The notes beneath the pieces were generated by a model. It searched no databases. It had not been told where the DNA came from and worked only from the letters and a program-made list of their open reading frames with translations. Below are positions 1 through 64,000 of a stretch of DNA of 64,000 bases, piece by piece. Origin of the DNA: Blasia pusilla. Taxonomy: Eukaryota. The stretch spans positions 13,826,001 through 13,890,000 of the forward strand of contig CM114271.1 in the NCBI GenBank assembly GCA_050084515.1, written 5' to 3'. A program made the position numbers and the translations under genes. Positions within the stretch are counted from its first letter, which is position 1; the number at the start of each line of letters is the position of its first letter.

Positions 1-1074
1 TGCGTTCGTCTCAATAAATGTCAATTTTTTTTACTTCCATCAGGGGAGTGAGAGCGTGAGCAGCATCTCAACTCTGCAAGTCTATAAACATGCAAGAGGA
101 AGGCCAAAAGCTATAGTGATTTTGTTGGTTATGTAGCCACCAACAAGAGATCAAACTTTTGTTGCACTTCACTATGGAATTTTTAGCTTCTGAAGGTTGG
201 TTAAGTCCGCTCATTAAGTGATGGCTTTGGTTGCAGTTCTCTATCGCGCGCATGTGACAACAAAATTTGGGATTCTATTTGGTATAGTTGCATCTTTATG
301 TAGCTTTAATTTTCTTCACACAACTCCAACTTTGTAGGATCTAGCCTTGTTCTTTTGGCTCATATCTCATCTTCATATATATCCAAAATTTCTTTGATAG
401 TTGATGAAAATACTAGAAAACGATAGATCATAGGTGGAGATCTAAATAGCATACTTCACAAGAAGTATTGCAAGCACCTATTTGTTATTTGCCAAGTTGA
501 ACTAGGTTGGTCATCCACTTCTATTGCATACTTGGATGCACTCTTCAACCTATAATCCATGATCATTGTCATTTGCCTAATTCAATTGATGCAATAGTTA
601 AGTGCAAGAATCTCATTTCCAAACTATGGTACCTCTTTGTGAAACTATTCTAGTCTACTTGTTATTATACACCAATAACTATGTTTTCTTTTTTAGCATT
701 GTGTGTAGGAGTGGATCCATATTGGCTAGACATAGGACTTTTGAATATCAACAACTTTGCATCAAGTACTTTTCTTGAACTACAACCCATGTGTTAATTC
801 TTTTAAGTAGACACTATGTATGCTTGGACCCATATTTAGTTTTAAACCCCCACTACAAGATGAGAGTAGATGTGAATAACAATGAAATTCAACACCATAA
901 ATTGTATACCTGTTGGAGCTTGTTAGTGAATTGTGAGAGACAAACATTGTTTGTTTTATCATCCTTAGTTGCTAACAATAACATGTAATATCTAAAGGTT
1001 GTCCGTACTACTAGTAAAGCTTTTTCATCACAAAGTCACAGACCTCTTGTGTATGTAGTAATGTCTAAGTTATT

Positions 1075-3657
1075 ACATAAACACGCACGATCCCATGCTT
1101 ACTCATGGCATTCAAACAACCAGACGAGAAGTACCTAAATATCTCCAATTGCCCCCATAGTTGATGGTTAGGTCCCTCTAACTCTAGATAGCCATCTATC
1201 CCTACCTACCATCATATATATCTCTTGGACGCTAAGAGCAAAAAGATCAGGTGCTCATGTGGCCCCATCGTCTTCTTTTCATCCATGTCACAGACACAAG
1301 TCAAAATTTAGAACTACGTATTCTATGTACATGTGGAACACATCCATTGTCCCTGAGGAACCCTAGTGAGAGGTGGCGTCCAACATGCCATATGTCATCC
1401 TCTCGAACATCCGTCACAGACTAGCATTGTTGTCGCGACCCTCATGACCAAACAAGTGCCAAGCGGAACATCGGAACATTAGCGGGCTCACGCTAAGATG
1501 GTTTGCGCGTTGGAGTTGTCTCAAAGAGGAGACAAGAGACGAGACGCGAGCGAGGAGTCGCGTTTTAGATGTTATGGTCGCGACTGAGAAACCTGGCCCA
1601 AACGCGGAATGAGACTTGAAGAAGTCGAGTCTAGGAAGTGGGTTGCCAACGGAAAGATCCGGATTTGGAACGCCACTAGCGTTTGAGAGTTTCCGATTGT
1701 ATTTATGACCATAACTTTTAGCGCCAAGATGCGTTTAGAGAAAATAAGGGTGCGTTGGAAAGCTTATAGAGAGCCGGTCCAAACGCACCAAAGATCGCTG
1801 CAATCGCATAAGCAGCGGCCGAGATACAACCCGAAAACGACTGTAAGTGGAGTCGGGTTGAGGGCCACAATGAAGGGTCCGACCCTCTTTTCCCAAAGGG
1901 GAGGGGTTATTGGAGAACCCCAGAAGTACTAGTAAGGGGGAAGGTCTCCGAGAGTGCTTGGAACCCAAACCCCACTTTGGGCGCCGCGGGGCGGCTCAAG
2001 GGCATGGAACGGAACGCGAGTTTGGGCGTTGGGTTGGAAAACCTGCACCAAGTCCATTGAGGTGATTCTAGACATCCCTCTTGGATTTCACACCGCGACT
2101 CAATTACTTGGGTCTCGGTTCGGAACTCACCCAAGGACCGTTGAACAGTTGGGATCGCTAGGCGCGTAAGTGCCGTTTCAGATCCCTGGACTAACCAGGA
2201 AGTCTGTTCCAAGTCTTGAAGGACTTGGCATGTTTTGGAAGCTAGGAACTAAGGAAGGTTGAGCTTGATGAGACGCCGAGTCGAGGACTCGGTGGGTTGG
2301 AACGCTGGTTGGCCCAGACCCGACTAACGAGAGTGCATGTTTGGGTGCAGATCGGCGATGAGTTCGTGACCTACTGAACGCACGCTTCCGCAACACTAAA
2401 GATTGACGTTCAAGGAGAGTAGGGGTGGGACAATTGTGGCTGCACCACGGGCAAAAGCACACAACATACATCGCAAGCCTGCAAGAACTGTTGTTAAGCT
2501 TGGATCAACTGTACCGTCAATGTTAGGAAGGAGACATGGCGCACAGTTACGCACATGATCCTTCCAAACCATATCATCGCGTCCCTCCAATAAGAGAACA
2601 CAAATGGCAAAACCTCACGCACTCTCAAGATAGTGCACCTTGCAGTCACATTCAAGGTCGTGGGTGCCGTCTACTGTAAGTAGACATAGTCTCCCTCATG
2701 AAACCTCCAGATAGTAGATCGATAACTACCTCTCTGAATAGTCGCATACCTCAACGTATTCCGATGTTGTGCAAATGCCAAGTTCTCAAACGCCATGGGC
2801 ATCACTCTCCAAAACAACTAAGTCCTCTGAGAACATGCTCGCATCCATACATCAAGGTCATCAAGGTTCAACACCTCACCAACATCTCAACGGATGGTCG
2901 TAGGTAAATCTAGCTCTCGACCATAAAGCAACACGTACGATGAGAAAGACGCTAAGGATGCTTGCCTGTTGAATTTGTATCCCATTGCCAACCATGGCAA
3001 CTTGAGGTCCCAATCTGCTAGGTGACCTCTATGCAAGCCATACTTACGCAATCCTCTCTTCACCATCTACACAACCCTCTACACTAGTCCATTCGCCTCA
3101 GGATGATCTCGCAAAGTGGTGCGGTGGTCGATCAGTGCCTGATCACGCAAGGCCTGAAACTCCCCTCGAAACTCTGTACCCTAGTCTGTCAACACCTCAA
3201 CAGGTGCGCGGTAATGACTCAACACTCGATCTAGGAAGGCAAATACTACTCCCTCACTCTCTTTTTCAGGCAATGCAACCAACTCTGTCCATTTCGAGAA
3301 GTGCTCGACCATCACCAACACATAACGACTATGGCGCTCCGTCAAAGATAAAGGTCTTGCAAAATCCAAACTCCATCTATAACCTAAACTCATAATCGGA
3401 AGTGGATGCAGTTGTGGAGTCAGAGGATTGAATGATACTCAGACCCGATCACACACCATGCATATGGAAACAAACTGTTGAACGTCAGTATGCATGCCTC
3501 GCCACCAATATTGTATATGGAGCAAGCTATACGTCTACTTCACTCCAAAATAACCCAACTCCTCGTGGGCATGACGCACCAAACATGCTCTCTGTGAAGG
3601 ATGAGGCACTACATGTACTCTACCATCCTCCCAAACTTGCAACACATGTGTCCCCTC
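1075..3657 (-). mobile_element. Degenerate 3' portion of a PHD-integrase Ty3/Gypsy element (integrase core, PHD finger, 3' UTR/PPT, partial B1 repeat); split by a solo LTR
   Basis: ORF 3181-3393 reads WSLDFARP...VEHFSKWTELVAL...VLTD (rve core). The PHD finger CMLC...CDGCSRG*HMAC...WMCSTC spans about 2470-1325 once 1431-2432 is removed. The 3' UTR motif at 1151-1193 is shared with 41862-41905. Confidence 0.85.
1431..2432 (+). mobile_element. Solo LTR, family A (~1.0 kb)
   Basis: TGTCGCGACC...GGGACA termini with a perfect 5-bp TSD ATTGT (1426-1430 / 2433-2437). Homologous to the LTRs at 36725 and 40298. Confidence 0.92.
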
Positions 3658-6016
3658 TGTCATGACCATACAGATTATGTCGTAGAGTATAGTGTGCTAG
3701 TAGAGGCCATACCTTATGTAGGGTTGTAGTGTCTAGGTAGAGATGCGGTTTCATAGATAGGGTTGGGGGTTACTCAGTTGAGGGTGACTTTTCCAGTAGG
3801 GCCCGCTCTTAGGTTGGAGGATATAATGTGGAGTGCACTCAAAGAACTGTTAGTTTTTTGAGTTGAGCTTGTTGTATTGGGAGTTAGCCTTGGTAGTGAG
3901 TAGAGCTCTTGGCTATGGTGGTTCCCGCAAGCTTCAACCTGGATTCTCCCATCGTGGAGTGGGTTTGGCTCGATTGTATGTGATTCTATACGTGTTCTAT
4001 GACAGTAGGTCTTCCATGGATTTCACTCAAAGAACTAGAGTAGATCGATGGTAGCTTCGATTGTGGATCAGTAGGATCTGGTTAGGGTTGATTGTGTACT
4101 CAACCGTGGATGTTCGTGGCTTGTGGCCTATGTTGGAGGTATGAATCTGGTGCATGGTTGATTGGGAAAGAAGAACCTTGCGGAGAGCTTTCCAACGCGC
4201 TTTAGATCACCGGATTTTGTTAAGGGAGTTGGAAGTTATCAAGGATTGAAGATTCTGGTTCGTGTTCGACGGTTTTCCGATGTGGGGGGCTAGGAGTGCG
4301 GAAGCTCCGTTGAAGTTCATCCAGATCGGGTGAGAGGTTCCTATTGCTACCTGTATTGTGATCTCATGTGAAGCTATCTGCTTGAGTGTGTGGAGCGTTG
4401 CAGATTTTTGTGTGCATGAATCTGGGCGGAAGCGTTGTCGGATTTGCGATTCTGGAGGTGTATGGACACCAAGTTTTTCTGATTTTTAGCTCGGAGTACA
4501 GAGCTTGGTTGTAGCTAATTTTTTGTGGAGAGATATCTATGGTGACCAATTGAATTGTGGTTGAAACAGATTCAATTTTGGTTGAGGATTTGTGGAGTAA
4601 TTGCTGATCGAAATTTTGCAGCAGCAGATCGGAGGGGCTGGTTGGTTGATGATTCGCCCATTGTTGGAGATGCCTATCCCGTTAGGAGAACCTTGGTTTG
4701 GCCTCTCTCCATAGAGAAGCATGGCGAAGTGTGGCGATAGGGGCATGTCTTGAGCATTTCTCGGCGTTTCGAGGTTTCGAGGCTTCGAGGCAACTCGTGG
4801 TAGCTCGGGGCGAGTGGGCGTGAGAGGCGGAGCAAGGAGCAAGGAGCAAGGAGCAAGCAAGCAAACTTGCTTGCTTGGGCGTGAGGTAATTTTTTCAGGA
4901 TATGTGAGTTTAGTGTAGCATAACTCGTCACCCATCTTTGGGCTATTCTGCCTGGAAGACGCTTAACTGCTGAGTTCTTAACTATGCCAGTGTACACACT
5001 GGTGTAGCTCATTTGGTGATTTTAGGAGATGTATTAGGCACTTTATGCATCTCGGGTTTTTGGTTGATGAACCTCTAGCGCATAGTACAGTATAGCCTCT
5101 CCATGCATGTGATATTTTCAAGTGCACGAGTCCAACTAGCACGTCATCGACCCGCGGCGGAGTAGCTATTGTGTTAGAATTGTGTGGTGGGTTCTGTGGA
5201 TTCAGGGGGCGCCACATTTGGTGGATTGTGTTACCTTGATTTCCATTTTCCATTGGAGGGTTGTCGTTGGACTTCTTGTGTTTGGATCCCCTCCATCGTT
5301 GCTTCTTGCTTGCGCGCCCATTGTTAGGGTTGACGCTGATTTCCAGAGTAGTTTTATCGCTGTGTGCTACCGGTAGTGAGGCTGGAGTGATGACCAGTAG
5401 ACCGTGGGAGGTTTCTTGTGCTGATGACAGGTTAAGTTGCCTACACCCATAGCTAGTAGAGCTAGAATAGTACAACGACATCGACGTCTTGGTTACTTAG
5501 TGATGATTTGGTGGTGGTGCGGCATCGGCGTTGGTCATCACGGAGCTGTCTGGTGGTCTTGTTGGGGACCGTGGTACAGACAATGGTGGTTTTACATGGA
5601 GTGGATTGAGGTATCGGCTACCTTTTCCACTTTCGACGGTTGATGAAGAGGAGGACGAGGGTGTTCTAAACACAGAGTCTGCTATGTTGTTATCGAGGGT
5701 TGCAGCTCCATTGATTTGGGACATGGATGGGATATACGGGGCCATGAAGGGCCCACAATGATACTCGGGTGCAGTGGGCACCATTGAGTTGGAGGACTTC
5801 ATTCAGGAGTTTGATACGTGGTGTGATATGCAGATGTTGCGGAACGCCACATTGTTTACACCCTTCTTGGCTTGGAAGGGGTTGTTTGAACACTTAGAGG
5901 GACCACCCATGGATGATTACCATGAGTTTAGGAAGGATCATGTTGCTGAGATTGAGGCGTGGAGACAATGTTTCCACGCTATGTGTCTATCACCCATGGT
6001 GGTATTGGTAGTAGTG
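3658..6016 (+). mobile_element. 5' part of a second copy of the DNMT/PHD Gypsy family B (A1 repeat 3658-4025, self-priming site, leader, gag N-terminus); 3'-truncated
   Basis: Colinear reverse complement of about 51180-48855. The gag fragments ...GLRYRLPFPL... and GTIELEDFIQEFDTWCD match ORF 48569-49345. Confidence 0.92.
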
Positions 6017-6776
6017 TAACGCAACCAATAATAGCGAGTGGGTGGTATGGGATAGATTTAAAGGGTGGGAGAATAAAATGACGTGTCAACTTGAGGTGGA
6101 GAATCGGAATTTATGGGCCGTTTGTAGGGGCTATAAATATTACAACTTCTAGTGAAATCTCTAAGAAATATATAATGTTAACTTCCATATTAAAGATAGA
6201 GTTTATAATTTCCTGAGTTTTTTCTTGAGACCATAAGATTTCCATTTAAACGTAGCCAGATTTTCCAGTACCAAATTTAATCTGTTTTTTAATACCATGA
6301 TTTTTTTATTGAAATGGCACGATCATACGGCACCTTAATGGTGAAATGTAATCACAAGATTAAAAAGGTAAAACAATTTTAAAGAACAAGGAAAAGGCCA
6401 AGAAGAAGCAACTAACATTCTGTCTCGTACCTCTATTGTTTTGAGCTTTGAAGGATATGTACATTTCGCGGCATTGTGCTCTTACGTCGATCGTCGATTT
6501 TGCTTGGCAAGTGCTTTGCCGACGGACATTCACTGCACGCGGGAGAGTGACAGCACCAAGGAGGATCAAAGCAGGTCAGTCACGAAAGATCGTTTAGCAG
6601 TTGACTGTGATGGCATGGATGACGATGAGATTTGATTTGGAAACACGGAATTGGAGAATGCCAGGAACAGATTTGTGAAGTCGCTGTACTTCCGGATGAC
6701 CTAAGGAGACTGGAGATTGTGTGGTGTATTATTAGGTCAGGTGCTGCAAGGATATTAGCGTGGATCGGGGGTGAAA

Positions 6777-9700
6777 ATGGTGGTAGCAAATAAGTACGAG
6801 ATTGCGCAAACTGCATACGTGAAGATCGTGTTGCATGCGTTGAAGCATCAATGTAGCGCTGTAAACGGTGTCCTTATTGGCAAGGTAACCGGGTTGACCG
6901 ATGTCAATGAGAGCTCGGAAGTCAGCTCCAAAATTGAAATTGTTGATGCTGTGCCGCTATTTCATGGACAACTCGGTTTGCTGCCCATGCTGGAGCTCGC
7001 GCTGTCTCAGGTCGTCTTTTCCTTCTTATCGTTCTCAATTCCACTGTTCTTGGTTGCCAATGACGGTGGAGATACACTTAAAATTTTATCTCCCGCAGAT
7101 TCTTACACTCTGACTAGAATGAGTTTCCGGTGTGCGCAATTTCGAGATCAATGTACATGGGCTATTCAAGTATCTGTTTAGGATTTTGCGTTCTTGTGAT
7201 GGCCTAGTACGCTATTCGATCCACAGCTCTAGCTTATTTGATAGTACATTTAGGTTTGTGTTAAGGTGACCTTGTAGTAAGGCAACCTATCGAAACTCGG
7301 CAAACGTTGCACCCGTCCTTTCTCAAGGTGTATTCATTTGCGTTGCACACTTTATCAGTGGGAATCACGTTGAACAAAACCAGGAGTGGATCGTGTCAAT
7401 CCTTCGTTCGTGGAATTTTCAGCCGATTTGATCAGTTTATTCTACCATCCGGTTCAAAGCTAGTGACTGAAGTTCCTTTACACATGGAATGAGAGTTCAG
7501 CCACCAGGTTATCTCGTAGAAAATCTGCTGTGGAACCTCCCTCATCTCCCTAGAAGTTATATTATGTCATTGTAGCGTGTCTTCTAATCTAATAGTATAA
7601 CGTAGACAGGCTCGTCACATTTAAGATGTTGGTCTATAGTCTGTACGGTTCATGCCAAAATGACCACCTGGTCAATTAACTGTAGCCATGGCTACCAGTT
7701 GTCCTCCAAACTATAGAAGGTTGTAGATGTTCATGTGTAAGTGTCAGGGTTGATAAAGTCAGACATGTTAATGTGTTGCCCTCACATCTGTACTTGTTGA
7801 ATCCAAGAGAATGGATAATCCAGTTAAAACTCTGGTCGGCTCAAAGCTTAGCGGGTCGAGCATCACTGAGTCACTGATCGAGCAAGTGATATTTTTGAGA
7901 TGGGAGATAGAAGTCATGACTCATACCTATGGCATTCGTTCATGTCATAGACTGGAGCGTATTTTTAATTGTGGTGTGCAAATTTCGGAGTCTGCACCAT
8001 TCTTCTTTGTTAGAGGACTCAAGAGCGTTGAAGACTGATGATTGTGAGAAGCAGTAGCTGGAATCGTCTGCAGACGTTAGAGATGTTGAGAGAAGATTTT
8101 CAGAGAGGATTGAGGAAAACAATGTTGAGGTTGACGTCTGATTCTGCTGAAGAGATGGAGATGAGCCCGAGTATTCAAGTTAGTTTCACAGCCATAGTTT
8201 GGGTGGTTGCTCACCTTCTGTATTTTCTATCCTACTATGCATCTTACAGTGCAAAGAGTACTTCATATAGCGATATTTCAAACCTCTGAAAGATTTATTA
8301 GGCTTTGCACAGGTGGAGGAGCATCTGGCTACAAATCAAGAGGGCTTAGTGATTGCTGGTTATTATCATGCGAATGAGAGGTTTGATGATTATGAATTAG
8401 GCCTGCTGGCTCGAAGGATTGGTGATCACATTGCTCGCTTCTGTCCTCAAGCAGGTCTATTGCTGGTACATTTGCAACTCTTAGTAATTACAGTATCATT
8501 AAATGTGAACATGAGTGTATACCATACAAGCTTTAAGATGCTGTGTCAAATGTGTTGTGGCTCTCTCTGCATTGCTTGACCACGAAAATATGATTAAATA
8601 CAGTGCACCCAAAGTAGCTTTAGCTTTCAAGCAGGCATTTAGAGTTTGTTGGGATCTATTGGGCGGATGCATCAATTAAAGCTTCTTCCTGCGGTTAGGA
8701 GGGTGAAGGCTTGACATGGAGATTCGAAATAAAAAAACGAAGGATTAAATGTACCATTGTACTGTGTCTGATTTGAGGCTACCTTAAGGGTTGTTGCAAT
8801 CCATATGTTTGCTGGAGTAATTGATATTCAAGTTATATATCTATCTAAGCTTAATCTAGATCCCATAGAATACTGATCAGAAACAGGATCTCTTACTTTG
8901 ATGAGTTTTTGTTCTAAATAGTCCTTCGTATATGTCCAATTTCTTTGGCTTCCAGCTTGACAACAGGTTACTGGGATCTCTTCAGAAAGGGGCAAATAAG
9001 AAACCTGTAGTTCAGGTGAGTACTTATGGTGTGCAATGCTACACTATTATTCTGTATGGAAATGAAATTTTGGTTTCCCTGGACGGTTATGACAAAATAT
9101 AGATGCTATGTCTTAGAGTAGCTTAAGAAACCTGTGCCTATGTCACAACAGCAAATGTCTCACATTTTCAGGGTTTGTTTGGTTTTAGTTTAGATTCGGT
9201 GCAGTTTTTGGCTCTCACATACACACTTGGCTTCTAGTTAAATCTGCCGGTTAGATTATAAGACCCTTGAGCAGAGGCTTCCCTTCAACCTTCATAATGA
9301 TTTTCTAGCAGATGCTAGATTGTTGAGTGTACAGTCTGCATATGTAAGGAATGGTGGATAACTAGTTTGATAATGTCTATCATTGAAGCTCTTCACACGA
9401 GATGCAGTTCGCGGGTGGCGACAGAGTGGTGATCTATCATTGAAGGAGCCCACAGCCAACAGTATACTAAGTGATTATGTTTCTGAAAAGCGTGAGCAAC
9501 ATCTTGTCGACTTTGATGATCATTTGAATGATATCAGCAAGTAAGTCTTTGATACATAGTTACACCCATAAATTACACATGAGGTTCATGAACTTGTAGC
9601 TGGGAACACCGTTCCAGTTGTGTAATTTGGATGGAGTTGATTCTCAGTTCTTATCATAGTCAACTCTGGATTTTACACAAGAAAGTATACTAATGTTTAG

Positions 9701-10112
9701 AACTAGACTTTGTGATGTTGCTGGTGGATCTTACAGCTTTCCACCTTTCTCTATGTAAATTAGTAGTTCTTAAATGCATTACCACCCTATTGTATTGGTG
9801 GACGGAATTGCAGGGGTATCACTGAAGCTAGGGCTCTCTTCAATTCCATACAATTTTATGTTAATGACAAGTTATCTCATGCTATAATGATTCCATCCCT
9901 AGATGTAGAAGACATAATTCCAGTCTGCAATCAGGTGTGTGTTTTTATAGATATTTCTTCTACTGTGGTGGAGTAATCTGCTCTCAGCTAAACGTTTATT
10001 GCCTTCTTTTTCTAAGATAGGTTTTCTCAGGGGAATGATGGTGTTGAATTACCACTCATATTTATTTTGGTTATGGTGCAGGGACTGGTTGAACCCTGAT
10101 CTATACAACTGA
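6777..10112 (+). CDS. EMC8: ER membrane protein complex subunit 8/9 homolog (UPF0172, MPN-like), 209 aa, 5 exons
   Basis: Exons 6777-7010, 8313-8465, 8956-9015, 9389-9540 and 10082-10112 all have GT-AG junctions and join in frame (630 nt). Family motifs: AYVKIVLHALKH, AVNGVLIG, DAVPLFH, IAGYYHANE, LLDN, LVDFDDHLNDISKDWLN. Confidence 0.95.
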
Positions 10113-11752
10113 TGGATGCTTTGCTAATTTTCGTGCGTCATCAATTTTAATGCAAGTGCTCTATTACTATTCTATTTCAGGTTCTCAGTTAGATCATCAG
10201 AGTTTATTAGATAAGAGTTCATGATGATGGTCAGGAATGAAGAGCGGCAGGGGTGCTTTCATGCTTAAAAGAAGGGTTTAATATGCAAGTGTTGAAATGG
10301 TCTCTTAACTGTTAATGGTGCATGTGCTGAAAAGTAGACTTCTTGTCAAACTGCAGTTACTCGCACATCATCATATATTGCTGGTCCATACCAGGAAGGC
10401 AGGAGGTTATCTAGTTCATACACTTAAAGAAGTGGCCAATTTGCCTAAAGATATGCAAGGTTAGGTAGGAGAGCAAACGGAGTTCTCCTCAACCAATTGA
10501 TGTGCAGATTCAGTTCAGGTGCTGTCTTTGTGTAAATTGAGTTTATATTCTCCGAGGTTACTGGAAGTAATCAGGGAGAATGCTTCCAAATTATTTCATT
10601 GAAGATGTATCAGCAAGGTCCGCTGCTGTGCACATTATTGAAAAAGTTGATGTCTGAAGTCCTACAAAAATTGATGGCAGTGAATCTGATGTGACAGATA
10701 GATGGTAAGTGACTTTCACGTTGAGTGGAGAAGAATTAAATTGCTGAGCTAAGTAGAAAGTGTATGCTTTTGTTTGTGGAGGAGGGATATCCAGTGGATG
10801 GTGAGAGGAGTAGGAAACGAGTAAATGAGCAAGCAGAAAGTTAATTAAACTAGTTTACTTGAATGAGTTATTCAAGCACTGCTCCCATTTTAGCATGGAG
10901 CTTTTGTCGTCTCCTCCCTGCCTCTTAAGAAGCAAGTTTGGGTGGTATGCAGTGTTGGTGGCAATGTTTGTCTCTAATGTCCTCAGTGAGCCAAATCATA
11001 TCTTGGTTGGATTGTGTCCCAGAGAACAAAGGAAAACATACCATACAGTCTTGTCCACCACAACATGCTTGATCCGCATCTGAGATAGGAAATAGGAGTG
11101 AGAAGATGACAGGACATGTACGCTCTAGAGTATGGTTTCCCATGACTTTCCCTCACCGGTAAGGAAACCTCATTTCTAGGGCCAATTCTCCTTGTTGCTT
11201 GGGTGGCAAATACATAGTGCAAACAAAAATCAGCCATCTCTGGGCAGGCAAATTTTATATCATGTTTTTAAGTGTATTGTGTTTCTCGCCTTGTCAGATT
11301 TATAGTTGCTGTCTGGTTTCAGTTACCACAAGGAGTATGCCAGCTGCATCGGCTGTGTTGATGAGGATCTTGCCAGCTGCGTACTTAACTTATTTTAAAG
11401 CTCTTTAACCTGGGCGTGTACTGTTGCGAGGGGAAATCATTACTTAAATTGAAGTTGAATGGAGTACAAAACAATCTGCAGTTTAGTTGTGCAGATTTGA
11501 AGCCCTTATGTTAAAGATCCTGGGTCGCACGGAAGGTGACAGCAATAGTTTGATGGCTCGTTTATCTTGAATAAAAAATGAAGATTTGATCAAAATCTGA
11601 AATTAGTGCCGCAAAGCCGAAACCACTTCTTTCATGTGAGTTCCAGAGATGAATGTAGAACCTGAAATTTCTGTTCCCGTAATGTTCTGGAATGACAATT
11701 CTGAAAGCATCAAAATCCCAAAAAGGCACTTGGAAATCTCAGACGTAGATGG

Positions 11753-13012
11753 TTAGTCAGGAAAACTCCCTAACAATGCCAAGATTGAGCAAAACTCTGA
11801 GCACAGAACACTATTTTGAAGCACGGAAATCGTGTAAAAGTGCAGTAGGTGTCTTGGAAGTATGTGTCCCTTTCGGTCCCAAAGTCTAGTACTTCTTCTA
11901 TGAGACATGTCGGTTATTGTGGAGCTTGAAATTCTCTTCATCGGTATGTATGAAGTCACCTAGAGTCTGTAAACGGAAGGATCCTAAGACAAGCCGCCCA
12001 ACACGCACATATCGGCACTCTTCATATGAACATATCCCCGTTTTCTACGTTGACAAGTCCTTCAATCCAGTAGTCGGGCTTCATTTGGTTATGTTACAGT
12101 ATTTGTTTCGATTCTTCTTCGAATTATATTTTCGGTAGTTTTGTGGTTACGTCTTGGACTTCCCCATCCTTCTCTTTTAGGTGTGCCGAATTGTGTATGC
12201 GGGGATCCCATTGATGTCAAGGGTATCCATATTCTCCGATTGTGTACATGGTGAACGAACGGTTACACATGATGTCATTAGAGAGGCGGTAGCATCGGTG
12301 GCTCGTACGGCAGGATACATCGTTGGGCAAGAGCAACTCCATGTCCTACCTTCAACCACACAAGCAACCTCTCGTCGGAGAGTGGATCTTGTTATGTCTC
12401 GAGGTGGATTTCGGACATTAGGTGATGTGGTGGTTGTTGATCCAACACGTTCTTACTTGGTGTGTAGAATTGCACAAACCAAAGGTTTGATGGCCGAAGC
12501 TGCAGCAAGAATTAAGGAGTTAAGTTATGCTGTGAGACATGCAACTGACGGATTTATTCCGTTTGCAGTCGAAGTATTCGGTCATTTACATGTGCCTTTT
12601 GATACTTTCCTAAAAACATGTGCTCACCACTCCCTCGAGAATCATTACCTTGCCCCTTCCCGTAGTCCTTCTCTCTCAGTTGTTACTACTTATTTTAGGC
12701 AATGCATCTCAGTGGCCTTACAACGTGCACAAGCCTTGACATTAATACGTCGTGCGGAGGTGGTGGGAGATCGCTCGCCTCGTCGTCCATTCACGTATGA
12801 CCAACCACTCGTGTTCTTGTCAGATTTGTTTCAGACAATTAATCGTGTTGCTTGTTGAGCCGGTGTTTATGTGGGCTTGTTGCCATTTTCTTCTTGCATT
12901 CTTTTATGCTTTTTTTTACTCCTCTTTTGAGTTTTTTTTACCTTTCTTTGTCGTCTTTTGAGGCTTATTTTATAATAAAGTGGATTCAATTCCGGTATAT
13001 ATACATATATAT
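11753..13012 (+). mobile_element. 5'-truncated CRE/R2-like non-LTR retrotransposon (zinc knuckle plus restriction-like endonuclease)
   Basis: WLRLGLP...CVC...HILR/CVHG-ER...HDVIR (frameshift near 12240), then RRVDLV...DVVVVDP...KELSY...FIPFAVEVFG in ORF 12181-12858. T-rich 3' UTR ending TTATAATAAAGTGGAT. Possible GATGG TSD (11748-11752 / 13013-13017). The 5' boundary is tentative. Confidence 0.8.
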
Positions 13013-13183
13013 GATGGCCACGTCTGTATAATCATTCGAATGGCACTGATTCTCAGATTTGGTCCAGAGTTAATAGAGACGATGGAGGTTGGCCAAGTTA
13101 GGACAAAAGAGGACCACGTCAGCCCTCTCTTCAGAAGAATTTATCATTGGCAACTTTCACTCTTGATATCTGCATGATCTACG

Positions 13184-13457
13184 TGGCCTTACAATGGGCA
13201 CAAGCCTTGGCATTGATGCGTCGTGCGAAGGTGGTGGGGGTCGCTCGTCTCGTTGTCCATTCACATTTGACCAACAACTCTTGTTCTTGTCAAATTTGTT
13301 TCACCTTATCAATCGTGTAGCTCGTCGAGTCGGTGTTTGTGTTGGCTAGTTTCCATTTTCTTTTTGCATTCCATTATGCATTTTTGGACTCCGTTTTTGA
13401 GATGTTATCACCTTTCCTTGTCCTCTTTTGAGGTTTATTTTATAACAAAGTGAATAT
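13184..13457 (+). mobile_element. Short 3' fragment of the same CRE-like family
   Basis: Aligns to about 12711-12985 (GTGGCCTTACAA...TTTTATAACAAAGTGAATA). Confidence 0.8.
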
Positions 13458-13849
13458 ACTTCGTTTATTATTTCTACTATGATGCAACATTGATAGTGAC
13501 AATTTAAAAAAGAAGAAGAATTTACATAGATAAGGACAATGTCATTTTCTTTCTATTTTCTTATAGACTAGTAAGAACGCATACGCATAGATTGACCTTG
13601 ATCTTAACTTAGGTGTGGAAGAAAAGAAACTCACATGCTAAGGTGTAAATCAATTCTGGTTGGTCGATGTCACCCTTGCCCCCAACGCTTCAATGTTGTT
13701 TAGTAATCGTCGTCGGGGCATATTGCATCAAGTCAACAACATGATTTTGTGCTCAGTTTAGGAGGGTAAGAAATATAGATGGTGGGTCGAAACCATGGAA
13801 AATTGTGAGGAAGTCTCCATTGTTAATCACCCTCTTATCATCCATGCTA

Positions 13850-14450
13850 CTCAAGCAAGTCTAAATATTTGGCTACCTATTCTATGTATATCTAGGGCAC
13901 ATCCATCGATCCCGAGGAGCTTGATTTAGAGGCGGTGTCAAATATGCCATCCTTTCGAACAACCATCATGGACTAGCATTATGGCCACATCCCTAGTAGA
14001 CCCACACAACATATACCACAAGTCTAAAAGTACCACTGCCAAGCTTAGATCAATTGTACTATCAATGTTGGGAAGATGACATGGCATGATGACGCCCAAT
14101 TATGCACATGGTTCTTCCAAATCACATCATCACATCCCTTCAACATAAGAATTTTACATGGCAAAACCTCATGCATCCTTAAAATAGTGCTTCTTGTGAT
14201 CACATCCAAAGTGATCGGTGTCATGTATTGTAGGTGGATATAGTCTCCCTGATGGAACCTTTGGATCTTTGGTTGATAGCCACAGAAACACTGATAGATG
14301 GTGACGATACTCCTCCACATATGCATCCAAAAATATATTTGTGGATTGGAGAACTCAATCCTCAACATGTCCCACCACCGGATCCAACCTCTTATAGATA
14401 TTTTCCATCCAAGTCTGATCAAGAGAGTGATGAACCCTTTGTCTTCCCCA
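13850..14450 (-). mobile_element. Old remnant of a PHD-integrase Gypsy 3' end
   Basis: Part of ORF 14045-14608 (FHQGDYIHLQYMTPITLDV...IWKNHVHN) is homologous to 42022-42558. A degenerate PHD finger lies at about 13890-14010. Confidence 0.75.
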
Positions 14451-17139
14451 TATAAGTGGAGCAATTTTCTTACATCGATCATGCTTCCCTTCAAGGATGT
14501 AAGTATGTTGTTATACACATCCCTAGGAATACAAAAGCTTTGTAAAAAGTTTATACAATATGCCATGATGTAGAGTGACATACACAAGACGTTTAATGAA
14601 TACAACACATGTATTGTATATAATCATATGTAAACTTTATTATGACACAAATATTTTATAATAATACCGTACAATAGTATGTGATTCAAAATTTTTTCCC
14701 ACAAATAATTTTGTCTAATTCCCTCCGTCAATGTGCTTCCTTGGAGATCGAGTCTATCGTGAACTCTTTTGGATGTGCAACCCATATTTCAACGCAATAC
14801 TCTTGAATTGCTTACAAGTACAAAAATTGTAAAGATAGGCTTTTGCAGTTCCAAGTTCCCATTTGCAACTTCTTCGCGAGTCCCTAAACTCAAACTTTGT
14901 AAGTTCGTATTGTCGCAATTTGCAACTATCTTGCGACTATGGGCACTTGCACTCAAACGAGTAGTCACAAGTACGGTAGTATTGCAAATGAGTCACAAGA
15001 CAACCACAAAGTTGAAAATTTGACTCGCAAGTCAATTGCAAGCCACATGAAGTAGGCAAGAGGGATATATTCCTATAAGAAGTGAAGTTTTTTGCTTTTA
15101 TAGGATTTGTTTTAAAAGTAGTAGGGTAAGTTCGTGGCCTATGGTTCTGTGGCCGTAGTGGGACCTCCAAAACGTAGGAGATATTTTCCCCTTTAAGAGT
15201 CGAGGTCCTCCATCTTCCACAAATTCCCCCCCTCTATCCCTCGTTTTTGCCTCACATCCACAAAAGGTGACAACGCCTTTCTTTGGCAAGTAGTAAGCAC
15301 TTTGCCAAGTAAATACGGAAGCGATTGTACATGGCATTTGCAAATTGATATGAGTTATTGGAGGCGTGAATTTGAGATTGTTGTAAAATGTTGGGGTTGG
15401 TATAAAATGCTTAGGAGTTTCTTGTGTGTGAAGTTCAATGCTCATGGTTCAATCTAGTGTGAAGCTGCCATTTAGCTCAAGCATATTTCTCGTGGGTAAT
15501 TTGGTCTGAAGTTTGACTTTCAATAAAGTCATCCAGGTTATTTCTATCCTGTTACTCCATGCACACACTTTATTGATGTATGTCAAGCTGATGCGCTAAA
15601 ATTTTCTCAGTAGGCTCTTTGCGTTTGGTGTTGGGAGATTTTGTGTCTTGAAATCAACACGTTTTGCCCACCGATTCACCTCCTACCTCTTCATAGCATG
15701 TGTGCCCTCCAAGATCATTCTATCGAACTTGTGCCCCCCAATGCCTCGTCGATTCAGCCATGTTTATGATCTAGGCTCAATTCGTCCTTTAGATTCTACA
15801 ACCCTTATATTTACGCATTTCCCTGTGGGAGAGATCACTCGAGTTTGCAAGGGGACAAAATCCCAACATGACAACATGTGATATGAGTGTAGTCCAGCCT
15901 CTACTACAAAGTGGTCAAGTTATGCCTACACACTCCCCTCTCTTTTTCCATGGGTTATAGTTTTCATACCAATTATGCAAGATCCTCGACATGGGAGCAT
16001 ATGACAATACCGAAAGACTATAGTCCAACCTCCTCTAGCTATAGAGTGGTCAATTTTTTCCTTCATACTTGCCTCTCTGCTTCCCCGAATTTGAGTTTTC
16101 TCACCAACTATGCGAGAAATTATAATGATCTATTACTATGATCAAAGGTTGCTCGGGTGCGAGGAAATGTGAATGATGATGTGTGGACATTAGTACACGC
16201 AGTCAACTTGCTTTGGAAGTATGTGAGCATGCTCCATATCGAGGTGGGTTAATGTGTTCTTCCTTTATGATCGTGTGCTTCCCCCATCACTTTAAGGAGT
16301 TTGTTGAGGTGTGGGCACGCGGTTGATATCATCTTGATCATGATCGGTGGAGATCTTTGACTGCAATTGGCAAATTTTTCAGTAGCTTGACTAAGACAAC
16401 AATTGATTGAGGACAAACAGACACAAATCCTTGGGACAATCTGCATCTCAAGCGCTGGTTGAAAAGGAATGTAGATTATCTAACCCAAGGTCAAGGGTTA
16501 GTCCTTTCATTCCTTTGGGGACAACCCACAGAGGAAGATAATTGTGTTGTACACCCATACCCATATTGTCGCTCTGTTAGAATTTGGACTGGGATAATTT
16601 TTCAGAGACCTTGGAGTCTGTGATTGAGAACCAACAATGGAAAAACAATAGTTGAAGCTCCAATTCAATATAGGCCATGCAAAAAGCACGAAGCAAAATC
16701 TCGAGAGAATGGAGCAATAAACAAGAAATTTGAGGGTTGTGAGGGAAACGTGCGTACTTAGCGATGGCAAATCATCTCATAATCAAATAAACGATTCAGC
16801 GGCAAAGCAAAGCTTCCTCGGACATACATAACTACAAGGCCGACGCGGAGACTCATCAAAACTATTTAGAAGTTAATAATGCGCGAGGAGAAGGCATAAC
16901 TACAGCGATGTGCAGAACACATGATCAAACTTGCAACGGACTACATGAACTTGATATTTCACCTAATCTTGACAAACACGGAAAACAACGATAGTGTGTG
17001 ATCGATAGTTAGGGATTTCCTTCTTTGGAATGAAAGCAGACAACGGAATCTGTCAGAACCTTGTCATTAGTGGTTTCCGGCGAATGTCTTCACAATGGGT
17101 CCATATGCGTACATGAACTTCCTTATCTTAGCATCTAAG

Positions 17140-17664
17140 AGGTGTATACCATAAGTAGGTAGAGATAGATGGCTATTTGGAGTAAGAGGGATCTAACCAC
17201 TAGTTAGGGGGACGAATGGAGATATTTTGTTAACGATTTGCCTTTGTGTTTGTGTTTGGTGGATGATTGAGTTAGTGTAGTGTTTGTGTGTTTTATTAGT
17301 GAAAGCGATGTGTATGTATACAACAACTATCACATCATTTTTAGTGGAACAAAAAATTACTATGTGATGCTTTGGTGGAGACCAGAGTTTGAGTCGAGTA
17401 GATTATGGATGACTTGTTGAGGAATAGGGTAATGTGCAATAGTAGGGTTTTCCTTGGTTTGGACCCACTTGGAGGTTATTTGAAGAACTCAATATTTGGG
17501 GTAGGTTCCCCAATTATATGAGCTTTGATTTCCTATTGTAGATTTAGGCTCCAATTGATGATGTACGTGCGCTTGTCACTAAGGAGAGGACTTGGGGAAA
17601 GAGGGTATACCTCACGGACAATCAACTTGGAGGGCTCATTCCCTTTTTTTTGAACCTCTTCAAC

Positions 17665-17739
<75 letters not shown>

Positions 17740-17911
17740 ATGGAGTTCTTTCTGTTTTGTGCCATTTGCACCTATTTTATTAGAGATATTTTGGGAACGA
17801 TTTGCCTCTATGTTTGTGTTTGTGTTTGATGGATGATTGAGTTAGTCTAGTGTTTATATGTTTGATTAGTGACAGATCGTATGTTATGTAGGGATGTGTA
17901 TAGGTACGACA
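17140..17911 (+). mobile_element. 3' end of a related Gypsy family (E) with the split PPT-B1-NN-A2-B2 layout
   Basis: Conserved 3' UTR/PPT motif at 17171-17211. B1 at 17219-17325 ends TACAACA, followed by 2 nt, then A starts TATCAC at 17328. B2 at 17783-17911 ends TACGACA. The A part is homologous to 33720-34343. Confidence 0.75.
17667..17737. repeat. (GA)35 microsatellite
   Basis: Perfect dinucleotide run inside the family E terminal repeat. Confidence 0.98.
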
Positions 17912-18567
17912 TGGGCTAGATGATCAGTAGATATACCTTTGATTGTCGCCATAGAGAGACATCGACAACAAAGGAAATGATGAGAAGGGAGATGTGGATG
18001 TTGGAGATGCAAACACCCACAAACTATAACCGCGCTTTATGGATGGAGATTTTGCAACACAAATTGGCCTCCATTGGAGATACATACCAATCGAGGATTA
18101 ACAAGTAAAGGATATATGGTGGAGGCATGACATCCGTCTCTAAAGGTAAAGGGGACACATTCCTTAAGCCAAAGCAGAGCAAGTGCATTCCACTACGCAT
18201 TTGTGATTATTCCTTATATGCTAACAATCTTAGAATGTATGAGTTTGTGATATTTTAGTATGTTTAACTAACTACATGGGTGTATTATAAAATTCAAAAA
18301 AACTTTGGGGAGTATCTAATTGCCAAGGTTGATAGAGGACGTAAGAAGATGTCTTCATCGCCCAAGATCTCATAGCATCCTCGGTAAGTTCTTAACACAA
18401 TCAAATTTATAGAGTGTTTTAATGTTTAAGCTTTTTCCATATTATTTCTAAATACTAATTCAAATTAGTGGGATCATGTGCAACATGACATTTCTCATGT
18501 TGATGGGGAACGTCTTCCATTGGAACTTGGGTTGGATTTGATTTTGGAATTTGAGCCTCCTATAGCA

Positions 18568-18630
18568 AGGAGGAGGAGGAGGAGGAGGAGGAGGAGGAGG
18601 AGGAGGAGGAGGAGGAGGAGGAGGAGGAGG
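18568..18630. repeat. (AGG)21 microsatellite
   Basis: Perfect trinucleotide run. Confidence 0.98.
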
Positions 18631-19559
18631 AGTGAGGACGAGATGCTTGAGAGATGCCTCATAGATCGAAGGAGTTGCTCAATTGGTTACCCTTAGATAG
18701 AGAAGGTTTTCCTTGGGCAACACGCTTAGTGGATTTGGAGGGCCTAGATGTAGCAAGCACCAGACAAGTAGTTCTAAGCCAATTAGTGGGGGTTACTACT
18801 CATGGGCAACCATGTGCTCCGGTAGCGCCTTTAAGTCCTTCTATTAAGGCTAGACCTTCTAATGGTCCAACAAAACCTTGTGGATGTGGCATGTTAGGTG
18901 CACATCCTAAACGTACATAGTAATACGATTCCCGCTGTGGATTATTGTATATTTTGGAAATAAATTTTTATATAAATGAAAATTTGGAAACTTTGCATTT
19001 TTCAAAGGTAGATGTGAAATTAGCGTGACTTGATTTGCCAACATTTGGAAATTTTTTAATTTTTTGAAAATTTTCAAATACAAAAAAATAAATTACTTTG
19101 CGATTTCTTTGTGGCTACTTTATGAGAGATAGTCACATATTAGTAAAAAAATTGCAACTACAAGCACTTGGAAACTTTCATGCAGTTGACTAGTGACTAT
19201 GTTGCACCTAGTTGCGATGATTGTGCCACTATGTTGCAAGTGTGATGAAATGGCACTTTAGAGTTGTGGCGTAGTTGCAAAGTGAGGCTTGGTTTACAAA
19301 GGCTAAAAACTCATGCAAGTGTGCTACATAGTTGCAAACTTTTGCAAGCTTGCAACTATGTAGCAATTATACTACGACTGTTTATGTGGCTGCATGCACT
19401 CGCAAAATCTCTTCAAATGTAGTAGTGGATCGAGTGTCTAGTTGCCATATCCACCAACCCTCTAATGGCTGGTGGAGCTTTGCCACCATAACCAAAACCT
19501 CCTTGACGCGCACCAACTCTATTTCCCCAAGCCTTCATCTTCCCTTTGGATGCATCTCA

Positions 19560-20340
19560 CAATGAAGCTTGAAACACCTATTGCTTGTATGACCAAGCAT
19601 ATAACAAAGATTACATTGTGACTATGGTAGTGCCATGTGGAATGGCTTTTGAAAAATATGAGGCACCCTCTTCCCTCCATCATGTTGTCTACAATCTCTT
19701 TGTCTCTAGGATCCACCACACATCCAAAACCTTGCCCATGGAGGTTGGAAGAACTCGAGAATTAGGCTAAAACAAGGTTTCCCTCCATTAACAAAGGTCT
19801 TTGTCACCTCACTACCATTCTATCCCTCTAGACCCTAATGGTCCCAATCTAATGGTGTGGCTTGTGTGGTTATATTTTTTCTCACTATCCCATCCTATAC
19901 GTCTTGACCACTAGTGGAGACATACTTTTGGGCCCAATACACCCTCCAAGTGTTGATGTCTATGTACTGCATGTAAGGATTGAAACTCACTATAGTCAGC
20001 CATAGGAGGTCCCTTCACATGCTGGAACAAACCCATCCATGCCACAAAAGGGTTGAGTTGTGTTAGGCCAAGGCTTGTATCTCTTGGAAATTACATCATG
20101 CATCAAAATCATGGATGAAGTCAACTAAGTCGATGGTGCCTATCACACCCAAGAAGGGTAGCATACGCCTATGGCTTCTGTCACATATGTCTCCATACAA
20201 CACTATCTTTGTCTACGATCTCGCAGCTGGAGTTGGTATCTAATGATAATGATACGACCACCCATTGAAGCACATATGGTTTCTTAGTTGAAACCCCTCC
20301 ATACCTCACTCCACACCGCTTAAACTCCCCCACTACTACT
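19560..20340 (-). mobile_element. Highly degenerate gag remnant related to family B
   Basis: Minus-strand translation near 20030-20140 gives GTIDLVDFIHDFDA...LNPFVAW, resembling GTIELEDFMHEFDTW...FTPFLAW of family B gag. Confidence 0.55.
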
Positions 20341-21942
20341 TGAACTACTCCATTCCTTTAAACCTTGGAAGAATGTGATGATGACGACCTTCACTTATGT
20401 GCATAAGGACTCAGACTTACCCCAAGTCTCCCACACTTCTCATCCGCTCGCCTATGGTAATGAATATCTTATGAAGACAACCCTATCTCATGCACTCAAA
20501 CACTTGGGCTCACCTTTAGCCTCCCATACTAGGTTACCTAAGCTAATGAATGACAATGTTGGATCATACACAAGATCCCTATTCATGCAACCAGCCTATA
20601 GGCACAATCGCGTTACATGAAAAAGGATTCTACACTTGATACCATGATTACAACCATCTGTCACAAAATCTACTTGATACCTAACAACCTCAATGATAAG
20701 AGAAAAGTGCAAGAATAAGACTTGAATGGGTAATATGAAAATGTGTGCCATCACTCATCTACACAATGGACAATGACTACTTTGTAAGGTGCAGGAATCT
20801 ATGTGGCACAAAAACCACCTCGAACAACAAGTTGAACCTTCCATTTGCAGGTATGGAATACCCTTTGACATTTTTGTGGGTATCACCACGTCTAGCACTA
20901 TATCGCAAAACTCCGGTGTGGATAACTCATCTTGACTTATCTTTGCAATGTACTAGTGAGTTGACATTCAATTGAAAACTCTAGGTGGGTTGGCGTATCT
21001 CAAATCCACTCGTAACTCATAAATTTTAAATAATCAATTAGTTGTATCACCATAACAATTATCAAGAATAAACTCTAAGACTTTTAGAATGGGCCATTGA
21101 CTTGGCCAAAAAATCCGCATAATCAACCAAAAAATTCTAATGTAATATCGGACTGTGGTTGGATGACTACCTTGCCAACTCGACCAAGTAGCTATCCCTG
21201 CCAAACATAATGGCCATCTTCAATACGCAACCCAGACCTAACACAATGGTTTCCCACTCCTTATACATATTTATTTTTATCGCGTAGGTATGTGGCCTAT
21301 TTTCCTCGACTACCTAGCTACCGTGGCGACCTGACTACCACATCCGTTTGCTTGCATCTACATAGCGTTGGCCTCAATTAACTCCTCGCATAACTATGGT
21401 AGATAAATCAAACCCGTGGGAGCTCAAGGGTAAAGAGGCTAAGAAAAACATATCATAAATAATATACCAAATGAGGAAAAGACCCTAGAGGCCAAATCCT
21501 AGCCAATGCCTACAACACTCGAACGATGAATAATTATATCCCTAATATCACAACCTAAATCATCAAGTACTAACTGTAGTAGATAATAAAAATTTTGCAC
21601 ATCAATTTTATGAGCTAGTATAATCGCTTCATATCTAGGATATAGAACAAACATATGTTCTTCATCCTCAATACTTCCTATGTCACATAAGCTACAAATT
21701 CGTTCATTTTTATCAATGTTGAGCCAATATCCTTCCTCAATTCCTAGTCTATGAGATCCACTTTGGTGTCATGCCATAAGGTAACAATAGCTGTATGCAC
21801 TCGACTTCCTGCCCCCATCCTCACATCTCATCCCCCAAGGTTGCCTTCTCCGGACGACCTTTGTTGGAGCCTCCTCACGGCTAAACCGCCAAGCCTTATA
21901 CTCTTATGGAGCGGTGTGGTATGCGTGCATCTATGACGATTC

Positions 21943-22021
21943 ATAAATATAAATATAAATATAAATATATATAAATATATAAAATAAATAAATAAATAAA
22001 TAAATATATATATATATATAT
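21943..22021. repeat. Compound AT-rich microsatellite (ATAAAT)n(TAAA)n(TA)n
   Basis: Seen directly in the sequence. Confidence 0.9.
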
Positions 22022-24350
22022 GCGGCCTCCTTGAGCGCCTCCAAGCACCTTTGGCTAGGGTCCAACCTTTTTACTTGAGCAAGTTGAGCCGCCCCCTCCT
22101 TGATGACTAGCTAGGGTTTGCCCTAAGTTTTTCTTTCTGTCTTTCCTTCTATCTCATTAGGTTTTTGCCACTTCCTTGTACACACTCGTTGTTAAATGTT
22201 GCTACTTGCATGCTATGCATGAGCGAAACTCCACCGAATTTTGCTATTATCTTACGTGGCCACGATCGAGAATCTACTGAAAAATTGCCCTTCCATGCTT
22301 AAAAACCATAAAATTTTTAAACCACCACTAAAATACTTACAATGGGAAACCCTTTTTCTTCGTATTTAAGGGTTTTCATGTTAAGCCTTTCCTGTCTATA
22401 GGGAAAAGTTTCTTTAGCTTTTCAAAAAAATTTAAAGAGAATTTGTGATTATTGAGGAGAATCTCACTCCATGTAGCCTCTTGGATATCTCACAAACCCT
22501 ATATCGTGGATATAGGGTTCTTGGATATTTTAGTAATTTATCTTATGTATTTTGCTTTAGTTGTCAGACGGATTTAAAAAATATTATCATTTTTCAAAGA
22601 TTTGGCGAGGACCTGAAAATGGAGAATTTCCATATGGTTGGGGATAGATGGTTCATTCCAATGTGCCATGTTATCGGAATAAATCTGGATTGGCACATTG
22701 GAGTGAACCATCTATCCCGAATATGTAAATATTGGCAATATGTGGCATTGCCATAGGAACTCTCACTCATTCGAATAAATATTACCTCCCATAGTTAATT
22801 GTCATAATTTTCAAGTGCCATTTTAAGTTGATTCCAAGCGATCCTATTGGTTCGGAAGGGGAGGGATCTCATTGGTTGAAAATGGCAAATGAGAGGGTAC
22901 TCTCCAACAATAATATAGATGAAGATGTTAAAGGTTGGGTAGTGATTATAACAATAATTTGATTTCATTTCTACCATCATTGATTGCGGCCCCTACTACT
23001 AAGTCACAATAATCGCTTCATATACTTTTGGTGCAATTCGGGAGAGTGGATTCGGAGCGCATAACCCAAACCTAACCTGGACACATATTGGTTTAATATT
23101 TACCACCATTTCATGAGAATTTCCTTAGATTTTTAAATTTAATATTAGTAGAACTATTTTTTATTTTGAAAAATGAAATGAAATAAATGGAAAAAAATTT
23201 CATAGCATTTTGCCGAATTTGTCGACCAATATGTCCACTTCGAACCATCGCGACAATCGATCCAGCTGTCCTACTCCAGTTGATAGAGACGTGACTAGGA
23301 GACCCCGCCGCAGGCGGCCGTTCGACGTGGAGCAGGCGCAGCGACGCATGCGCAGCAGCCCTTTCGCTTTCTCTCTGTGTATGCTCAGCTGCAATGGAAG
23401 GGATCAATCGAAGAAAGAGAGAATGATGTCCGGCTGGAGTATCGTTACGGCGCTCGACGTTCGCATTCTGAAGGAGCTCGCTGTCGTCGATTGGTGCAGG
23501 ACAATTATCTACGCGAGCGAACATTCAATAACGTGGTGGAAGTATCGTTCTGACTGGTTCGAGTCCACCGCTCGCTGTATGTAGACGAAGAGGAGATGTA
23601 TGTAGACGAAGGTCGGTTTTGTTCAGGTGCATCCGCGACTGCCCCCACCGTCCCACGCATCTCTCTTTAGGACGGGCTTGCTGTAGCGTACGGCAAGGGG
23701 TATGCATCCGAAATGTAAGCTTAGGGTTTCATCTAAGTCCAGTCCGTCTTCATTTTGCAAATATGTTTTCTAGTCGCTTATTTCGGATTCAACTTTACAA
23801 TTTGGATTTGGATGGGTGTACATATGTTTCTTAACTACACAACATCATTCGAGTTTTTCAATTATATTTTATTAGTAAGGTGACCACGGGAAATACAAAT
23901 GTGTTTGAAGACTTCTTAAAATTGTAAAGGATAGGATTAATGATGTTGCACGTGTTTATTGACACGTGATTATCCGGTGACCAATTTTGATTAAAAATGC
24001 CACTTTTGGATACCATTTCCGAGCTTGGAAATTATTCATGATAAAGAAAAAAAGAAATCTTTAATAAGAACCTACATTTTAAATAACCCGGGGTAAATGA
24101 AACCCCATCAAGGAGTCCGTGTTCGTTACCGAACAAGAACAAGAATGAGTGCAATTTAAGAAAAAGTGTTCTTTTTACCCCAAAACATTTTCTCCCATGT
24201 TAATGTAGATTATTTTTTCGAAACTCATACGTCGTTACATTTTTACTCTCCCCGTCTATATTTGACACTAACCTTTCCATTTTCATCAAATTTGTAAAGT
24301 TTTTTCCTTCAAACTTGGTGTGCTTTATTAATTACTTTGGATTCTTTTCG

Positions 24351-24463
24351 TGAATTCTCCATCCTAACATCTGTAGAATTTATTTTCAGTCATATCTGTA
24401 AGTTTTTCGTTGTCTTCAAATTGTGCCATGAATTCTCCATCCTAACACCTATAGAATTTATTT
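24351..24463. repeat. Two ~35-bp direct repeats
   Basis: TGAATTCTCCATCCTAACA(T/C)CT(G/A)TAGAATTTATTT at 24351-24385 and 24429-24463. Confidence 0.85.
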
Positions 24464-26084
24464 CCTCAGCGCTGCTACTGCCCAGACTGTTGTCGGTCGC
24501 TCTGTCCACAGCCCCGCTGAAATCGGGGGACGAGTTTATCTTCTATTCTATCGCCAGTGTGACGTGAGGGTGACCCGTCTGGCCCGGGGGGGACCTATAG
24601 GTGCTGGAAGATCGACAGACTTGCAGGGAGAGTCTGGGGGACAGGATGACTAAAGCTTAAAAAATTGAAAACCGCTTTTATTTAATTTCATGTGCAGAAT
24701 CTGGGATTCTGAAAAAGCGCCCAAACATGTGACAGTCAGACGAGCGCAAATTTAGCGATCAGCTCTATCGTGGCCGACGAGTATGGAACTTGAAATAACT
24801 AAGATGATGAGCGTCGAGTGCAAGATCTTCTCCTCATTCGACACACTGGTCTTTGGAGGAGATTTGTCTTTCATACTCATAGACTCATTTGGACGTCTGA
24901 AGTGGGAATGTGCCAGACCGAAACCGATTCAAGCGCGCGCTGTGCAAGCGGTTGGTTTCCGTTCCATCAGCGGGAAGTGAACCTCGCCACACAAAAATCA
25001 CCGCCCATGTAACCCTGAACCGTGGTAAGAAAGTTGGAAGTTTGGAAGATTTCAAAGGGAGGGAACTCAAGATTGAAATTGAGAACCATAATATCGAAGC
25101 GTTCGGCTTGGCTGATCGAATTGCAGATTATTGTGCGAACCAGGGGGAAAGAGGCTACGATTTGAGACAGAAAATGAAAGTATTGATTGATCTGACACAA
25201 TTTGAACGGTCCTCGATTGTTCCAGTGCGGAAAGACATCGGAAATCCATAGCAGGCACACTATGAAAATATGTCCACAAGAGGTTTTTCGATTTTCTCCG
25301 AAACCTCCTAATGCGGGCATCGACTACCTTCTTTCTTGAAACTTGTAAACCATTCGATTTCGCACCCAGCTGGTGACCCAGTCTGATCGATCTCGAGTTG
25401 ATGTGGGAAGCGGTGATTCCCACTGGCGATGACAAACTCGTAACCTGTAAAATTGTTATGAACCTGGGGCCCAAAAGAGAAAAATACCAGCCGCTTACGA
25501 TCAGAATCACTCCGAAACCAATTGTGAGCCAATAAGGCAAAATCTCATACGATGTTTGAATGTTTCTATTCCGAATCGAAGCGAAGTGCAGGCTTCAAAT
25601 AAAATTCACATAGGAGACGGATTGGCCGCTTCACGTCCAAGCTCATGACAGCTTCGTGGCTGCGCAACTTGAAGTTCAAACCATTAAAGCACTCTATCTT
25701 AGACTAGAACTCGCGATCATCATCATGGCAATGGGCCGTCAAACTATGGTCAACTCTCCACGAATGGGCTTTCTATCATCCGGTAGCATTGCGTCGACGA
25801 CGTATGTCAGATCGAGTGTAATGCGAAACCCCAAGAGTCGTGATACTGCGTGGCGATCCCCACTTCTTACGGTAGCTGGCACGCACTTCGGAGAGGCTGG
25901 CCATATAGGATGCTAATAACTGCAATCCAACTTCTAAGCTCGTGACAGGAAGCATGGGTGTCATGATGACACGATATCGGCAGCAATTTTTCGAGCATTT
26001 TTCGGTATGCATCCAAACATCCCTAGATATTCAAGCCCTTACATAAGAGTATACATTCAGATCTTCCGGAGCAGCCACTCTTTT

Positions 26085-27321
26085 TCACTCGAGGTGGATT
26101 TCAGACTGCGTGGAGAAAACACTTTCGGCGGTGGAAGCTCGGGGTACATCTGCAAGATCGCGGTGTTTAGAAGTGCCGTCGTCTTCGTCCAAACGGAGTT
26201 CCCGCGCTTGATCTCCAAACAGATTCCTCGCGTCGCGGCTGTTCAACCTACTGGAGCCCGAATGGCTGGGAGCTTCTGCATTCACGGCTGCGGATTCCTG
26301 CATCTTTGTCGGTGCTGCTGCTGCTGATCCAAATTATATGACCGGGAGAAACTTACAGGTGAGTTCAAGTGTCAACTTCAGCTCATAGTACGAGGAAATC
26401 GATCAAAATAGTTGGTCTTCAGCACGTGAGCATCGTAATGTAAATGGTGAGGATCATTATCTCCCAATCCTAGTGCCTACAGAAAGTTATCGAAGGCAAA
26501 ATCCAATTCACAACATCACCTTCTAGATCAACAATTTAGATCGGGAACGAACAATCAGTCTGAGTTCTCTGGATATGCAAAACACCAAGGTATGGCCGTA
26601 ACTGTGATGGACTTTCCGATTTGGCAATAGACTGTCCCTGTTCGAGAGATACGATGGCATTTTCCTTTCCATAGGCCGGGAGAGAGAGTGAATCTAGTCT
26701 TAAATTTGGGGACGTAGTGAGGGAAAATTTCTAGTGAAAGGAGGGAGTCTTTGTGCACATAGTGAGGGGGATTTTCTAGTATGCAGGGACCTTCTAATGA
26801 ATAACTAACTCGTCACAAGTAGCACTCGGTGAAGACTATCGGGCTCAATCCCGAACGAAGAAATAGCTACGGATGTATACATGTGGAAGAACTAGCTACA
26901 GATGTGTACGGCTCGGTATCACCCAAGCTCTAGAGGCTTGAGTTGGAACGGCCCAGGACCTAGCTGCACTCGCAGACTAGCTCGATCGTGATATCTTTCC
27001 TCAGTATCTTGAGACTGTGGATTGCTTAGTACAAAACTTTGCGTTGAGGTGAACTAGACTGGACGAGACACAAAGAGTGAACTTTCCTGAATCTAGAAAA
27101 GTCATTGGGCTCACGAACGTTCATCATCACTGTTTATTGTTTTAATTAACATGCAAGTTGCTGAAGGACGAAACTTGTGTCTGAGTTGAGAGAAAGAACC
27201 AATGAACGAATTTGCCGTGAACTTCACCTTGTTGAATACTTCGCATATGAAGGCACAAAGGAAGAAGCAGACAGATGGCGATGACTATTAGAGACAGACC
27301 CAGGAGAATCGTCCTCCCCAT
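26085..27321 (-). CDS. Candidate two-exon small secreted peptide precursor (~110 aa), unknown family
   Basis: Exon 27321-27228 encodes a signal-peptide-like MGRTILLGLSLIVIAICLLLPLCLHMRSIQQ. A phase-1 GT donor joins in frame to a CAG acceptor at 26324 and to ORF 26303-26085. The region is CpG-rich and non-repetitive. No homology was recognised. Confidence 0.35.
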
Positions 27322-29182
27322 TCCAACCCTCCACTCTCCCCGGGTGCCTTCTCCAGAGCTCTCCTGTACCACTTCTCCTCAATTCCCGCATCCAGTCCGC
27401 CACCATCTAGGAACAGCCATCCGAAACCCGCCGAAGTGAGTTTCGAGCTCGTCTCTACCGATCGTTTGGAGAAGCAGCCGAATGTACGAGAATGAGAGCG
27501 TCAACTACGTACGCTTTCCTCCGTCCCCTTAAATGTCAACTCTTGAGCGAACTTGTGCTCAGCTCAGCTCTTGTAGCTAGCTGGTCTAGCAACACGGTTG
27601 CGCCGAAACCAAAAGTACGAGCATGGCGACTCCGGCGTTTCTTTCAGATGTCAACTCACAAGCCATCGCCGCTCGCAAGCTAGCAGCTAGCTGGTAGCTT
27701 TTCGCGAGAGAGATGTAGGGACGTGCGGCATTCAATAACTCACCAGTAGAGCAACCGACCGAAGTCCTGACTCCTGAGAAATCCAGACAGGCCCGCCCCC
27801 CTCCCCCGGCGGATGGATTACGAATTGACGTGTGCGGTGTCGGAGTGCGCACATCAAGTCGCGAACCAACTCCGTTGTAATTCCAAAAAGGCTCAGCGGT
27901 TCAGCAGTCGTAAAGCCCCTTGGCTCCTCCGTACCGACCTGCGCGGAGTTTCCAGGACGCTCACTCGATTGCGAGGGAGGTTATCATGTACTACACGTTC
28001 TTCATCATACGGCGCTTAATTATTACTTTTTTTCTCAAGTGCCGTGTCGTTCAATAAAAAAACGCTGCCCCTGCACACTGTCCCGCGACTGATCGCGATC
28101 GGTTTCGAGCCCCCTTCGATCATGGACTTTCGACAGTACGTTTGACCATGATCTCTCTAACCACCATCTCTGATCGGTCTCCGAGACGCAGGTAGTCGTA
28201 GCGTATGTTTCCACCGTTGCTCGCATATCAGAATGCGTATTACTGCAGATTGCTCGAAGTAGTTGTCTCAGACTCGCGGGAATCATCATGCTCCCCCGTT
28301 CTCTCGGATGCATTGGAGACACAATACCATGTCTAAACATAATGCGTGAGTTTTTCCAAGGCTAACTGGCTGCATATTTGTGGGATCACTCTGGTGGCCT
28401 TGTCTTTCTGTTTGTCAGCCAGGAACTGGCTTCGCCGTAGTCACCACGGCATGAGTCGACAAATTCGCTGTGTGCGCATGCATCAGTCGCATGATTCAGA
28501 ACTTGAACTTGAAGGTATTCCAAGGGTGCGCAGTTTAAGATGCGGAAACCCTGAAATTTCTTTGTGTCGAGGTCGACTGTTTCGAATCACTGGTCGGCGT
28601 GAGTCTGGGAACTCCCGCATTAAAACAACCAACCGAAACTACAACATTACACCTTTGGACGAATTCTAGGAGAATCGAAATGGAATGGAATTTCATGGAT
28701 CCCTGTGAATTTTGCAGTCAATCAGGAGGGCTACGAAGACTATCTCATGCTGAAACCCATGACACAACATTGTAATCGTAGTTGTACTTCATTCACTCCA
28801 CTTTTTTCTTGAAGGGAAAGCAATCTTGAATCGTGTTCTGGGATGCGATTGACGCGTATACTCGTTAACCTTTGTATGGCGAGCGCTCGAGAAATCAAAA
28901 CAGAGAAATCAAAACAGACTCCTTGGACTTCAATGCATCCATAAATGTGTATCTCCCGCCCCTCGTCGACCAACAATCACATGCAGACAAGGAGCTCCCT
29001 GGACTTTGTGGAGTCGGGGAACATACGCCGATGTGGGAACGGAGAGTTAGTGGGAGGATGTGGAGAGGATTAATTTATTGACGGGGCTACCATTCCATGT
29101 TTCTAGGACGAGAGATTAATATATAGGGGTTGGGATTTCCACCACGGGTAGAGGCCATCATCCATTAGTATTTCTTTTTGTA

Positions 29183-29587
29183 ATGGAAGTATTCGGTCAT
29201 TTATCTATGTCTTTTGATACTTTCATGAAAACATGTGTTCATCTTTCTCTCGAGAATCATCATCTTGTCCCTTCTCGTAGTCCTTCTTTCTTGATAGTTA
29301 TTATTTATTTTCGGCAATGCATCTCAGTGGCCTTACAACGTGCAGAAGCCTTGGCATTGATATGTCGTGCCGAGGTGGTGGGGGTCGCTCGCCTCGTCGT
29401 CCATTCACGTCTGACCAACCACTCGTATTCTTGTCAGATTTGTTTCAGGCTATCAATCGTGTAGCTCGTTGGTTTGTTGCCATTTTCTTTTTGCATTCTT
29501 TTATGCATTTTTTGACTCCTCTTTTGAGATGTTATTACCTTTCTTTGTCCTCTTTTGAGGTTTATTTTATAATAAAGTGGATATATT
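29183..29587 (+). mobile_element. Third 3' fragment of the CRE-like non-LTR family
   Basis: EVFGHLSMSFDTFMKTC...YFRQCISVALQRA matches the end of ORF 12181-12858 and has the same 3' end TTATAATAAAGTGGATATAT. Confidence 0.85.
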
Positions 29588-30971
29588 AACATACTAGTAT
29601 TTGGTTAGTGTCGTAATATATGATATATATTCTTTTTTGGTCTTTTTTTTATTAGTATTTTGATAATTTTTAAGAATTATGGTATTGTCAATAGCTAAAT
29701 CTATGATTTTGATGCTAATGGAATCCGTGGGGCAAGTCATGATTGTGGGTCTAAAAAAGAAAAATCTTTGTAAGACCCACCAAAGTGAGAACCTAGACTA
29801 GCGAATCACGAGATTGTGAAGGGTGATGGACCTGACTACATGACTAATATTAGACCTCATGTGCATCCACCTTGAGACTAGCTTTAGGCAAAAAGGTATG
29901 TAGATGCTCATGGAGACAAAGGCAAGGCAAGCCAAATAAGGTTTGAGACATCAGAGCCAAACACCAAATCAAGGGCGAAAAGCAAGAAACTCGCGAGTTG
30001 TCAAGATGGGCAAGACACTACAAGACTAGCCACGAGACCATCGACAAAATAACCATGAGACACCAAACAAGGAGTCCAAAGAAGCACTAGCCATAAGGCA
30101 CACAAAACCTTGGTCTAAGCTCTAAGATATGATTAGGGAACTGAGAGTTACATTACTTGTAGGAAGCCTATGCCAAGCCATCTTGATGGATAAAAGGTCA
30201 AACGCCCATCCGTGAGTCGCGAACCACGCTTGGGTTAAGGAATAAAATCAAGCCTAGGGCTTGAGGGAATAGTTAGAAAGGTGGGTTCCCATAGAGAACC
30301 CCGAGTGGCTCACCTATACTGAACTATGTTTCTTAATCCCTCAATGTACATCCCCTAACTCAAACTAAAACATGAGCAAACACCTATAATGATTAGTTCT
30401 TTGATCAAGGACTTGAGAAGTATTTTGCTCTTATAGTTGGTAAAAAATCATCCATTCTTGGTAATGGATTTTTTTTTTAATGTTTGTTGATTCAGTGCTC
30501 GATAGTCGATACACAATCGCATGCTTTCATCTTTCTTTTTCACCAAAAGAATGGGGCTCCATGTGGATCATATGGCGACACCCTTGGTTGGATGAAGCCT
30601 TCCTGCAACATCTCCTCCACTTGGGCTTTGCATTCTTCTAATTCCCTCAGAGCTAAGCGGTAAGAAGCATTATATGGTGGTGTGCTTCTTGGAAGGACCT
30701 CAATCCTGTGGTCTACCCTCCGTTTAGGTGGTAACCCTAATGGTAAATTATTTGGGAATACATCTTTATATTCCTCCAATACTTATTTCAATTCGTCTGG
30801 TACCTCTAAATATTTTTTCAAATCACCAACATCTCTTATTAAACCCAAGAAACATACATCTTAATGTTTGATGGCAGTTTTTCCAAATATATACAGGGAT
30901 AGGGTTATAGGACGTGATCTAACTCTATCTCCATAAAGCTTCCACTCTCGAGTCTTTATAATCTTTTTTCT

Positions 30972-31731
30972 CCAATCTATCTGTGGATTGTACTATTCCA
31001 TCCACGGCATCCCCAAGATAACATCATAATGTGCTAATCTAATGACTTTGATCTTTAACTTTTCTTGATACTTTCCTATTCTCAACTCTACCCTTCGAGG
31101 AAGCTTTTCAATCTTTTCTATTTGCTCGTTTCACAATTCTACCTCTTCTTTTTTATCCCTCTCTAAAGCTAAGCCCAAGTTCATAGTTATAGCTCTTGAC
31201 CATGGGTGTGGTTCATAGTAGGCTGAGAAATATGCCATATCTTCGCCCTTTTAATCATCTTGAAGAAGGACATATGTAGGAAGATGATGAAGAAGGCGGA
31301 CCTCAAGGAAACGCCAACCATCACTATTCTCACCTCGCGGATATATTGGTTCTAGCAAAAGGAGAAAAAGCGAGGGTCGACACAAACATGTGGAGGTAAA
31401 TGGTTTGAAAAGAGGAGAAACGGATTTCATTGTTATAGATAGGGAAGTAAATGCATCCCAAGTTAGAGTGTTGATTGATATTGGTGCAACAGAAAACTTC
31501 CTTTCAAGAGCTATAACTATGAACTTGGGCTTATCTTTAGAGAGGGATAAAAAAGAAGAGGTAGAATCGTGAAACGAGCAAATAGAAAAGATTGAAAAGC
31601 TTCCTCAAAGGGTAGAGTTGAGGATAGGAAAGTATCAAGAAAAGTTAAAGATCAAAGTCATTAGATTAGCACATTATGATGTTATCTTGGGGATGCCTTG
31701 GATGGAATAGTCCAAAACATAGATAGATTGG
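30972..31731. repeat. 228-bp inverted duplication (arms 30972-31199 and 31504-31731)
   Basis: The two arms are near-identical reverse complements separated by a 304-bp spacer. Confidence 0.92.
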
Positions 31732-31881
31732 TATCCATGGCTATATGACCATATCTACCACACCCAAAACATTGGCGTGTATCTTTTCGAATTCTCTCCC
31801 TCTTCTAAGAACCCGACCTTGTTGGTTCGAGGAGCAATCCCTTGTATGGTGAGATTTCGATCTCTCTCCATTGGCACCCTT

Positions 31882-32355
31882 TGTCGTGTGAATCCACATC
31901 ATCATACAACAGACATCGGTGATATACCATACTCACATACATACATAACATAGATGAGAGCATACACAAACACAAGTGTACCACAATTGAAATCCGTGAA
32001 AAACCTACTGTCATAAAACACGTATAGAATCACATACAATCGAGCCAAACCCACTCCACGACGGGAGAATCTAGGTTGAAGCTTGCGGGAACTATCATGG
32101 CCAAGAGCTCTACTCGCTACCAAGGCTAATTCCCAACGCAACAGGCTCAACTCAAAGAACTAATTGTTCTTTGAGTGCACTCCACGCTATATCCTCTAAC
32201 CTAAGAGCGGGCCCTATTGGAAAAGTCACCCTCAACTGAGTAACCCCCAACCCTATGTATGAAACCGCATCTCTACTTAGACACTACGGCCCTACATAAG
32301 GTATGGCCTCTACTAGCACACTATACTCTACGACATAATCCGTATGGTCATGATA
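31882..32355 (-). mobile_element. Solo A+B terminal unit of family B
   Basis: Near-identical to 41310-41783, with a perfect 4-bp TSD CCTT (31878-31881 / 32356-32359). Confidence 0.93.
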
Positions 32356-33719
32356 CCTTCTATTAAACCTTTGTGGCGTATACCCATCCCATCTATGGAT
32401 CCATGGGTGTGGATCCATAGTCGTTCATTGAAGCAACCACCTCTCCTCCTCCTTTGTACACATTCGCCATGCGTTGGGCATATGCGATTGCTTCATTGAT
32501 ATCCTTCGGTTTATCTTGAATCACTTCTTGATGCACCTTCCTCGTCAAACCTCTCTTGAATAGATCGAGGGCTTCTACCCCACTCATGTCGCGGATCTGT
32601 ATGTATAAGTCACGAAACTCTTCGATATAGTCCTCCACAATACCTTTTAGCTTCAATCGCCATAGTTTCATTCTAGCAGTGAGGATTGGTTCTACAGCTT
32701 GGAAATTTTGCAAAAGCCCTTGCTTCATTCCGCTCCTTGTGATTTGTTGACTTGTTTCAATTAAGTATCTCTCCCATCCTTGATACCATGTCAATGCTCG
32801 ATTGGTGAACTAAGATCTTACAACCATCCCTACTATACGATCATCAATGTTGAAAAGGGACAAATGGATTTCCATACAATTGATCCAACCCTCTAATATC
32901 CCTAAGACTTGACTTTCTTTGTACAATTCTACCTTGCATGTCTTTGTCATTTTCAATAGTAATGACGCTTGGGTATTCATCTCCATCACTCTTTGTGTTG
33001 CTTGGGCATCCAATGCTCGTGCCCATTAAATGCTCGTTTTTTATGCTCGTTCCCTTGATCTTTGACTATCACTTTAATATAAGGTCAAGATATACACCTG
33101 CCAATTTCGCATAATAAGGATTACAAAAGGCAATGTTGATGCAATGATTTCATCATAATACTCTTGGCCAAACTTCCTCTCCATAAACTCTCTATATGCT
33201 ATCTTAAGTCGACTAACCACATGAATTGTACATTAAAATTCATTCCCCCTATCTTGTTTAAAACAATATATAAATAGTGCAATCCCATACACTATATAAC
33301 AATAGGAAAGATCACTAGGAAGCGAGACTCCATCACTTGTGTCATGAAAACTTCACCAAAGTGATATACGAGGTATCTTGTGAACTAGTGTCTATCTACA
33401 TGTAAGAGTTTGATGGTGAACGGATTTAGAAATGGAAAATTAGCAGTCACTCTCACTTCCCCTTCATCCATTAGCTCCAAAACAATCCTTCTCCCTTGCT
33501 CTACTTGCAGCTCAATAGCTACTACCAGCCTCTAACAAACCTTTCTAACTCTTAAAATTGTATCGTTACTCGGTCATCCTTCCAAGAGGGATAATCCACT
33601 TCCATTGGGAAGAGTAAGCGTGCTCTGATACCATTGTAACTCTCGAGCTTAGAGAACCACTGTAGAGTTGCTCAAAGGTAGAATAACCCTCAAGGTCTCT
33701 CCTCTTCTTTTATATACTT

Positions 33720-34343
33720 TGTCGTGCGCTTACACATTGCTGTCAACGAACACACATACAAACACGCACGATCCCATGCTAACTCATGGCATCCAAACAA
33801 CGAGACAAGAAGTACTAAAATATCTCCAATTAAAGTAAGATCCAATCTCTCTCTACACCATCTCACACCATAGCTCTCGAAGGTGTGCACTCTCTCTCAT
33901 GTCAAACCAAACCCACTCTCCTAATAAGAGGCGTGGGTTACACTCACAAGGCAAGGGACCATAGCTTCGCCACCTTATGCCAAGAGGTTCAACAAAGAGA
34001 GAATGAGCTCTCAAGCTCTCTCTCCTTGAGGTATACCCGTCCCCTTTCCCAAGCTCTCTCCATGGTAACCTATTCTCCCAAGTCACCTCCTTGGATCTTG
34101 ACCTGATGTAGGAGGTCAAGGGTCATTTACCAAAAATACAAAGTCGATCATATACTCAAAATGGTACTTCCCTAAAATAGCAAGTTCCTCAATATGGCTC
34201 CAAATGAGCTGAAACGAAGGGAAACCTTCTCTCTTAGGTTTTCTGGGGCCTCAGCACGTCATCCTTGACCTATTGAGCCTATCTTCCACTACTCACGAAG
34301 GCGCTCTACTAGATCTCACTAATCTATCCTAAAAGACGTGACA
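33720..34343 (-). mobile_element. Solo A+B terminal unit of related family D
   Basis: TGTCGTGC...CGTGACA termini with an imperfect 4-bp TSD ACTT/GCTT. 33760-33831 matches the internal B1-position sequence at about 1079-1150. The body is homologous to about 17580-17660. Confidence 0.75.
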
Positions 34344-34539
34344 GCTTAGAGATAGGTCCAATGAAGATAAATTAGCTCTACATATCCTTATGCCATGTGT
34401 CTTACTCTCATAGCATGAGAGGATCTTTTTTGGACTCTAATGTCTCTATCTCATCTTCCCCAAGCTCATCCTTATCTTACTTTTCACCAACCTATGGCCT
34501 CGCTGTTATTTTTATCTTTTTCTTTTATCTTTTATCTTT

Positions 34540-36724
34540 TTGGTTGCTTCTTTCCTATTTATGCGCTACATGTCAGAGACTCTAACTTAACTATGACTAA
34601 AAAAGGATGGTTACATCAAGACACTCACTGAGCCCTCAACTACGAGGTACTCCAAGCTAGCATGGAAGACATCTCAAGGACTTGAAATTTATGGTCTTCA
34701 CATGGGGGATGCCCCCATTTTTTTTACACTCACGTCCAACAAAGTCTCCACCACTAGATGGGTAGAAATCAACCATATAGAAAATATCTTGTATGCATTC
34801 AATACATCCTTCACTTGAGGTGATGTACCCATAGGTTGCCCAATTATTCAATACAAGGTTACACACATTCCTTCCCAACTTCATATTCTCAGGTCCACAA
34901 ATATTAGGCAACATCATTGATTATGTTATCATTTATGAGCTATAAGGCAAAGAATGTTTGCACTATCAAATGATTTTCTGGATTGATCCTACACATATAG
35001 ATCATGTTACATGTAAGATTTATGCATATATACCATCTCAAGATATCAAGATAAACCATCAATCCGTGTTGGGTTTAACTTCTGACCAATGCCTACTAGT
35101 GTTGAGAGAGTATGTTACTAGCAAAAAACCACATCGTTGTAAGGAAGGTGTGTGTGTCGTTAGAAAGAAGCAGAATTAACATCCCTCTTGTCGTCTAGGA
35201 TTCCCTACCGATACTACTCCACAAATGGTACCTTACATACATCCAGAAACAATGCGATGGACATATTTTAGACCATCCCATCTCCACCGCAATATCAAAC
35301 CCTATCACCCACTTATTTTGTGAATATTCAACGGGGAGCTTACATGAATATTCAACGTGTAACCAAGATTGATTGGTCTTTCTACCTATATACTTAAATA
35401 TGCACTGAAGTCTGAGCCAACTGGTTCTCTAGATATAGATATAGATATAGAATCTGTTTGTTATCTTGGATTAGAAAGCTTGGATGAACTAAGGCTAAAG
35501 CTCGTATCAGGTGTAGTTCTCAACCGTTCAATCTTGCAACTGAAGCTTTGTTAACTTCCATGGAGATACCAATTAATCCTATTCAGATCCCAATCAATAA
35601 ATTACATAAACTCCAATCCCCCATATTGTCGAACTTCACTCTATAGAAATGCCTCCATTCCCTACATCCATCCAATAGTTCTCTAGTGCAACGCACCTTC
35701 CTTCCTTGATAATTTGTCATTTACAGAGTATTGGAAATTTTACCAAGTAATGAGACCATCCAAGTCTAAAATGTCTGCCTTTGTTGTTGGTATTAATAGT
35801 CTTGGAAATTCTATATCTTCAACTTCACGATTAGTTAGATTCACGAAATTCCATCCACTTCATCAATGGCAAGAATTCTTCAACAATCTTCTTTTACAGA
35901 AGATTCCATTTAGATCAGAGGAGCTGCTCATATCTTCTACTTTGTCACAGTGGACATATCTCCATGTGTGCATCCACTGTGGAATTATCAAAGACTTTGA
36001 ATTTATAAATATTCTTGTAAGCAATTCTGCAATAGAAAATATTTGGAGTACTCTACACACTTCTGAGATACTCTTTAAATGTTATTATATTCTATCACCT
36101 ATCATTTAAGCTGACTTTCTAAATCTTTTACAAGAAGAAGTCCCTTCTCTAGAAGAGAATTTTCATACCTCCCCATCTAACATTGCACCTCCTAACGTAG
36201 TTGCACTTAATGATGAATAACAAAAAATTATACAACTCCATCAAGGACAAGACCTTTGGCCTTATCCTGCTCCAATTTGGTCCTGGGTCTGGAAAAACCT
36301 TCATTATCAATTTTATGTGCAGTTATTGGCGTTTAAAAGGTTATAACCTTCTTTTAGTTGCTACAATAGGAATTGGACCAACAAGACTTCATATAGACAC
36401 AACCATAGTTCCCTCTGTGTTTTGTATTCCCATTCGTGGTGACATTCTCCATATGCATGCAACATCTTATGCGCATTTAAAGCTAAAGAATGCAAATATC
36501 ATTATCATAGACGAATGTTCCATGTTGATACCTACTATAGATTATAGCTATGCAACTTAATAAGAGTAGACCGAGTACTACCAATGATTTATTTCTAAAC
36601 ATAATTATTTATTCTTGTTGGGGATCTCACACAACTACTTCCCCTGTGCTCGCATAAACTTAACACGTTCTGCCAAGTTTTCCATCTTATGTCCTCACCT
36701 TTTATGAGTGGAGCATCCACATAT
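34540..36724 (+). mobile_element. Degenerate Helitron RepHel, N-terminal part (Rep HUH domain and PIF1 helicase motifs I-III)
   Basis: Rep motif 2 YEL*GKECLHYQMIFW (~34935-34985), Rep motif 3 YILKYALK (~35387), Walker A GPGSGKT, Walker B IIIIDECSM, and ILVGDLTQL. Confidence 0.8.
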
Positions 36725-37702
36725 TGTCACGACCCTCATAACCAAATAACACCAAATAGGCGCCAAGCGGAACATCAGAACTCAAGTGGACACACCGTAC
36801 AATGATCGCGCTTTGGAAAGGCTTTTGGAACGTCTCTTGGAAAAGTCCAAGAGACGAAACGCGAAATAGAGTTGTGCATTTCATGCATTAGTGGTCGCAA
36901 CCAAGAAACCTAGACCAAACGCGAGCCAAGACTTAAGATGAGTTGAGTCTTGGAAGGTTGGTTGCCATAGAGGTGAGAACCAATTTTGGAACACGAATAG
37001 CGTTTGGGGAATTTGAATGTATTTTGGACCATGAACTTTAGCCCCAAGATGAATTTGGGACAAATAATAGTACCTTGATAAGCTTATCTTGAAACGCTTC
37101 CAATGCACCAAAGATCTTAGCAAACGCATAAGTACAGACTGAGATATTGGCCAAAAATGACTGTGAGAGCAATCGGGTTGAGGGCCAATTGGAGAGGCCC
37201 AGGTGTCTTTCCCTAAATGTAGGGAACCCTGGAGATCCCCAGAAGAACTAGTAAGGGAGGAGTGTCTCCAAGATGTCTTGGAACACGAATTCCCACTTTG
37301 AGCACCAAATGGCGTCTCAGAGGTACGGGATGGAACGGGAGTTTAGCCTGGTAACTCGAAATCCAAACGTGATCCAAGAGAGTGGACTTTGTATGCCACA
37401 CTTGGATTCCGACCCAAGATTCCCTTTGTGCGAGTCTCGATTAGGGACTCATTAGATGTCCATCGGACTGTTAGAACCACCATGCGCGAAACGTCATTTG
37501 AGGTTTCTCAACCGACGAGAAAGTATGTCCCAAGTCTTTCGAGACTTGCTTGTGTTGTAAACCGCGAAACTAGGAAGGTTGAGCTTGATGAGAGACCGAG
37601 ACGAGAACTCGGAAAGTTAGCCCGCTGATTGATCCAAGACCCGACTAACTAGAGTGCGTATTTAGATGCAGATCAACTTTGAGAGCGTGACCTATTGAAC
37701 GT

Positions 37703-38931
37703 TGTCGTGTCGAGAGCCTTTCTTTGAGTAAGGGCGGGCCTTCTAGTTACGGCGTACGTGATCAATGCAAGGTGAACTCTCTAAGAAGTTCTCCTTTTTC
37801 AATAAAAAAATTATTATGTATACTCTCCATTCTCTTACGACAAGTATCACAAATGGAATTGTCGAGGCGATCACTTCTTCGTAACATCGGACCCTGAAAT
37901 TCTTAATTATAAAATCCCTATAAACTACTTTACATTTGTACACGAGGAAGATAGCACAACTAGTGTTAAATCCTACTTTAGTAGGCCTATTGACGTCCAT
38001 GGATCGCTATATAAGGACATACAAAGTACAATCCCATGTTCTTTCGTGTATGACGATAGGAAGAATCAACAGAGTTGGAGATTGCATGACCTGGTTCATT
38101 AACTTCTCCCCAAAGTGATAAACTAAATAGCAAGTGAACCAGTGCCTATCTACAAAGAGTACCTTGACATGGTAAGGATTGAGGAAATGAAAGTAGGACA
38201 CAACTCGTGCTCCATCTCTATTCATGCTTGAAAGACATTACCTACCCTCCTCAAGAATGGGCTTTGACGAAATTATTCTACCAAGAAGGGTAATCCACTC
38301 CTCTAAGGTGACAAGCTTCTCATCTCCACACATACCACACTCTAGAAACCTCTCGAAGAATAGATCATGATCAAGTTACTCTCCCAAGAAGGGTGATCCA
38401 CTCTCATTGGAAGAGCAAGCAATCTCAAAGCCATACACTTGAGAATGACACGAGAGACTCAAGATGTGAAATAGAAGGTGATGAACCCTTTCCTTGAAGG
38501 CCCCTCCTCTTTATATACTCATGAGGGATCCATAAGAGTACGAAATAGAGCTAATCTTATCTTGTGCCACATAACTACCTCTCAAGGCTTAGCCAATCAT
38601 ATTTTGACACAAGTAGATTTCCTCTTATCTCTTCAAAAATATTCTCTTTTATCCACTTGATATTTTCCAAATTACCCCAACTAACCTAGCCACCAACCAA
38701 GACTACTTTTACTTTTCATTAAAGCATCAACCTCACTACTTTACTTTTACAAAGTTATCTTTTATTTATTACCTCTTTTCTTAAAGTTGGGCCCACATAA
38801 AAGAGACACCATAAAGAGGTTTAAACATGGGAATTTTCTTTTCCTAAGCTAATTTACTTAATACTAATAAAACTCTATCTAACACTTAATGAGGAAAGAG
38901 TTTACACACTGGTTGATTTTACTATACGAAA
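37703..38931 (-). mobile_element. Solo LTR-like unit, family C, inside the family A 5' LTR
   Basis: TGTCGTGTCG...TATACGA(C>A)A termini with TSD ACGT/ACGC. Removing it restores GAACGCACGC as seen in the other family A LTRs. Near-identical to 43471-44744. Orientation is inferred. Confidence 0.88.
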
Positions 38932-38988
38932 ACGCACGCTTTTGCAACAACAAAGATTAACGTTCAAGGAGAGTAGGCGCACGGCACG

Positions 38989-39002
38989 TGGTATCAGAGC
39001 CA
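38989..39002 (+). other. Primer binding site (initiator tRNA-Met) of family A
   Basis: TGGTATCAGAGCCA two nt after the LTR end CA. Confidence 0.95.
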
Positions 39003-39136
39003 ATCCTTGGTGAGCAGAACTTGGGATCGTAGAAGATGTGGACGTTTGAGAAGAACTCAAGGTAGTTGGAAGGCTGCGATGCTCAAGCACGAACACAAGA
39101 GACAAGGAGGAGATTTGAGAAAGCGAGGACTCGCAA

Positions 39137-40200
39137 ATGGCAACCAAGGGCGAAGAACCAAGGAAGCCGCAAGTCAAAGAAAAAAATCCGAGAGACGAAT
39201 CAATGACGAACCGTGAGCCAGAGGAGGAGACAGCAACTCCCAAAGTGCCGAGTCCCAGACATGAGGATGTTCCAAACGCAAATCTTTCCGTGGGGCCTTC
39301 GGCTCCAAACTCAAACGACCTGGCCTTTTATATCCAAATGATGGATTTGATGAAGGTGATGGTGGACCAGATGGCCAAACAAAGCAAGGTGATCGTAGAA
39401 CCCAAGTTGAATGGAGCCTCTAGTTCCAGAAAGAAGCTTTGTAAGACAAATTTTCCAATGCCATTCACAAGAATGGGGTATTCTCAAAAAGTGAGCGAGT
39501 TTCTAACGAAACTCAAACTTTATTTTGAAGCGCAAAAGGCAGATGAGCAAGACAACGTGATTGTAGCAGTCATGTTTCTGAAGGATCATGCTCTCTACTG
39601 ATGGACGGCTCACCTTAAAGAACATCTAGGCCATGGAAGAACTTTGAGTTGGGAAGATTTCAAGGGGTTGATTGGTAACCAATTCACTCCGGAATATCAA
39701 GAGTATCGCGATGGCATGGAGTTTATTAGGTTGTGCCAAAGCGGATCCCTTAGCGCTTATGTGTGAGAGTTCAGTGCACACATGAGCTCACTTTCCACAT
39801 ATGAGTTTACAAAGAAGATGATCTTCTTAAGTGGACTCAAACCGAGCGCCAAAAAGGCCCTCTTTCGTATGCATCACATTCCACCGATGTGCGCAGAACT
39901 TCTGAGGCTAGCGGAGCGGATAGGGGACGATGAAGTCCAAAACCAAAAACCCTTTGAGCAGAAAAGTTTTTCTAAGTTACCAAAAAACAAAGGGACATCC
40001 AAGAGGGTTTGGAATGGGGGTGAGTGCGACCACGAAGGGTCTCTTGCCCCAGCGGCGAAATGAGTGGAACTCTATGCAAAGCCAAGAGGGTCGCCGTTCT
40101 CAAAGTCAACAAATGCCAAAGTGATTTGTTACAATTGTGGCGAACCCGGGCATATGGCTAAGGAATGTGTGAAGCCCAAGGTTAGTAATTCAAGTATGAT
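39137..40200 (+). pseudogene. Family A gag (in-frame stops)
   Basis: Retrotransposon gag motifs FLKDHALY*W and LSWEDFK, and zinc knuckle CYNCGEPGHMAKEC. PPT AAGGAGGGGTGAG at 40285-40297. Confidence 0.85.
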
Positions 40201-42021
40201 TGCGTTTGTTGCTAAGCACTTATCCGCCGGCGGCTCGGAACTTAACATTAAAAAGGTTTGCTTTGATGAGGACATCAACCTTCTAAGGAGGGGTGAGTGT
40301 CGCAACCCTCATAACCAAACAACACCAAATAGGCGCCAAGCAGAACATGAGAACTCACGTGGACTCACCCTGCGATGATCGCCCTTTGGAAAGGCTTTTG
40401 GAACGTCTCTTGGAAAAGTCCAAGAGATGAAATGCGGGACAGAGTTGTGCATTTCATGCATTAGTGGTTGCAACCATGAAACCTAGACCAAACACGAGCC
40501 AAGACTTGAGATGAGTTGAGTCTTGGAAGGTTGGTTGCCAAAGAGGTGAGAACCAATTTTGGAACGCGACTAGCGTTTGGGGAATTTGAATGTGTTTTGG
40601 ACCATGAAGTTTAGCCCCAAGATTAATTTGGGACAAATAAGAGTGTGTTGGTAAGCTTATCTTGAAACGCCTCCAACGCACCAAAGATCTCAGCAAACGC
40701 ATAAGTACAGACTGAGATATTGGCCGAAAATGATTATGAGAGCAATCGAGTTGAGGGTCAATTGGTGAGGCCCGGGTGTCTTTCCCTAAATGTGGGGAAC
40801 CCTGGAGATTCCCAGAAGAACTAGTAAGGGAGGAGTGTCTCCAAGATGTCTTGGAACACAAATCCCCACTTTGAGCATCAAACGGCGTTTCACAGGCACG
40901 GGATGGAACGGGAATCTGGCGTTGGAACTCAAAACCCAAACGTGATCCAAGGGAGTGGACTTTGTACGCCACACTTGGATTCCAACCCAAGATTCACTTT
41001 GTGCGAGTCTCGGTTAGGGACTCATTGGATGTCCATTGGACAGTTGGAACCGCGAGGCGCGAAACGCCGTTTGACGTTCTTGAACCAACTAGAAAGTCTG
41101 TCCCAAGTCTTTCAAGACTTGCCTGTATTATAAACTGTGAAACTAGGAAAATTGAGCTTGATGAGAGGCCCAGATGAGAACTCAAAAAGTTAGCCCGTTG
41201 ATTGATCCAAGACTCAACTAACCAGAGTGCGTGTTTGGATGCAGACCAATATTGAGAGCGTGATCTACCGAACGCACGCTTCCGCAACAACAAAAATTAA
41301 GGTTCAAGGTGTCGTGTGAATCCACATCGTCATACAACATACATCGCTGACATACCATACTCACATACATACATAATATAGACGAGAGCATACACAAACA
41401 CAAGTGTACCACAATTGAAATCCGTGAAAGACCTACTGTCATAAAACACGTATAGAATCACATACAATCGAGCCAAACCCACTCCACGATGGGAGAATCC
41501 AGGTTGAAGCTTGCGAGAACCACCATAGCCAAGAGCTCTACTCACTACCAAGGCTAACTCCCAACGCAATAGGCTCAACTAAAAGAACTAACTGTTCTTT
41601 GAGTGCACTCCACACTATATCCCCCAACCTAAGAGCGGGCCCTAGTGGAAAAGTCACCCTCAACTGAGTAACCCCCAACCCTATGTATGAAACCGCATCT
41701 CTACCTAGACACTACGGCCCTACATAAGGTATGGCCTCTACTAGCACACTATACTCTACGACAGAATCCGTATGGTCATGACAACTGTCGTGCGAATCCA
41801 CATCATCATACAACATACATCGCTGACATAAGCATCCAAAAACACAAGTTTACCACAACTCGCCCCCTTAACTAGCGGTTAGGTCCCTCTAACTCCCAGG
41901 TAGCCATATACATCTACTACATGCTTGGATGCACGAATCAGAAGGCCGGGTGTTAGGTTGCCCCATCGTTAGTCGCACATCAGTAATCCATATCATGCAA
42001 AGATCAAGTCATCTACCTCTC

Positions 42022-43470
42022 CTAAGTACATCGAGGACAAACCCACCTTCTAGTAGAAACAACTTCCATACATGGAGTTAAACACATCATGTGCCAACCC
42101 CTAGAACACTGGTCACACACAAACATACGGGCTGCGTTACCAGCAGACCCACACAACATGCACCTCAAGCTAGCACGTATCATGGCTAAGCTTGGGTCAA
42201 CAGTACCATCCACATTTGGAAGATGACATGGCGCACAATTACGCACATGGTCCTTCCAAACAACTCCATCACGACCCTCCAACATGAGAATTCCATAATC
42301 TAACACCTCGCGCACTTGTAAAATAGTGCGGCCTGCCGTCACATCCAACGTTGTCGGTGTAATCTGATGCAAATAGACATAGTCCCCCACATGGAACCTA
42401 CAAATCAATGGTCGATAACCTCCACCTCGAATGGTTGCATACCGCAACGTATCCCTGTGTTGAGAAATGGCAAGATTCTCAAAGGCTGTTGGCATAACTC
42501 TCCGAAAAGAGCTCGCCGCACGAGAACACACTTTCATCCACATCTCTCGGGTCATCAAGGTTCACCACCTCACTAGACTCCGGACCAATTGTCTGGCGGC
42601 AAGTCCGGATCTCGCCGTATAATGTAAAAATAAGGTGAGAAGGAAGCCAAGGATGTTTGGCGACTGAACCTATACCCCATGGCTAACCATGGCAACTGAA
42701 TATCCTAGTCTCCAAGATGCCCCTTCTGTAGGCCATACTTGCGCAATGCCCTCTTCACCGTCTGAACCAAACCAAACCTCAGCCAAACCATCCGCCTCTG
42801 GATGATCTGGAGACGTGGTCTGATGATCAAACAACGCCTTGTCACACAAGACTTGAAACTATGTACCCTGGTCGGTCAGCACTTCAGCTGGTGCACCAAA
42901 ATGACTAAGCACTCTATCAAGTTACGCATACGCCGTTCCCTCACTTGCCTTGTCAGGTAATGCCACCAACTCAATCCACTTGGAGAAGTGCTCCACCATC
43001 ACCAACACATATCGATGATGTCGTACAGTCAACGGTTACGGTCCCGCAAAGTCCACACTCCAACGATAACCCAACCCCATAATAGCCAAGGGGTGTAACT
43101 GTGGTGTAGGGGCATTGAATGATACCCTCACCCAGTCACAAACCATACAATGTGACACCAACTGCTGCACCTGAGTATGCATGCCACGCCACCAATACTG
43201 ACCAAGGAGTAAGCTATACGTACGCTTTACCCCAAAATGTCCCAACTCCTCATGGGCATGTCGCACAATGCGCTCTCTCTGAGCCAAATGCGGCACTACT
43301 TGTACTCTACCATCCTCCCACACACAGAGAATATGTGTTCCCTCCAATCGATACCTCTTAGCACATTGAAGAACATGGTCTCGCTCCTTGGCACTCACTA
43401 TGCCTTGCACCCTACTGGTCCGTAGGAACTCCAACACCAAACCATCATCATGAATATCACGTTGATCCGT
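42022..43470 (-). pseudogene. Integrase (HHCC, DDE core, SH3-like C-terminus) with C-terminal PHD finger
   Basis: HAHEELGHFG...CMVC, WSVDFAGP, VEHFSKWIELVAL, VLTDQGT, FHVGDYVYL, and the C4HC3 motif CMLC...CDQC..GWHMMC...WVCPRC. Confidence 0.93.
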
Positions 43471-44744
43471 TGTCGTGTCGAGAGCCTTTCTTCGAGCAAG
43501 GGCGGGCCTTCTAGCTACGGTAGATGCGGTCGATGCAAGGTGAACTCTCTAAGAAGTTCTCCTTTTTCAATACAAAATTATGATGTACACTCTCCATTCT
43601 CTCACGAGAGGTATCACAAATGGAAGTGCTGAGGTGATCACTTCTTCGTAACATCGGATCCCAAAATTCCTAACTATAAAATCCCTATAAACTATTTTAC
43701 GCTTGTACACGAGGAAGATAGCACACCTAGTATTAAACCCTACTTGAGCAGGCCTATTGACATCCATGGGTCGCTATATAAGGACATACAAAGTACAATC
43801 CCATGTCCTTCCATACGTGACGATAGGAAGAATCATTGGAGTTGGAGATTACATGACCTGATTCATGAACGCCTCCCCAAAGTGATAAACTAAATATCGA
43901 GTGAACCAGTGTCTATCTACAAAGAGTACCTTGACATGGTATGGATTGAGGAAACGAAAGTCGGGCACAACTCGTGCTCCACCCCTATCCTTGCTTGACA
44001 GACATTCTTTTCTCTCCTCAAGAATGGATTTTGGCAGAATTATTCTCCCAAGAGGGGTAATCCACTCTCATTGGGGAAGTAACAAGCCAAAACATTCACT
44101 ATTTTAGTATGACTAAACTCCTCTGAGGTGACAAACCTCTCATCTCCCCACACACTTACACCACACTCTAGAAACCTCTCGAAGAATAGACCATGATCAA
44201 GTTACTCTCCCAAGAGGGGTGATGCACTCTCATTGGAAGAGCAAGCAATCCCAAAGCCATACACTCAAGAAAGACACGACAGACACAAGATGTGAAATAG
44301 AAGGTGATGAACCCTTGAAGGTCTCTCCTCTTTATATACTCACAAGGGATCCACAAGAGTACGAAATAGAGCTTATCTTATCTTGTGCCACATGGCTTCC
44401 TCTCAAGACTTAGCCAATCACATTTTGATACAAATAGATTTCCTCTTATCTCTTCCAAAATATCCTCTTTTACCCACTTGGTATTTTCCAAATTACCCCA
44501 ACTAACCTAGCCACCAACCAAGACTACTTTTTCTTTTCATTAAAGCAACGACTTTACTTTTATAAAGTCATCTTTTATTTATTACATCTTTTTCTAAAGT
44601 TGGGCCCGCATAAAAGAGGCACCATAAAGAGGTTTAAACATGGGGATTTCCTTTTCCTAAGCTAATTTACTTAATACTAATAAAACTCTATCTAACACTT
44701 AACGAGGAAAGAGTTTACACATTGGCTGATTTTACTATACGACA
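43471..44744 (-). mobile_element. Solo LTR-like unit, family C, inside family B pol
   Basis: TGTCGT...ACGACA termini with a perfect 4-bp TSD CCGT. Excision restores the in-frame GDGGTDQRD. Orientation is inferred. Confidence 0.92.
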
Positions 44745-44929
44745 CCGTACCACCATCTCCAACCTTAAGATCTGAAGGCTGGCCATCTACCCTATGATTG
44801 GAGTAAGATTTCATGTGGTCCTCCATACTAGAGTCCACCCCTAACCAACATAAAAAGGCGGATGCATGCCAACCTGGCACCACCTCCTCATCAACCTCGC
44901 CATGCCATCTAGCCCCAGTTGCATCCTCT

Positions 44930-46047
44930 TGGCTAGTACATGGGTTCCTACTCAACCCATTAGCATCCATGTTGGCAACTCCAGGTCTATATACCACCTG
45001 GAAGTCATACTCATGTAAGATAAGAGCCCATTGTGCAAGCTTCCCTGTAAGCTTGTCAGACTCCATCAACCACTTGAGCGGCTGGTGATCAGTAACAAGG
45101 GTAAACTGTATGCCAAACAAATAATACCCAAAGTGTGCCACAGCCCACACTACTGACAAACACTCTCCCTCATATGAACTGTAGCGCGACTCCGCTGCAT
45201 TATTCGAACGACTTGCATAGGCCATCATAAACTCCATGTGCTCATCATCATGTTGGGTCAACACCGCTCCAAGTCCCAACTTACTCCAATCAGCGTGTAA
45301 CTGAAATGGGCACCCTCTGATAGGTCTCCTCAAGATAGGGGCCGCCACCAACTGGGCCTTGAGCTCCACAAAAGCTCTCTCCTGATCATCTCCCTAGTGC
45401 CACTCCTGATCTGATTTCAACAATTGGTTCAAAGGCTTTGCCATAACACTAAATCCCTTCACATACCTCCGATAGTAGTTCGCCAATCCCATGAATGCCC
45501 GAACTCTACTCACATCTACCGAACGAGGAATAAGTGCAATAGCCTCCACCTTTGCTTGCTGAACTCCCAAACCACCTGGATAGATCACATGACCCAAGTA
45601 CTCAACATCCTCATGGAAGACCTTACACTTTCCTGGATGCAAACGTAGACCATGAGCTTTCAACCGCTCAAACACAATGTGCAAATGTATCTGATGCTCC
45701 TCCACCGTGTTACTTAACACCAAGATATCATCAATGTAATACCGAACAGAATCCAACCTTGTTAGGATCCTGTCCATCACTCTTTGAAACTCGGCAGGTG
45801 CATTCTTCAACCCAAAGGGTAAGAATTTCCACTGGTACAAACAATCCTTGCCATGAGAGTTGACACCCCAAAATGTTGTCTTGGCCTTGTCACTCTCTTG
45901 AATCGGCAACTGATGGTATCCTGCCCGAAGATCCAAAGTACTAAAAATCTTTGCCTGTCCCACCACATCAAAGATCTCCTCAGGTGTAGGCATGGCATAC
46001 CTATCAGCCTTGGTCTGCCGATTGATAGGACGGTAATCTCCACACAT
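44930..46047 (-). pseudogene. Gypsy reverse transcriptase and RNase H
   Basis: MCGDYRPIN, FSTLDLRAGYHQ, LPFGLKNAP and YIDDIL (RT). FQLHADWSKLGLGAVL, YSSYEGECL and LVTDHQPL (RNase H). Confidence 0.96.
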
Positions 46048-46489
46048 CCGCCTATTCGTATACCGGGTCCAACCAAAGCACCCAAATCCTTCATGCTAAA
46101 GGCAAAACAACTCCTATAAGCACGTAGGAACTGTGTCAAGCGTCGATTCTCACCTCCCGTAAGCTTGGGCCCAAGTAATGGCTCCCAAGTTTCCTCCACT
46201 GGCACACTAGAGAGAGAGGACGATGCCATTGGCTGCTACGCAACCCCCTCACAAGATAGTACACCCTTAGCTACACCATCACCTGAGCAAATAACTCCTC
46301 CACCATCATGAGCAACCAACTCCACATGCCCAGCCATTACATCCCATTTACTCCAAGGATGCAAAATAATACTCTCCTCGCCCCCATCCGATGCCTCTAC
46401 CGTCCCGGTAGCCATCGTGCTCATCACAAGGGGTGGAAGACCCACAAACATAGTCCGGAGTCGACGCTGCTCGGCCATACCAAGACTCA

Positions 46490-47430
46490 AAATCCAAGTC
46501 AAAAAATTCAAGTCCATGGCCTGACCCAACACATCACGTCGTGAAGCCTCAGAAATGGAAGCAACCGCTGTCACACCAGTAGCAAATCCCATCGCACGCT
46601 CTCTCTCATCAACGTTAGGCTCCACCAACTGTGGCACATGAGAATCCCATACAAGCTCGGGACCACCTTCCCTGTAGGCATGTGACAAGGGAAAACTCAA
46701 AAATGTGGGTAGTGCCATCCTAGGCTGGCCCACACGGTTCACCACTGCCATAGATGACTGATCAATAACCCTCACCACCTGAGAAAGTCGCCCAGTATCC
46801 AAGATACTATCCTTTGTAAGGCAAGGATCCGCTGCCTTTGCATCATATGCTCGACGTATAACCTCCTAGGCAACAAGTTTGTCCACCACAAGCGTGGGCG
46901 ATGTGCACGCTGAGCCAACTCACGCTGCATCCAACAACACCGCTGGTCCAATCCAAGACCGCACCTCATGAACACTCGCCATCATCCAGTTCCGAGTGTC
47001 ACCCAACAATGGAACATTCTCCAGAATGTAAGCCGGAGCACATGCCTGATGAACCTGAAGATGTCGTAACACCCGTAACATCTCCCAAAAAAATCGAGAC
47101 CTAGGATCGTGTAATCCCTCACCACGACCAGCACGTGTATGACCCTAACATGGCCGTCCAGCAATCACCAAATCCACAGGACCAACCCTCTCAAGGTCCT
47201 GCGCCCCCAACAATGCAATGTGTGACGGCAAAGCACGCTGGTACCCACGAATAGCTGATGGCGGCAACAACTCAGGATATCTCCGCATTAACTGACCAAT
47301 ATTTCGGGATGAGCCTCTCTGGGCTGTCTCATCTCGCTCCACATATACGTATCTCCGCACAGGAATAACGGTTTGCAACACTGCAGCCAAACCAGTGCTA
47401 ATCCCACCAAAGAGATCTAACACACAAATG
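46490..47430 (-). pseudogene. DNMT3-like C5 cytosine DNA methyltransferase domain in pol
   Basis: Motif I VLDLFGGIST, II YVYVERD, IV GPVDLVIAGRPC(Q>*)G, VI YILENVP, VIII LDAA*VGS/RAHRPRLWWTNL, IX ERERAMGF and X RRDVLGQAMD, in canonical order. Confidence 0.92.
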
Positions 47431-48018
47431 CCCTCCGGCGGATACTGCCATACAATAGGTGTAGTGGACTCCTACTTCTAGTGCCAACTGGACTAGAAGT
47501 AGGAGTCCGCCATGGGGCCTCCTCTTCCTCGTGAGGTATAACAGCCTCACACCAAGCCTCCTCCACTAGGCGATCAGCCTCTTGCCGTAGTGCACTGCCT
47601 GAACTCCAAAGTGGCACATCCAACAATGAGGATGCCACTACTGCAAAACTAGGGACTTCCTCTACCTCCTCATGCACAGGAGAATACATAGCATAAACAT
47701 TACTCTCCAAAAAATCTCCTCGCCAAGTGACTACTCCACTAAAACTAGCCACAGATGCTAACACCGTTGGGGAAGACCCTCCTGGTCGAGCTCCATAAAT
47801 AAATCTCACAGGAACTTGGCTCATACGTCCATCTCCGGACTGCCAACCAGGTCTATAAGACGTTGTCTCAGTCCAGTAATCCATCTGAAAACCCATATAG
47901 TAGCCAACTTCTGCTCCAACTGCTCAATCATGGCAGCCATAGCTGACTCTATCGTAGTGGTAGGGGTAGCCACCGTAGGCTCTCCAACCACTGGTCCACC
48001 TCTACCACCTCTACCACC

Positions 48019-49345
48019 TCAGCCTCTCGGAGCTACTCCACCACGGCCGCGGCTTGATCTCAACTCTGGATGAAGATCAAAGCAACGCTCTCGAGGATGA
48101 TCTGGTCTCCCGCAATGATCACACTGAGTTGGGGCCGACTGAGGCCCATCCTCCAAAGTCCGTCTCCCATCCTCTTGGGGACAAAACTTCCTAACATGAT
48201 CACCTCCACATGTCCAACATGATTGTCCTTGCTGCGGGGCAGCAAATGAAGGCAATGGTCTCTACACAAGTGTCCCTCTAGAACCTGACTGAGGTCGTGT
48301 GTACCCCCCATAACTCCCGCTACTACTACCACCACCACTACTACGAGACTGTGAGGTGGGCTGCTGAACACGAGAAGTAGTAGTTGTATCCCTACTGAAT
48401 GCAGATGTCACCACTCTCTCCTTCACAATGTTAAGCTCAATCTTCTCAGATAGAGCAAACACATGGGTCAATGTGGATGAATCATCACTCATAAGAGTAG
48501 CATCATGTACCCTGCGGCGCAACTCTCTGTCCAAGATCCCATACCAAAATTGACTGCTCGAGCCTCGATCACACCTGGGTAATCGAAATCAAGCGTCGCA
48601 TACGAGTGTATGCCTCACGAAGACTCTCACCAATCTTTCGCTCAAATTCCTGAAGACTCCTTAACTTCTCTGTCTTCACTCCCTGATAGTTCTTCTTCAA
48701 CCTCTTGAAGAACTCTGCAACCGGGCTGAACGATGGTGGGGCACTAGTACCTCCACTAGTACTCCCATTGGTACCTCCATGGGTACCTCCACTGATACCC
48801 CCGCTCCGGCTCATACTCGTACCACTCAACGTCGGGCTGGCTGGCATAGTAGGAGCACTACTACCAATACCACCATGGGTGATAGATACATAGCCTGGAG
48901 ACCAATATTGTCTCCACGCCTCAATCTCAGCAACATGGTCCTTCCTAAACTCATGGTAATCATCCATGGGTGGTCCCTCCAAGTGCTTAAACAACCCCTT
49001 CCAAGCCAGGAAGGGTGTAAACAACGTGGCGTTCCGCAACATCTCCATATCACACCACGTATCAAACTCATGCATGAAGTCCTCCAACTCAATGGTGCCC
49101 ACTGCACTCGAGTATCGACGTGGGCTCTTCATGGCCCCATATATCCCGTCCATGTCCCAAATCAATGGAGCTGCAACACTCGATAACAACGTAGAAGACT
49201 CGGTGTTTGGAACACCCTCGTCCTCCTCTTCATCAACCGTCGGAAGTGGAAAAGGTAGCCGATACCTCAATCCACTCCATGTGAAACCACCACTGTCCGC
49301 ACCACGATCCCCAACCAAACCACCAGACAACTCCGTGATGACCAA
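48019..49345 (-). pseudogene. Family B gag with two zinc knuckles (frameshifted)
   Basis: ORFs 48569-49345, 48262-48534 and 48019-48255. GESLREAYTRM, CWTCGGDHVRKFC and CDHCGRPDHPRERC. Confidence 0.88.
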
Positions 49346-51206
49346 CGCCGATGCCGTACCACCACCAAATTACCACCACTAAGTAACCAAGTGACGTTGA
49401 TGTCGCTGTACTATTCTAGCTCTACTAGCTATGAGTGTAGGCAACCTAACATGTCATCAACACAAGAAGCCTCCCACGGTCTATTGGTCATCACTCCAGC
49501 CTCACTACCGATAGCACACAGGAGTAACACTACTCTGGATATCAACGTCAACCCTAACAATGGGCGTGCAAGCAAGAAGCAACGATGGAGAGGATCCAAA
49601 CACAGGAAGTCCAACGACAACCCTCCAATCGCAAATGGAAATCAAGGTAACACAATCCACCAAACGTGGTGCCCCCTGAATCCACAGAACCCACCACACA
49701 ATTCTAACCCAATAGCTACTCCGTCGGGTCGATGATGTGCTAGTCGAACTCGCAGCACCTGAAAATATCATCTGCATGGAGAGGCTACACCGTACTATGC
49801 GCTAGAGGTCCATCAACCAAAAACTTGAGATGCATAAAGCGCCTAACACATCTCCAAACAGCACCAAATAAGCTACACCAGTGTGTACACAGGCATAGTT
49901 AAGAACTCTGCAATTAAGCGTCTTCCAGGCAGAATAGTTCAAAGATGGGTGACCAATTATGCAACACTCAAATCACAAATCCTGCAAAAACTGCCTCACG
50001 CCCAAGCAAGCAAGCTTGCTTGCTTGCTCCTTACTCCGCCTCTCACGCCCACTCGCCCTGAGCTACCACAAGTTGCCTCGAAGCCTCGAAGCCTCAAAAC
50101 GCCGAGAAATGCTCAAGACATGCCCCCTTCGCCACGCTTCTCCATGCTTCGCTATGGAGAGAGGCCCAACCAGGGCGCCCCCAACGGGATAGGCGTCTCC
50201 AACAACAGACGAGTCACCAACCAACCAGCCCCTCCGATTATTACTCCACAAATCCTCGACCAAAATTGAATCTGTTCCGACCAAAATTCAATTGACCACC
50301 ATAGTTATCTCTCCACAAAAAAATCAGCTACAACCAAGCTCTGTACTCCGAGCTAAAAATCAGACAAACTTGCTGTCCATACACCTCCAGAATCGCAAAT
50401 CCGGCAGCGCTTCCGCCCAGATTCATGCACGCAAAAATCCGCAACGCTCCACACACTCAAGCAGATAGATTCACATGAGATCACAATACAAATAGCAACA
50501 GGAACCGCTCACCCAATCTGAACTTCAACAGAGCTTCCGCACTCCAAGCTCTCCACATCAAAAAACCGTCGAACACGAACCATAATCTTCAATCCTTGAT
50601 AACTTCCAACTCCCTTGACAAAATTCGGCGATCTAAAACGCGTTGGAAAGATCTCAGCAAGGCGCTTCTTTCCCAATCAACCACGCACCAGATTCCCACC
50701 TCCAACATAGGCCACAAGCCACGAACATCCACGGCTGAGTACACAATCAGCCCTAACCAGATCCTACTGATCCACAATCGAAGCTACCATAGATCTACTC
50801 TAGTTCTTTGAGTGAAATCCATGAAAGACCTATTGTCATAAAACACGTATAGAATCACATACAATCGAGCCAAACCCACTCCACAATGGGAGAATCCAGG
50901 TCGAAGCTTGCGGGAACCACCATAGCCAAGAGCTCTACTCGCTACCAAGGCTAGTTCCCAACGCAACAAGCTCAACTAAAAGAACTAACTGTTCTTTGAG
51001 TGTTCTCCACACTATATCCCCCAACCTAAGAGCGGGCCCTACTGGAAAAGTCACCCTCAACTGAGTAACCCCCAACCCTATGTATGAAACCGCATCTCTA
51101 CCTAGACACTGCGGCCCTACATAAGGTATGGCCTCTACTAGCACACTATACTCTACGACATAATCCGTATGGTCATGACAAAGGAGAGTAGGCGCACGAC
51201 ACATAT

Positions 51207-51900
51207 GTTCTAACTACAACATGAGACTCTTACATGATAATAAGTATTTATAGTTCCTAAGTTCTATTAGATTCTCGCAACCTACAATTAAGTAGATTAA
51301 CAATTTCCTCAAGGATTGCTTTGTTGATGAATCTACTACCATGGACTTTATACAGTCTGAGACTTAAATAAACTTTTCCCATCATAGCAACGTCCAACTA
51401 TTCAATACCATAAGTGTCAAGAGGTATTTTGGCTATACCTACATATTACTAGTACAAGTCCAAACTAACACTACATCATCACCTAAGTTCAGGTGTTGGA
51501 TAAATGATGATGAATTCCATATATCAGTTAGCGTACATTGCAATTGGTTGCACTGTAATGCTTACTTCAAATGTCAAAATATCCATACAAGCAGCAAATG
51601 GATCTCTTGGTATTATAATTGATATTCATTACAAAGACGGAATGCTCAACAATATAATTTTACGAATAACTTAGTCGAGTACAATTGTCAACATTACTAG
51701 AACAAAATTCCTCTTCTCTTATGTATGGTTTAGATTGTAGGTACTACAAGAGGACATTCCCACTCATTCCTGGGATATGCAATGATAGGCCATAAGACTC
51801 AAGGACTCATAGTCAATGGTAGGTGCCTACTTATCATAAAGTCTTCCTTTGCTAAGGGATAAGTGTATATCATGCTCTCACGTGTCCGCAACATGTAACA
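51207..51900 (+). mobile_element. Continuation of the Helitron PIF1 helicase after the nested LTR block
   Basis: Degenerate motifs NYNMR, AANGS, YAMIGHKTQG (H-K-x-Q-G) and YIMLSRV. Confidence 0.7.
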
Positions 51901-54900
51901 ATTGTGAATTCTTAGAAAATTACAACACTAGATTTTGCTACTTATGGACAACATGGCTAGTTTCTTGTTTCTATTTTCTTCTCCTATAACTACTCTATTC
52001 TTTAGAATAGAGTAGTTTGAAGAATAGAGTAGTTATAGAAATGGCAATGAATGAAGGCTCATCACATTCTAAAGGTAAGAAGCAAGAAACTATAGTAGTT
52101 CCACCGATGTCCTACATGCAGCTAGTTCATCACGTAACATCCACTATCCACACAACAAATACAATTCTATCAAATGAAGATAACACCTCCATGCGCTAAG
52201 ATCATCACACACCATATCAGACCTCTCAAGTAAACATCAATTTCTTACTTCAACTTTTTGCTCCAACCCAACTCTACTAGTTGCCCAATACGTACCTACA
52301 AACTACATGGATTTTGCAAGCATGATACTTAGTGATGTACATAGCATCCAAGACAAACCTACGCCACGTCTTGTACAACCAACAGAGAATCAAATGAGGT
52401 TTTCTAATAACCTTGGCCTCGTCACTAAATTTTGGGAGAATGGAGTTACGAGCAAGTAGATTCAAGCCATCATAACCTAGGGCAGAGCATGGGATCAAAA
52501 GTTCTGTAATGTCAACAAAGATGCTCATGCCGCAAGTTCACTCTTCCCTACTACTCATGGTGTAAAATTCTCATTCTCTTCATTCCATCCATTTGCTACA
52601 GCTCAAATCTTTGATCTATTCCACTTCTATTTCCCTCGCTAGTTCCAAGTATGCAGAAAGAGGCTCTATGTTACACGAACATTGACTTCAAAGAGACATC
52701 AGTGATGTGCTCACAGGGGAATAGGCTGTTTATATCACTCTTGGTGGTATTTGCTTGGATCACCTTAGGTCCCTACAACACGAGTTCCATCTCCCAATCC
52801 ACATGGTTATTGACTTGTCTCCTAATAAAGCCTCCCATCTAATTAATAGGCTCAAACTTGCACACTCTAGCGGTGGACTCCCAAGTTTTACACCTGAGCA
52901 GGGTTACATCCCTCATGTCATCCCCAATGATTTTAAGGACATCGCTATTGCTGCCAATACATTGGATATTAGCACTGAGCGTTTAGGATTTGATTGTTCT
53001 ACTCATGTGACTTCACCGGCCAAAAGAAAATGCACCTAGGCTACTCACATGTAATTAGCTCTTTGCATCCTTCTCCCAATTCCTCTCTTCAATTTTGCTC
53101 ACATATTTGTCCTTCATGACATCTTTTCATGCACTTCAAACTCTTTCTTCTGCAACATAGCAGATGTTACTTTCTTCTCATGAATTCCTATTCCACATCA
53201 TAAATCTATGACATTCTTACACCTACACTCTTTTCTTTAGTGAGTATTACTACATTTCATTTCTTCATCATTTTTACTTCACAAATTTTGCTCTTCCTTA
53301 GTATTCATATCACTTAGTGCAACTAACATGTGTTTTGGACATTTTCGATACTCGCTTCATTGTACATTGTCTTTTTTTACTCATGCACCTACTTTCAACT
53401 TCTATACCTTTTCTTGCCTTCTATATACTAACAATTACTATACATCTTACACTTGTTCATGCGGCGACCATGGGCTCCATTTACATCTCTCTACTTCAGC
53501 AATGAGCAATCATACTTAGTTCCTGCAAAATTGTACCAGAAGACATTGCCGCAACTTGTGGAGGTTGAAGAACAACTTGGTACTCTCGAGATAAACATGG
53601 GACTACATGAGGAGCTAGTGTCATCTCTTTATGAAGAGATAGATATCCTCAAATCTCATGTTTCTATTCATAGAGATAGATTGAAAGAGGTTTGTGATAT
53701 TCAACCATGTATGACCACAATCTACATTTCAATCATTTTCCTTTTCAATCATTGTGTTCTTCACTTTCTGTTCTTCAAATTACCGTTAATTACACACAAC
53801 ACATAAGCTTCATTTTTCATACTTTCATGATTGTTCTTCCAAAATTCTTCCACATTTCCACCGGCATCTATACTTCCCTGAGGAGGAAATCCCAAAATGG
53901 ATCCTAGTGGACATAAGCGAGAAGCTTGTTTTTTTTTTTCAAATGTACCAGTAAGGTACCCGTGCAATGCACGGAAAATAAAAAAGTGTTTGAAAAACTT
54001 TTGTTAATGAAGGGATTAATGATGCTGCACACAAATTCAAACTTTTTTCTTCCTGCCCATAACACGTGAAACATTTTTTTTCTTGCCCAATTACCACATG
54101 TCAATAAGACCTTAAGAAAAAGGAGTCAATAATAGTTTTTTAAAATTAGATATAAATTTTCAAAAAAAATGATTTAAATTTTAAGTATAATTTACAATTT
54201 TTAAAATCTTAGAAGAGTAAAAAAATTTCACCTTTAAATAACACCCATCTCCCCTGAATAATTTCACTCCTCCGTAGAAGCTCAAACAAGAACTATTCTT
54301 TCCCTTCCATTCTTCCCAACAAAATAACATTCACTAACCAAAATCTTAGCTAATTTTAATTAATGAAATCATTTTATTTTTCCATTAAAATTCATTTTAA
54401 TTTTCCAAAATATACCATGCAAATTAATAAAATTATTTTTTAAAATGATATGCTACTTACTTATAATAAATTTTAAATATGACTTTTTTTCTAGAATCTC
54501 AAAAGAATAACAATATTTCACTATTCTTAGTAATTAAAATCCTCCATTCAAATTTAAATGATATCCTAATACACTAAGTAATTTTATTTTTCCATAAAAT
54601 TAAAAAAAATCTACTCCTCTATTAACTTTTTATTTCCTTTTTTTCATCAAATATGAAAAGAGAAAAAAAATCTAAAATTTTGGTTATTAATTATATTTTA
54701 TTAATATTTATAATCACCCAATATAATCTTAAATTAATTATTATTCTATGTATTTCATTCAAATTCTTTCTATTTCTAGAGTGTTGCCTATTCCCTAGCA
54801 TATTTCTTATTATGCATATGTGGTCATATAACGAAGGGGTTCGTGCAGCGGCCATCTCCGACCTTGTGGCGTGCTAGCCGTACACTAGAGATATACTCTC

Positions 54901-55057
54901 GGGACGACAATTTTTCTTTTGCCTTGCACAGAAAAAGCGGTACTACGTTCTTCTTCTCTTCTTGTGCACCGTTTTGCGCGCAACTGTACAGCAGCGGTGG
55001 GGTGATTGGAGAGGTCGGGTTGATCCCGAGCCTCGCAGTGGTTTTGTGGAGAGGCGT

Positions 55058-58000
55058 ATGCTCGCGTGCAAGAGAATAATTGCCCGGTCTGTTCATTCGT
55101 TGCCGGTGGTGCTACTCGGAACGACGACGGTTTCAATGGGGTTTCACGTGTCTCCGACCACCCGGATTGGGTTTATCGGAGCGGGTCAAATGGCAGAAGC
55201 CATTGCTCGTGGATTGGTAGACAAGGGAGTTATTCCTCCTGAGCAGATGACAACTTCGGATGTCAGTTTAAGCCGCTGTAAGGTGTTCGAAGGTTTCGGT
55301 GTTTCTTCGCGGTCCTCCAATGTTGAGGTAAGCAAGCCACATGTAAGAATTTGACATCCTGGGGTAGAAGGGCGCATGGTGACCGGATGAGTACCAAAAT
55401 TTTCATTCTTTGTACTCTCTCTCTCTCCGTGGACAATAATCGCTTCATTCATTTATTCTCTTACATAGCTGCTAGGAAACGTCTGGCCCTCTGCAAGCAT
55501 TCAAAGCCAAAGGTCCAGGGTTTAGGGTTTATGGTAGACAAAGGATACCAGATGCTGGTGTAATTCTCCGATTCAGTGCACCGAGTGAAGTCTAGAGCGG
55601 ACGACTTGACAACACGATGATTCGAAGATGAGGGGGTCGTATGATTCGACTGAAACTGAACTCAGCTACTCTTTTTTAACGACGGTCGAACTTGGCTCGT
55701 CGGAACTGATTAGACCGGTCTGGTCGGAGGGAGATAAGTCTTCTCGAGGCAGTCGCTAAAGTTGCAATCAAGTCGAAGCATTCGACCGTGAAAGAAATTC
55801 AGACGCTTTGTTTTACCTGCCGATAAGCTGGTTAATTGGAACACCGAGGCCGGTGGGGTTAGAGGCAATTTTCCGTAGGCAATTGCAGAAACTGCTGGCA
55901 ATGTTTTGAAGATCAGCAGAACAACACTAATGAGAGCGCTAGCGAGCGTAGCTTCAAAAGGATCCAGAGGTGAATTATGACAGACATCGTAGGAGAAGTA
56001 TACCGTGGCCGGAATGTTCTTCATCGCAGCCCCACCATTTCAAGAATGCGCCAACGAGCGGATGTTGATTTGTGGTGAAAGTAATTAATCAGCCATCAAA
56101 AGCGTGATCATAGGGATTCTCTGGTTTCACAACCACCGCCAGAAAAAGGAATTGGATTGGCGTCATCGAGTCCACTTGAGGATTCCTGAGGTTGCAAAAT
56201 CAGCATGTCATTTCCGTCCCATGGAGCGAGTGTTCATCGCATTCTCCGCAACAACCGCTGATGGAATCCATGTAGAAGACGACCAGCTTAACACGTGGAT
56301 TTGCACACATTAATTGATGTGAAGTGTCTTTTCCGGTGTTTGCATCATTCACAACTCCGTCATGAGTGGGGGGTACTTAAACCATGTTGCTGGTTCGTGG
56401 GGTGACTTGACGTTAGACATTCAGATAATGCACTGACTTGCAGCTTTTCTTTGCAGGTGGCTGAGAATAGCAACGTTATCATCGTTGCTGTGAAACCACA
56501 ATATGGTGAGTCTGATTGTGTTGTTTCAAAGTCATGATCCTACAGGTCAAGTTTCCTAAGGAAGGCGTTTGCAGTTAAAGGAATGAACATTTCGTCACCA
56601 TTACTAATGCAGCTCACGGTCCAGCTAACCAAATTAAACAATCACGGTTTGCTAGCTGTTTCTGTACAAGCTTGTCCTGTTCTCTTTCAATGTGCCTCCT
56701 TTTTATTGCAAACATTGAACGTCACAACTCATAATCAATGGTCTTGGGAAACGAGTTCTGAGTCTGAGATTGGATTTTTGGCATCTCCGTAGTGCAGACA
56801 GTGCTCAATGATGCACGACCAAAGCTAACGAAGGATCATCTGTTAGTATCCATAGCTGCTGGCGTCAAGTTAAAAGATCTGCAGGTTTGGAATCACTTGC
56901 GTGAGATTGTCATTTTGTTGGGTCTGAGAGTACTGTTTGTTGCATTTTTTCTTCTTATGCACACTTACTCACGGTTGAGCATTCTCAAGTCTAGTGGGCA
57001 ACAACGGAGTAGGGAAATTTGTGTGCTGTTGTGGATGCTAATGCTAGTTTATGACAACAGTAATGATGGCTTTCATAGAAAATAGCTATAGAATTTGCTT
57101 TGTAGAGAATGGAACTTGAGTTTCTGTGGTGGTTGCAGACCTGGGCAGGGCATGCCAGAGTGGTGAGGGTGATGCCAAACACTCCTTGCCTTGTCGGTGA
57201 AACTGCTGCAGGTTTATCTCTACTTCTGTAAAGCAATATTCAATGGAGATATGTACTCGGGTGTTTTGAAAATGTAAACCTTCCATTTGAAAGGTTGTCT
57301 GTTAGTTGAAAGAGATGGAGTCAAACTGGGCGGATCAGAAAGTTTGACAGGTTTCCAGTAACCAAGATTTATATCTCATGTTGAAGAACTTCTTTTTACC
57401 AGAGTTTTATGGCTCAGGAGTGGACTGGGATCGCCATCCTTAAATGGAAAAATTAGAACTCATGCATAGGATTAGCAGCATGAACGAGAGATAATCGAGA
57501 TATAATCATCATTGTGACTTCTCTCTTAAGCAGTGGACACATACTTAAGAGCTGGGCCGTCAGCAAACCTGGGCATTTCAGACTTGTAACTATCAGCAAA
57601 ATGTTTTACAGGAGGATGGGGACAGTAGCCATCAACTCTTGGAGAAATGCCATTTCCTACTTGTGCATTTTTTAGCAGAAAAGTTTTCTGTTCAATGATT
57701 TTGTCATCTGGTGATCTGTTTGGGCAGCCTTAAGTGTGGGTACACTAGCTACTCCAGAGGATGTGGAACTGGTACAGGGGCTGTTCTCTGCGCTCGGCAA
57801 GATCCATGTTGTCGACGAGCACTTATTGAATGCGGTGACAGGCCTCAGGTACAGTAACACTTGGTTCTGAAAAAGTTTTCCTTATGTTCTAATAAACCAG
57901 CTCCTCTCTTATCAATTCTTTACAAAGTCTTAAAATACGCCTAGCAGCTGAAGTGTAACTTGGCATATTTCTGTACAACACCTGGAAATTGGAAGAATCA

Positions 58001-60188
58001 CAAGCCTTCAAAGGATGGATGACTGAGTCTGGGTGGCCTCTGGCCACAATCCTTACAATTATGATACTGCTCTACCTACCAACCCATGATTATCCCAAAT
58101 AAGCCCATCATTATCACGCAACAAACACCAGAGTCATGGATGAATGCCATCCACCCGCACTTAACTTTGGGAGACACAATGGAGGACTACAACTCTGGAA
58201 CCATTAGGTTGAGTTCCTAGTAGCATCCGGGAAACAACCTTTCAGGATCCTTTGTAGGGTTTAGGGAGGCAAAAACATCTCAATCCTCTCTCCCGCTCTA
58301 GAGGATGTGATTGACGATGATCCTGATTCCCTGCAGTCCTTTTGGTGTTGTAAACAAAGTGGTTCTATAATTGCAAAGAATGGCTCAAGTGAAGCATGCC
58401 AACTGCATACCAACTAGCAAAGAGTTGTTAGAATAGTTGCACAATGCCTATATGTACACCAGATGGAATACTCATGAGTGTTGGGAGTGACTGAAGAGAG
58501 CACAAGGGGAAAAATATGAGAAGACTCCACATCTTCATGAATGCTGAAAGATGCGAATCTCCTACCTCTGGAGACTGTCCAACCCTTACGTCCACTGAAC
58601 AATGTTTGGGGGCAGAAAATTCAGTGACGCCCCTGGGTTGCAAGGAGGTTTAGCTCATGGAATGGGACTCTTAGAGAAGAATTCTGCACCGCAGGCGCAA
58701 AAAGTCCCACACTGGCCAGATTCATATGTTGCTCGTCAGTGTTATGGTGTAATTCAGGGTAGTTTTCATTCACTAAAAGCGACCACAGACAAGTGTAGAT
58801 AAAGAAATTCAGAGGAAGTAGACAACAAAGAACAGCTAACTTGTGGACATGATAAAGGACTTCCTTGAAATCTTCCTGGGAAGTCTGGGCATGAGTAGGA
58901 GTGGTTTCTGGCTTCGTAGGAACCAGATTCAAATAACTAAGCTTTTCTACACTGTTTTGCGGCTACGTGAGTACAATATCAAGAAAATGTGGGTTCTGAC
59001 AAAAGCTCTTCTATCACTTGCAATCATATATGATCTTTACTACCTACCTACATACTTACATGCATGCATACATACACATCTAGGTACTGCAAATTTTTTA
59101 CTCTCAGATGGGTGGCCCTTTTGGTCGACAGGGACAAAAGGACATTTCATTCGTTCTTAGGAATCCTATCTAAATGTTGGTCTACACATTCATGGCAGAG
59201 TTCCCAAATTTTGAAAGATTACCTCGTCTAAGAACTGTTCCTAATAAGGGTTTACTGTGACTGCAGTGGAAGTGGCCCTGCATATATTTATATAGCGATT
59301 GAGGCTCTGGCGGATGGTGGAGTTGCTGCAGGGCTTCCTAGGAATGTTGCTCTTTCTCTGGCTACTCAGACGGTAATAATATGTCTTCAGCTGAAGTGAA
59401 AGGGATGACTTCGCTTGCAAGTTTGGAGGGTAACTCACATACCTGATGGTATGTGAGTTCAGTTTCTGGAACTTACTTCATAGCTGAACAGTGTTAGTTA
59501 TGTCAAATGTTGTCTAATTAGGTCATGACATGACAGTTGTATCCAAGGCCCATAGATGAGAATTTGCAATCTGACTTTGGTGGTTAGACACTACTGTGAT
59601 GAATATTTTCACTGATGCTGCTGATGGTTTTAACATTTGTAAAGTGCATAGTAATACTGGTATACAGTGTGATATGGGGCCTGGTAAGTGTGGTGGCATG
59701 ATCATGTCTGACACTCTGGATTTCGGTCTGCAGGTTCTGGGATCGGCCAAAATGGTGAATGACACAAGAAAGCATCCTGGACAGCTGAAAGATGATGTGG
59801 CGTCGCCTGGAGGTCAGTGTATCTACCACACGTGGATGTTACGAATCATTTATTTATTTAATTGTGAATTGCTTGTGTAGCAATAGTGGTTTCCGAATGC
59901 CTCTTGTGGCCATGAATCATCCCTAGTAGAAGAAAGCCAACGAAGAGTTACAGGTAACTAGTACAAGTCTGACCTGAGTCTTCCAACAAAGTGCTCCTCA
60001 CATTTCCCATAAATTTAAACTGATGCTTTCACCACGTATTTATGTCCTTGCATAATTTCTGAAACATCATGTGCTCTGCAGGCACAACCATTGCAGGTAT
60101 CCATGAACTGGAAAAAGCTGGATTTCGGGTAGCACTGATGAATGCAGTATTGGCTGCATCTAAGCGTGCGGAAGAGTTGTCAGGCTAA
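55058..60188 (+). CDS. P5CR: Pyrroline-5-carboxylate reductase, 8 exons (298 aa from ATG 55058, 272 aa from ATG 55136)
   Basis: Exons 55058/55136-55327, 56457-56505, 56793-56884, 57139-57211, 57728-57848, 59267-59372, 59734-59812 and 60082-60188, all GT-AG and in frame. Motifs [37 protein letters not shown] and SPGGTTIAG. Confidence 0.97.
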
Positions 60189-62454
60189 TCTAGATATTGA
60201 CTGAACAAGGCAGTGCAATAGATGGAGATACTGGTAGCCCAAATTGATACTAGGAAATTCAAATCTCAATCTTCCATTGAAAAAAATCATCAGGGCAAAA
60301 GCTGATGATTTTATTTCAATGAAGGTTTGCTCTGAAGAGTCATCACTGGGAGCTTCAGTTTACTAAGGCATCCCATACTTTTTAGTCAGCCATTATTTTA
60401 ATATTTTTGTTCAAAATACCCTGAACATTAAATTAAACAGGTTTTCTCCGTCAGGTCTCTGGGACACCCTTTCCCTCGCCTAAACAACTTGAAGATATGT
60501 TCATGTTGTGGATTATTTTTAGTGCACTCCACAGCACTCGTGTGGGGGTGAAGCCTGGGCCATGAACCAACGTGATCTTGAAAGCAGGGAACAGAGGTCC
60601 ACCCGTTTACCAAGAACTGTCATGAAAATCAACATCATTGGGATTGCTGAACTTTCGAACCCAGGATTTGTGGGTAGCACACACTTCTTCAGAGGTCAAA
60701 CCAACCGAAGAACTTTTTTGTTCTGTAAGATGGTCTTGCGGAGAGAGTTGCTTAATTGTTTTTTAATTATTGGCTGCAACAGTATATTTTCTGTAGGCTA
60801 TCAGCTAGCGTATAATACTTTTCATAGAGAAATATTAGTTGGGAACTCCTATCGTGGTAAAGACTGCAAGTATGCTAAAGAAACATAGTACACATCCCAT
60901 GAAGAAAGAAAAGAGTTCCCATCATTCGCATGTGTGATATAGATGACGTAATTGTTAGAATTTCACATGAAATTGTCTGCTGTTTTCTTTCTGTTTTACA
61001 ACTATGGTTAGCTCTGTTAACTATGATTGGAAGCTTACCATGGTTACAAGTCTCAGTCAGTTTACTTGTTACCTCTTAAACTATTCTTGTTAGTTTTGGT
61101 TATGTTAAATTGTGCATATGGTGTGTTGGTTTGATGTGTTGGCCTGCTCTTGTTGTGTTGTCCTGCTCTTAATGTGTTGGCATATTCTTGGTGTGCTGGC
61201 ATGTTCCTGTTGTGTTGGTCATTCCACTTTGCCTTACCATGCAATGGTCCCTTCTATTGGTCTCTTCTAGGAAACTATATAACTCCCTCTCTCTTCTCTA
61301 CTTCTTTGATTCACTTGTACTCCTGCCTAAGGTTGTGTGTTTTGAGATTAGCTTCTATATACTTGAACCTTTGCTCGTACCTTGATCAACTAAGAAGGAA
61401 TGTGTATTGGTGTGGAGAATGCTCCAAGAACCAATTTAGCACACACTCTTGCATCTTGGTTTCAACCACCTCTCTTCAGGTCTTGTGTATTCTATTAAGG
61501 TGTTGCTTTGCCAAGCACCAACTTCTCAATAAAAGTTGCAGACTAGTTCTGCATGCAATCCATTTCAGATTTGTTCTTTCAGGTTTGTAAGTGATTACCC
61601 TCATGTACATGGTTCAAAGGAAGATCTTGTCGGGATCTATTATCTTTCTGTGCTTTTAAAGTTTTAAAAATAAGATCATAGAGAAGTAGAATTATGATTT
61701 CAATAGTAATTAACTACAAACAAGGAGAACATCCAGTTGAATGTCTAAGAACTATAATCGGAGAAGACTAATATAGATGATCTCCAGTTTTTTGATGAAA
61801 TTGCGCCACACGCCTTTGCATGTGGATTCTATTTCATGGATGTCTCTTCAAATAAGTGCCAGATGAACACCATTACTTGGGTAGGCAACTGCAAATTATA
61901 AGGCTTGAATTGGTGATGATCTTGATTGGCTACATGGTGATATCAGCCCATTTTTTTGAAATAAGGTTTGGTCCCATGATTAGAGGCTGGTGGAGTAAAC
62001 ATGTAGAGACCTCGAATGGATACCATGGATGTGTTTAAGGACAAGTAAACATATGATATTAGAGATGGTGAAAATCAATTAAGAATGTACTACCACACAC
62101 AACGATTGGAAGGGGGAGAGATCAATGGAAAGACCCAACCCATCACAAAAGAGAAATTTTGAATGCTAGACCCACCTTACAAGCTTCACCAACAAAATCT
62201 CACATCCCAATCCATTTTGTAGGTATATAATCTCTCGGTGGAGTTTCCCATGTTAGTTTCAAGAATTACTTGTGCATATGATTTTTGAATGTGAATAGCA
62301 TAAATACTATTAAATATGTGTTTTTTACTACCCTAAAAGTAGAATTTTTTTACCACATGCACAAAGTGTACACATAATCTGCGCTCTAAATAATGAGAGC
62401 ATCTATACTATTCATCGAAAGTGCACATCCCATTAAGAGACAAAATTTTCAACA

Positions 62455-62860
62455 CATTAACAAATTTATTTTGTCTCATCCTTGCATTTGAAAGGAAAGT
62501 TAGGGAGAGAGAGAGGGCAAATAGTAGATCATTAAAACGGGTTGTCGACTACTCTAAATAATTAATTTGATTACGACTCCAAATAATTAATCCATGCATA
62601 TCACATACTCTTAACAATAAGTATCAAAAACTCATTTCACTAGTGGATAATATGGGCACAATGTGTAAAAATTGTAACGTCTAGCCCATAATTTTCTATA
62701 TTATTAATCCAAAGTGTGTATACCACTAATGAAAAAATTATCCATCCATTAGCAAATTTAGTTTCTCTCACCCTTGCATTTGAAAGGAAAGTTAGGTGGG
62801 GGGCAACTAGTAGACAATTAAAAATGGGTTGTCCACTACCCCATAATTCAGCTACCACTC
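62455..62860. repeat. Diverged ~120-bp direct repeat pair (period ~290 bp)
   Basis: CATTA.CAAATTTA...CCTTGCATTTGAAAGGAAAGTTAGG...GGGTTGTC.ACTAC at about 62455-62580 and 62747-62860. Confidence 0.75.
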
Positions 62861-63519
62861 CAAGAACTACTTTGTGCATAGCATAAACCCCTAGCAATCA
62901 AAAGCCATAACAATCTAAGGGCAAGCTTTGATTTCCCTTGAGGGTCAAGGAGAGTTAAGGCCCCTCATGTGTGGAGGCCCCTAATGGAAGCCGGATAGAA
63001 GCCTTGCGTTTAGGAGAGATAGGAATAGAGGACTCAAAAGTTGTGGACAGGTCACAGAACGGTTGGGATAAGCCATGGGAAGTAGTACATGTGCCAAAGC
63101 CGTAGATTTGTTACTTTCGGTTGTGTGGTTCAAACAGTGAGGTAGGAGGGCAAGGTATATGGTAAGCGAGAATCAAAGCAAGGTATGGGGTAGGCAAGGT
63201 GTATGGTAATCGCAATGTATGACGAAACATGAGGGTTTCGCAAGTCGCGAGTGAGGTTTTTGCGAGTGCAGATTGAGCAACGACTGAGCATTGAGGAAAG
63301 ATCAAGCATCAAGGCACGATCAAGTGCAATCAAAGAAGGCAAGATGGAGGGGGATTTGTCGTTTGTGGGTGAGACTTTTGCAAGTCATGAGGCTTCTACC
63401 TTTGCGGCTCAAAAGAGTAGTGATCAAGCTATATTTCAAAGGTGCGCCTGGACGATCAGCAGAGGCAAGGTGGAGGGGGGATTTACCAATATTTTAAGTG
63501 AGGAGCGGCGGTCACCCAA

Positions 63520-64000
63520 TGTCGTGCGCCTACTCTCCTCGAACGTCAATCTGAGTGTTGCGGAAGTGTATGTAAAGTAGGACACGCTTTCATCGCCAAC
63601 CTGCACCTAAACGCACTTCACGTTAGTCTGGCTTTGGGTCAAGCAGCCTTCCAATCCACCGAGTCCTCGACTCGGCACCTCATCCAGCTCAACCTTCCCT
63701 CATTCCTAGGTTCCCAACACAGGCAAGTCTTCCGAGACTTTGGACACAGTTTTTGGTTAGTCCAGCACCTAAATATAGGCAGACGTCATTTTAGGTGCTG
63801 GACTAACCAAAAATTGTGTCCGCCCGCCTAGCGGTCCAAATTGTCCAACGGACCTTGCATGAGTCCCCAACCAAAACTCAAAATTATAAGTCGCGAGTTG
63901 GAATCCAATAGGGACCTCCGAAATCCACTCTGTTGGACTTGGTTCGGGTTTCGAATCCCAATGCCAAACTCCCAATCCGTTCCGTGCCCTTGAGTCGCAC
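63520..64000 (-). mobile_element. Family A-related LTR running off the window end
   Basis: Starts TGTCGTGCGCCTACTCTCC, the reverse complement of the family A LTR 3' end. No adjacent PBS, so it is a 3' LTR or a solo LTR. Confidence 0.85.

Follow-up and report, generated by a model that had tools for sequence, protein, structure and literature searches.

How can an LTR retrotransposon integrate if the ends that its integrase would have to join lie inside its own repeats? In the textbook scheme, integrase uses both tips of linear cDNA, which coincide with the edges of the LTRs, and circles are regarded as dead ends. The question is raised by an element in the window (the whole stretch of 64,000 nucleotides that was analysed) which reads, in order, A1, PBS, gag-DNMT-RT-RNaseH-IN-PHD, PPT, B1, GT, A2 and B2.

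Repeats, ends and coding modules of the element

The repeats and ends of the element, and two further copies in the window, are placed as follows.

51181..51184, minus strand: 5′ TSD copy, CCTT, supported by empty-site paralogues
50813..51180, minus strand: A1, 368 bp, TGTCATG...TTTCA, the sole repeat at the 5′ end
50976..50987, minus strand: site within A1, TAGTTCTTTTAG, complementary to the 12 nt 3′ of A1
50801..50812, minus strand: PBS, CTCAAAGAACTA, probably self-priming and directly adjoining the end of A1
41859..41869, minus strand: PPT, AAGGGGGCGAG, with a G-run at the equivalent place in relatives
41786..41858, minus strand: B1, 73 nt, beginning directly 3′ of the PPT and terminating ..CACGACA
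41784..41785, minus strand: GT, the 2-nt spacer that separates the CA of the B end from the TG of the A start
41416..41783, minus strand: A2, 368 bp, 95.9% identical to A1
41310..41415, minus strand: junction base (41415) and B2 (41310-41414), whose ..CACGACA is the right end of the element
41306..41309, minus strand: 3′ TSD copy, CCTT, supported by empty-site paralogues
3658..6016, plus strand: second copy, 3′-truncated, A followed by the same PBS, 90% identical to element positions 1-2325
31882..32353, minus strand: solo A+B copy with the TSD AAGG and the A/B junction of the full copy

All the repeat pieces, together with the PPT and the GT junction, were found where the original prediction had placed them. 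Because two paralogous unoccupied targets, both ..CCTACTCTCCTTGAAC.., run uninterrupted (at about 38935-39005 and about 2380-2450), the ends of the element are proven; its 5′ flank is part of another LTR element, in which it is nested. The junction reads ..CACGACA-GT-TGTCATG.., a word found exactly once in the window, and its GT spacer is the putative internal integrase site. B1 and B2 share two matching blocks (45 nt at 96% and 28 nt at 89%), and the 32 nt of B2 that B1 had been said to lack are indeed absent, but this gap is private to the window copy and not a feature of the family. The second copy, which sits in the pol of a 72%-related element, begins flush with A as claimed, and the solo copy, whose first TG is mutated to TA, is an A+B unit with its TSD. 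The A/PBS junction is identical in 2/2 window copies, as is the A/B junction (2/2, full and solo).

The coding region comprises the following modules.

48019..49369, minus strand: gag region, with two CX2CX4HX4C knuckles recognised by eye in ORF 48019-48261
46467..47429, minus strand: degenerate C5 cytosine DNA methyltransferase module in pol (PF00145, E 0.005, below the cut-off)
44842..46062, minus strand: reverse transcriptase and RNase H (RVT_1 3e-32, RT_RNaseH 3e-32)
43467..44744, minus strand: insert foreign to the family, a unit of 1274 bp (TGTCGT...CACGACA) with one copy of its TSD (ACGG)
42028..43485, minus strand: integrase, broken (H2C2 zinc finger and DDE core), with a C-terminal PHD finger, from Pfam and alignment

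The gag region gave no Pfam match. The methyltransferase interval aligns by tblastn to P0001 and P0025, both PF00145 carriers; the match is absent from the 467-aa ORF upstream of the reverse transcriptase in the related locus L036, and on this comparison of sequences the module may not be present in every relative. Integrase_H2C2 and PHD both score in the window copy (Pfam), its integrase region aligns with that of the intact relative P0025 over 503 residues, and rve scores in relatives alongside H2C2 and PHD (L036 at 1.4e-12, also L016 and L021), so that the predicted rve DDE integrase is genuine, though broken in the window copy. A tyrosine recombinase (PF00589) was matched by none of 40 ORFs in the window or 11 in relatives, and the precomputed domains of the relatives include rve and no recombinase. 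The foreign insert has a second copy in the window at 37700-38937, and the insert-free joint (43466 to 44745) is present in DNA contigs and RNA reads. All examined copies of the family are degenerate. The pol order of reverse transcriptase, RNase H and integrase is that of Ty3/gypsy (Metaviridae), with which the family also shares TG..CA termini, a short TSD and rve with H2C2; unlike Ty3/gypsy elements, however, it lacks two equal LTRs edged by integrase ends and has A only at its 5′ end.

Within the literature consulted, the closest relative in print is KnitGypsy-Dnmt3 of Klebsormidium nitens, a Gypsy element with a Dnmt3-type methyltransferase in pol (de Mendoza et al., 2018, PMC5890265). 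The family resembles it in the C5 methyltransferase in pol (degenerate here), the DIRS-like repeats and the Gypsy domains, and since the reverse transcriptase in the window shares 84% identity with a protein of Marchantia polymorpha and 47-49% with proteins of K. nitens, the family is a liverwort-type relative. The legend to Figure 4 of that paper already describes KnitGypsy-Dnmt3 as combining a DIRS repeat structure with Gypsy domains, and the novelty of layout that the original prediction implied is therefore lost. The available part of its text gives no junction, spacer, TSD, PBS, PPT anatomy, short form or mechanism; to that extent an ABAB repeat order had been recorded for a Gypsy element (de Mendoza et al., 2018), but not its anatomy or mechanism. 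The short form, the snap-back form and the absence of a mirror form, all described below, are new here.

A layout shared by independent insertions

Eighty related metagenome loci were fetched by a scan with the IN/PHD C-terminus, a selection blind to the junction, and independence of insertions was judged by the 3′ flank; the loci derive from a small number of samples and probably represent a single host species or very few. The long form (PPT, B-NN-A, B, flank) occurs at 33/80 loci, representing 14 independent insertions, and a short form (PPT, B, flank) at 30/80, representing 21. A snap-back end is found at 3/80 (2 independent), a further 3/80 break within B and 11/80 are without 3′ sequence, so the family has 3′ ends of the types B-NN-A-B, B, or A-PBS-inverted A. 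The long-form layout recurs across 45-80% protein identity. At the other end, all 14 independent 5′ ends read flank, A, PBS, with A only, and the mirror permutation A-B-NN-A-PBS...PPT-B is seen in none of them (0/14). The short form, A...B, is about as common as the long form and was unforeseen in the original prediction.

The spacer between ..CA and TG.. had been expected to be conserved, and it measures 2 nt in 17/17 independent B-NN-A junctions (14 long, 2 snap-back and the window copy), reading GC, GT, AC, AT or TC. The expectation that TSDs bound the A1 start and the B2 end holds likewise, with CCTT here and 4-bp TSDs in 5/5 independent full-length long copies, three perfect and two with 3/4 (L029 AAGG, L036 CATA, L058 CATA, L076 ATTA/ACTA, L079 AACA/AATA). 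TSDs are also present in 4/5 full-length short copies (L004 ACTA, L016 TGTT, L021 TACA, L030 ATTA), the fifth copy, L045, being ambiguous.

A private rearrangement of an ordinary Gypsy element, whether through a tandem LTR, a nested insertion or an assembly error, might be suspected from the state of the window copy, which is old, nested in another element and interrupted by foreign DNA. It is refuted, and its probability negligible, because 14 independent insertions in other assemblies share the layout, the junctions appear in RNA and DNA reads of independent runs and none of the 69 loci whose 3′ end can be read has two equal LTRs. The layout is thus a family trait, as had been claimed.

Priming, transcription and the reverse-transcription LTR

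The 12 nt that follow A1 have their complement within A, 127-175 nt short of the A end, with pairing at 11/12 positions in the window copy and 12/12 in the second copy and L029. The words involved differ across three clades (CTCAAAGAACTA/TAGTTCTTTGAG, AAAATCCAAAAA/TTTATGGATTTT and TATAGAAAAACT/AGTTTTTCTAGA), and minimum-free-energy folds are closed by the stem between PBS and A site. The self-primer site is no better than shuffles in 4/14 copies (L036, L079, L021, L043) and is weak in two (L004/L005). The covariation of the PBS with a site inside A makes the A end the probable U5 end. The TAGTTCTTTTAG site in A1 would be both the 5′ end of the RNA and the self-primer; no read pile-up is listed at the predicted RNA start in runs X22 and X23. 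Self-priming of reverse transcription is known from Tf1/Sushi and plant Tcn1 chromoviruses (PMC6317226). As in the available account of Tf1 and Tcn1, the PBS here appears to be of a non-tRNA type, complementary to an LTR site near the expected RNA start and covarying across clades; unlike these chromoviruses, the family has a PHD finger in place of the chromodomain, together with a DNMT module, and in Tf1, unlike in the family, integrase acts at the edges of equal LTRs.

In the snap-back copies (L002; L013/L015), A2 runs into the PBS word, after which A reappears as its reverse complement, from ~169 back to 1, so that they terminate ..CATGACA at the flank. Such an end would be the expected product of a plus strand bearing a copied PBS tail. 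Stranded raw RNA reads (runs X22 and X23) show that the family is transcribed in sense. They join the PPT to full-length B (29+48 reads), cross NN from full-length B into the start of A (44+78), join the A end to the PBS (22+10) and cover the 3′ region throughout.

The two B copies have evolved in concert. B1-B2 identity tracks A1-A2 identity from element to element (93.8/92.3, 93.9/90.8, 92.2/89.7, 92.3/90.6 and 87.5/79.1), three derived columns are common to the window B1, B2 and the solo B, no column has only B2 and the solo differing, and there are no fixed B1-versus-B2 differences among five independent long copies. In relatives the A/B junction is the base before the PBS joined to the base after the PPT, the sole exception being L009/L012, in which the first 5 nt of B2 are missing. 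Given this concerted evolution, and a PBS that is probably self-priming and would make the A end the U5 end, the stretch B-NN-A between PPT and PBS behaves as the LTR that reverse transcription defines, as originally proposed. A1 is then the 3′ portion of this LTR (promoter region, R and U5), and the integrase site lies inside it; the predicted cDNA tips (B start and A end) are the integrase ends in none of the copies examined.

Split direct repeats in the order A1-B1-A2-B2 are otherwise the mark of tyrosine-recombinase retrotransposons such as PAT, Toc, Ngaro and VIPER (PMC4157794, PMC7192593). As far as the available parts of these accounts go, the family is like them in the repeat order A1...B1 A2 B2 and in an internal B/A junction that mirrors the joined termini, and unlike them in its DDE integrase with H2C2 and no tyrosine recombinase, its TG..CA ends, 4-bp TSDs and 2-nt junction spacer, and a PPT and PBS that bracket B-NN-A. 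Under a route of the Ngaro/DIRS kind, the transcript would run from the A1 interior through A2 to B2, and B2 and the A/B junction would be copied from RNA in each cycle. B1-NN-A2 would merely restore the missing tips, so that neither circle nor end joining would be required, and integrase would process the tips of a linear A...B-NN-A-B cDNA. Such templating would be in keeping with a nearly invariant A/B junction and with RNA spanning the entire 3′ region, it would make the short form a matter of integrase choosing the first B end and, being directional, it would account for the missing mirror form. Separate inheritance, however, would not yield lineage-specific changes common to B1 and B2 without fixed differences between them. 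In addition, the covarying PBS sets the 5′ end of the minus strand at the A end and not past B2, where no primer site was found, the snap-back copies imply a plus strand ending in A and PBS, and the junction is precisely the PBS-side base plus the PPT-side base. B1 is, moreover, full length in expressed copies (RNA reads) and in 36/36 related loci carrying B1-NN-A (33 long-form, 3 snap-back), which speaks against the separate templating of B2 that had been entertained at the outset, and we regard this route as improbable.

Collectively, the original interpretation stands for the layout, the TSDs, the spacer and B-NN-A as the LTR, and falls for separate B2 templating and the implied novelty. 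The lineage is probably one of streptophyte Ty3/gypsy elements with DNMT in pol, a DDE integrase ending in a PHD finger, and integrase ends inside a B-NN-A LTR.

Possible routes to integration

With the integrase ends internal to the LTR, integration must open it at an internal site, and since they lie side by side inside the RT repeat, no textbook insertion from linear DNA tips can take place. Plus-strand synthesis would begin at the base after the G-run PPT, which is the B start, and minus-strand synthesis at the Tf1-like self-priming PBS adjoining the A end. The ends that integrase would join, TGTCRTG.. and ..CAYGACA with a 4-bp TSD, face each other inside the LTR across exactly 2 bp, and a nick 3′ of each CA would leave both ends processed in the canonical way, with CA-OH recessed and 2 nt overhanging at the 5′ side. 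Circle junctions with abutted inverted ends are a feature of the IS3 family. The retroviral integrases of a spumavirus and HIV-1 cut 2-LTR circles at the palindrome where the two LTRs meet, which gives processed ends (PMC1180852, PMC1905944). On the available accounts, the likeness to both junctions is that inverted ends abut across a short spacer and that double nicking would produce two processed ends at once. In retroviruses, however, the junction is confined to a by-product circle and integrase normally works on the tips of the linear cDNA, whereas in this family the abutted ends appear to be built into every LTR and the cDNA tips would not be integrase ends.

From this geometry we infer the following order of events. 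The short form, A-PBS...PPT-B, would arise when the PBS-adjacent A start is paired with the PPT-adjacent B end, on a one-LTR circular RT intermediate or a linear two-LTR cDNA. The long form, A-PBS...PPT-B-NN-A-B, would require that the PBS-proximal site be opened and the outer cDNA ends (A end and B start) be joined, as in a 2-LTR circle or an equivalent cut-then-join product. Since only the long form keeps an intact B-NN-A for U3 and R templating in the following cycle, it would be the master, and the short form would be dead on arrival. The 2-LTR-circle route fits the geometry seen in the sequence, but a simple circle opened at random should give the mirror form as often as the long form; set against the six long copies with known 5′ ends, its absence has a chance of roughly 1 in 64 if the two sites are opened equally often. 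This route needs an additional asymmetry, and the PBS-proximal LTR might perhaps be double-stranded first.

Short copies could instead be secondary, if every integration were long and unequal recombination between B1 and B2 later removed what lies between them, as recombination between A1 and A2 yields solos. B1 and B2 would start out identical, separated by only some 300-450 bp, and the TSDs seen in 4/5 short copies would survive the event. Weakly against this, the B of short forms is not older, with 0-10 private differences versus 2-10 in long forms and the lowest three values (0, 1 and 2) all belonging to short forms, and short forms are fewer in the more diverged clades (3 short versus 9 long in the older, 18 short versus 5 long and 2 snap-back in the younger). 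It also leaves the origin of the long form unexplained, and we consider it unlikely. Long copies, for their part, could have formed where a linear B-NN-A...B-NN-A cDNA recombined, through both its A copies, with an existing solo A+B such as the one in the window. The product would be A...B-NN-A-B bearing the TSD of the solo, and with A at about 340 bp against about 110 bp for B, this product would be favoured over the mirror form. Each site would have to carry a solo beforehand, however, its own origin and the conserved 2-nt spacer would be unaccounted for, and a B2 from an older solo would break the agreement between A1-A2 and B1-B2 divergences within each element; this makes the proposal very unlikely.

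A more far-reaching reading, to which we give not quite an even chance, is a retroviral-type DDE integrase in a plant lineage that obligately uses a site inside the RT LTR, with master insertions needing a circular or end-joined cDNA, in the manner of IS3, and short copies as a regular, non-replicating by-product. If true, this would be a natural instance of an internal LTR junction serving as the obligatory integration site, and of a eukaryotic LTR retrotransposon integrating as IS3-family circles do. It would also provide a bridge from LTR elements to the split-repeat tyrosine-recombinase elements, the layout being shared and the enzyme different. LTR finders that expect two equal LTRs would miss or mis-date the family, and its short forms would go unrecognised as LTR elements. 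Carrying a DNA methyltransferase and a PHD finger, the family has a biology relevant to the epigenetic conflict between transposon and host, and its transcription in a probable liverwort, related to a genetically tractable model, opens a route to direct testing.

Layout of the studied element and its surroundings

The studied element is a minus-strand Gypsy-type retrotransposon in which two split repeats, A and B, are arranged as A1...B1-NN-A2-B2, where NN is a spacer of two nucleotides between the CA that ends B and the TG that starts A. This layout, put forward in the original prediction as a family trait, was confirmed at the following positions.

Features of the studied element, in element order, and of its host
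Outer side of A1, minus: target site duplication (TSD) CCTT and flank
51180-50813, minus: A1 (TGTCATG...TTTCA)
Directly after A1, minus: CTCAAAGAACTA, then the internal region
Within the internal region: gag, zinc knuckles recognised by eye
46467-47429, minus: degenerate C5 DNA methyltransferase (DNMT3-type), inside pol
44842-46062: reverse transcriptase (RT) and RNase H
42028-43485: integrase (IN) with H2C2 finger, DDE core and C-terminal PHD finger
41869-41859, minus: polypurine tract (PPT) AAGGGGGCGAG
41858-41786, minus: B1, ending CACGACA
Between B1 and A2, minus: spacer GT
41783-41416, minus: A2
41415, minus: single base A at the A2/B2 junction
41414-41310, minus: B2, ending CACGACA, then CCTT and flank
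About 36725-39000, plus: host LTR D'
40298-41309, resuming at 51181-51201, plus: host LTR D

A1 and A2 are 95.9% identical, and B2 is matched by B1 as two blocks, with 32 nt missing from B1. The element is located 21 nt within the 1-kb repeat D, and its ends are established by two further D copies in the window, which read uninterrupted through the insertion point (..CCTACTCTCCTTGAAC..). The truncated copy 2 (3658-6016) has a flush A start and the same A/PBS junction as the studied element, and a solo A+B (31882-32353), with the TSD AAGG, shares its A/B junction. Stops break every coding part of the studied element; among 40 ORFs from the two strands of the window, none scored as a tyrosine recombinase, and a tRNA scan of the window was negative. 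With a Marchantia polymorpha protein that has DNMT, RT and RNase H domains, the RT shares 84% identity, and with Klebsormidium nitens proteins 47-49%, so that the window probably derives from a liverwort. The set of DNMT, RT, RNase H, IN and PHD also occurs in relatives from Marchantia, Calypogeia, Closterium and Klebsormidium, so that both streptophyte algae and liverworts have the DNMT-carrying Gypsy lineage.

Elements of at least four LTR-type families are nested in the window. The insertion host is an unrelated plus-strand LTR element (36725-41309 and 51181-51201) with 1-kb LTRs, a tRNA-Met-type PBS (TGGTATCAGAGCC) after D', an interior of only about 1.3 kb and the 5-bp TSD CATAT, and resembles a conventional LTR element of the non-autonomous kind; the studied element lies opposite to it in orientation, 21 nt from the end of the host 3' LTR. 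A foreign 1.27-kb unit with the 4-bp TSD ACGG lies between RNase H and IN of the studied element and is missing from DNA contigs and RNA reads of other copies. The unit has two copies, 85% identical, at 43467-44744, interrupting pol, and at 37700-38937, interrupting D'; their termini are TGTCGT...CACGACA and their 4-bp TSDs ACGG and CGTT. As end motif and TSD length match those of the studied family, it probably represents a sister family, as a solo unit of the A+B type. A reading of 37700-38937 as part of the pol of a sister element that has ordinary LTRs of 1 kb was rejected: the stretch is the second 1.27-kb unit, and D comes from the unrelated LTR element. A pol fragment on the minus strand (2458-3657 and 1575-2415), 72% identical to the studied integrase region, stops within the PHD-coding part and adjoins a D-type LTR; copy 2 is inserted in it.

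Forms of the element among related loci

Metagenome contigs were scanned with the 179-residue IN/PHD C-terminus and loci were picked without regard to their junctions. This gave 80 related loci of 45-80% identity, every copy being degenerate; a scan of viral_contigs with the IN/PHD protein found no relative. The loci were sorted by 3' end, and independence was judged by 3' flank.

Related loci by form of the 3' end
Long form, PPT/B-NN-A/B/flank: 33 loci, 14 independent insertions
Short form, PPT/B/flank, without A2-B2: 30 loci, 21 independent insertions
Snap-back, PPT/B-NN-A, PBS word, inverted A: 3 loci, 2 independent insertions (3' ends L002 1283-1801; L013 3361-3882; L015 1412-1933)
Break within B: 3 loci
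3' sequence absent: 11 loci

Two equal LTRs in most copies would have told against the predicted layout; they occur in none of the 69 loci whose 3' end could be read. The spacer, whose invariance was proposed as a check, is exactly 2 nt (..ACA to T(G/A)T..) in each of the 17 independent junctions of the B-NN-A type (14 long, two snap-back and the studied copy), and its letters vary (GC, GT, AC, AT, TC). TSDs of four bases surround the A1 start and B2 end, as predicted, in all five independent full-length long copies, perfectly in L029, L036 and L058 and at three of four bases in L076 and L079. In the short form they lie outside the start of A and the end of its only B in four of five full-length copies, the exception, L045, being unclear. 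The short forms might be deletions between B1 and B2, a reading against which it counts weakly that their B copies show no greater divergence than the B copies of long forms and that short forms are fewer in older clades. At the other end, flank, A and PBS follow one another at 14/14 independent 5' ends (10 from the main clade, two from other clades and two from the window), and the mirror layout, A-B-NN-A-PBS, occurs at none of these 14.

B-NN-A as the reverse-transcription LTR

B1 starts 0-3 nt from a G-run PPT in all clades. The 12-nt word abutting the end of A is not tRNA-like and has its complement 127-175 nt upstream, within A; from clade to clade the word varies and the partner site changes in step. 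Pairing is complete (12/12) in L029 and copy 2 of the window, and 11/12 in the studied copy, L016, L039, L058 and L076. The match is 10/12 in L030 and a weak 9/12, not above shuffles, in L004/L005, and in L036, L079, L021 and L043 the conserved partner site was not recovered, the best match lying elsewhere in A and again not above shuffles. The predicted R-U5-PBS RNA folds into structures that the word/partner stem closes. This complementarity is like the self-priming pattern of Tf1, and the REXdb account also predicts self-priming for the plant Tcn1 clade (PMC6317226). A TGG-type PBS candidate, TGGTAGCTTCG, 24 nt past A1, was dropped because none of the 24 nt appears in the A/B junction and the flush 12-mer covaries with the site in A.

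In long and solo copies, A meets B without extra letters, the base that precedes the PBS being followed at once by the one that comes after the PPT; in L009/L012 the first 5 nt of B2 are missing. The joining base in the main clade lies in a CAG site and varies between G and A, a transition. The studied copy differs from family reads and contigs mostly by transitions (C>T, G>A, A>G, T>C), and these, with the G/A junction base, fit deamination of methylated cytosines in silenced copies.

Within elements, B1-B2 identity tracks A1-A2 identity, the divergence comparison that had been proposed; lineage-specific letters are common to B1 and B2, and no column splits all B1 from all B2. By these alignments, B1 and B2 evolve in concert. 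The original prediction had allowed that B2 might be templated from the transcript in the Ngaro manner, since B1 lacks 32 bp. However, B1 is full-length in 36/36 related loci with B1-NN-A, and in two stranded raw RNA runs from organism A (X22 and X23) 29 + 48 reads join the PPT to full-length B and 44 + 78 run from full-length B through NN to the start of A; the gap is thus private to the studied copy and the caveat loses its ground. RNA depth over B2 is uninformative on transcripts passing A2, because reads from copies with full-length B1 map onto B2. Taken with PPT/PBS placement and exact A/B abutment, this concerted evolution lends good support to the predicted reading of B-NN-A as the classical LTR, and the model of a permuted LTR whose integrase site is internal has good support.

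Other features of the RNA stand apart. A fragment-start pile-up at 41624 was rejected as an RNA end: it is found in X22 only, adjoins a fixed C>T at 41623 and may be alignment clipping. The reads revealed neither a transcription start nor a poly(A) site. A variant lacking 42495-44774, with nine other letters between, occurs in 16 + 31 reads and in no DNA contig, and strong loose RNA ends at 44744, 46057 and 46059 are not splice-like; deletion derivatives or chimeric transcripts are thus among the expressed copies.

In the snap-back loci L002 and L013/L015, which have different flanks and are known from their 3' ends alone, A2 and the PBS word are followed by an inverted stretch of A, which runs as its reverse complement from about position 169 to position 1 and gives a right end ..CATGACA before unrelated flank. 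A plus strand carrying a copy of the self-primer at its 3' end could fold back onto its own R start to give this structure. The structure supports a cDNA whose right tip consists of the A end and the PBS, and an integrase that accepts an A-type end on the right. The snap-back seems to be a side product peculiar to self-priming elements, yet one that was integrated.

Published relatives and a candidate integration route

The layout is partly already in print: de Mendoza et al. (2018; PMC5890265) described KnitGypsy-Dnmt3, for which the Fig. 4 legend gives the repeat structure of a DIRS element and the domains of Gypsy. The name 'KnitGypsy' was not found outside this one paper. Those parts of the literature on split direct repeats, gypsy and integrase that were covered hold no DDE element with the studied layout, and the sections covered on Marchantia, Dnmt3 and Gypsy, with a 2026 preprint, have nothing on termini. 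In the same partial coverage, the 2-nt spacer, TSDs and PPT/PBS placement were not found; nor were self-priming, the short and snap-back forms and the missing mirror form for this family, or its occurrence in liverwort-type genomes. The repeats themselves may appear in the PMC5890265 supplements.

The integrase ends are inverted repeats, TGTCRTG and CAYGACA, which point towards each other within the LTR with 2 bp between them. On geometry, nicks 3' of each CA would leave two ends of the standard processed kind, in which the CA-OH is recessed and the 5' strand overhangs by 2 nt, and LTR-LTR junctions of 2-LTR circles are reportedly cut by retroviral integrases (PMC1180852; PMC1905944). In the short form, the A start beside the PBS would be paired with the B end beside the PPT. 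The long form would require B to the right of A2, which, given concerted evolution and exact abutment, is best explained by joined cDNA tips, either as a 2-LTR circle or by cutting and then joining, with the PBS-proximal site opened. A circle with two identical sites should yield the mirror as frequently as the long form, whereas it was observed at 0/14 5' ends; the circle route originally proposed thus needs an added asymmetry and is plausible but unproven. The absence of the mirror could be kinetic, in that the PBS-proximal LTR would be double-stranded long before the distal one and may be cut first. Only the long form retains an intact B-NN-A for templating the next round.

Follow-up and report, generated by a model that had tools for sequence, protein, structure and literature searches.

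The 64,000-nucleotide stretch of Blasia pusilla DNA analysed here (the window) contains a 9.8 kb copy of a Ty3/gypsy LTR retrotransposon, at 41416-51181 on the minus strand, which hosts a cytosine methyltransferase (DNMT) domain. Taken as a whole, the evidence is best explained by a decayed copy from a family whose single gag-pol frame carries a DNMT3-type C5 cytosine methyltransferase together with a PHD finger, and we consider this reading highly probable. A DNMT-bearing Ty3/gypsy family of this kind is present in liverworts and mosses. The copy in the window is itself dead, being disrupted by stops, frameshifts, deletions in the protease and the reverse transcriptase and a nested insertion.

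The methyltransferase domain occupies 46440-47471 on the minus strand. An earlier note, made from the sequence alone, had placed it at 46490-47430; the domain does lie there, but its real span, from about 47471 to about 46440, is slightly wider. Over this span it is 72% identical to residues 870-1210 of the Marchantia protein P0092. All six motif strings quoted in the earlier note are found by six-frame translation on the minus strand and in the order given there, with motifs I, IV, VI, VIII, IX and X in canonical order. Here we take motif I to be FxGxG, motif IV Pro-Cys and motif VI Glu-Asn-Val, the motif names coming from general knowledge of the family. The open reading frame 47145-47471 holds LDLFGGISTG (motif I) and GPVDLVIAGRPC (motif IV) and is closed by an in-frame TAG (47145-47147) directly after the catalytic Pro-Cys, which is X109 of the read-through translation. 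The next open reading frame on the minus strand, 46920-47144, keeps the frame of motifs I and IV; it holds ILENVP (motif VI) and LLDAA, after which follows a TGA (46920-46922). For motif VIII, AHRPRLWWTNL, one has to change to another frame of the minus strand (46772-46981). The first frame is then taken up again by the open reading frame 46236-46865, which holds ERERAMGF and RRDVLGQAM and continues past the end of the domain to 46236.

Three-frame translation places this second lesion at 46866-46922 (X184 and X202 of the read-through): behind the TGA, two compensating one-base frame changes put about 17 codons (approximately 46866-46919, with motif VIII) out of frame. A third read-through stop, 46866-46868, lies inside the out-of-frame stretch, and a second-frame tblastn match at 46918-46802 covers the region around motif VIII. 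The copy had been called inactive on account of two stops and frameshifts, and this is borne out by the TAG, the TGA and the two frame changes. The absence of introns is likewise confirmed, as a single ungapped-frame tblastn match covers the whole domain. When the read-through of the domain with stops written as X (P0001) is compared with Pfam, the check which the earlier note had proposed for the corrected translation, PF00145 is matched with 29.9 bits (E 5e-7), above the gathering cut-off of 22; relatives score between 27 and 49 bits. The four fragments of the domain scanned singly give a match in only one of four, with 16.7 bits and below the cut-off. Among PDB chains DNMT3A is the best match to P0001 (E about 9e-7), colinear from motif I to motif X.

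The class of the enzyme can be assigned more firmly with its intact relatives. A profile of the DNMT domains of five intact natural relatives (A2) was run against all PDB sequences. DNMT3A/3B/3C are matched at E around 1e-18 (about 70 bits), followed at a distance by DRM (E 1.7e-8, 37 bits), HhaI (E 6e-7, 32 bits) and DNMT2 (E about 2e-6, about 30 bits), and no DNMT1 or chromomethylase chain among all PDB sequences is matched at E 0.01 or better. The intact relative L005 was modelled with AlphaFold on an alignment of 25 sequences (pLDDT 91.9, pTM 0.91). In Foldseek the top matches listed for this model are all DNMT3A/B/C, with E about 3e-19, a TM score of about 0.8 on the target and 20-23% identity. 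The domain is thus of the DNMT3 type: in both sequence and fold, DNMT3 is the solved methyltransferase nearest to it. Since the motif order is colinear with DNMT3A, the domain is not circularly permuted. The description of the domain as a DNMT3-like, non-permuted C5 methyltransferase therefore stands.

Despite the common motif order and fold, the element-borne domain differs from the catalytic domains of animal DNMT3A/3B/3C in several respects. Animal DNMT3A/B carry PWWP and ADD domains N-terminal to the catalytic domain, whereas the element DNMT sits in a polyprotein and has neither; Pfam finds only PF00145, retrotransposon domains and the distant C-terminal PHD finger. The element domain is also about 50 residues longer than animal DNMT3 (341 versus about 285), mostly between motifs VIII and IX. 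Plant DRM is derived from DNMT3 as is the element DNMT, and is a distant match (the E 1.7e-8 given above). DRM is circularly permuted, however, and the element DNMT is not: the match is confined to motifs I-IV of the query, which align with the DRM chain towards its C-terminus. Among the homolog matches listed for the domain there is no named host DNMT3, CMT or MET1 and a single DRM, namely one DRM1 at E 1e-5. In the ESM Atlas we noted only a generic cluster, 'C-5 methylase, Streptophyta'.

The element around the domain is organized in the order gag-CCHC-protease-DNMT-RT-RNaseH-integrase-PHD. Its LTRs and coding parts lie on the minus strand. The 5' LTR (50813-51181) and the 3' LTR (41416-41784), found by blastn against each other, are both 369 bp long with TG...CA ends; they are 95.9% identical over 369 bp without gaps, and their K2P distance is 0.042 (12 transitions and 3 transversions). 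A capsid-like gag open reading frame (48569-49369) is 66% identical to residues 1-186 of P0092 and matches Retrotrans_gag weakly, with 14.2 bits and below the cut-off. It is followed by two gag CCHC zinc knuckles (48019-48261), recognized as CX2CX4HX4C strings and by a tblastn match of the CCHC part of P0092 at 48061-48252 (66%). Of the protease only a C-terminal remnant with a linker is left (47417-47932, tblastn with P0092). Residues 195-412 of P0092 correspond to 48552-47896, its residues 714-851 to 47932-47519, and nothing corresponds to the part from about 412 to 714. Thus, at a deletion junction around 47896-47932, the upstream edge of the remnant, some 300 residues are gone, including the protease catalytic motif; in P0092 the aspartic-protease motif LLDSGA stands at residue 638, within the absent stretch. 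In intact relatives a protease is present at this place. The DNMT had been described as lying between gag and RT. It does lie inside pol, but more exactly between protease and RT.

Downstream of the DNMT follow the reverse transcriptase (45394-46095, RVT_1 112 bits) and RNase H (44692-45393, RT_RNaseH 111.5 bits). On the N-terminal side of the reverse transcriptase, near 46060, about 58 residues are deleted, residues 740-799 of P0099 being without a counterpart. A foreign repeat of 1278 bp, 88-90% similar to 37700-38929, is nested between RNase H and integrase (43467-44744); residues 1140/1139 of P0099 abut across this insertion in tblastn. The integrase, with its H2C2 zinc domain and core, lies at 42723-43548 (Integrase_H2C2 57.4 bits; 76% identity to the rve part of the Sphagnum fallax protein P0107). 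The C-terminal end of the integrase open reading frame carries a PHD finger (42022-42183, PF00628, 33.2 bits, cut-off 24), which takes an equal position in relatives. According to Pfam there is no chromodomain after the integrase; the PHD finger stands there instead. The gag-pol frame has two chromatin-related extras, the DNMT between protease and RT and the PHD finger at the integrase C-terminus.

We found no target-site duplication: when the five bases outside each LTR are compared, not one position agrees. A stretch of 106 bp on the far side of the 3' LTR has a second occurrence at 31882-31987, and a further LTR copy lies at 31988-32353. Because of the missing duplication and the recurring 3' flank, the LTRs may not derive from one insertion, and the copy in the window may be a recombinant with LTRs from different insertions. 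Two further pieces of the family lie within the window. A second, truncated copy on the plus strand (3654-6016) comprises 5' LTR, leader and gag start; it is 90.2% identical over 2375 bp to 51184-48856, and its gag is 80% identical to P0092. A third fragment on the minus strand (1329-3609) comprises integrase and PHD finger (tblastn with P0123 and P0107).

Outside the window the domain is found many times. P0001 has at least 90 protein homologs of near length and at least 33 longer ones, the best being 64-75% identical. Among the homologs listed are about 27 proteins of Marchantia polymorpha, five of Calypogeia fissa, six of Sphagnum (four species), one of Riccia sorocarpa and one of Closterium. 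All named ones among the best homologs (64-75%) are from liverworts (Marchantia, Calypogeia, Riccia) or mosses (Sphagnum). The named outliers among the homologs listed are a distant protein of the charophyte Closterium, with CCHC, protease and DNMT in like order, and a protein of the family type that is entered under a bacterial name, its source being labelled a bacterial genome bin.

The domain is not a loose neighbour of the retrotransposon genes. The Marchantia protein P0092 (1278 aa) comprises gag, CCHC, protease and DNMT in one frame, and P0099 is a single protein with DNMT, RT and RNase H. In total, the DNMT is in frame with gag/protease or with RT/RNase H in P0092, P0099, P0170, L037 and L053. 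A scan of metagenome contigs showed that 277 of 600 pattern-matched stretches are relatives, 80 of which were kept; all 36 kept loci of at least 9 kb have the order gag-CCHC-protease-DNMT-RT-RNaseH-integrase-PHD wherever the parts are present. This gene order is shared by three deeply diverged lineages, in which the identity of the DNMT to the Marchantia domain amounts to about 70%, about 49% and 36-44%. We also searched protein representatives with a longer alignment (A1, 956 positions) and obtained 140,761 matches at E 0.001 or better. As two long members had added RT and RNase H columns to the alignment, these matches are mostly ordinary Gypsy polyproteins and uninformative on the DNMT; the best 150 of the 140,761 were sorted by domain order with a separate DNMT profile. 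Among ten of these looked up by name, the few cluster members that bear one are entered as 'hypothetical protein'.

Selection on the domain was estimated as dN/dS with a Nei-Gojobori script, the codons being anchored to the Marchantia domain. Set against 25 copies from its clade that have diverged to dS 0.68-0.92, the DNMT of the window gives dN/dS values of 0.21-0.33, and these are upper bounds because the approximately 17 out-of-frame codons are included and both partners are partly decayed. For RT-RNaseH the same 25 pairs give 0.11-0.29, and 19 further comparisons with the window were saturated. The dN/dS check suggested in the earlier note thus shows the DNMT to be under purifying selection of a strength similar to that acting on RT-RNaseH.

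These results bear on the simplest alternative, namely that a fragment of a host DNMT3 was captured once, in or beside this single copy, and is not a trait of the family. It is true that the DNMT of the window is broken and that no second DNMT is found within the 64-kb window. Yet a domain placed alike recurs in the 277 metagenome stretches and in dozens of bryophyte proteins belonging to four genera; it shares a reading frame with gag/protease or RT and evolves at the low dN/dS just given. Recurrence, in-frame fusion and purifying selection leave practically no probability to a one-off capture, which we regard as ruled out. The earlier note had itself considered that the domain might be found only in this copy; instead the five proteins and loci listed above carry it in frame.

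The descent of the copies was analyzed with a tree of 50 DNMT domains, all element-borne, which comes from a quick search with midpoint rooting and has several long branches. In this tree the DNMT of the window falls inside a clade of 20 (SH-aLRT 97), the only named members of which are liverworts and mosses. Within the clade Calypogeia, Marchantia and Sphagnum form separate host-specific clusters, and the window's domain groups as sister with the Sphagnum cluster, though weakly (80). Taken by itself, this position of the element's own protein makes a bryophyte host highly probable. Most copies are decayed. A search for intact copies had been proposed; in the clade of the window 2 of 32 full-length copies have a DNMT free of stops, and in a divergent clade 1 of 34 copies. 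Across the copies surveyed we counted 139 stops; 96 are one base away from the L005 codon, and of these 77 are C>T and 12 G>A changes. Among 770 pairs within the window's clade dN/dS is 0.61 at dS 0.05-0.2 (477 pairs), 0.50 at dS 0.2-0.5 (254 pairs) and 0.25 at dS 0.5-1 (39 pairs). A dN/dS which falls with dS is what a transposing lineage under constraint would be expected to show if its copies, once inserted, decay neutrally.

One could also argue that the bryophyte reading frames have become host genes, domesticated descendants of a retrotransposon that are no longer mobile. In Marchantia, Calypogeia and Sphagnum they are annotated like any other protein, which would fit, as would the purifying selection. 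Against this, the copies are flanked by LTRs, occur more than once even within the 64-kb window, are mostly riddled with stops, form near-identical groups clustered by host genus as bursts, and are under weaker selection when closely related, as in transposing lineages. We consider domestication very improbable and regard these reading frames as parts of a retrotransposon family.

The pattern of conserved residues speaks to catalysis. In 25 aligned sequences G20, C105, E148, N149, E286-R287-E288 and G292 are invariant, and motifs I, IV, VI, VIII, IX and X are invariant or nearly so in both 15 and 25 aligned relatives. One large related clade deviates, with Glu-Cys for Pro-Cys and Glu-Asn-Thr for Glu-Asn-Val, and its dN/dS is 0.11-0.40. 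It is conceivable that the domain serves a role other than DNA methylation, either as a DNMT3L-like scaffold or decoy binding host DNMT3, DNA or chromatin, or by acting on RNA. That the variant clade stays under selection with the changed Pro and Val would agree with such a role, and so would the failure of the related algal domain to give methylation in yeast, as the available text of PMC5890265 has it. On the other hand, every residue that marks an active C5 methyltransferase is conserved in the clade of the window and in clade B (the glycines of motif I, the catalytic Cys with its Pro, Glu-Asn-Val, motifs VIII to X), and not even the variant clade has lost the catalytic Cys. The fold of the L005 model matches the active DNMT3A/B and not only DNMT3L. 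A non-catalytic role is in our view unlikely, and we prefer to regard the domain of intact copies as an enzyme.

The family is represented in RNA. The RNA runs X22 and X23 are stranded and carry the same species label as the best DNA run, in which 0.49 of the sampled words of the window were found. From the two runs 4854 and 5143 reads aligned to the element at 88% identity or more, almost all of them 90-99% alike, and only 42 and 35 reads were 99% or more alike. Since so few reads are at least 99% alike, the RNA stems from sibling copies and not from the copy in the window. First mates are in excess on the plus strand over the minus strand by about 5- to 700-fold, depending on bin and run; in the DNMT bins the first-mate depth is about 49-83 versus 0.2-0.7 (X22) and about 40-53 versus 0-1.1 (X23). 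If the library is of the usual type, sibling copies are transcribed in element sense across the DNMT. The reads could stem from defective copies or from read-through transcription. RNA reads and DNA contigs of siblings join position 43466 directly to 44745, and sibling RNA reads run off as loose ends at 46057/46059. There are consequently siblings which are free of the nested insertion and which have the RT sequence that the window copy has lost.

Retrotransposons with a DNMT were known before in dinoflagellates and in a charophyte alga, as the earlier note had stated, and both are described in PMC5890265 as far as its available text goes. The closest known system is KnitGypsy-Dnmt3 of the charophyte alga Klebsormidium nitens, reported to carry a DNMT3 inside Gypsy Pol (de Mendoza et al. 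2018, PMC5890265) and named 'streptophyte Gypsy-DNMT3' in papers of 2025 and 2026, according to the available text of PMC12344493 and bioRxiv 2026.05.21.726589. We compared it by its published description, as no Klebsormidium protein is among the homolog matches listed. By this description both families are multi-copy in a streptophyte host and have an intronless, non-rearranged DNMT3 in the Gypsy Pol frame. Key residues are conserved and purifying selection is seen in both, with Ka/Ks below 0.2 (PMC5890265, available text) versus 0.21-0.33 here.

The hosts differ, as the family described here lives in bryophytes, that is land plants, and KnitGypsy-Dnmt3, by its description, in an alga. The window family has direct TG..CA LTRs, whereas a figure legend of PMC5890265 gives a DIRS-like arrangement for KnitGypsy-Dnmt3. 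The PHD finger after the integrase is a further difference, at least in so far as the word PHD is absent from the available text of PMC5890265 on KnitGypsy-Dnmt3. For its domain, the only one of a Gypsy-DNMT3 element known to have been assayed in print, the authors report that no methylation was detected in yeast and call the result inconclusive (PMC5890265, available text).

[quoted passage not shown] Being a tyrosine-recombinase DIRS element and a LINE, these two belong to other retrotransposon classes than the window family, and PMC5890265, in its available part, treats them as independent captures. Like the chromoviruses, which are Ty3/gypsy elements too, the window family has a histone-reader module at the C-terminal end of its integrase; the reader is a chromodomain in chromoviruses and a PHD finger (PF00628) in the window family. 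Chromodomains steer the integration of chromoviruses, according to literature cited in the available text of bioRxiv 2026.05.21.726589.

We suggest that intact copies of the element could act in these following steps. The DNMT would be made within Gag-Pol and hence be packaged in the virus-like particle together with RT and integrase. If catalytically active, as the conserved motifs lead us to infer, it could methylate the newly made cDNA of the element, or the fresh insertion and its surroundings. The PHD finger might steer integration through reading the state of histone tails. In this way an insertion would carry its mark from the outset, which would reduce the harm to the host and allow the lineage to persist. 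For the algal element it has been hypothesized, in the available text of de Mendoza et al. (2018, PMC5890265), that the DNMT methylates its own cDNA or the target site. The combination of a DNMT which methylates its own cDNA or fresh insertion with a PHD finger which biases integration via histone tails is our preferred function, but it is hypothetical and we propose it tentatively, as possible rather than probable. The copy in the window is capable of none of these functions. Its CpG observed/expected ratio is 0.61 versus a window average of 0.63; as this depletion equals the average of the window, there is no sign of a special self-methylation. The constant pairing of DNMT and PHD finger suggests a transposon-borne toolkit of reader and writer.

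In the full-text literature covered, that is apart from supplements and subscription journals, we found DNMT-bearing retrotransposons described neither for bryophytes nor for any other land plants. The supplements of PMC5890265 and PMC12344493 may list bryophyte or land-plant elements of this type. The earlier note's view that such elements are not well characterised in land plants agrees with our search, but the kind as such is known (streptophyte Gypsy-DNMT3), and dozens of bryophyte members are already present, unremarked, in public protein sets. Thus, what was already known is the streptophyte Gypsy-DNMT3 kind, and what is newly described is that it has abundant, conserved and transcribed members in liverworts and mosses.

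In practical terms, counts of 'DNMT3' genes in bryophyte genomes will be inflated by these elements. As the family is found in the genetically tractable Marchantia polymorpha, the purpose of a transposon-borne enzyme becomes answerable there. In a bolder and rather unlikely scenario, a Ty3/gypsy lineage with a writer (DNMT3) and a reader (PHD) would have been in land plants since before the moss-liverwort split and would still be transcribed, and its enzyme would hypothetically be an active de novo methyltransferase which marks its own insertions and, by way of dozens of expressed copies, contributes measurably to host methylomes in bryophytes, Marchantia and Sphagnum among them. If this were true, a part of the 'host' de novo methylation of early land plants would be encoded by a transposon.

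Two gene orders exist among the retrotransposons whose DNMT domains are related to that of the decayed Ty3/gypsy copy in the window. In the window's order, the DNMT precedes the RT; in the second architecture, RT-RNaseH-DNMT-integrase-PHD, it is placed after the RNase H and not before the RT (database proteins P0123, P0125-P0130 and others). Among the 148 new cluster representatives in the matches listed, the second architecture is by far the more frequent, with about 95 instances versus about 7 of the window's order. In the midpoint-rooted tree of 50 element-borne DNMT domains, the second-architecture DNMTs fall in groups separate from the window's clade.

The window's gene order is shared by a divergent lineage from the metagenome loci L044-L080 (e.g. 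L053:10007-10951), in which two DNMT motifs are altered: in about 24 copies Gly-Trp-Pro-Cys is replaced by Gly-Trp-Glu-Cys, and likewise in about 24 copies Glu-Asn-Val by Glu-Asn-Thr. Stops are absent from only one of the 34 copies. The dN/dS values of the DNMT in this lineage range from 0.11 to 0.40, that is, purifying selection persists.

One of the database relatives, P0036, is labelled 'DNA cytosine methyltransferase' and attributed to a genome bin of Candidatus Obscuribacterales. It is nearly identical to the metagenome locus L039 and is nested within the retrotransposon DNMTs in the tree. We consider that P0036 probably stems from a eukaryotic contig which was binned into a bacterial genome.

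A 2.2-kb repeat at 36725-38929 of the window has matches in two pieces, of which one (43468-44742) is the nested insert of the element and the other (40298-41274) lies immediately beyond its 3′ LTR. Another gag with a CCHC knuckle, different from that of the element, is found at 39767-40378. One LTR copy is duplicated along with the 106 bp past its end (31882-32353 and 41310-41781, 94.9% identity over 472 bp). Taken with the absence of a target-site duplication, this is suggestive of recombination or of a variant leader. RNA reads from two runs (16 and 31 reads) support a joint across 42494-44775 at which 2280 bases are left out and nine different letters stand between the two sides. This joint is present in the RNA runs only and absent from all DNA contigs; its source may be a sibling copy carrying a deletion, or a transcript that was processed.

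The window further contains a Ty3 capsid-like gag open reading frame of yet another element (32396-32809, minus strand, 34 bits). Two probable exons of host genes lie on the plus strand. One, at 6759-7178, matches UPF0172 (80 bits); the other, at 54878-55351, corresponds to the NADP-binding N-terminal portion of a reductase of the F420_oxidored type (28.7 bits).

In the window, a PHD finger (PF00628) is encoded after the integrase at 42022-42183 and 1329-1466, and it is found downstream of the integrase in every lineage of DNMT-bearing elements when the window, the database proteins and the metagenome loci are compared. In chromoviruses, this place is occupied by a chromodomain.

Follow-up and report, generated by a model that had tools for sequence, protein, structure and literature searches.

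A probable self-priming site in a DNMT-bearing Gypsy retrotransposon with split terminal repeats

How reverse transcription begins is the question raised by a family of retroelements in the 64,000-nucleotide stretch of Blasia pusilla DNA that we analysed (GenBank assembly GCA_050084515.1, contig CM114271.1, positions 13,826,001 to 13,890,000; hereafter the window). A preliminary description of this stretch had named the family B and had proposed that it primes its own reverse transcription in the manner of the yeast element Tf1. Our analysis supports that proposal: the site adjoining the repeat is probably the primer-binding site (PBS) of a self-priming retrotransposon, with the first 12 to 13 nt of the element’s own RNA as the putative primer. 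The pairing between the two sites covaries among relatives, and a tRNA-type PBS, plain in a relative that lacks the methyltransferase (DNMT) region, is missing here.

We began from the layout of the copy mapped in Table 1 (element 1). Integrated, it reads A1 - internal - PPT - B1 - A2 - B2, or A-I-B-A-B, and the view of A as an ordinary LTR, that is, as the whole terminal repeat, had to be given up, as the repeats are split. BLAST finds four copies of A in the window (51180-50814, 41783-41417, 3658-4024 and 32353-31989) at 94-96% identity. The segment 40298-41309, whose relatives at 1430-3657 and 36725-38937 adjoin integrase-like sequence, was considered as a part of the element and rejected. 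Paralogous empty sites, CTACTCTCCTTGAACG, run without interruption at 2422-2407 and 38976-38961, an X1 contig joins 41289 to 51181, and the empty-site comparison shows that element 1 was inserted into an older repeat comprising that segment. The same A - coding - B - A - B order is complete in one related locus (L026), the B-A-B end alone is present in four (L002, L010, L029 and L050), and A-I-B units occur in two (L011 and L012).

Table 1. Coordinates of element 1 and of two further copies in the window
Feature	Position	Strand	Remarks
5′ target-site duplication CCTT, element 1	51181..51184	(-)	same CCTT after B2
Repeat A1, 368 nt, TGTCATGACC...GGATTTCA	50813..51180	(-)	carries promoter
TATA-like ATATA within GGGGGATATAGTG	51013..51017	(-)	30 nt upstream of 50987
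M1, upstream arm ACTCAAAGAAC	50991..51001	(-)	same sequence as PBS
M2, proposed self-primer, TAGTTCTTTTAGT here; ancestral TAGTTCTTTGAGT	50975..50987	(-)	complementary to 50813-50801
Candidate self-complementary PBS ACTCAAAGAACTA	50801..50813	(-)	first base = last base of A1; identical in copy 2
Internal region	41872..50800	(-)	about 1.4 kb leader first
gag-like ORF	49369-48569	(-)	
DNMT-like region	47429-46467	(-)	aligns to residues 1-329 of P0025 and to P0001 at 64%
RT	46095-45394	(-)	Pfam RVT_1
RNase H	45393-44692	(-)	Pfam RT_RNaseH
Nested 1278-bp insertion	44744-43467		
Integrase zinc finger, core, PHD finger	43548-42022	(-)	Integrase_H2C2, PHD
PPT TTAAGGGGGCGAG	41859..41871	(-)	directly upstream of B1
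B1, TTGTGG...CGCACGACA	41786..41858	(-)	short B copy, about 33 nt less than B2
GT spacer of palindromic B/A junction ...GACA-GT-TGTC...	41784..41785	(-)	
Repeat A2	41416..41783	(-)	96% identical to A1
B2, terminal B copy ending ...CACACGACA	41310..41415	(-)	95% identical to 31882-31988 after solo A
3′ target-site duplication CCTT, element 1	41306..41309	(-)	matches 5′ copy
Copy 2	3658..4037	(+)	A 3658-4025, M1 3837-3847, M2 3851-3863, PBS 4025-4037; truncated ~6016
Solo A+B	31882..32355	(-)	perfect M2; 4-bp duplication AAGG, 32359-32356 and 31881-31878

Judged from its sequence, the element is a streptophyte Gypsy-DNMT3, with a DNMT, RT, RNase H, a DDE integrase and a PHD finger. The tblastn matches of proteins P0025 and P0001 are collinear with the window element, one of them covering the rve region at 43485-42028, and P0025 itself matches the Pfam models DNA_methylase (PF00145), RVT_1, RNase H, H2C2, rve and PHD; the window’s own broken ORFs gave no DNMT match in Pfam at E 0.01. 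RT matches include proteins of Klebsormidium, Closterium and liverworts, several of which also carry PF00145 and PF00628, and the genome that holds the degenerate window copy is liverwort-like, the best match being at 84%. The integrase is of the H2C2 plus rve type instead of a tyrosine recombinase, with no Phage_integrase match, and at its C-terminus stands a PHD finger (PF00628). Neither the window ORFs nor P0025 showed a chromodomain (PF00385). The label ‘Tf1-like’ suits the proposed mechanism alone; membership of the Tf1/sushi lineage gains no support, as the chromodomain that marks that group is replaced here by the PHD finger.

The pairing itself can be read directly from the repeats. 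The PBS had been placed at 50813-50801 in element 1 and at 4025-4037 in copy 2, and every coordinate checks; read on the element strand, 50813 is the last base common to A1 and A2. Re-reading likewise bore out a complement, M2, that is perfect in the solo copy (13/13 at 32162-32150, TAGTTCTTTGAGT) and 12/13 at 50987-50975 and 3851-3863. The element 1 mismatch is a G>T change, which recurs in the M2 of its A2 (41590-41578, again 12/13), and in copy 2 a C>T change leaves 12 Watson-Crick pairs and 1 G-U. The TATA-like box is present about 30 nt upstream of M2 (51017-51013 to 50987), and so is the extra upstream copy, M1 (51001-50991), which forms an inverted repeat with M2 in 4/4 of the window’s A copies and has a 12-nt direct repeat, CACTCAAAGAAC, in common with the A-end/PBS.

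Counts of the motif separate it from chance more clearly than do tests on the decayed window copies. Searching the window for the 13-mer with up to 2 mismatches gave 14 matches where 2.82 were expected, a number reached by 0/100 shuffles, with 10 of the 14 accounted for by the three sites expected in the four A copies; in the same window motif scan the M2/PBS motif was absent elsewhere in the element, including the B/A and A/B junctions. A shuffle test on the longest exact run, which is weak for the decayed window copies, found a run of 9 nt in element 1 (reached by 51/2000 shuffles) and one of 7 nt in copy 2, which is not significant (722/2000). If the RNA starts at M2, both the minimum-energy fold and the centroid pair its 5′ end with the PBS. 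M1 would compete for M2 wherever it is transcribed, and the motif could serve another RNA or DNA structure. The G>T change in element 1 sets a U against a C at a distance of 3 pairs from the putative primer’s 3′ end. Both A copies have it, so that either the copy that transposed already had an imperfect duplex or the mismatch arose in replication, and we count this against self-priming.

A tRNA-type PBS would be the alternative, and the preliminary description had reported no TGG abutting the repeat. This held: the first TGG after A1 stands at +24 in the window and at +23 in the related locus L009, in a context that is not conserved, and L027 has no TGG within 30 nt of the A1 end. TGGTAGCTTCGATTGTGG at +24 was rejected as a tRNA PBS, being far from A and not conserved in L009; we also take it to be a poor fit to a tRNA T-arm. 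The DNMT-less relative L059, by comparison, has plain LTRs followed by a TGGTATCAGAGC PBS. ARAGORN found 0 tRNA genes in the window and 2 in 666,796 bases of the relatives’ loci, both for Cys and neither matching the PBS, which are too few for a test. An Rfam search of 50600-51250 at E up to 1 returned 0 matches, tRNA-like ones included. A scan for bacterial promoters and terminators found nothing, a result that is not relevant to a eukaryote.

Further evidence comes from relatives, the L-numbered loci, which are metagenome contigs. L009, whose A is 72% identical to the window A over 241 nt, has a C>T change in its PBS opposite a G, leaving 12 Watson-Crick pairs and 1 G-U; it keeps M1, and its A2 carries TATAAAA 31 nt upstream of the primer site. 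A second lineage (L027, L080, L044 and L026) has an A repeat that cannot be aligned to the window A beyond the first 14 nt, of which 13 match. In this lineage TTCTAGAAAAACT, read from the last base of A1, is complementary to AGTTTTTCTAGAA, which sits 32 nt downstream of TATAAAA (box context TATAAAAGG), and M1 is absent. The duplex is 13/13 in L027, where 0/2000 shuffles reach a run of that length, 12/13 in both L080 and L044, and 9 pairs plus 1 G-U in the decayed L026; exact-run shuffles were not significant for L044 (1121/2000) or L026 (1855/2000).

The two lineages thus hold two independent sequence states of one duplex, and compensatory change between the sites, which the preliminary description had named as a check on its proposal, was found. 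With both duplexes anchored at their shared AGUU/AACU end and tabulated by script, comparison of the window family with the L027 lineage shows 4 of 12 pairs changed on both sides, 8 unchanged and 0 broken; the G-U pair of L009 adds to this. The register between the two lineages is ambiguous by 1-2 nt, and MAFFT set their primer sites in different columns. In both lineages the duplex begins exactly at the last base common to A1 and A2, which is where the 3′ end of a primer would define the end of the repeat. A third state was not found: four loci (L002, L012, L029 and L036) have no recognisable A1, L021 has no repeat pair, and a search of IMG/VR gave solely caulimovirus-like and insect gypsy/env contigs.

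Three stranded RNA-seq runs with the same species label, mapped on the window, show sense transcription of the family; in the bin 45164-45510 the sense and antisense counts are 129 vs 11, 145 vs 1 and 121 vs 2. Among the positions listed for these runs there is no pile of RNA 5′ ends at 50987. The sole pile listed within A, at 51021 (A position 160), consists of low-coordinate fragment ends, on the 3′ side of the RNA, and is unexplained. Junction reads from 51180/51181 to 41310 carry CA-GC-TG and CA-GT-TG, and RNA joints from 41406 to 41851 indicate that transcribed copies have a full-length B at the B1 position.

These observations suggest an order of events. The start of transcription would be the A of TAGTT (50986/50987) in A1, with the TATA-like box about 30 nt upstream, and M2, then nucleotides 1 to 12-13 of the RNA, would fold back on its complement, a stretch of 12-13 nt whose first base is the last of A1. 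A cut behind M2, as in Tf1, would free a 3′-OH, from which minus-strand DNA would be primed through the rest of A and would then transfer to A2. On the self-priming reading, A1 would comprise part of U3 plus R and U5. Since a PPT lies directly before B and the candidate self-PBS directly after A, the LTR of reverse transcription is predicted to be B+A, permuted relative to the integrated ends. An equivalent of the PPT, GGGGGGCGAG, abuts TTGTGG in L009, and G-runs adjoin the start of B in 5 loci of the second lineage. The integrated ends, TGTCATG...CACGACA with the 4-bp target duplication, fall at the palindromic B/A junction inside B+A, and the ACA-NN-TGTCATG junction is also present in L009, L010, L026 and L050. 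Integration would then proceed from a form with the end of A joined to the start of B, such as a two-LTR circle.

Other readings of the complementarity have to be weighed against self-priming. The pairing of M2 with the PBS could be real and selected and yet serve as a stem in the 5′ leader, acting in packaging, dimerisation, translation or access to the PBS, while a cellular RNA, such as an internal fragment of a tRNA, primes at or near the same place. Covariation is evidence of pairing and not of priming, half-tRNA primers are known in plant copia lineages (according to the accessible text of PMC6317226), and the RNA-seq positions listed show no 5′-end pile at 50987, all of which this explanation accommodates. 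It would nevertheless need separate cellular primers, each tracking its own M2, as the letters of the PBS differ by lineage: one cellular RNA would have to match CTCAAAGAACTA and a different one TCTAGAAAAACT. Nor does it fit well with a duplex that starts exactly at the repeat end in both lineages, with the lack of a TGG adjoining A, or with the lack of a tRNA-like Rfam match, and we consider it unlikely.

If M1, M2 and the PBS instead act as DNA, as a palindromic promoter element at the start site with a copy downstream, for instance sites bound by a protein of the host or of the element, no RNA pairing would be involved. The near-perfect inverted repeat of M1 and M2 across the putative start, present in 4/4 A copies and in L009, is what such an element would look like; a protein site, however, would keep its sequence and not covary, the second lineage keeps the M2-PBS complementarity in other letters without any M1, and the position at the repeat boundary is left unexplained, so that we think this reading very improbable. 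The complementarity could also be a by-product of the way the split repeats are regenerated, a microhomology for template switching that closes or permutes the cDNA, as proposed for DIRS-like elements. The DIRS-like A-I-B-A-B layout, the difference between the integrated ends and those defined by PPT and PBS, and the direct repeat common to M1 and the A-end/PBS all lend themselves to this explanation. Its weakness is that the rest of the element, the B/A and A/B junctions included, is free of the motif, that the second lineage does without M1, and that the PPT-B and A-PBS arrangement is the exact prediction of ordinary plus- and minus-strand priming; there is perhaps a slight chance that it is correct.

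Taking self-priming as the preferred reading, we tentatively extend it to a model of the whole cycle, which we regard as possible but still doubtful. Gypsy-DNMT3 elements would be self-primed, with B+A as their true LTR, and their integration would start from a two-LTR circle or a tandem, both of them joined forms, and not from linear cDNA ends. The DDE integrase would cut a palindromic att junction, ...GTCACGACA-NN-TGTCATGAC..., inside the LTR and so yield A-I-B-A-B with a 4-bp duplication, and cutting at both junctions would produce, on the side, solo A-B copies and A-I-B units such as those in L011 and L012. In the window family, the primer’s 3′ copy would be masked by M1, leaving the RNA’s 5′ end alone able to reach the PBS.

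Self-priming has so far been tied mostly to the Tf1/sushi group, together with predictions for two plant lineages, and self-priming with covariation in a DNMT3-carrying streptophyte Gypsy clade would widen its known range. It would also fix where reverse transcription starts and ends in Gypsy elements with DIRS-like repeats, so that a puzzling arrangement of repeats becomes a model of replication open to testing. Earlier work has noted such repeats combined with a Gypsy body, and we found no explanation for them in the literature searched, as far as its accessible text goes. If the model is true, these are DDE-integrase retroelements with an obligatory circle-junction substrate and a mechanistic bridge from LTR to DIRS-type layouts. 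Because public RNA runs contain transcripts of the family, its start site and cDNA intermediates are open to direct study.

Among known systems, the window element is closest in its predicted priming to Tf1 and Tf2 of Schizosaccharomyces pombe and Tj1 of S. japonicus, in which a PBS directly 3′ of the repeat complements the 5′ end of the element’s own RNA and a tRNA-type PBS is lacking; self-priming is established for Tf1 and proposed for Tj1 (accessible text of PMC4600332). A TATA-like box about 30 nt upstream of the site is a further likeness. The duplex would be 12-13 nt here vs 11 in Tf1, a figure that comes from the preliminary description, ‘first 11’ not being found in the accessible text of PMC4600332. 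Unlike these elements, that of the window has a PHD finger and not a chromodomain, a DNMT in Pol, split repeats and the masking arm M1. In plants, 12% of the LTR elements surveyed were predicted to prime themselves, among them the Tcn1 chromoviruses of mosses and club-mosses and the TAR lineage of Ty1/copia (Neumann et al. 2019, PMC6317226, accessible text); like the window element, these are land-plant LTR retrotransposons with a self-complementary PBS predicted from sequence. The accessible text of that paper, additional files aside, holds 0 mentions of Marchantia, Klebsormidium or methyltransferase.

In its coding region the element resembles KnitGypsy-Dnmt3 of Klebsormidium nitens, a streptophyte ‘Gypsy-DNMT3’ whose Gypsy Pol likewise includes a methyltransferase of the DNMT3 type (de Mendoza et al. 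2018, PMC5890265; bioRxiv 10.64898/2026.05.21.726589; accessible text of both), and the DIRS-like repeat order of this clade is recorded in the Fig. 4c legend of PMC5890265. Priming, the positions of PPT and PBS, target duplications and the palindromic B/A junction are not described in the accessible text of these two sources. Our literature search found no account of priming in the Gypsy-DNMT3 clade, and supplements, which lay outside its scope, may bear on the point. The A - coding - B - A - B order is shared with DIRS elements (PAT- and Ngaro-like, and SymbioDIRS-Dnmt3; PMC5890265, Fig. 1e legend).

The likeness to DIRS elements stops at the repeats, as those elements use a tyrosine recombinase whereas in the window element the integrase is of the DDE type (H2C2 plus rve) and target duplications of 4 bp are present, perfect for both the CCTT of element 1 and the AAGG of the solo copy; DIRS insertions are not known to carry target-site duplications. 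In retroviruses, two-LTR circles are held to be dead ends. The B/A junction of the window element, ...GACA-NN-TGTC..., resembles the abutted LTR ends of such a circle, and A2/B2 resembles U5 joined to U3. In contrast to the retroviral case, the permuted layout would make the joined form obligatory here.

Repeat A of the family is no ordinary LTR. Element 1, on the minus strand of the window, reads A1, internal region, polypurine tract (PPT), B1, GT, A2 and B2, and the A of the solo copy is likewise followed by a B (31988-31882) that is 95% alike to B2. Relative to B2, B1 lacks about 33 nt; in transcribed copies the B preceding A2 is full-length, as joints 41406>41851 in RNA (29, 48 and 29 reads) show. 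Perfect 4-bp target duplications flank both element 1 (CCTT, 51184-51181 and 41309-41306) and the solo A+B (AAGG, 32359-32356 and 31881-31878), CTACTCTCCTTGAACG, the target without an insertion, is found at two paralogous sites (2422-2407 and 38976-38961), and a contig from sequencing run X1 joins 41289 to 51181, so the element ends are real insertion ends. Element 1 was inserted into one copy of an older repeat family, whose copies (1430-3657, 36725-37701, 40298-41309 and 63529-63998) are ~70-89% alike; at 2458-3657 this older repeat adjoins a stretch resembling integrase-PHD, which has 72% similarity to element 1.

The internal ORFs of the window element carry RVT_1, RT_RNaseH, Integrase_H2C2 and a PHD finger. 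Its best RT relatives are liverwort proteins, from Marchantia polymorpha (84%, carrying PF00145) and Calypogeia fissa (79%); others belong to Klebsormidium and Closterium; DNA_methylase, rve and PHD occur together in many of the matches. The element is collinear with a metagenome Pol protein, P0025, in which the order is DNMT - RT - RNase H - H2C2 - rve - PHD. It is a member of a known streptophyte group, a kind described in the text of PMC5890265 from Klebsormidium nitens and called 'Gypsy-DNMT3' in the text of bioRxiv 10.64898/2026.05.21.726589. Between RNase H and integrase, element 1 bears a 1278-bp insertion (43467-44744) that is missing from transcribed copies (RNA joint 43466>44745, 65/55/83 reads in RNA runs X5/X6/X7); an 85%-similar copy of it at 37700-38937 adjoins the older repeat at 36725-37701.

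Features of element 1 and other coding sequence in the window
Feature	Position	Strand	Remark
Repeat A1	51180-50813	-	TGTCATGACC...GGATTTCA; then CTCAAAGAACTAGAG
TATA-like ATATA	51017-51013	-	30 nt upstream of complement site
M1, further copy of PBS-sense motif	51001-50991	-	inverted repeat with complement site in 4/4 A copies
PPT TTAAGGGGGCGAG	41871-41859	-	directly upstream of B1
B1, shorter B copy	41858-41786	-	between PPT and A2
B2, 106 nt	41415-41310	-	directly after A2
Ty3-capsid/gag ORF	32396-32809	-	just upstream of solo A+B
UPF0172 (PF03665) coding fragment	6759-7178	+
PIF1-like helicase fragment	36201-36557	+
F420_oxidored-like fragment	54878-55351	+

The preliminary description had placed the reverse complement of a proposed primer-binding site (PBS, the 13 nt from the last base of A1) inside A, about 30 nt downstream of a TATA-like box and with an extra upstream motif forming an inverted repeat around the putative start, all of which we recovered. 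The complement, TAGTTCTTTGAGT, is perfect in the solo copy (32162-32150) and matches at 12/13 in A1 (50987-50975) and A2 (41590-41578), which have a G>T in common, and at 12/13 in the truncated copy 2 (3851-3863), where a C>T still permits a G-U pair; copy 2 also has a boundary identical to that of A1 and the same bases after it (4025-4037). Allowing up to two mismatches, we counted 14 occurrences of the 13-mer in the window, where 2.82 were expected (at least 14 in 0/100 shuffles); ten of these occurrences are the three sites (M1, the complement site and the PBS) of the four A copies.

Metagenome contigs were scanned once, using aligned Pol proteins as the query, which yielded 80 loci; among these the proposed test, covariation of the duplex across families, came out in favour of pairing. 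In a close relative, L009 (A 72% identical over 241 nt), TAGTTCTTTGAGT lies 32 nt downstream of a TATA-like box in A1 and 31 nt downstream of a clean TATAAAA in A2, and the sequence after A1, ACTCAAAGAATTA, has a C>T opposite G that retains pairing as G-U. In a second lineage (L027, L080, L044 and L026), whose A is alignable to the window A only over its first 14 nt, TATAAAAGG is followed 32 nt downstream by AGTTTTTCTAGAA, to which TTCTAGAAAAACT, the 13 nt from the last base of A1, is complementary (13/13 in L027, 12/13 in L080 and L044, 9 plus one G-U in the old copy L026). When the two lineages' duplexes were anchored at their common AGUU/AACU end, four of 12 pairs differed on both sides (C-G>U-A, U-A>C-G, G-C>U-A and U-A>A-U), eight were unchanged and none was broken. 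An exact run as long as that of L027 arose in 0/2000 shuffles of A, and the runs observed in L009 and L080 were reached in 9 and 14; in copies with a mismatch the statistic is uninformative (element 1, 51; copy 2, 722; L044, 1121; L026, 1855). M1 has no counterpart in the second lineage and is therefore not the conserved feature.

In L059, a DNMT-less relative, the LTRs are ordinary, 710 bp long, and TGGTATCAGAGC comes after them, so a tRNA-type PBS is easy to see where present. This locus (6319-7045, 12926-13635) has the methionine-tRNA-type PBS right after the LTR and the PPT AAGAAGGGAGGG; L015 (5769-6660, 12959-13816), also DNMT-less, has an ordinary long LTR pair as well. The IMG/VR contigs L081, L082, L083 and L090 have identical 78-123-nt ends, marking circular assemblies unrelated to priming; L081, classed with viral contigs, resembles a gypsy element of the insect type and has an env-like ORF.

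Elsewhere among the relatives, pol is followed by B-A-B in L002, L010, L026, L029 and L050; A1 is also present in L026 and in L009, where A2 is cut in the latter. The B|A junction ...ACA-NN-TGTCATG... is conserved in L009, L010, L026 and L050, and RNA reads of the window family cross it as CA-GC-TG and CA-GT-TG, with joints 51180>41310 (36, 58 and 41 reads in X5, X6 and X7) and 51181>41310 (26, 36 and 18). In the second lineage a G-run immediately precedes the B start (ATACATGAGAATTTC) in five loci, and the A end is joined straight to the B start in five loci. Because in both lineages B directly adjoins the plus-strand primer site and A directly adjoins the PBS sequence, the LTR in the reverse-transcription sense is B+A, and the integrated ends lie at its internal palindromic junction, ...GACA-NN-TGTC.... 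Two loci (L011:3303-3500 and L012:6179-6370) end PPT - B - flank, lacking A2-B2, and arose either by A-I-B insertion or through recombination between B1 and B2. In L001 (3300-3620), a relative of the L009 family, a deletion has fused the PHD finger end with A2 right where the proposed self-primer lies; between A2 and B2, L001 has the junction TTTTCA-A-TTGTGG, identical to the window's.

Sense reads from three stranded raw RNA runs, which carry the same species label, span the entire element; depth is roughly 10-30 on its 5' side and 50-200 on its 3' side. Among the end piles listed for these runs there is none of RNA 5' ends at 50987. In A the one pile listed is at 51021 (A position 160). It is made up of fragment ends on the low-coordinate, RNA 3' side, numbering 21, 15 and 21 molecules in the three runs, where the adjacent depth is 29, 43 and 44; summed A coverage, estimated from bin depths, roughly halves there. 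Either a partial 3' end of the RNA or a breakpoint of a subfamily may lie behind the pile. For an RNA taken to start at the complement site, minimum-energy and centroid folds pair the first 9-13 nt with the PBS.

Such pairing could also form a regulatory leader stem in an RNA primed by a cellular molecule, the motif could act as a palindrome at the DNA level, or the split-repeat cycle could use the complementarity as a template-switch microhomology. Each of the three is less likely, since the lineages differ in letters while retaining the pairing, the distance from the TATA box and the start of the duplex at the repeat boundary. We consider it probable that the family is self-primed, as had been proposed: the pairing covaries between lineages, and a tRNA-type PBS, visible in L059, is absent here.

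Under self-priming, the A in TAGTT would be the first transcribed base; both lineages have a pyrimidine-purine step there, as is the rule for transcription starts. The first 12-13 nt of the RNA would pair with the PBS where A1 ends, be cut free, as the text of PMC4600332 describes for Tf1, and prime minus-strand DNA through A, which would then transfer to A2. Plus-strand DNA would begin at the PPT before B, giving (B+A) - internal - (B+A). Once integrated, the element reads A-I-B-A-B, its ends are TG...CA and the duplication is 4 bp. This suggests an integrase that takes as substrate a form with A end and B start joined and cuts it at one palindromic B|A junction. The ends of L011 and L012 and the solo A-B of the window would fit cutting at two junctions, and later recombination between repeats fits equally. 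We infer this whole scheme of priming, transfer and integration.

The legend of Fig. 1e in PMC5890265 calls the order A - coding - B - A - B 'typical of DIRS', and the split-repeat layout is already in print for KnitGypsy-Dnmt3 in the same paper's Fig. 4c legend. In the present family this DIRS-like layout goes together with a DDE integrase, and the 4-bp target duplications are perfect. Literature searches of main texts found no description in print of priming in the Gypsy-DNMT3 clade. As far as these searches reach, self-priming in the Gypsy-DNMT3 group, together with a permuted LTR, is a new form of a known mechanism.
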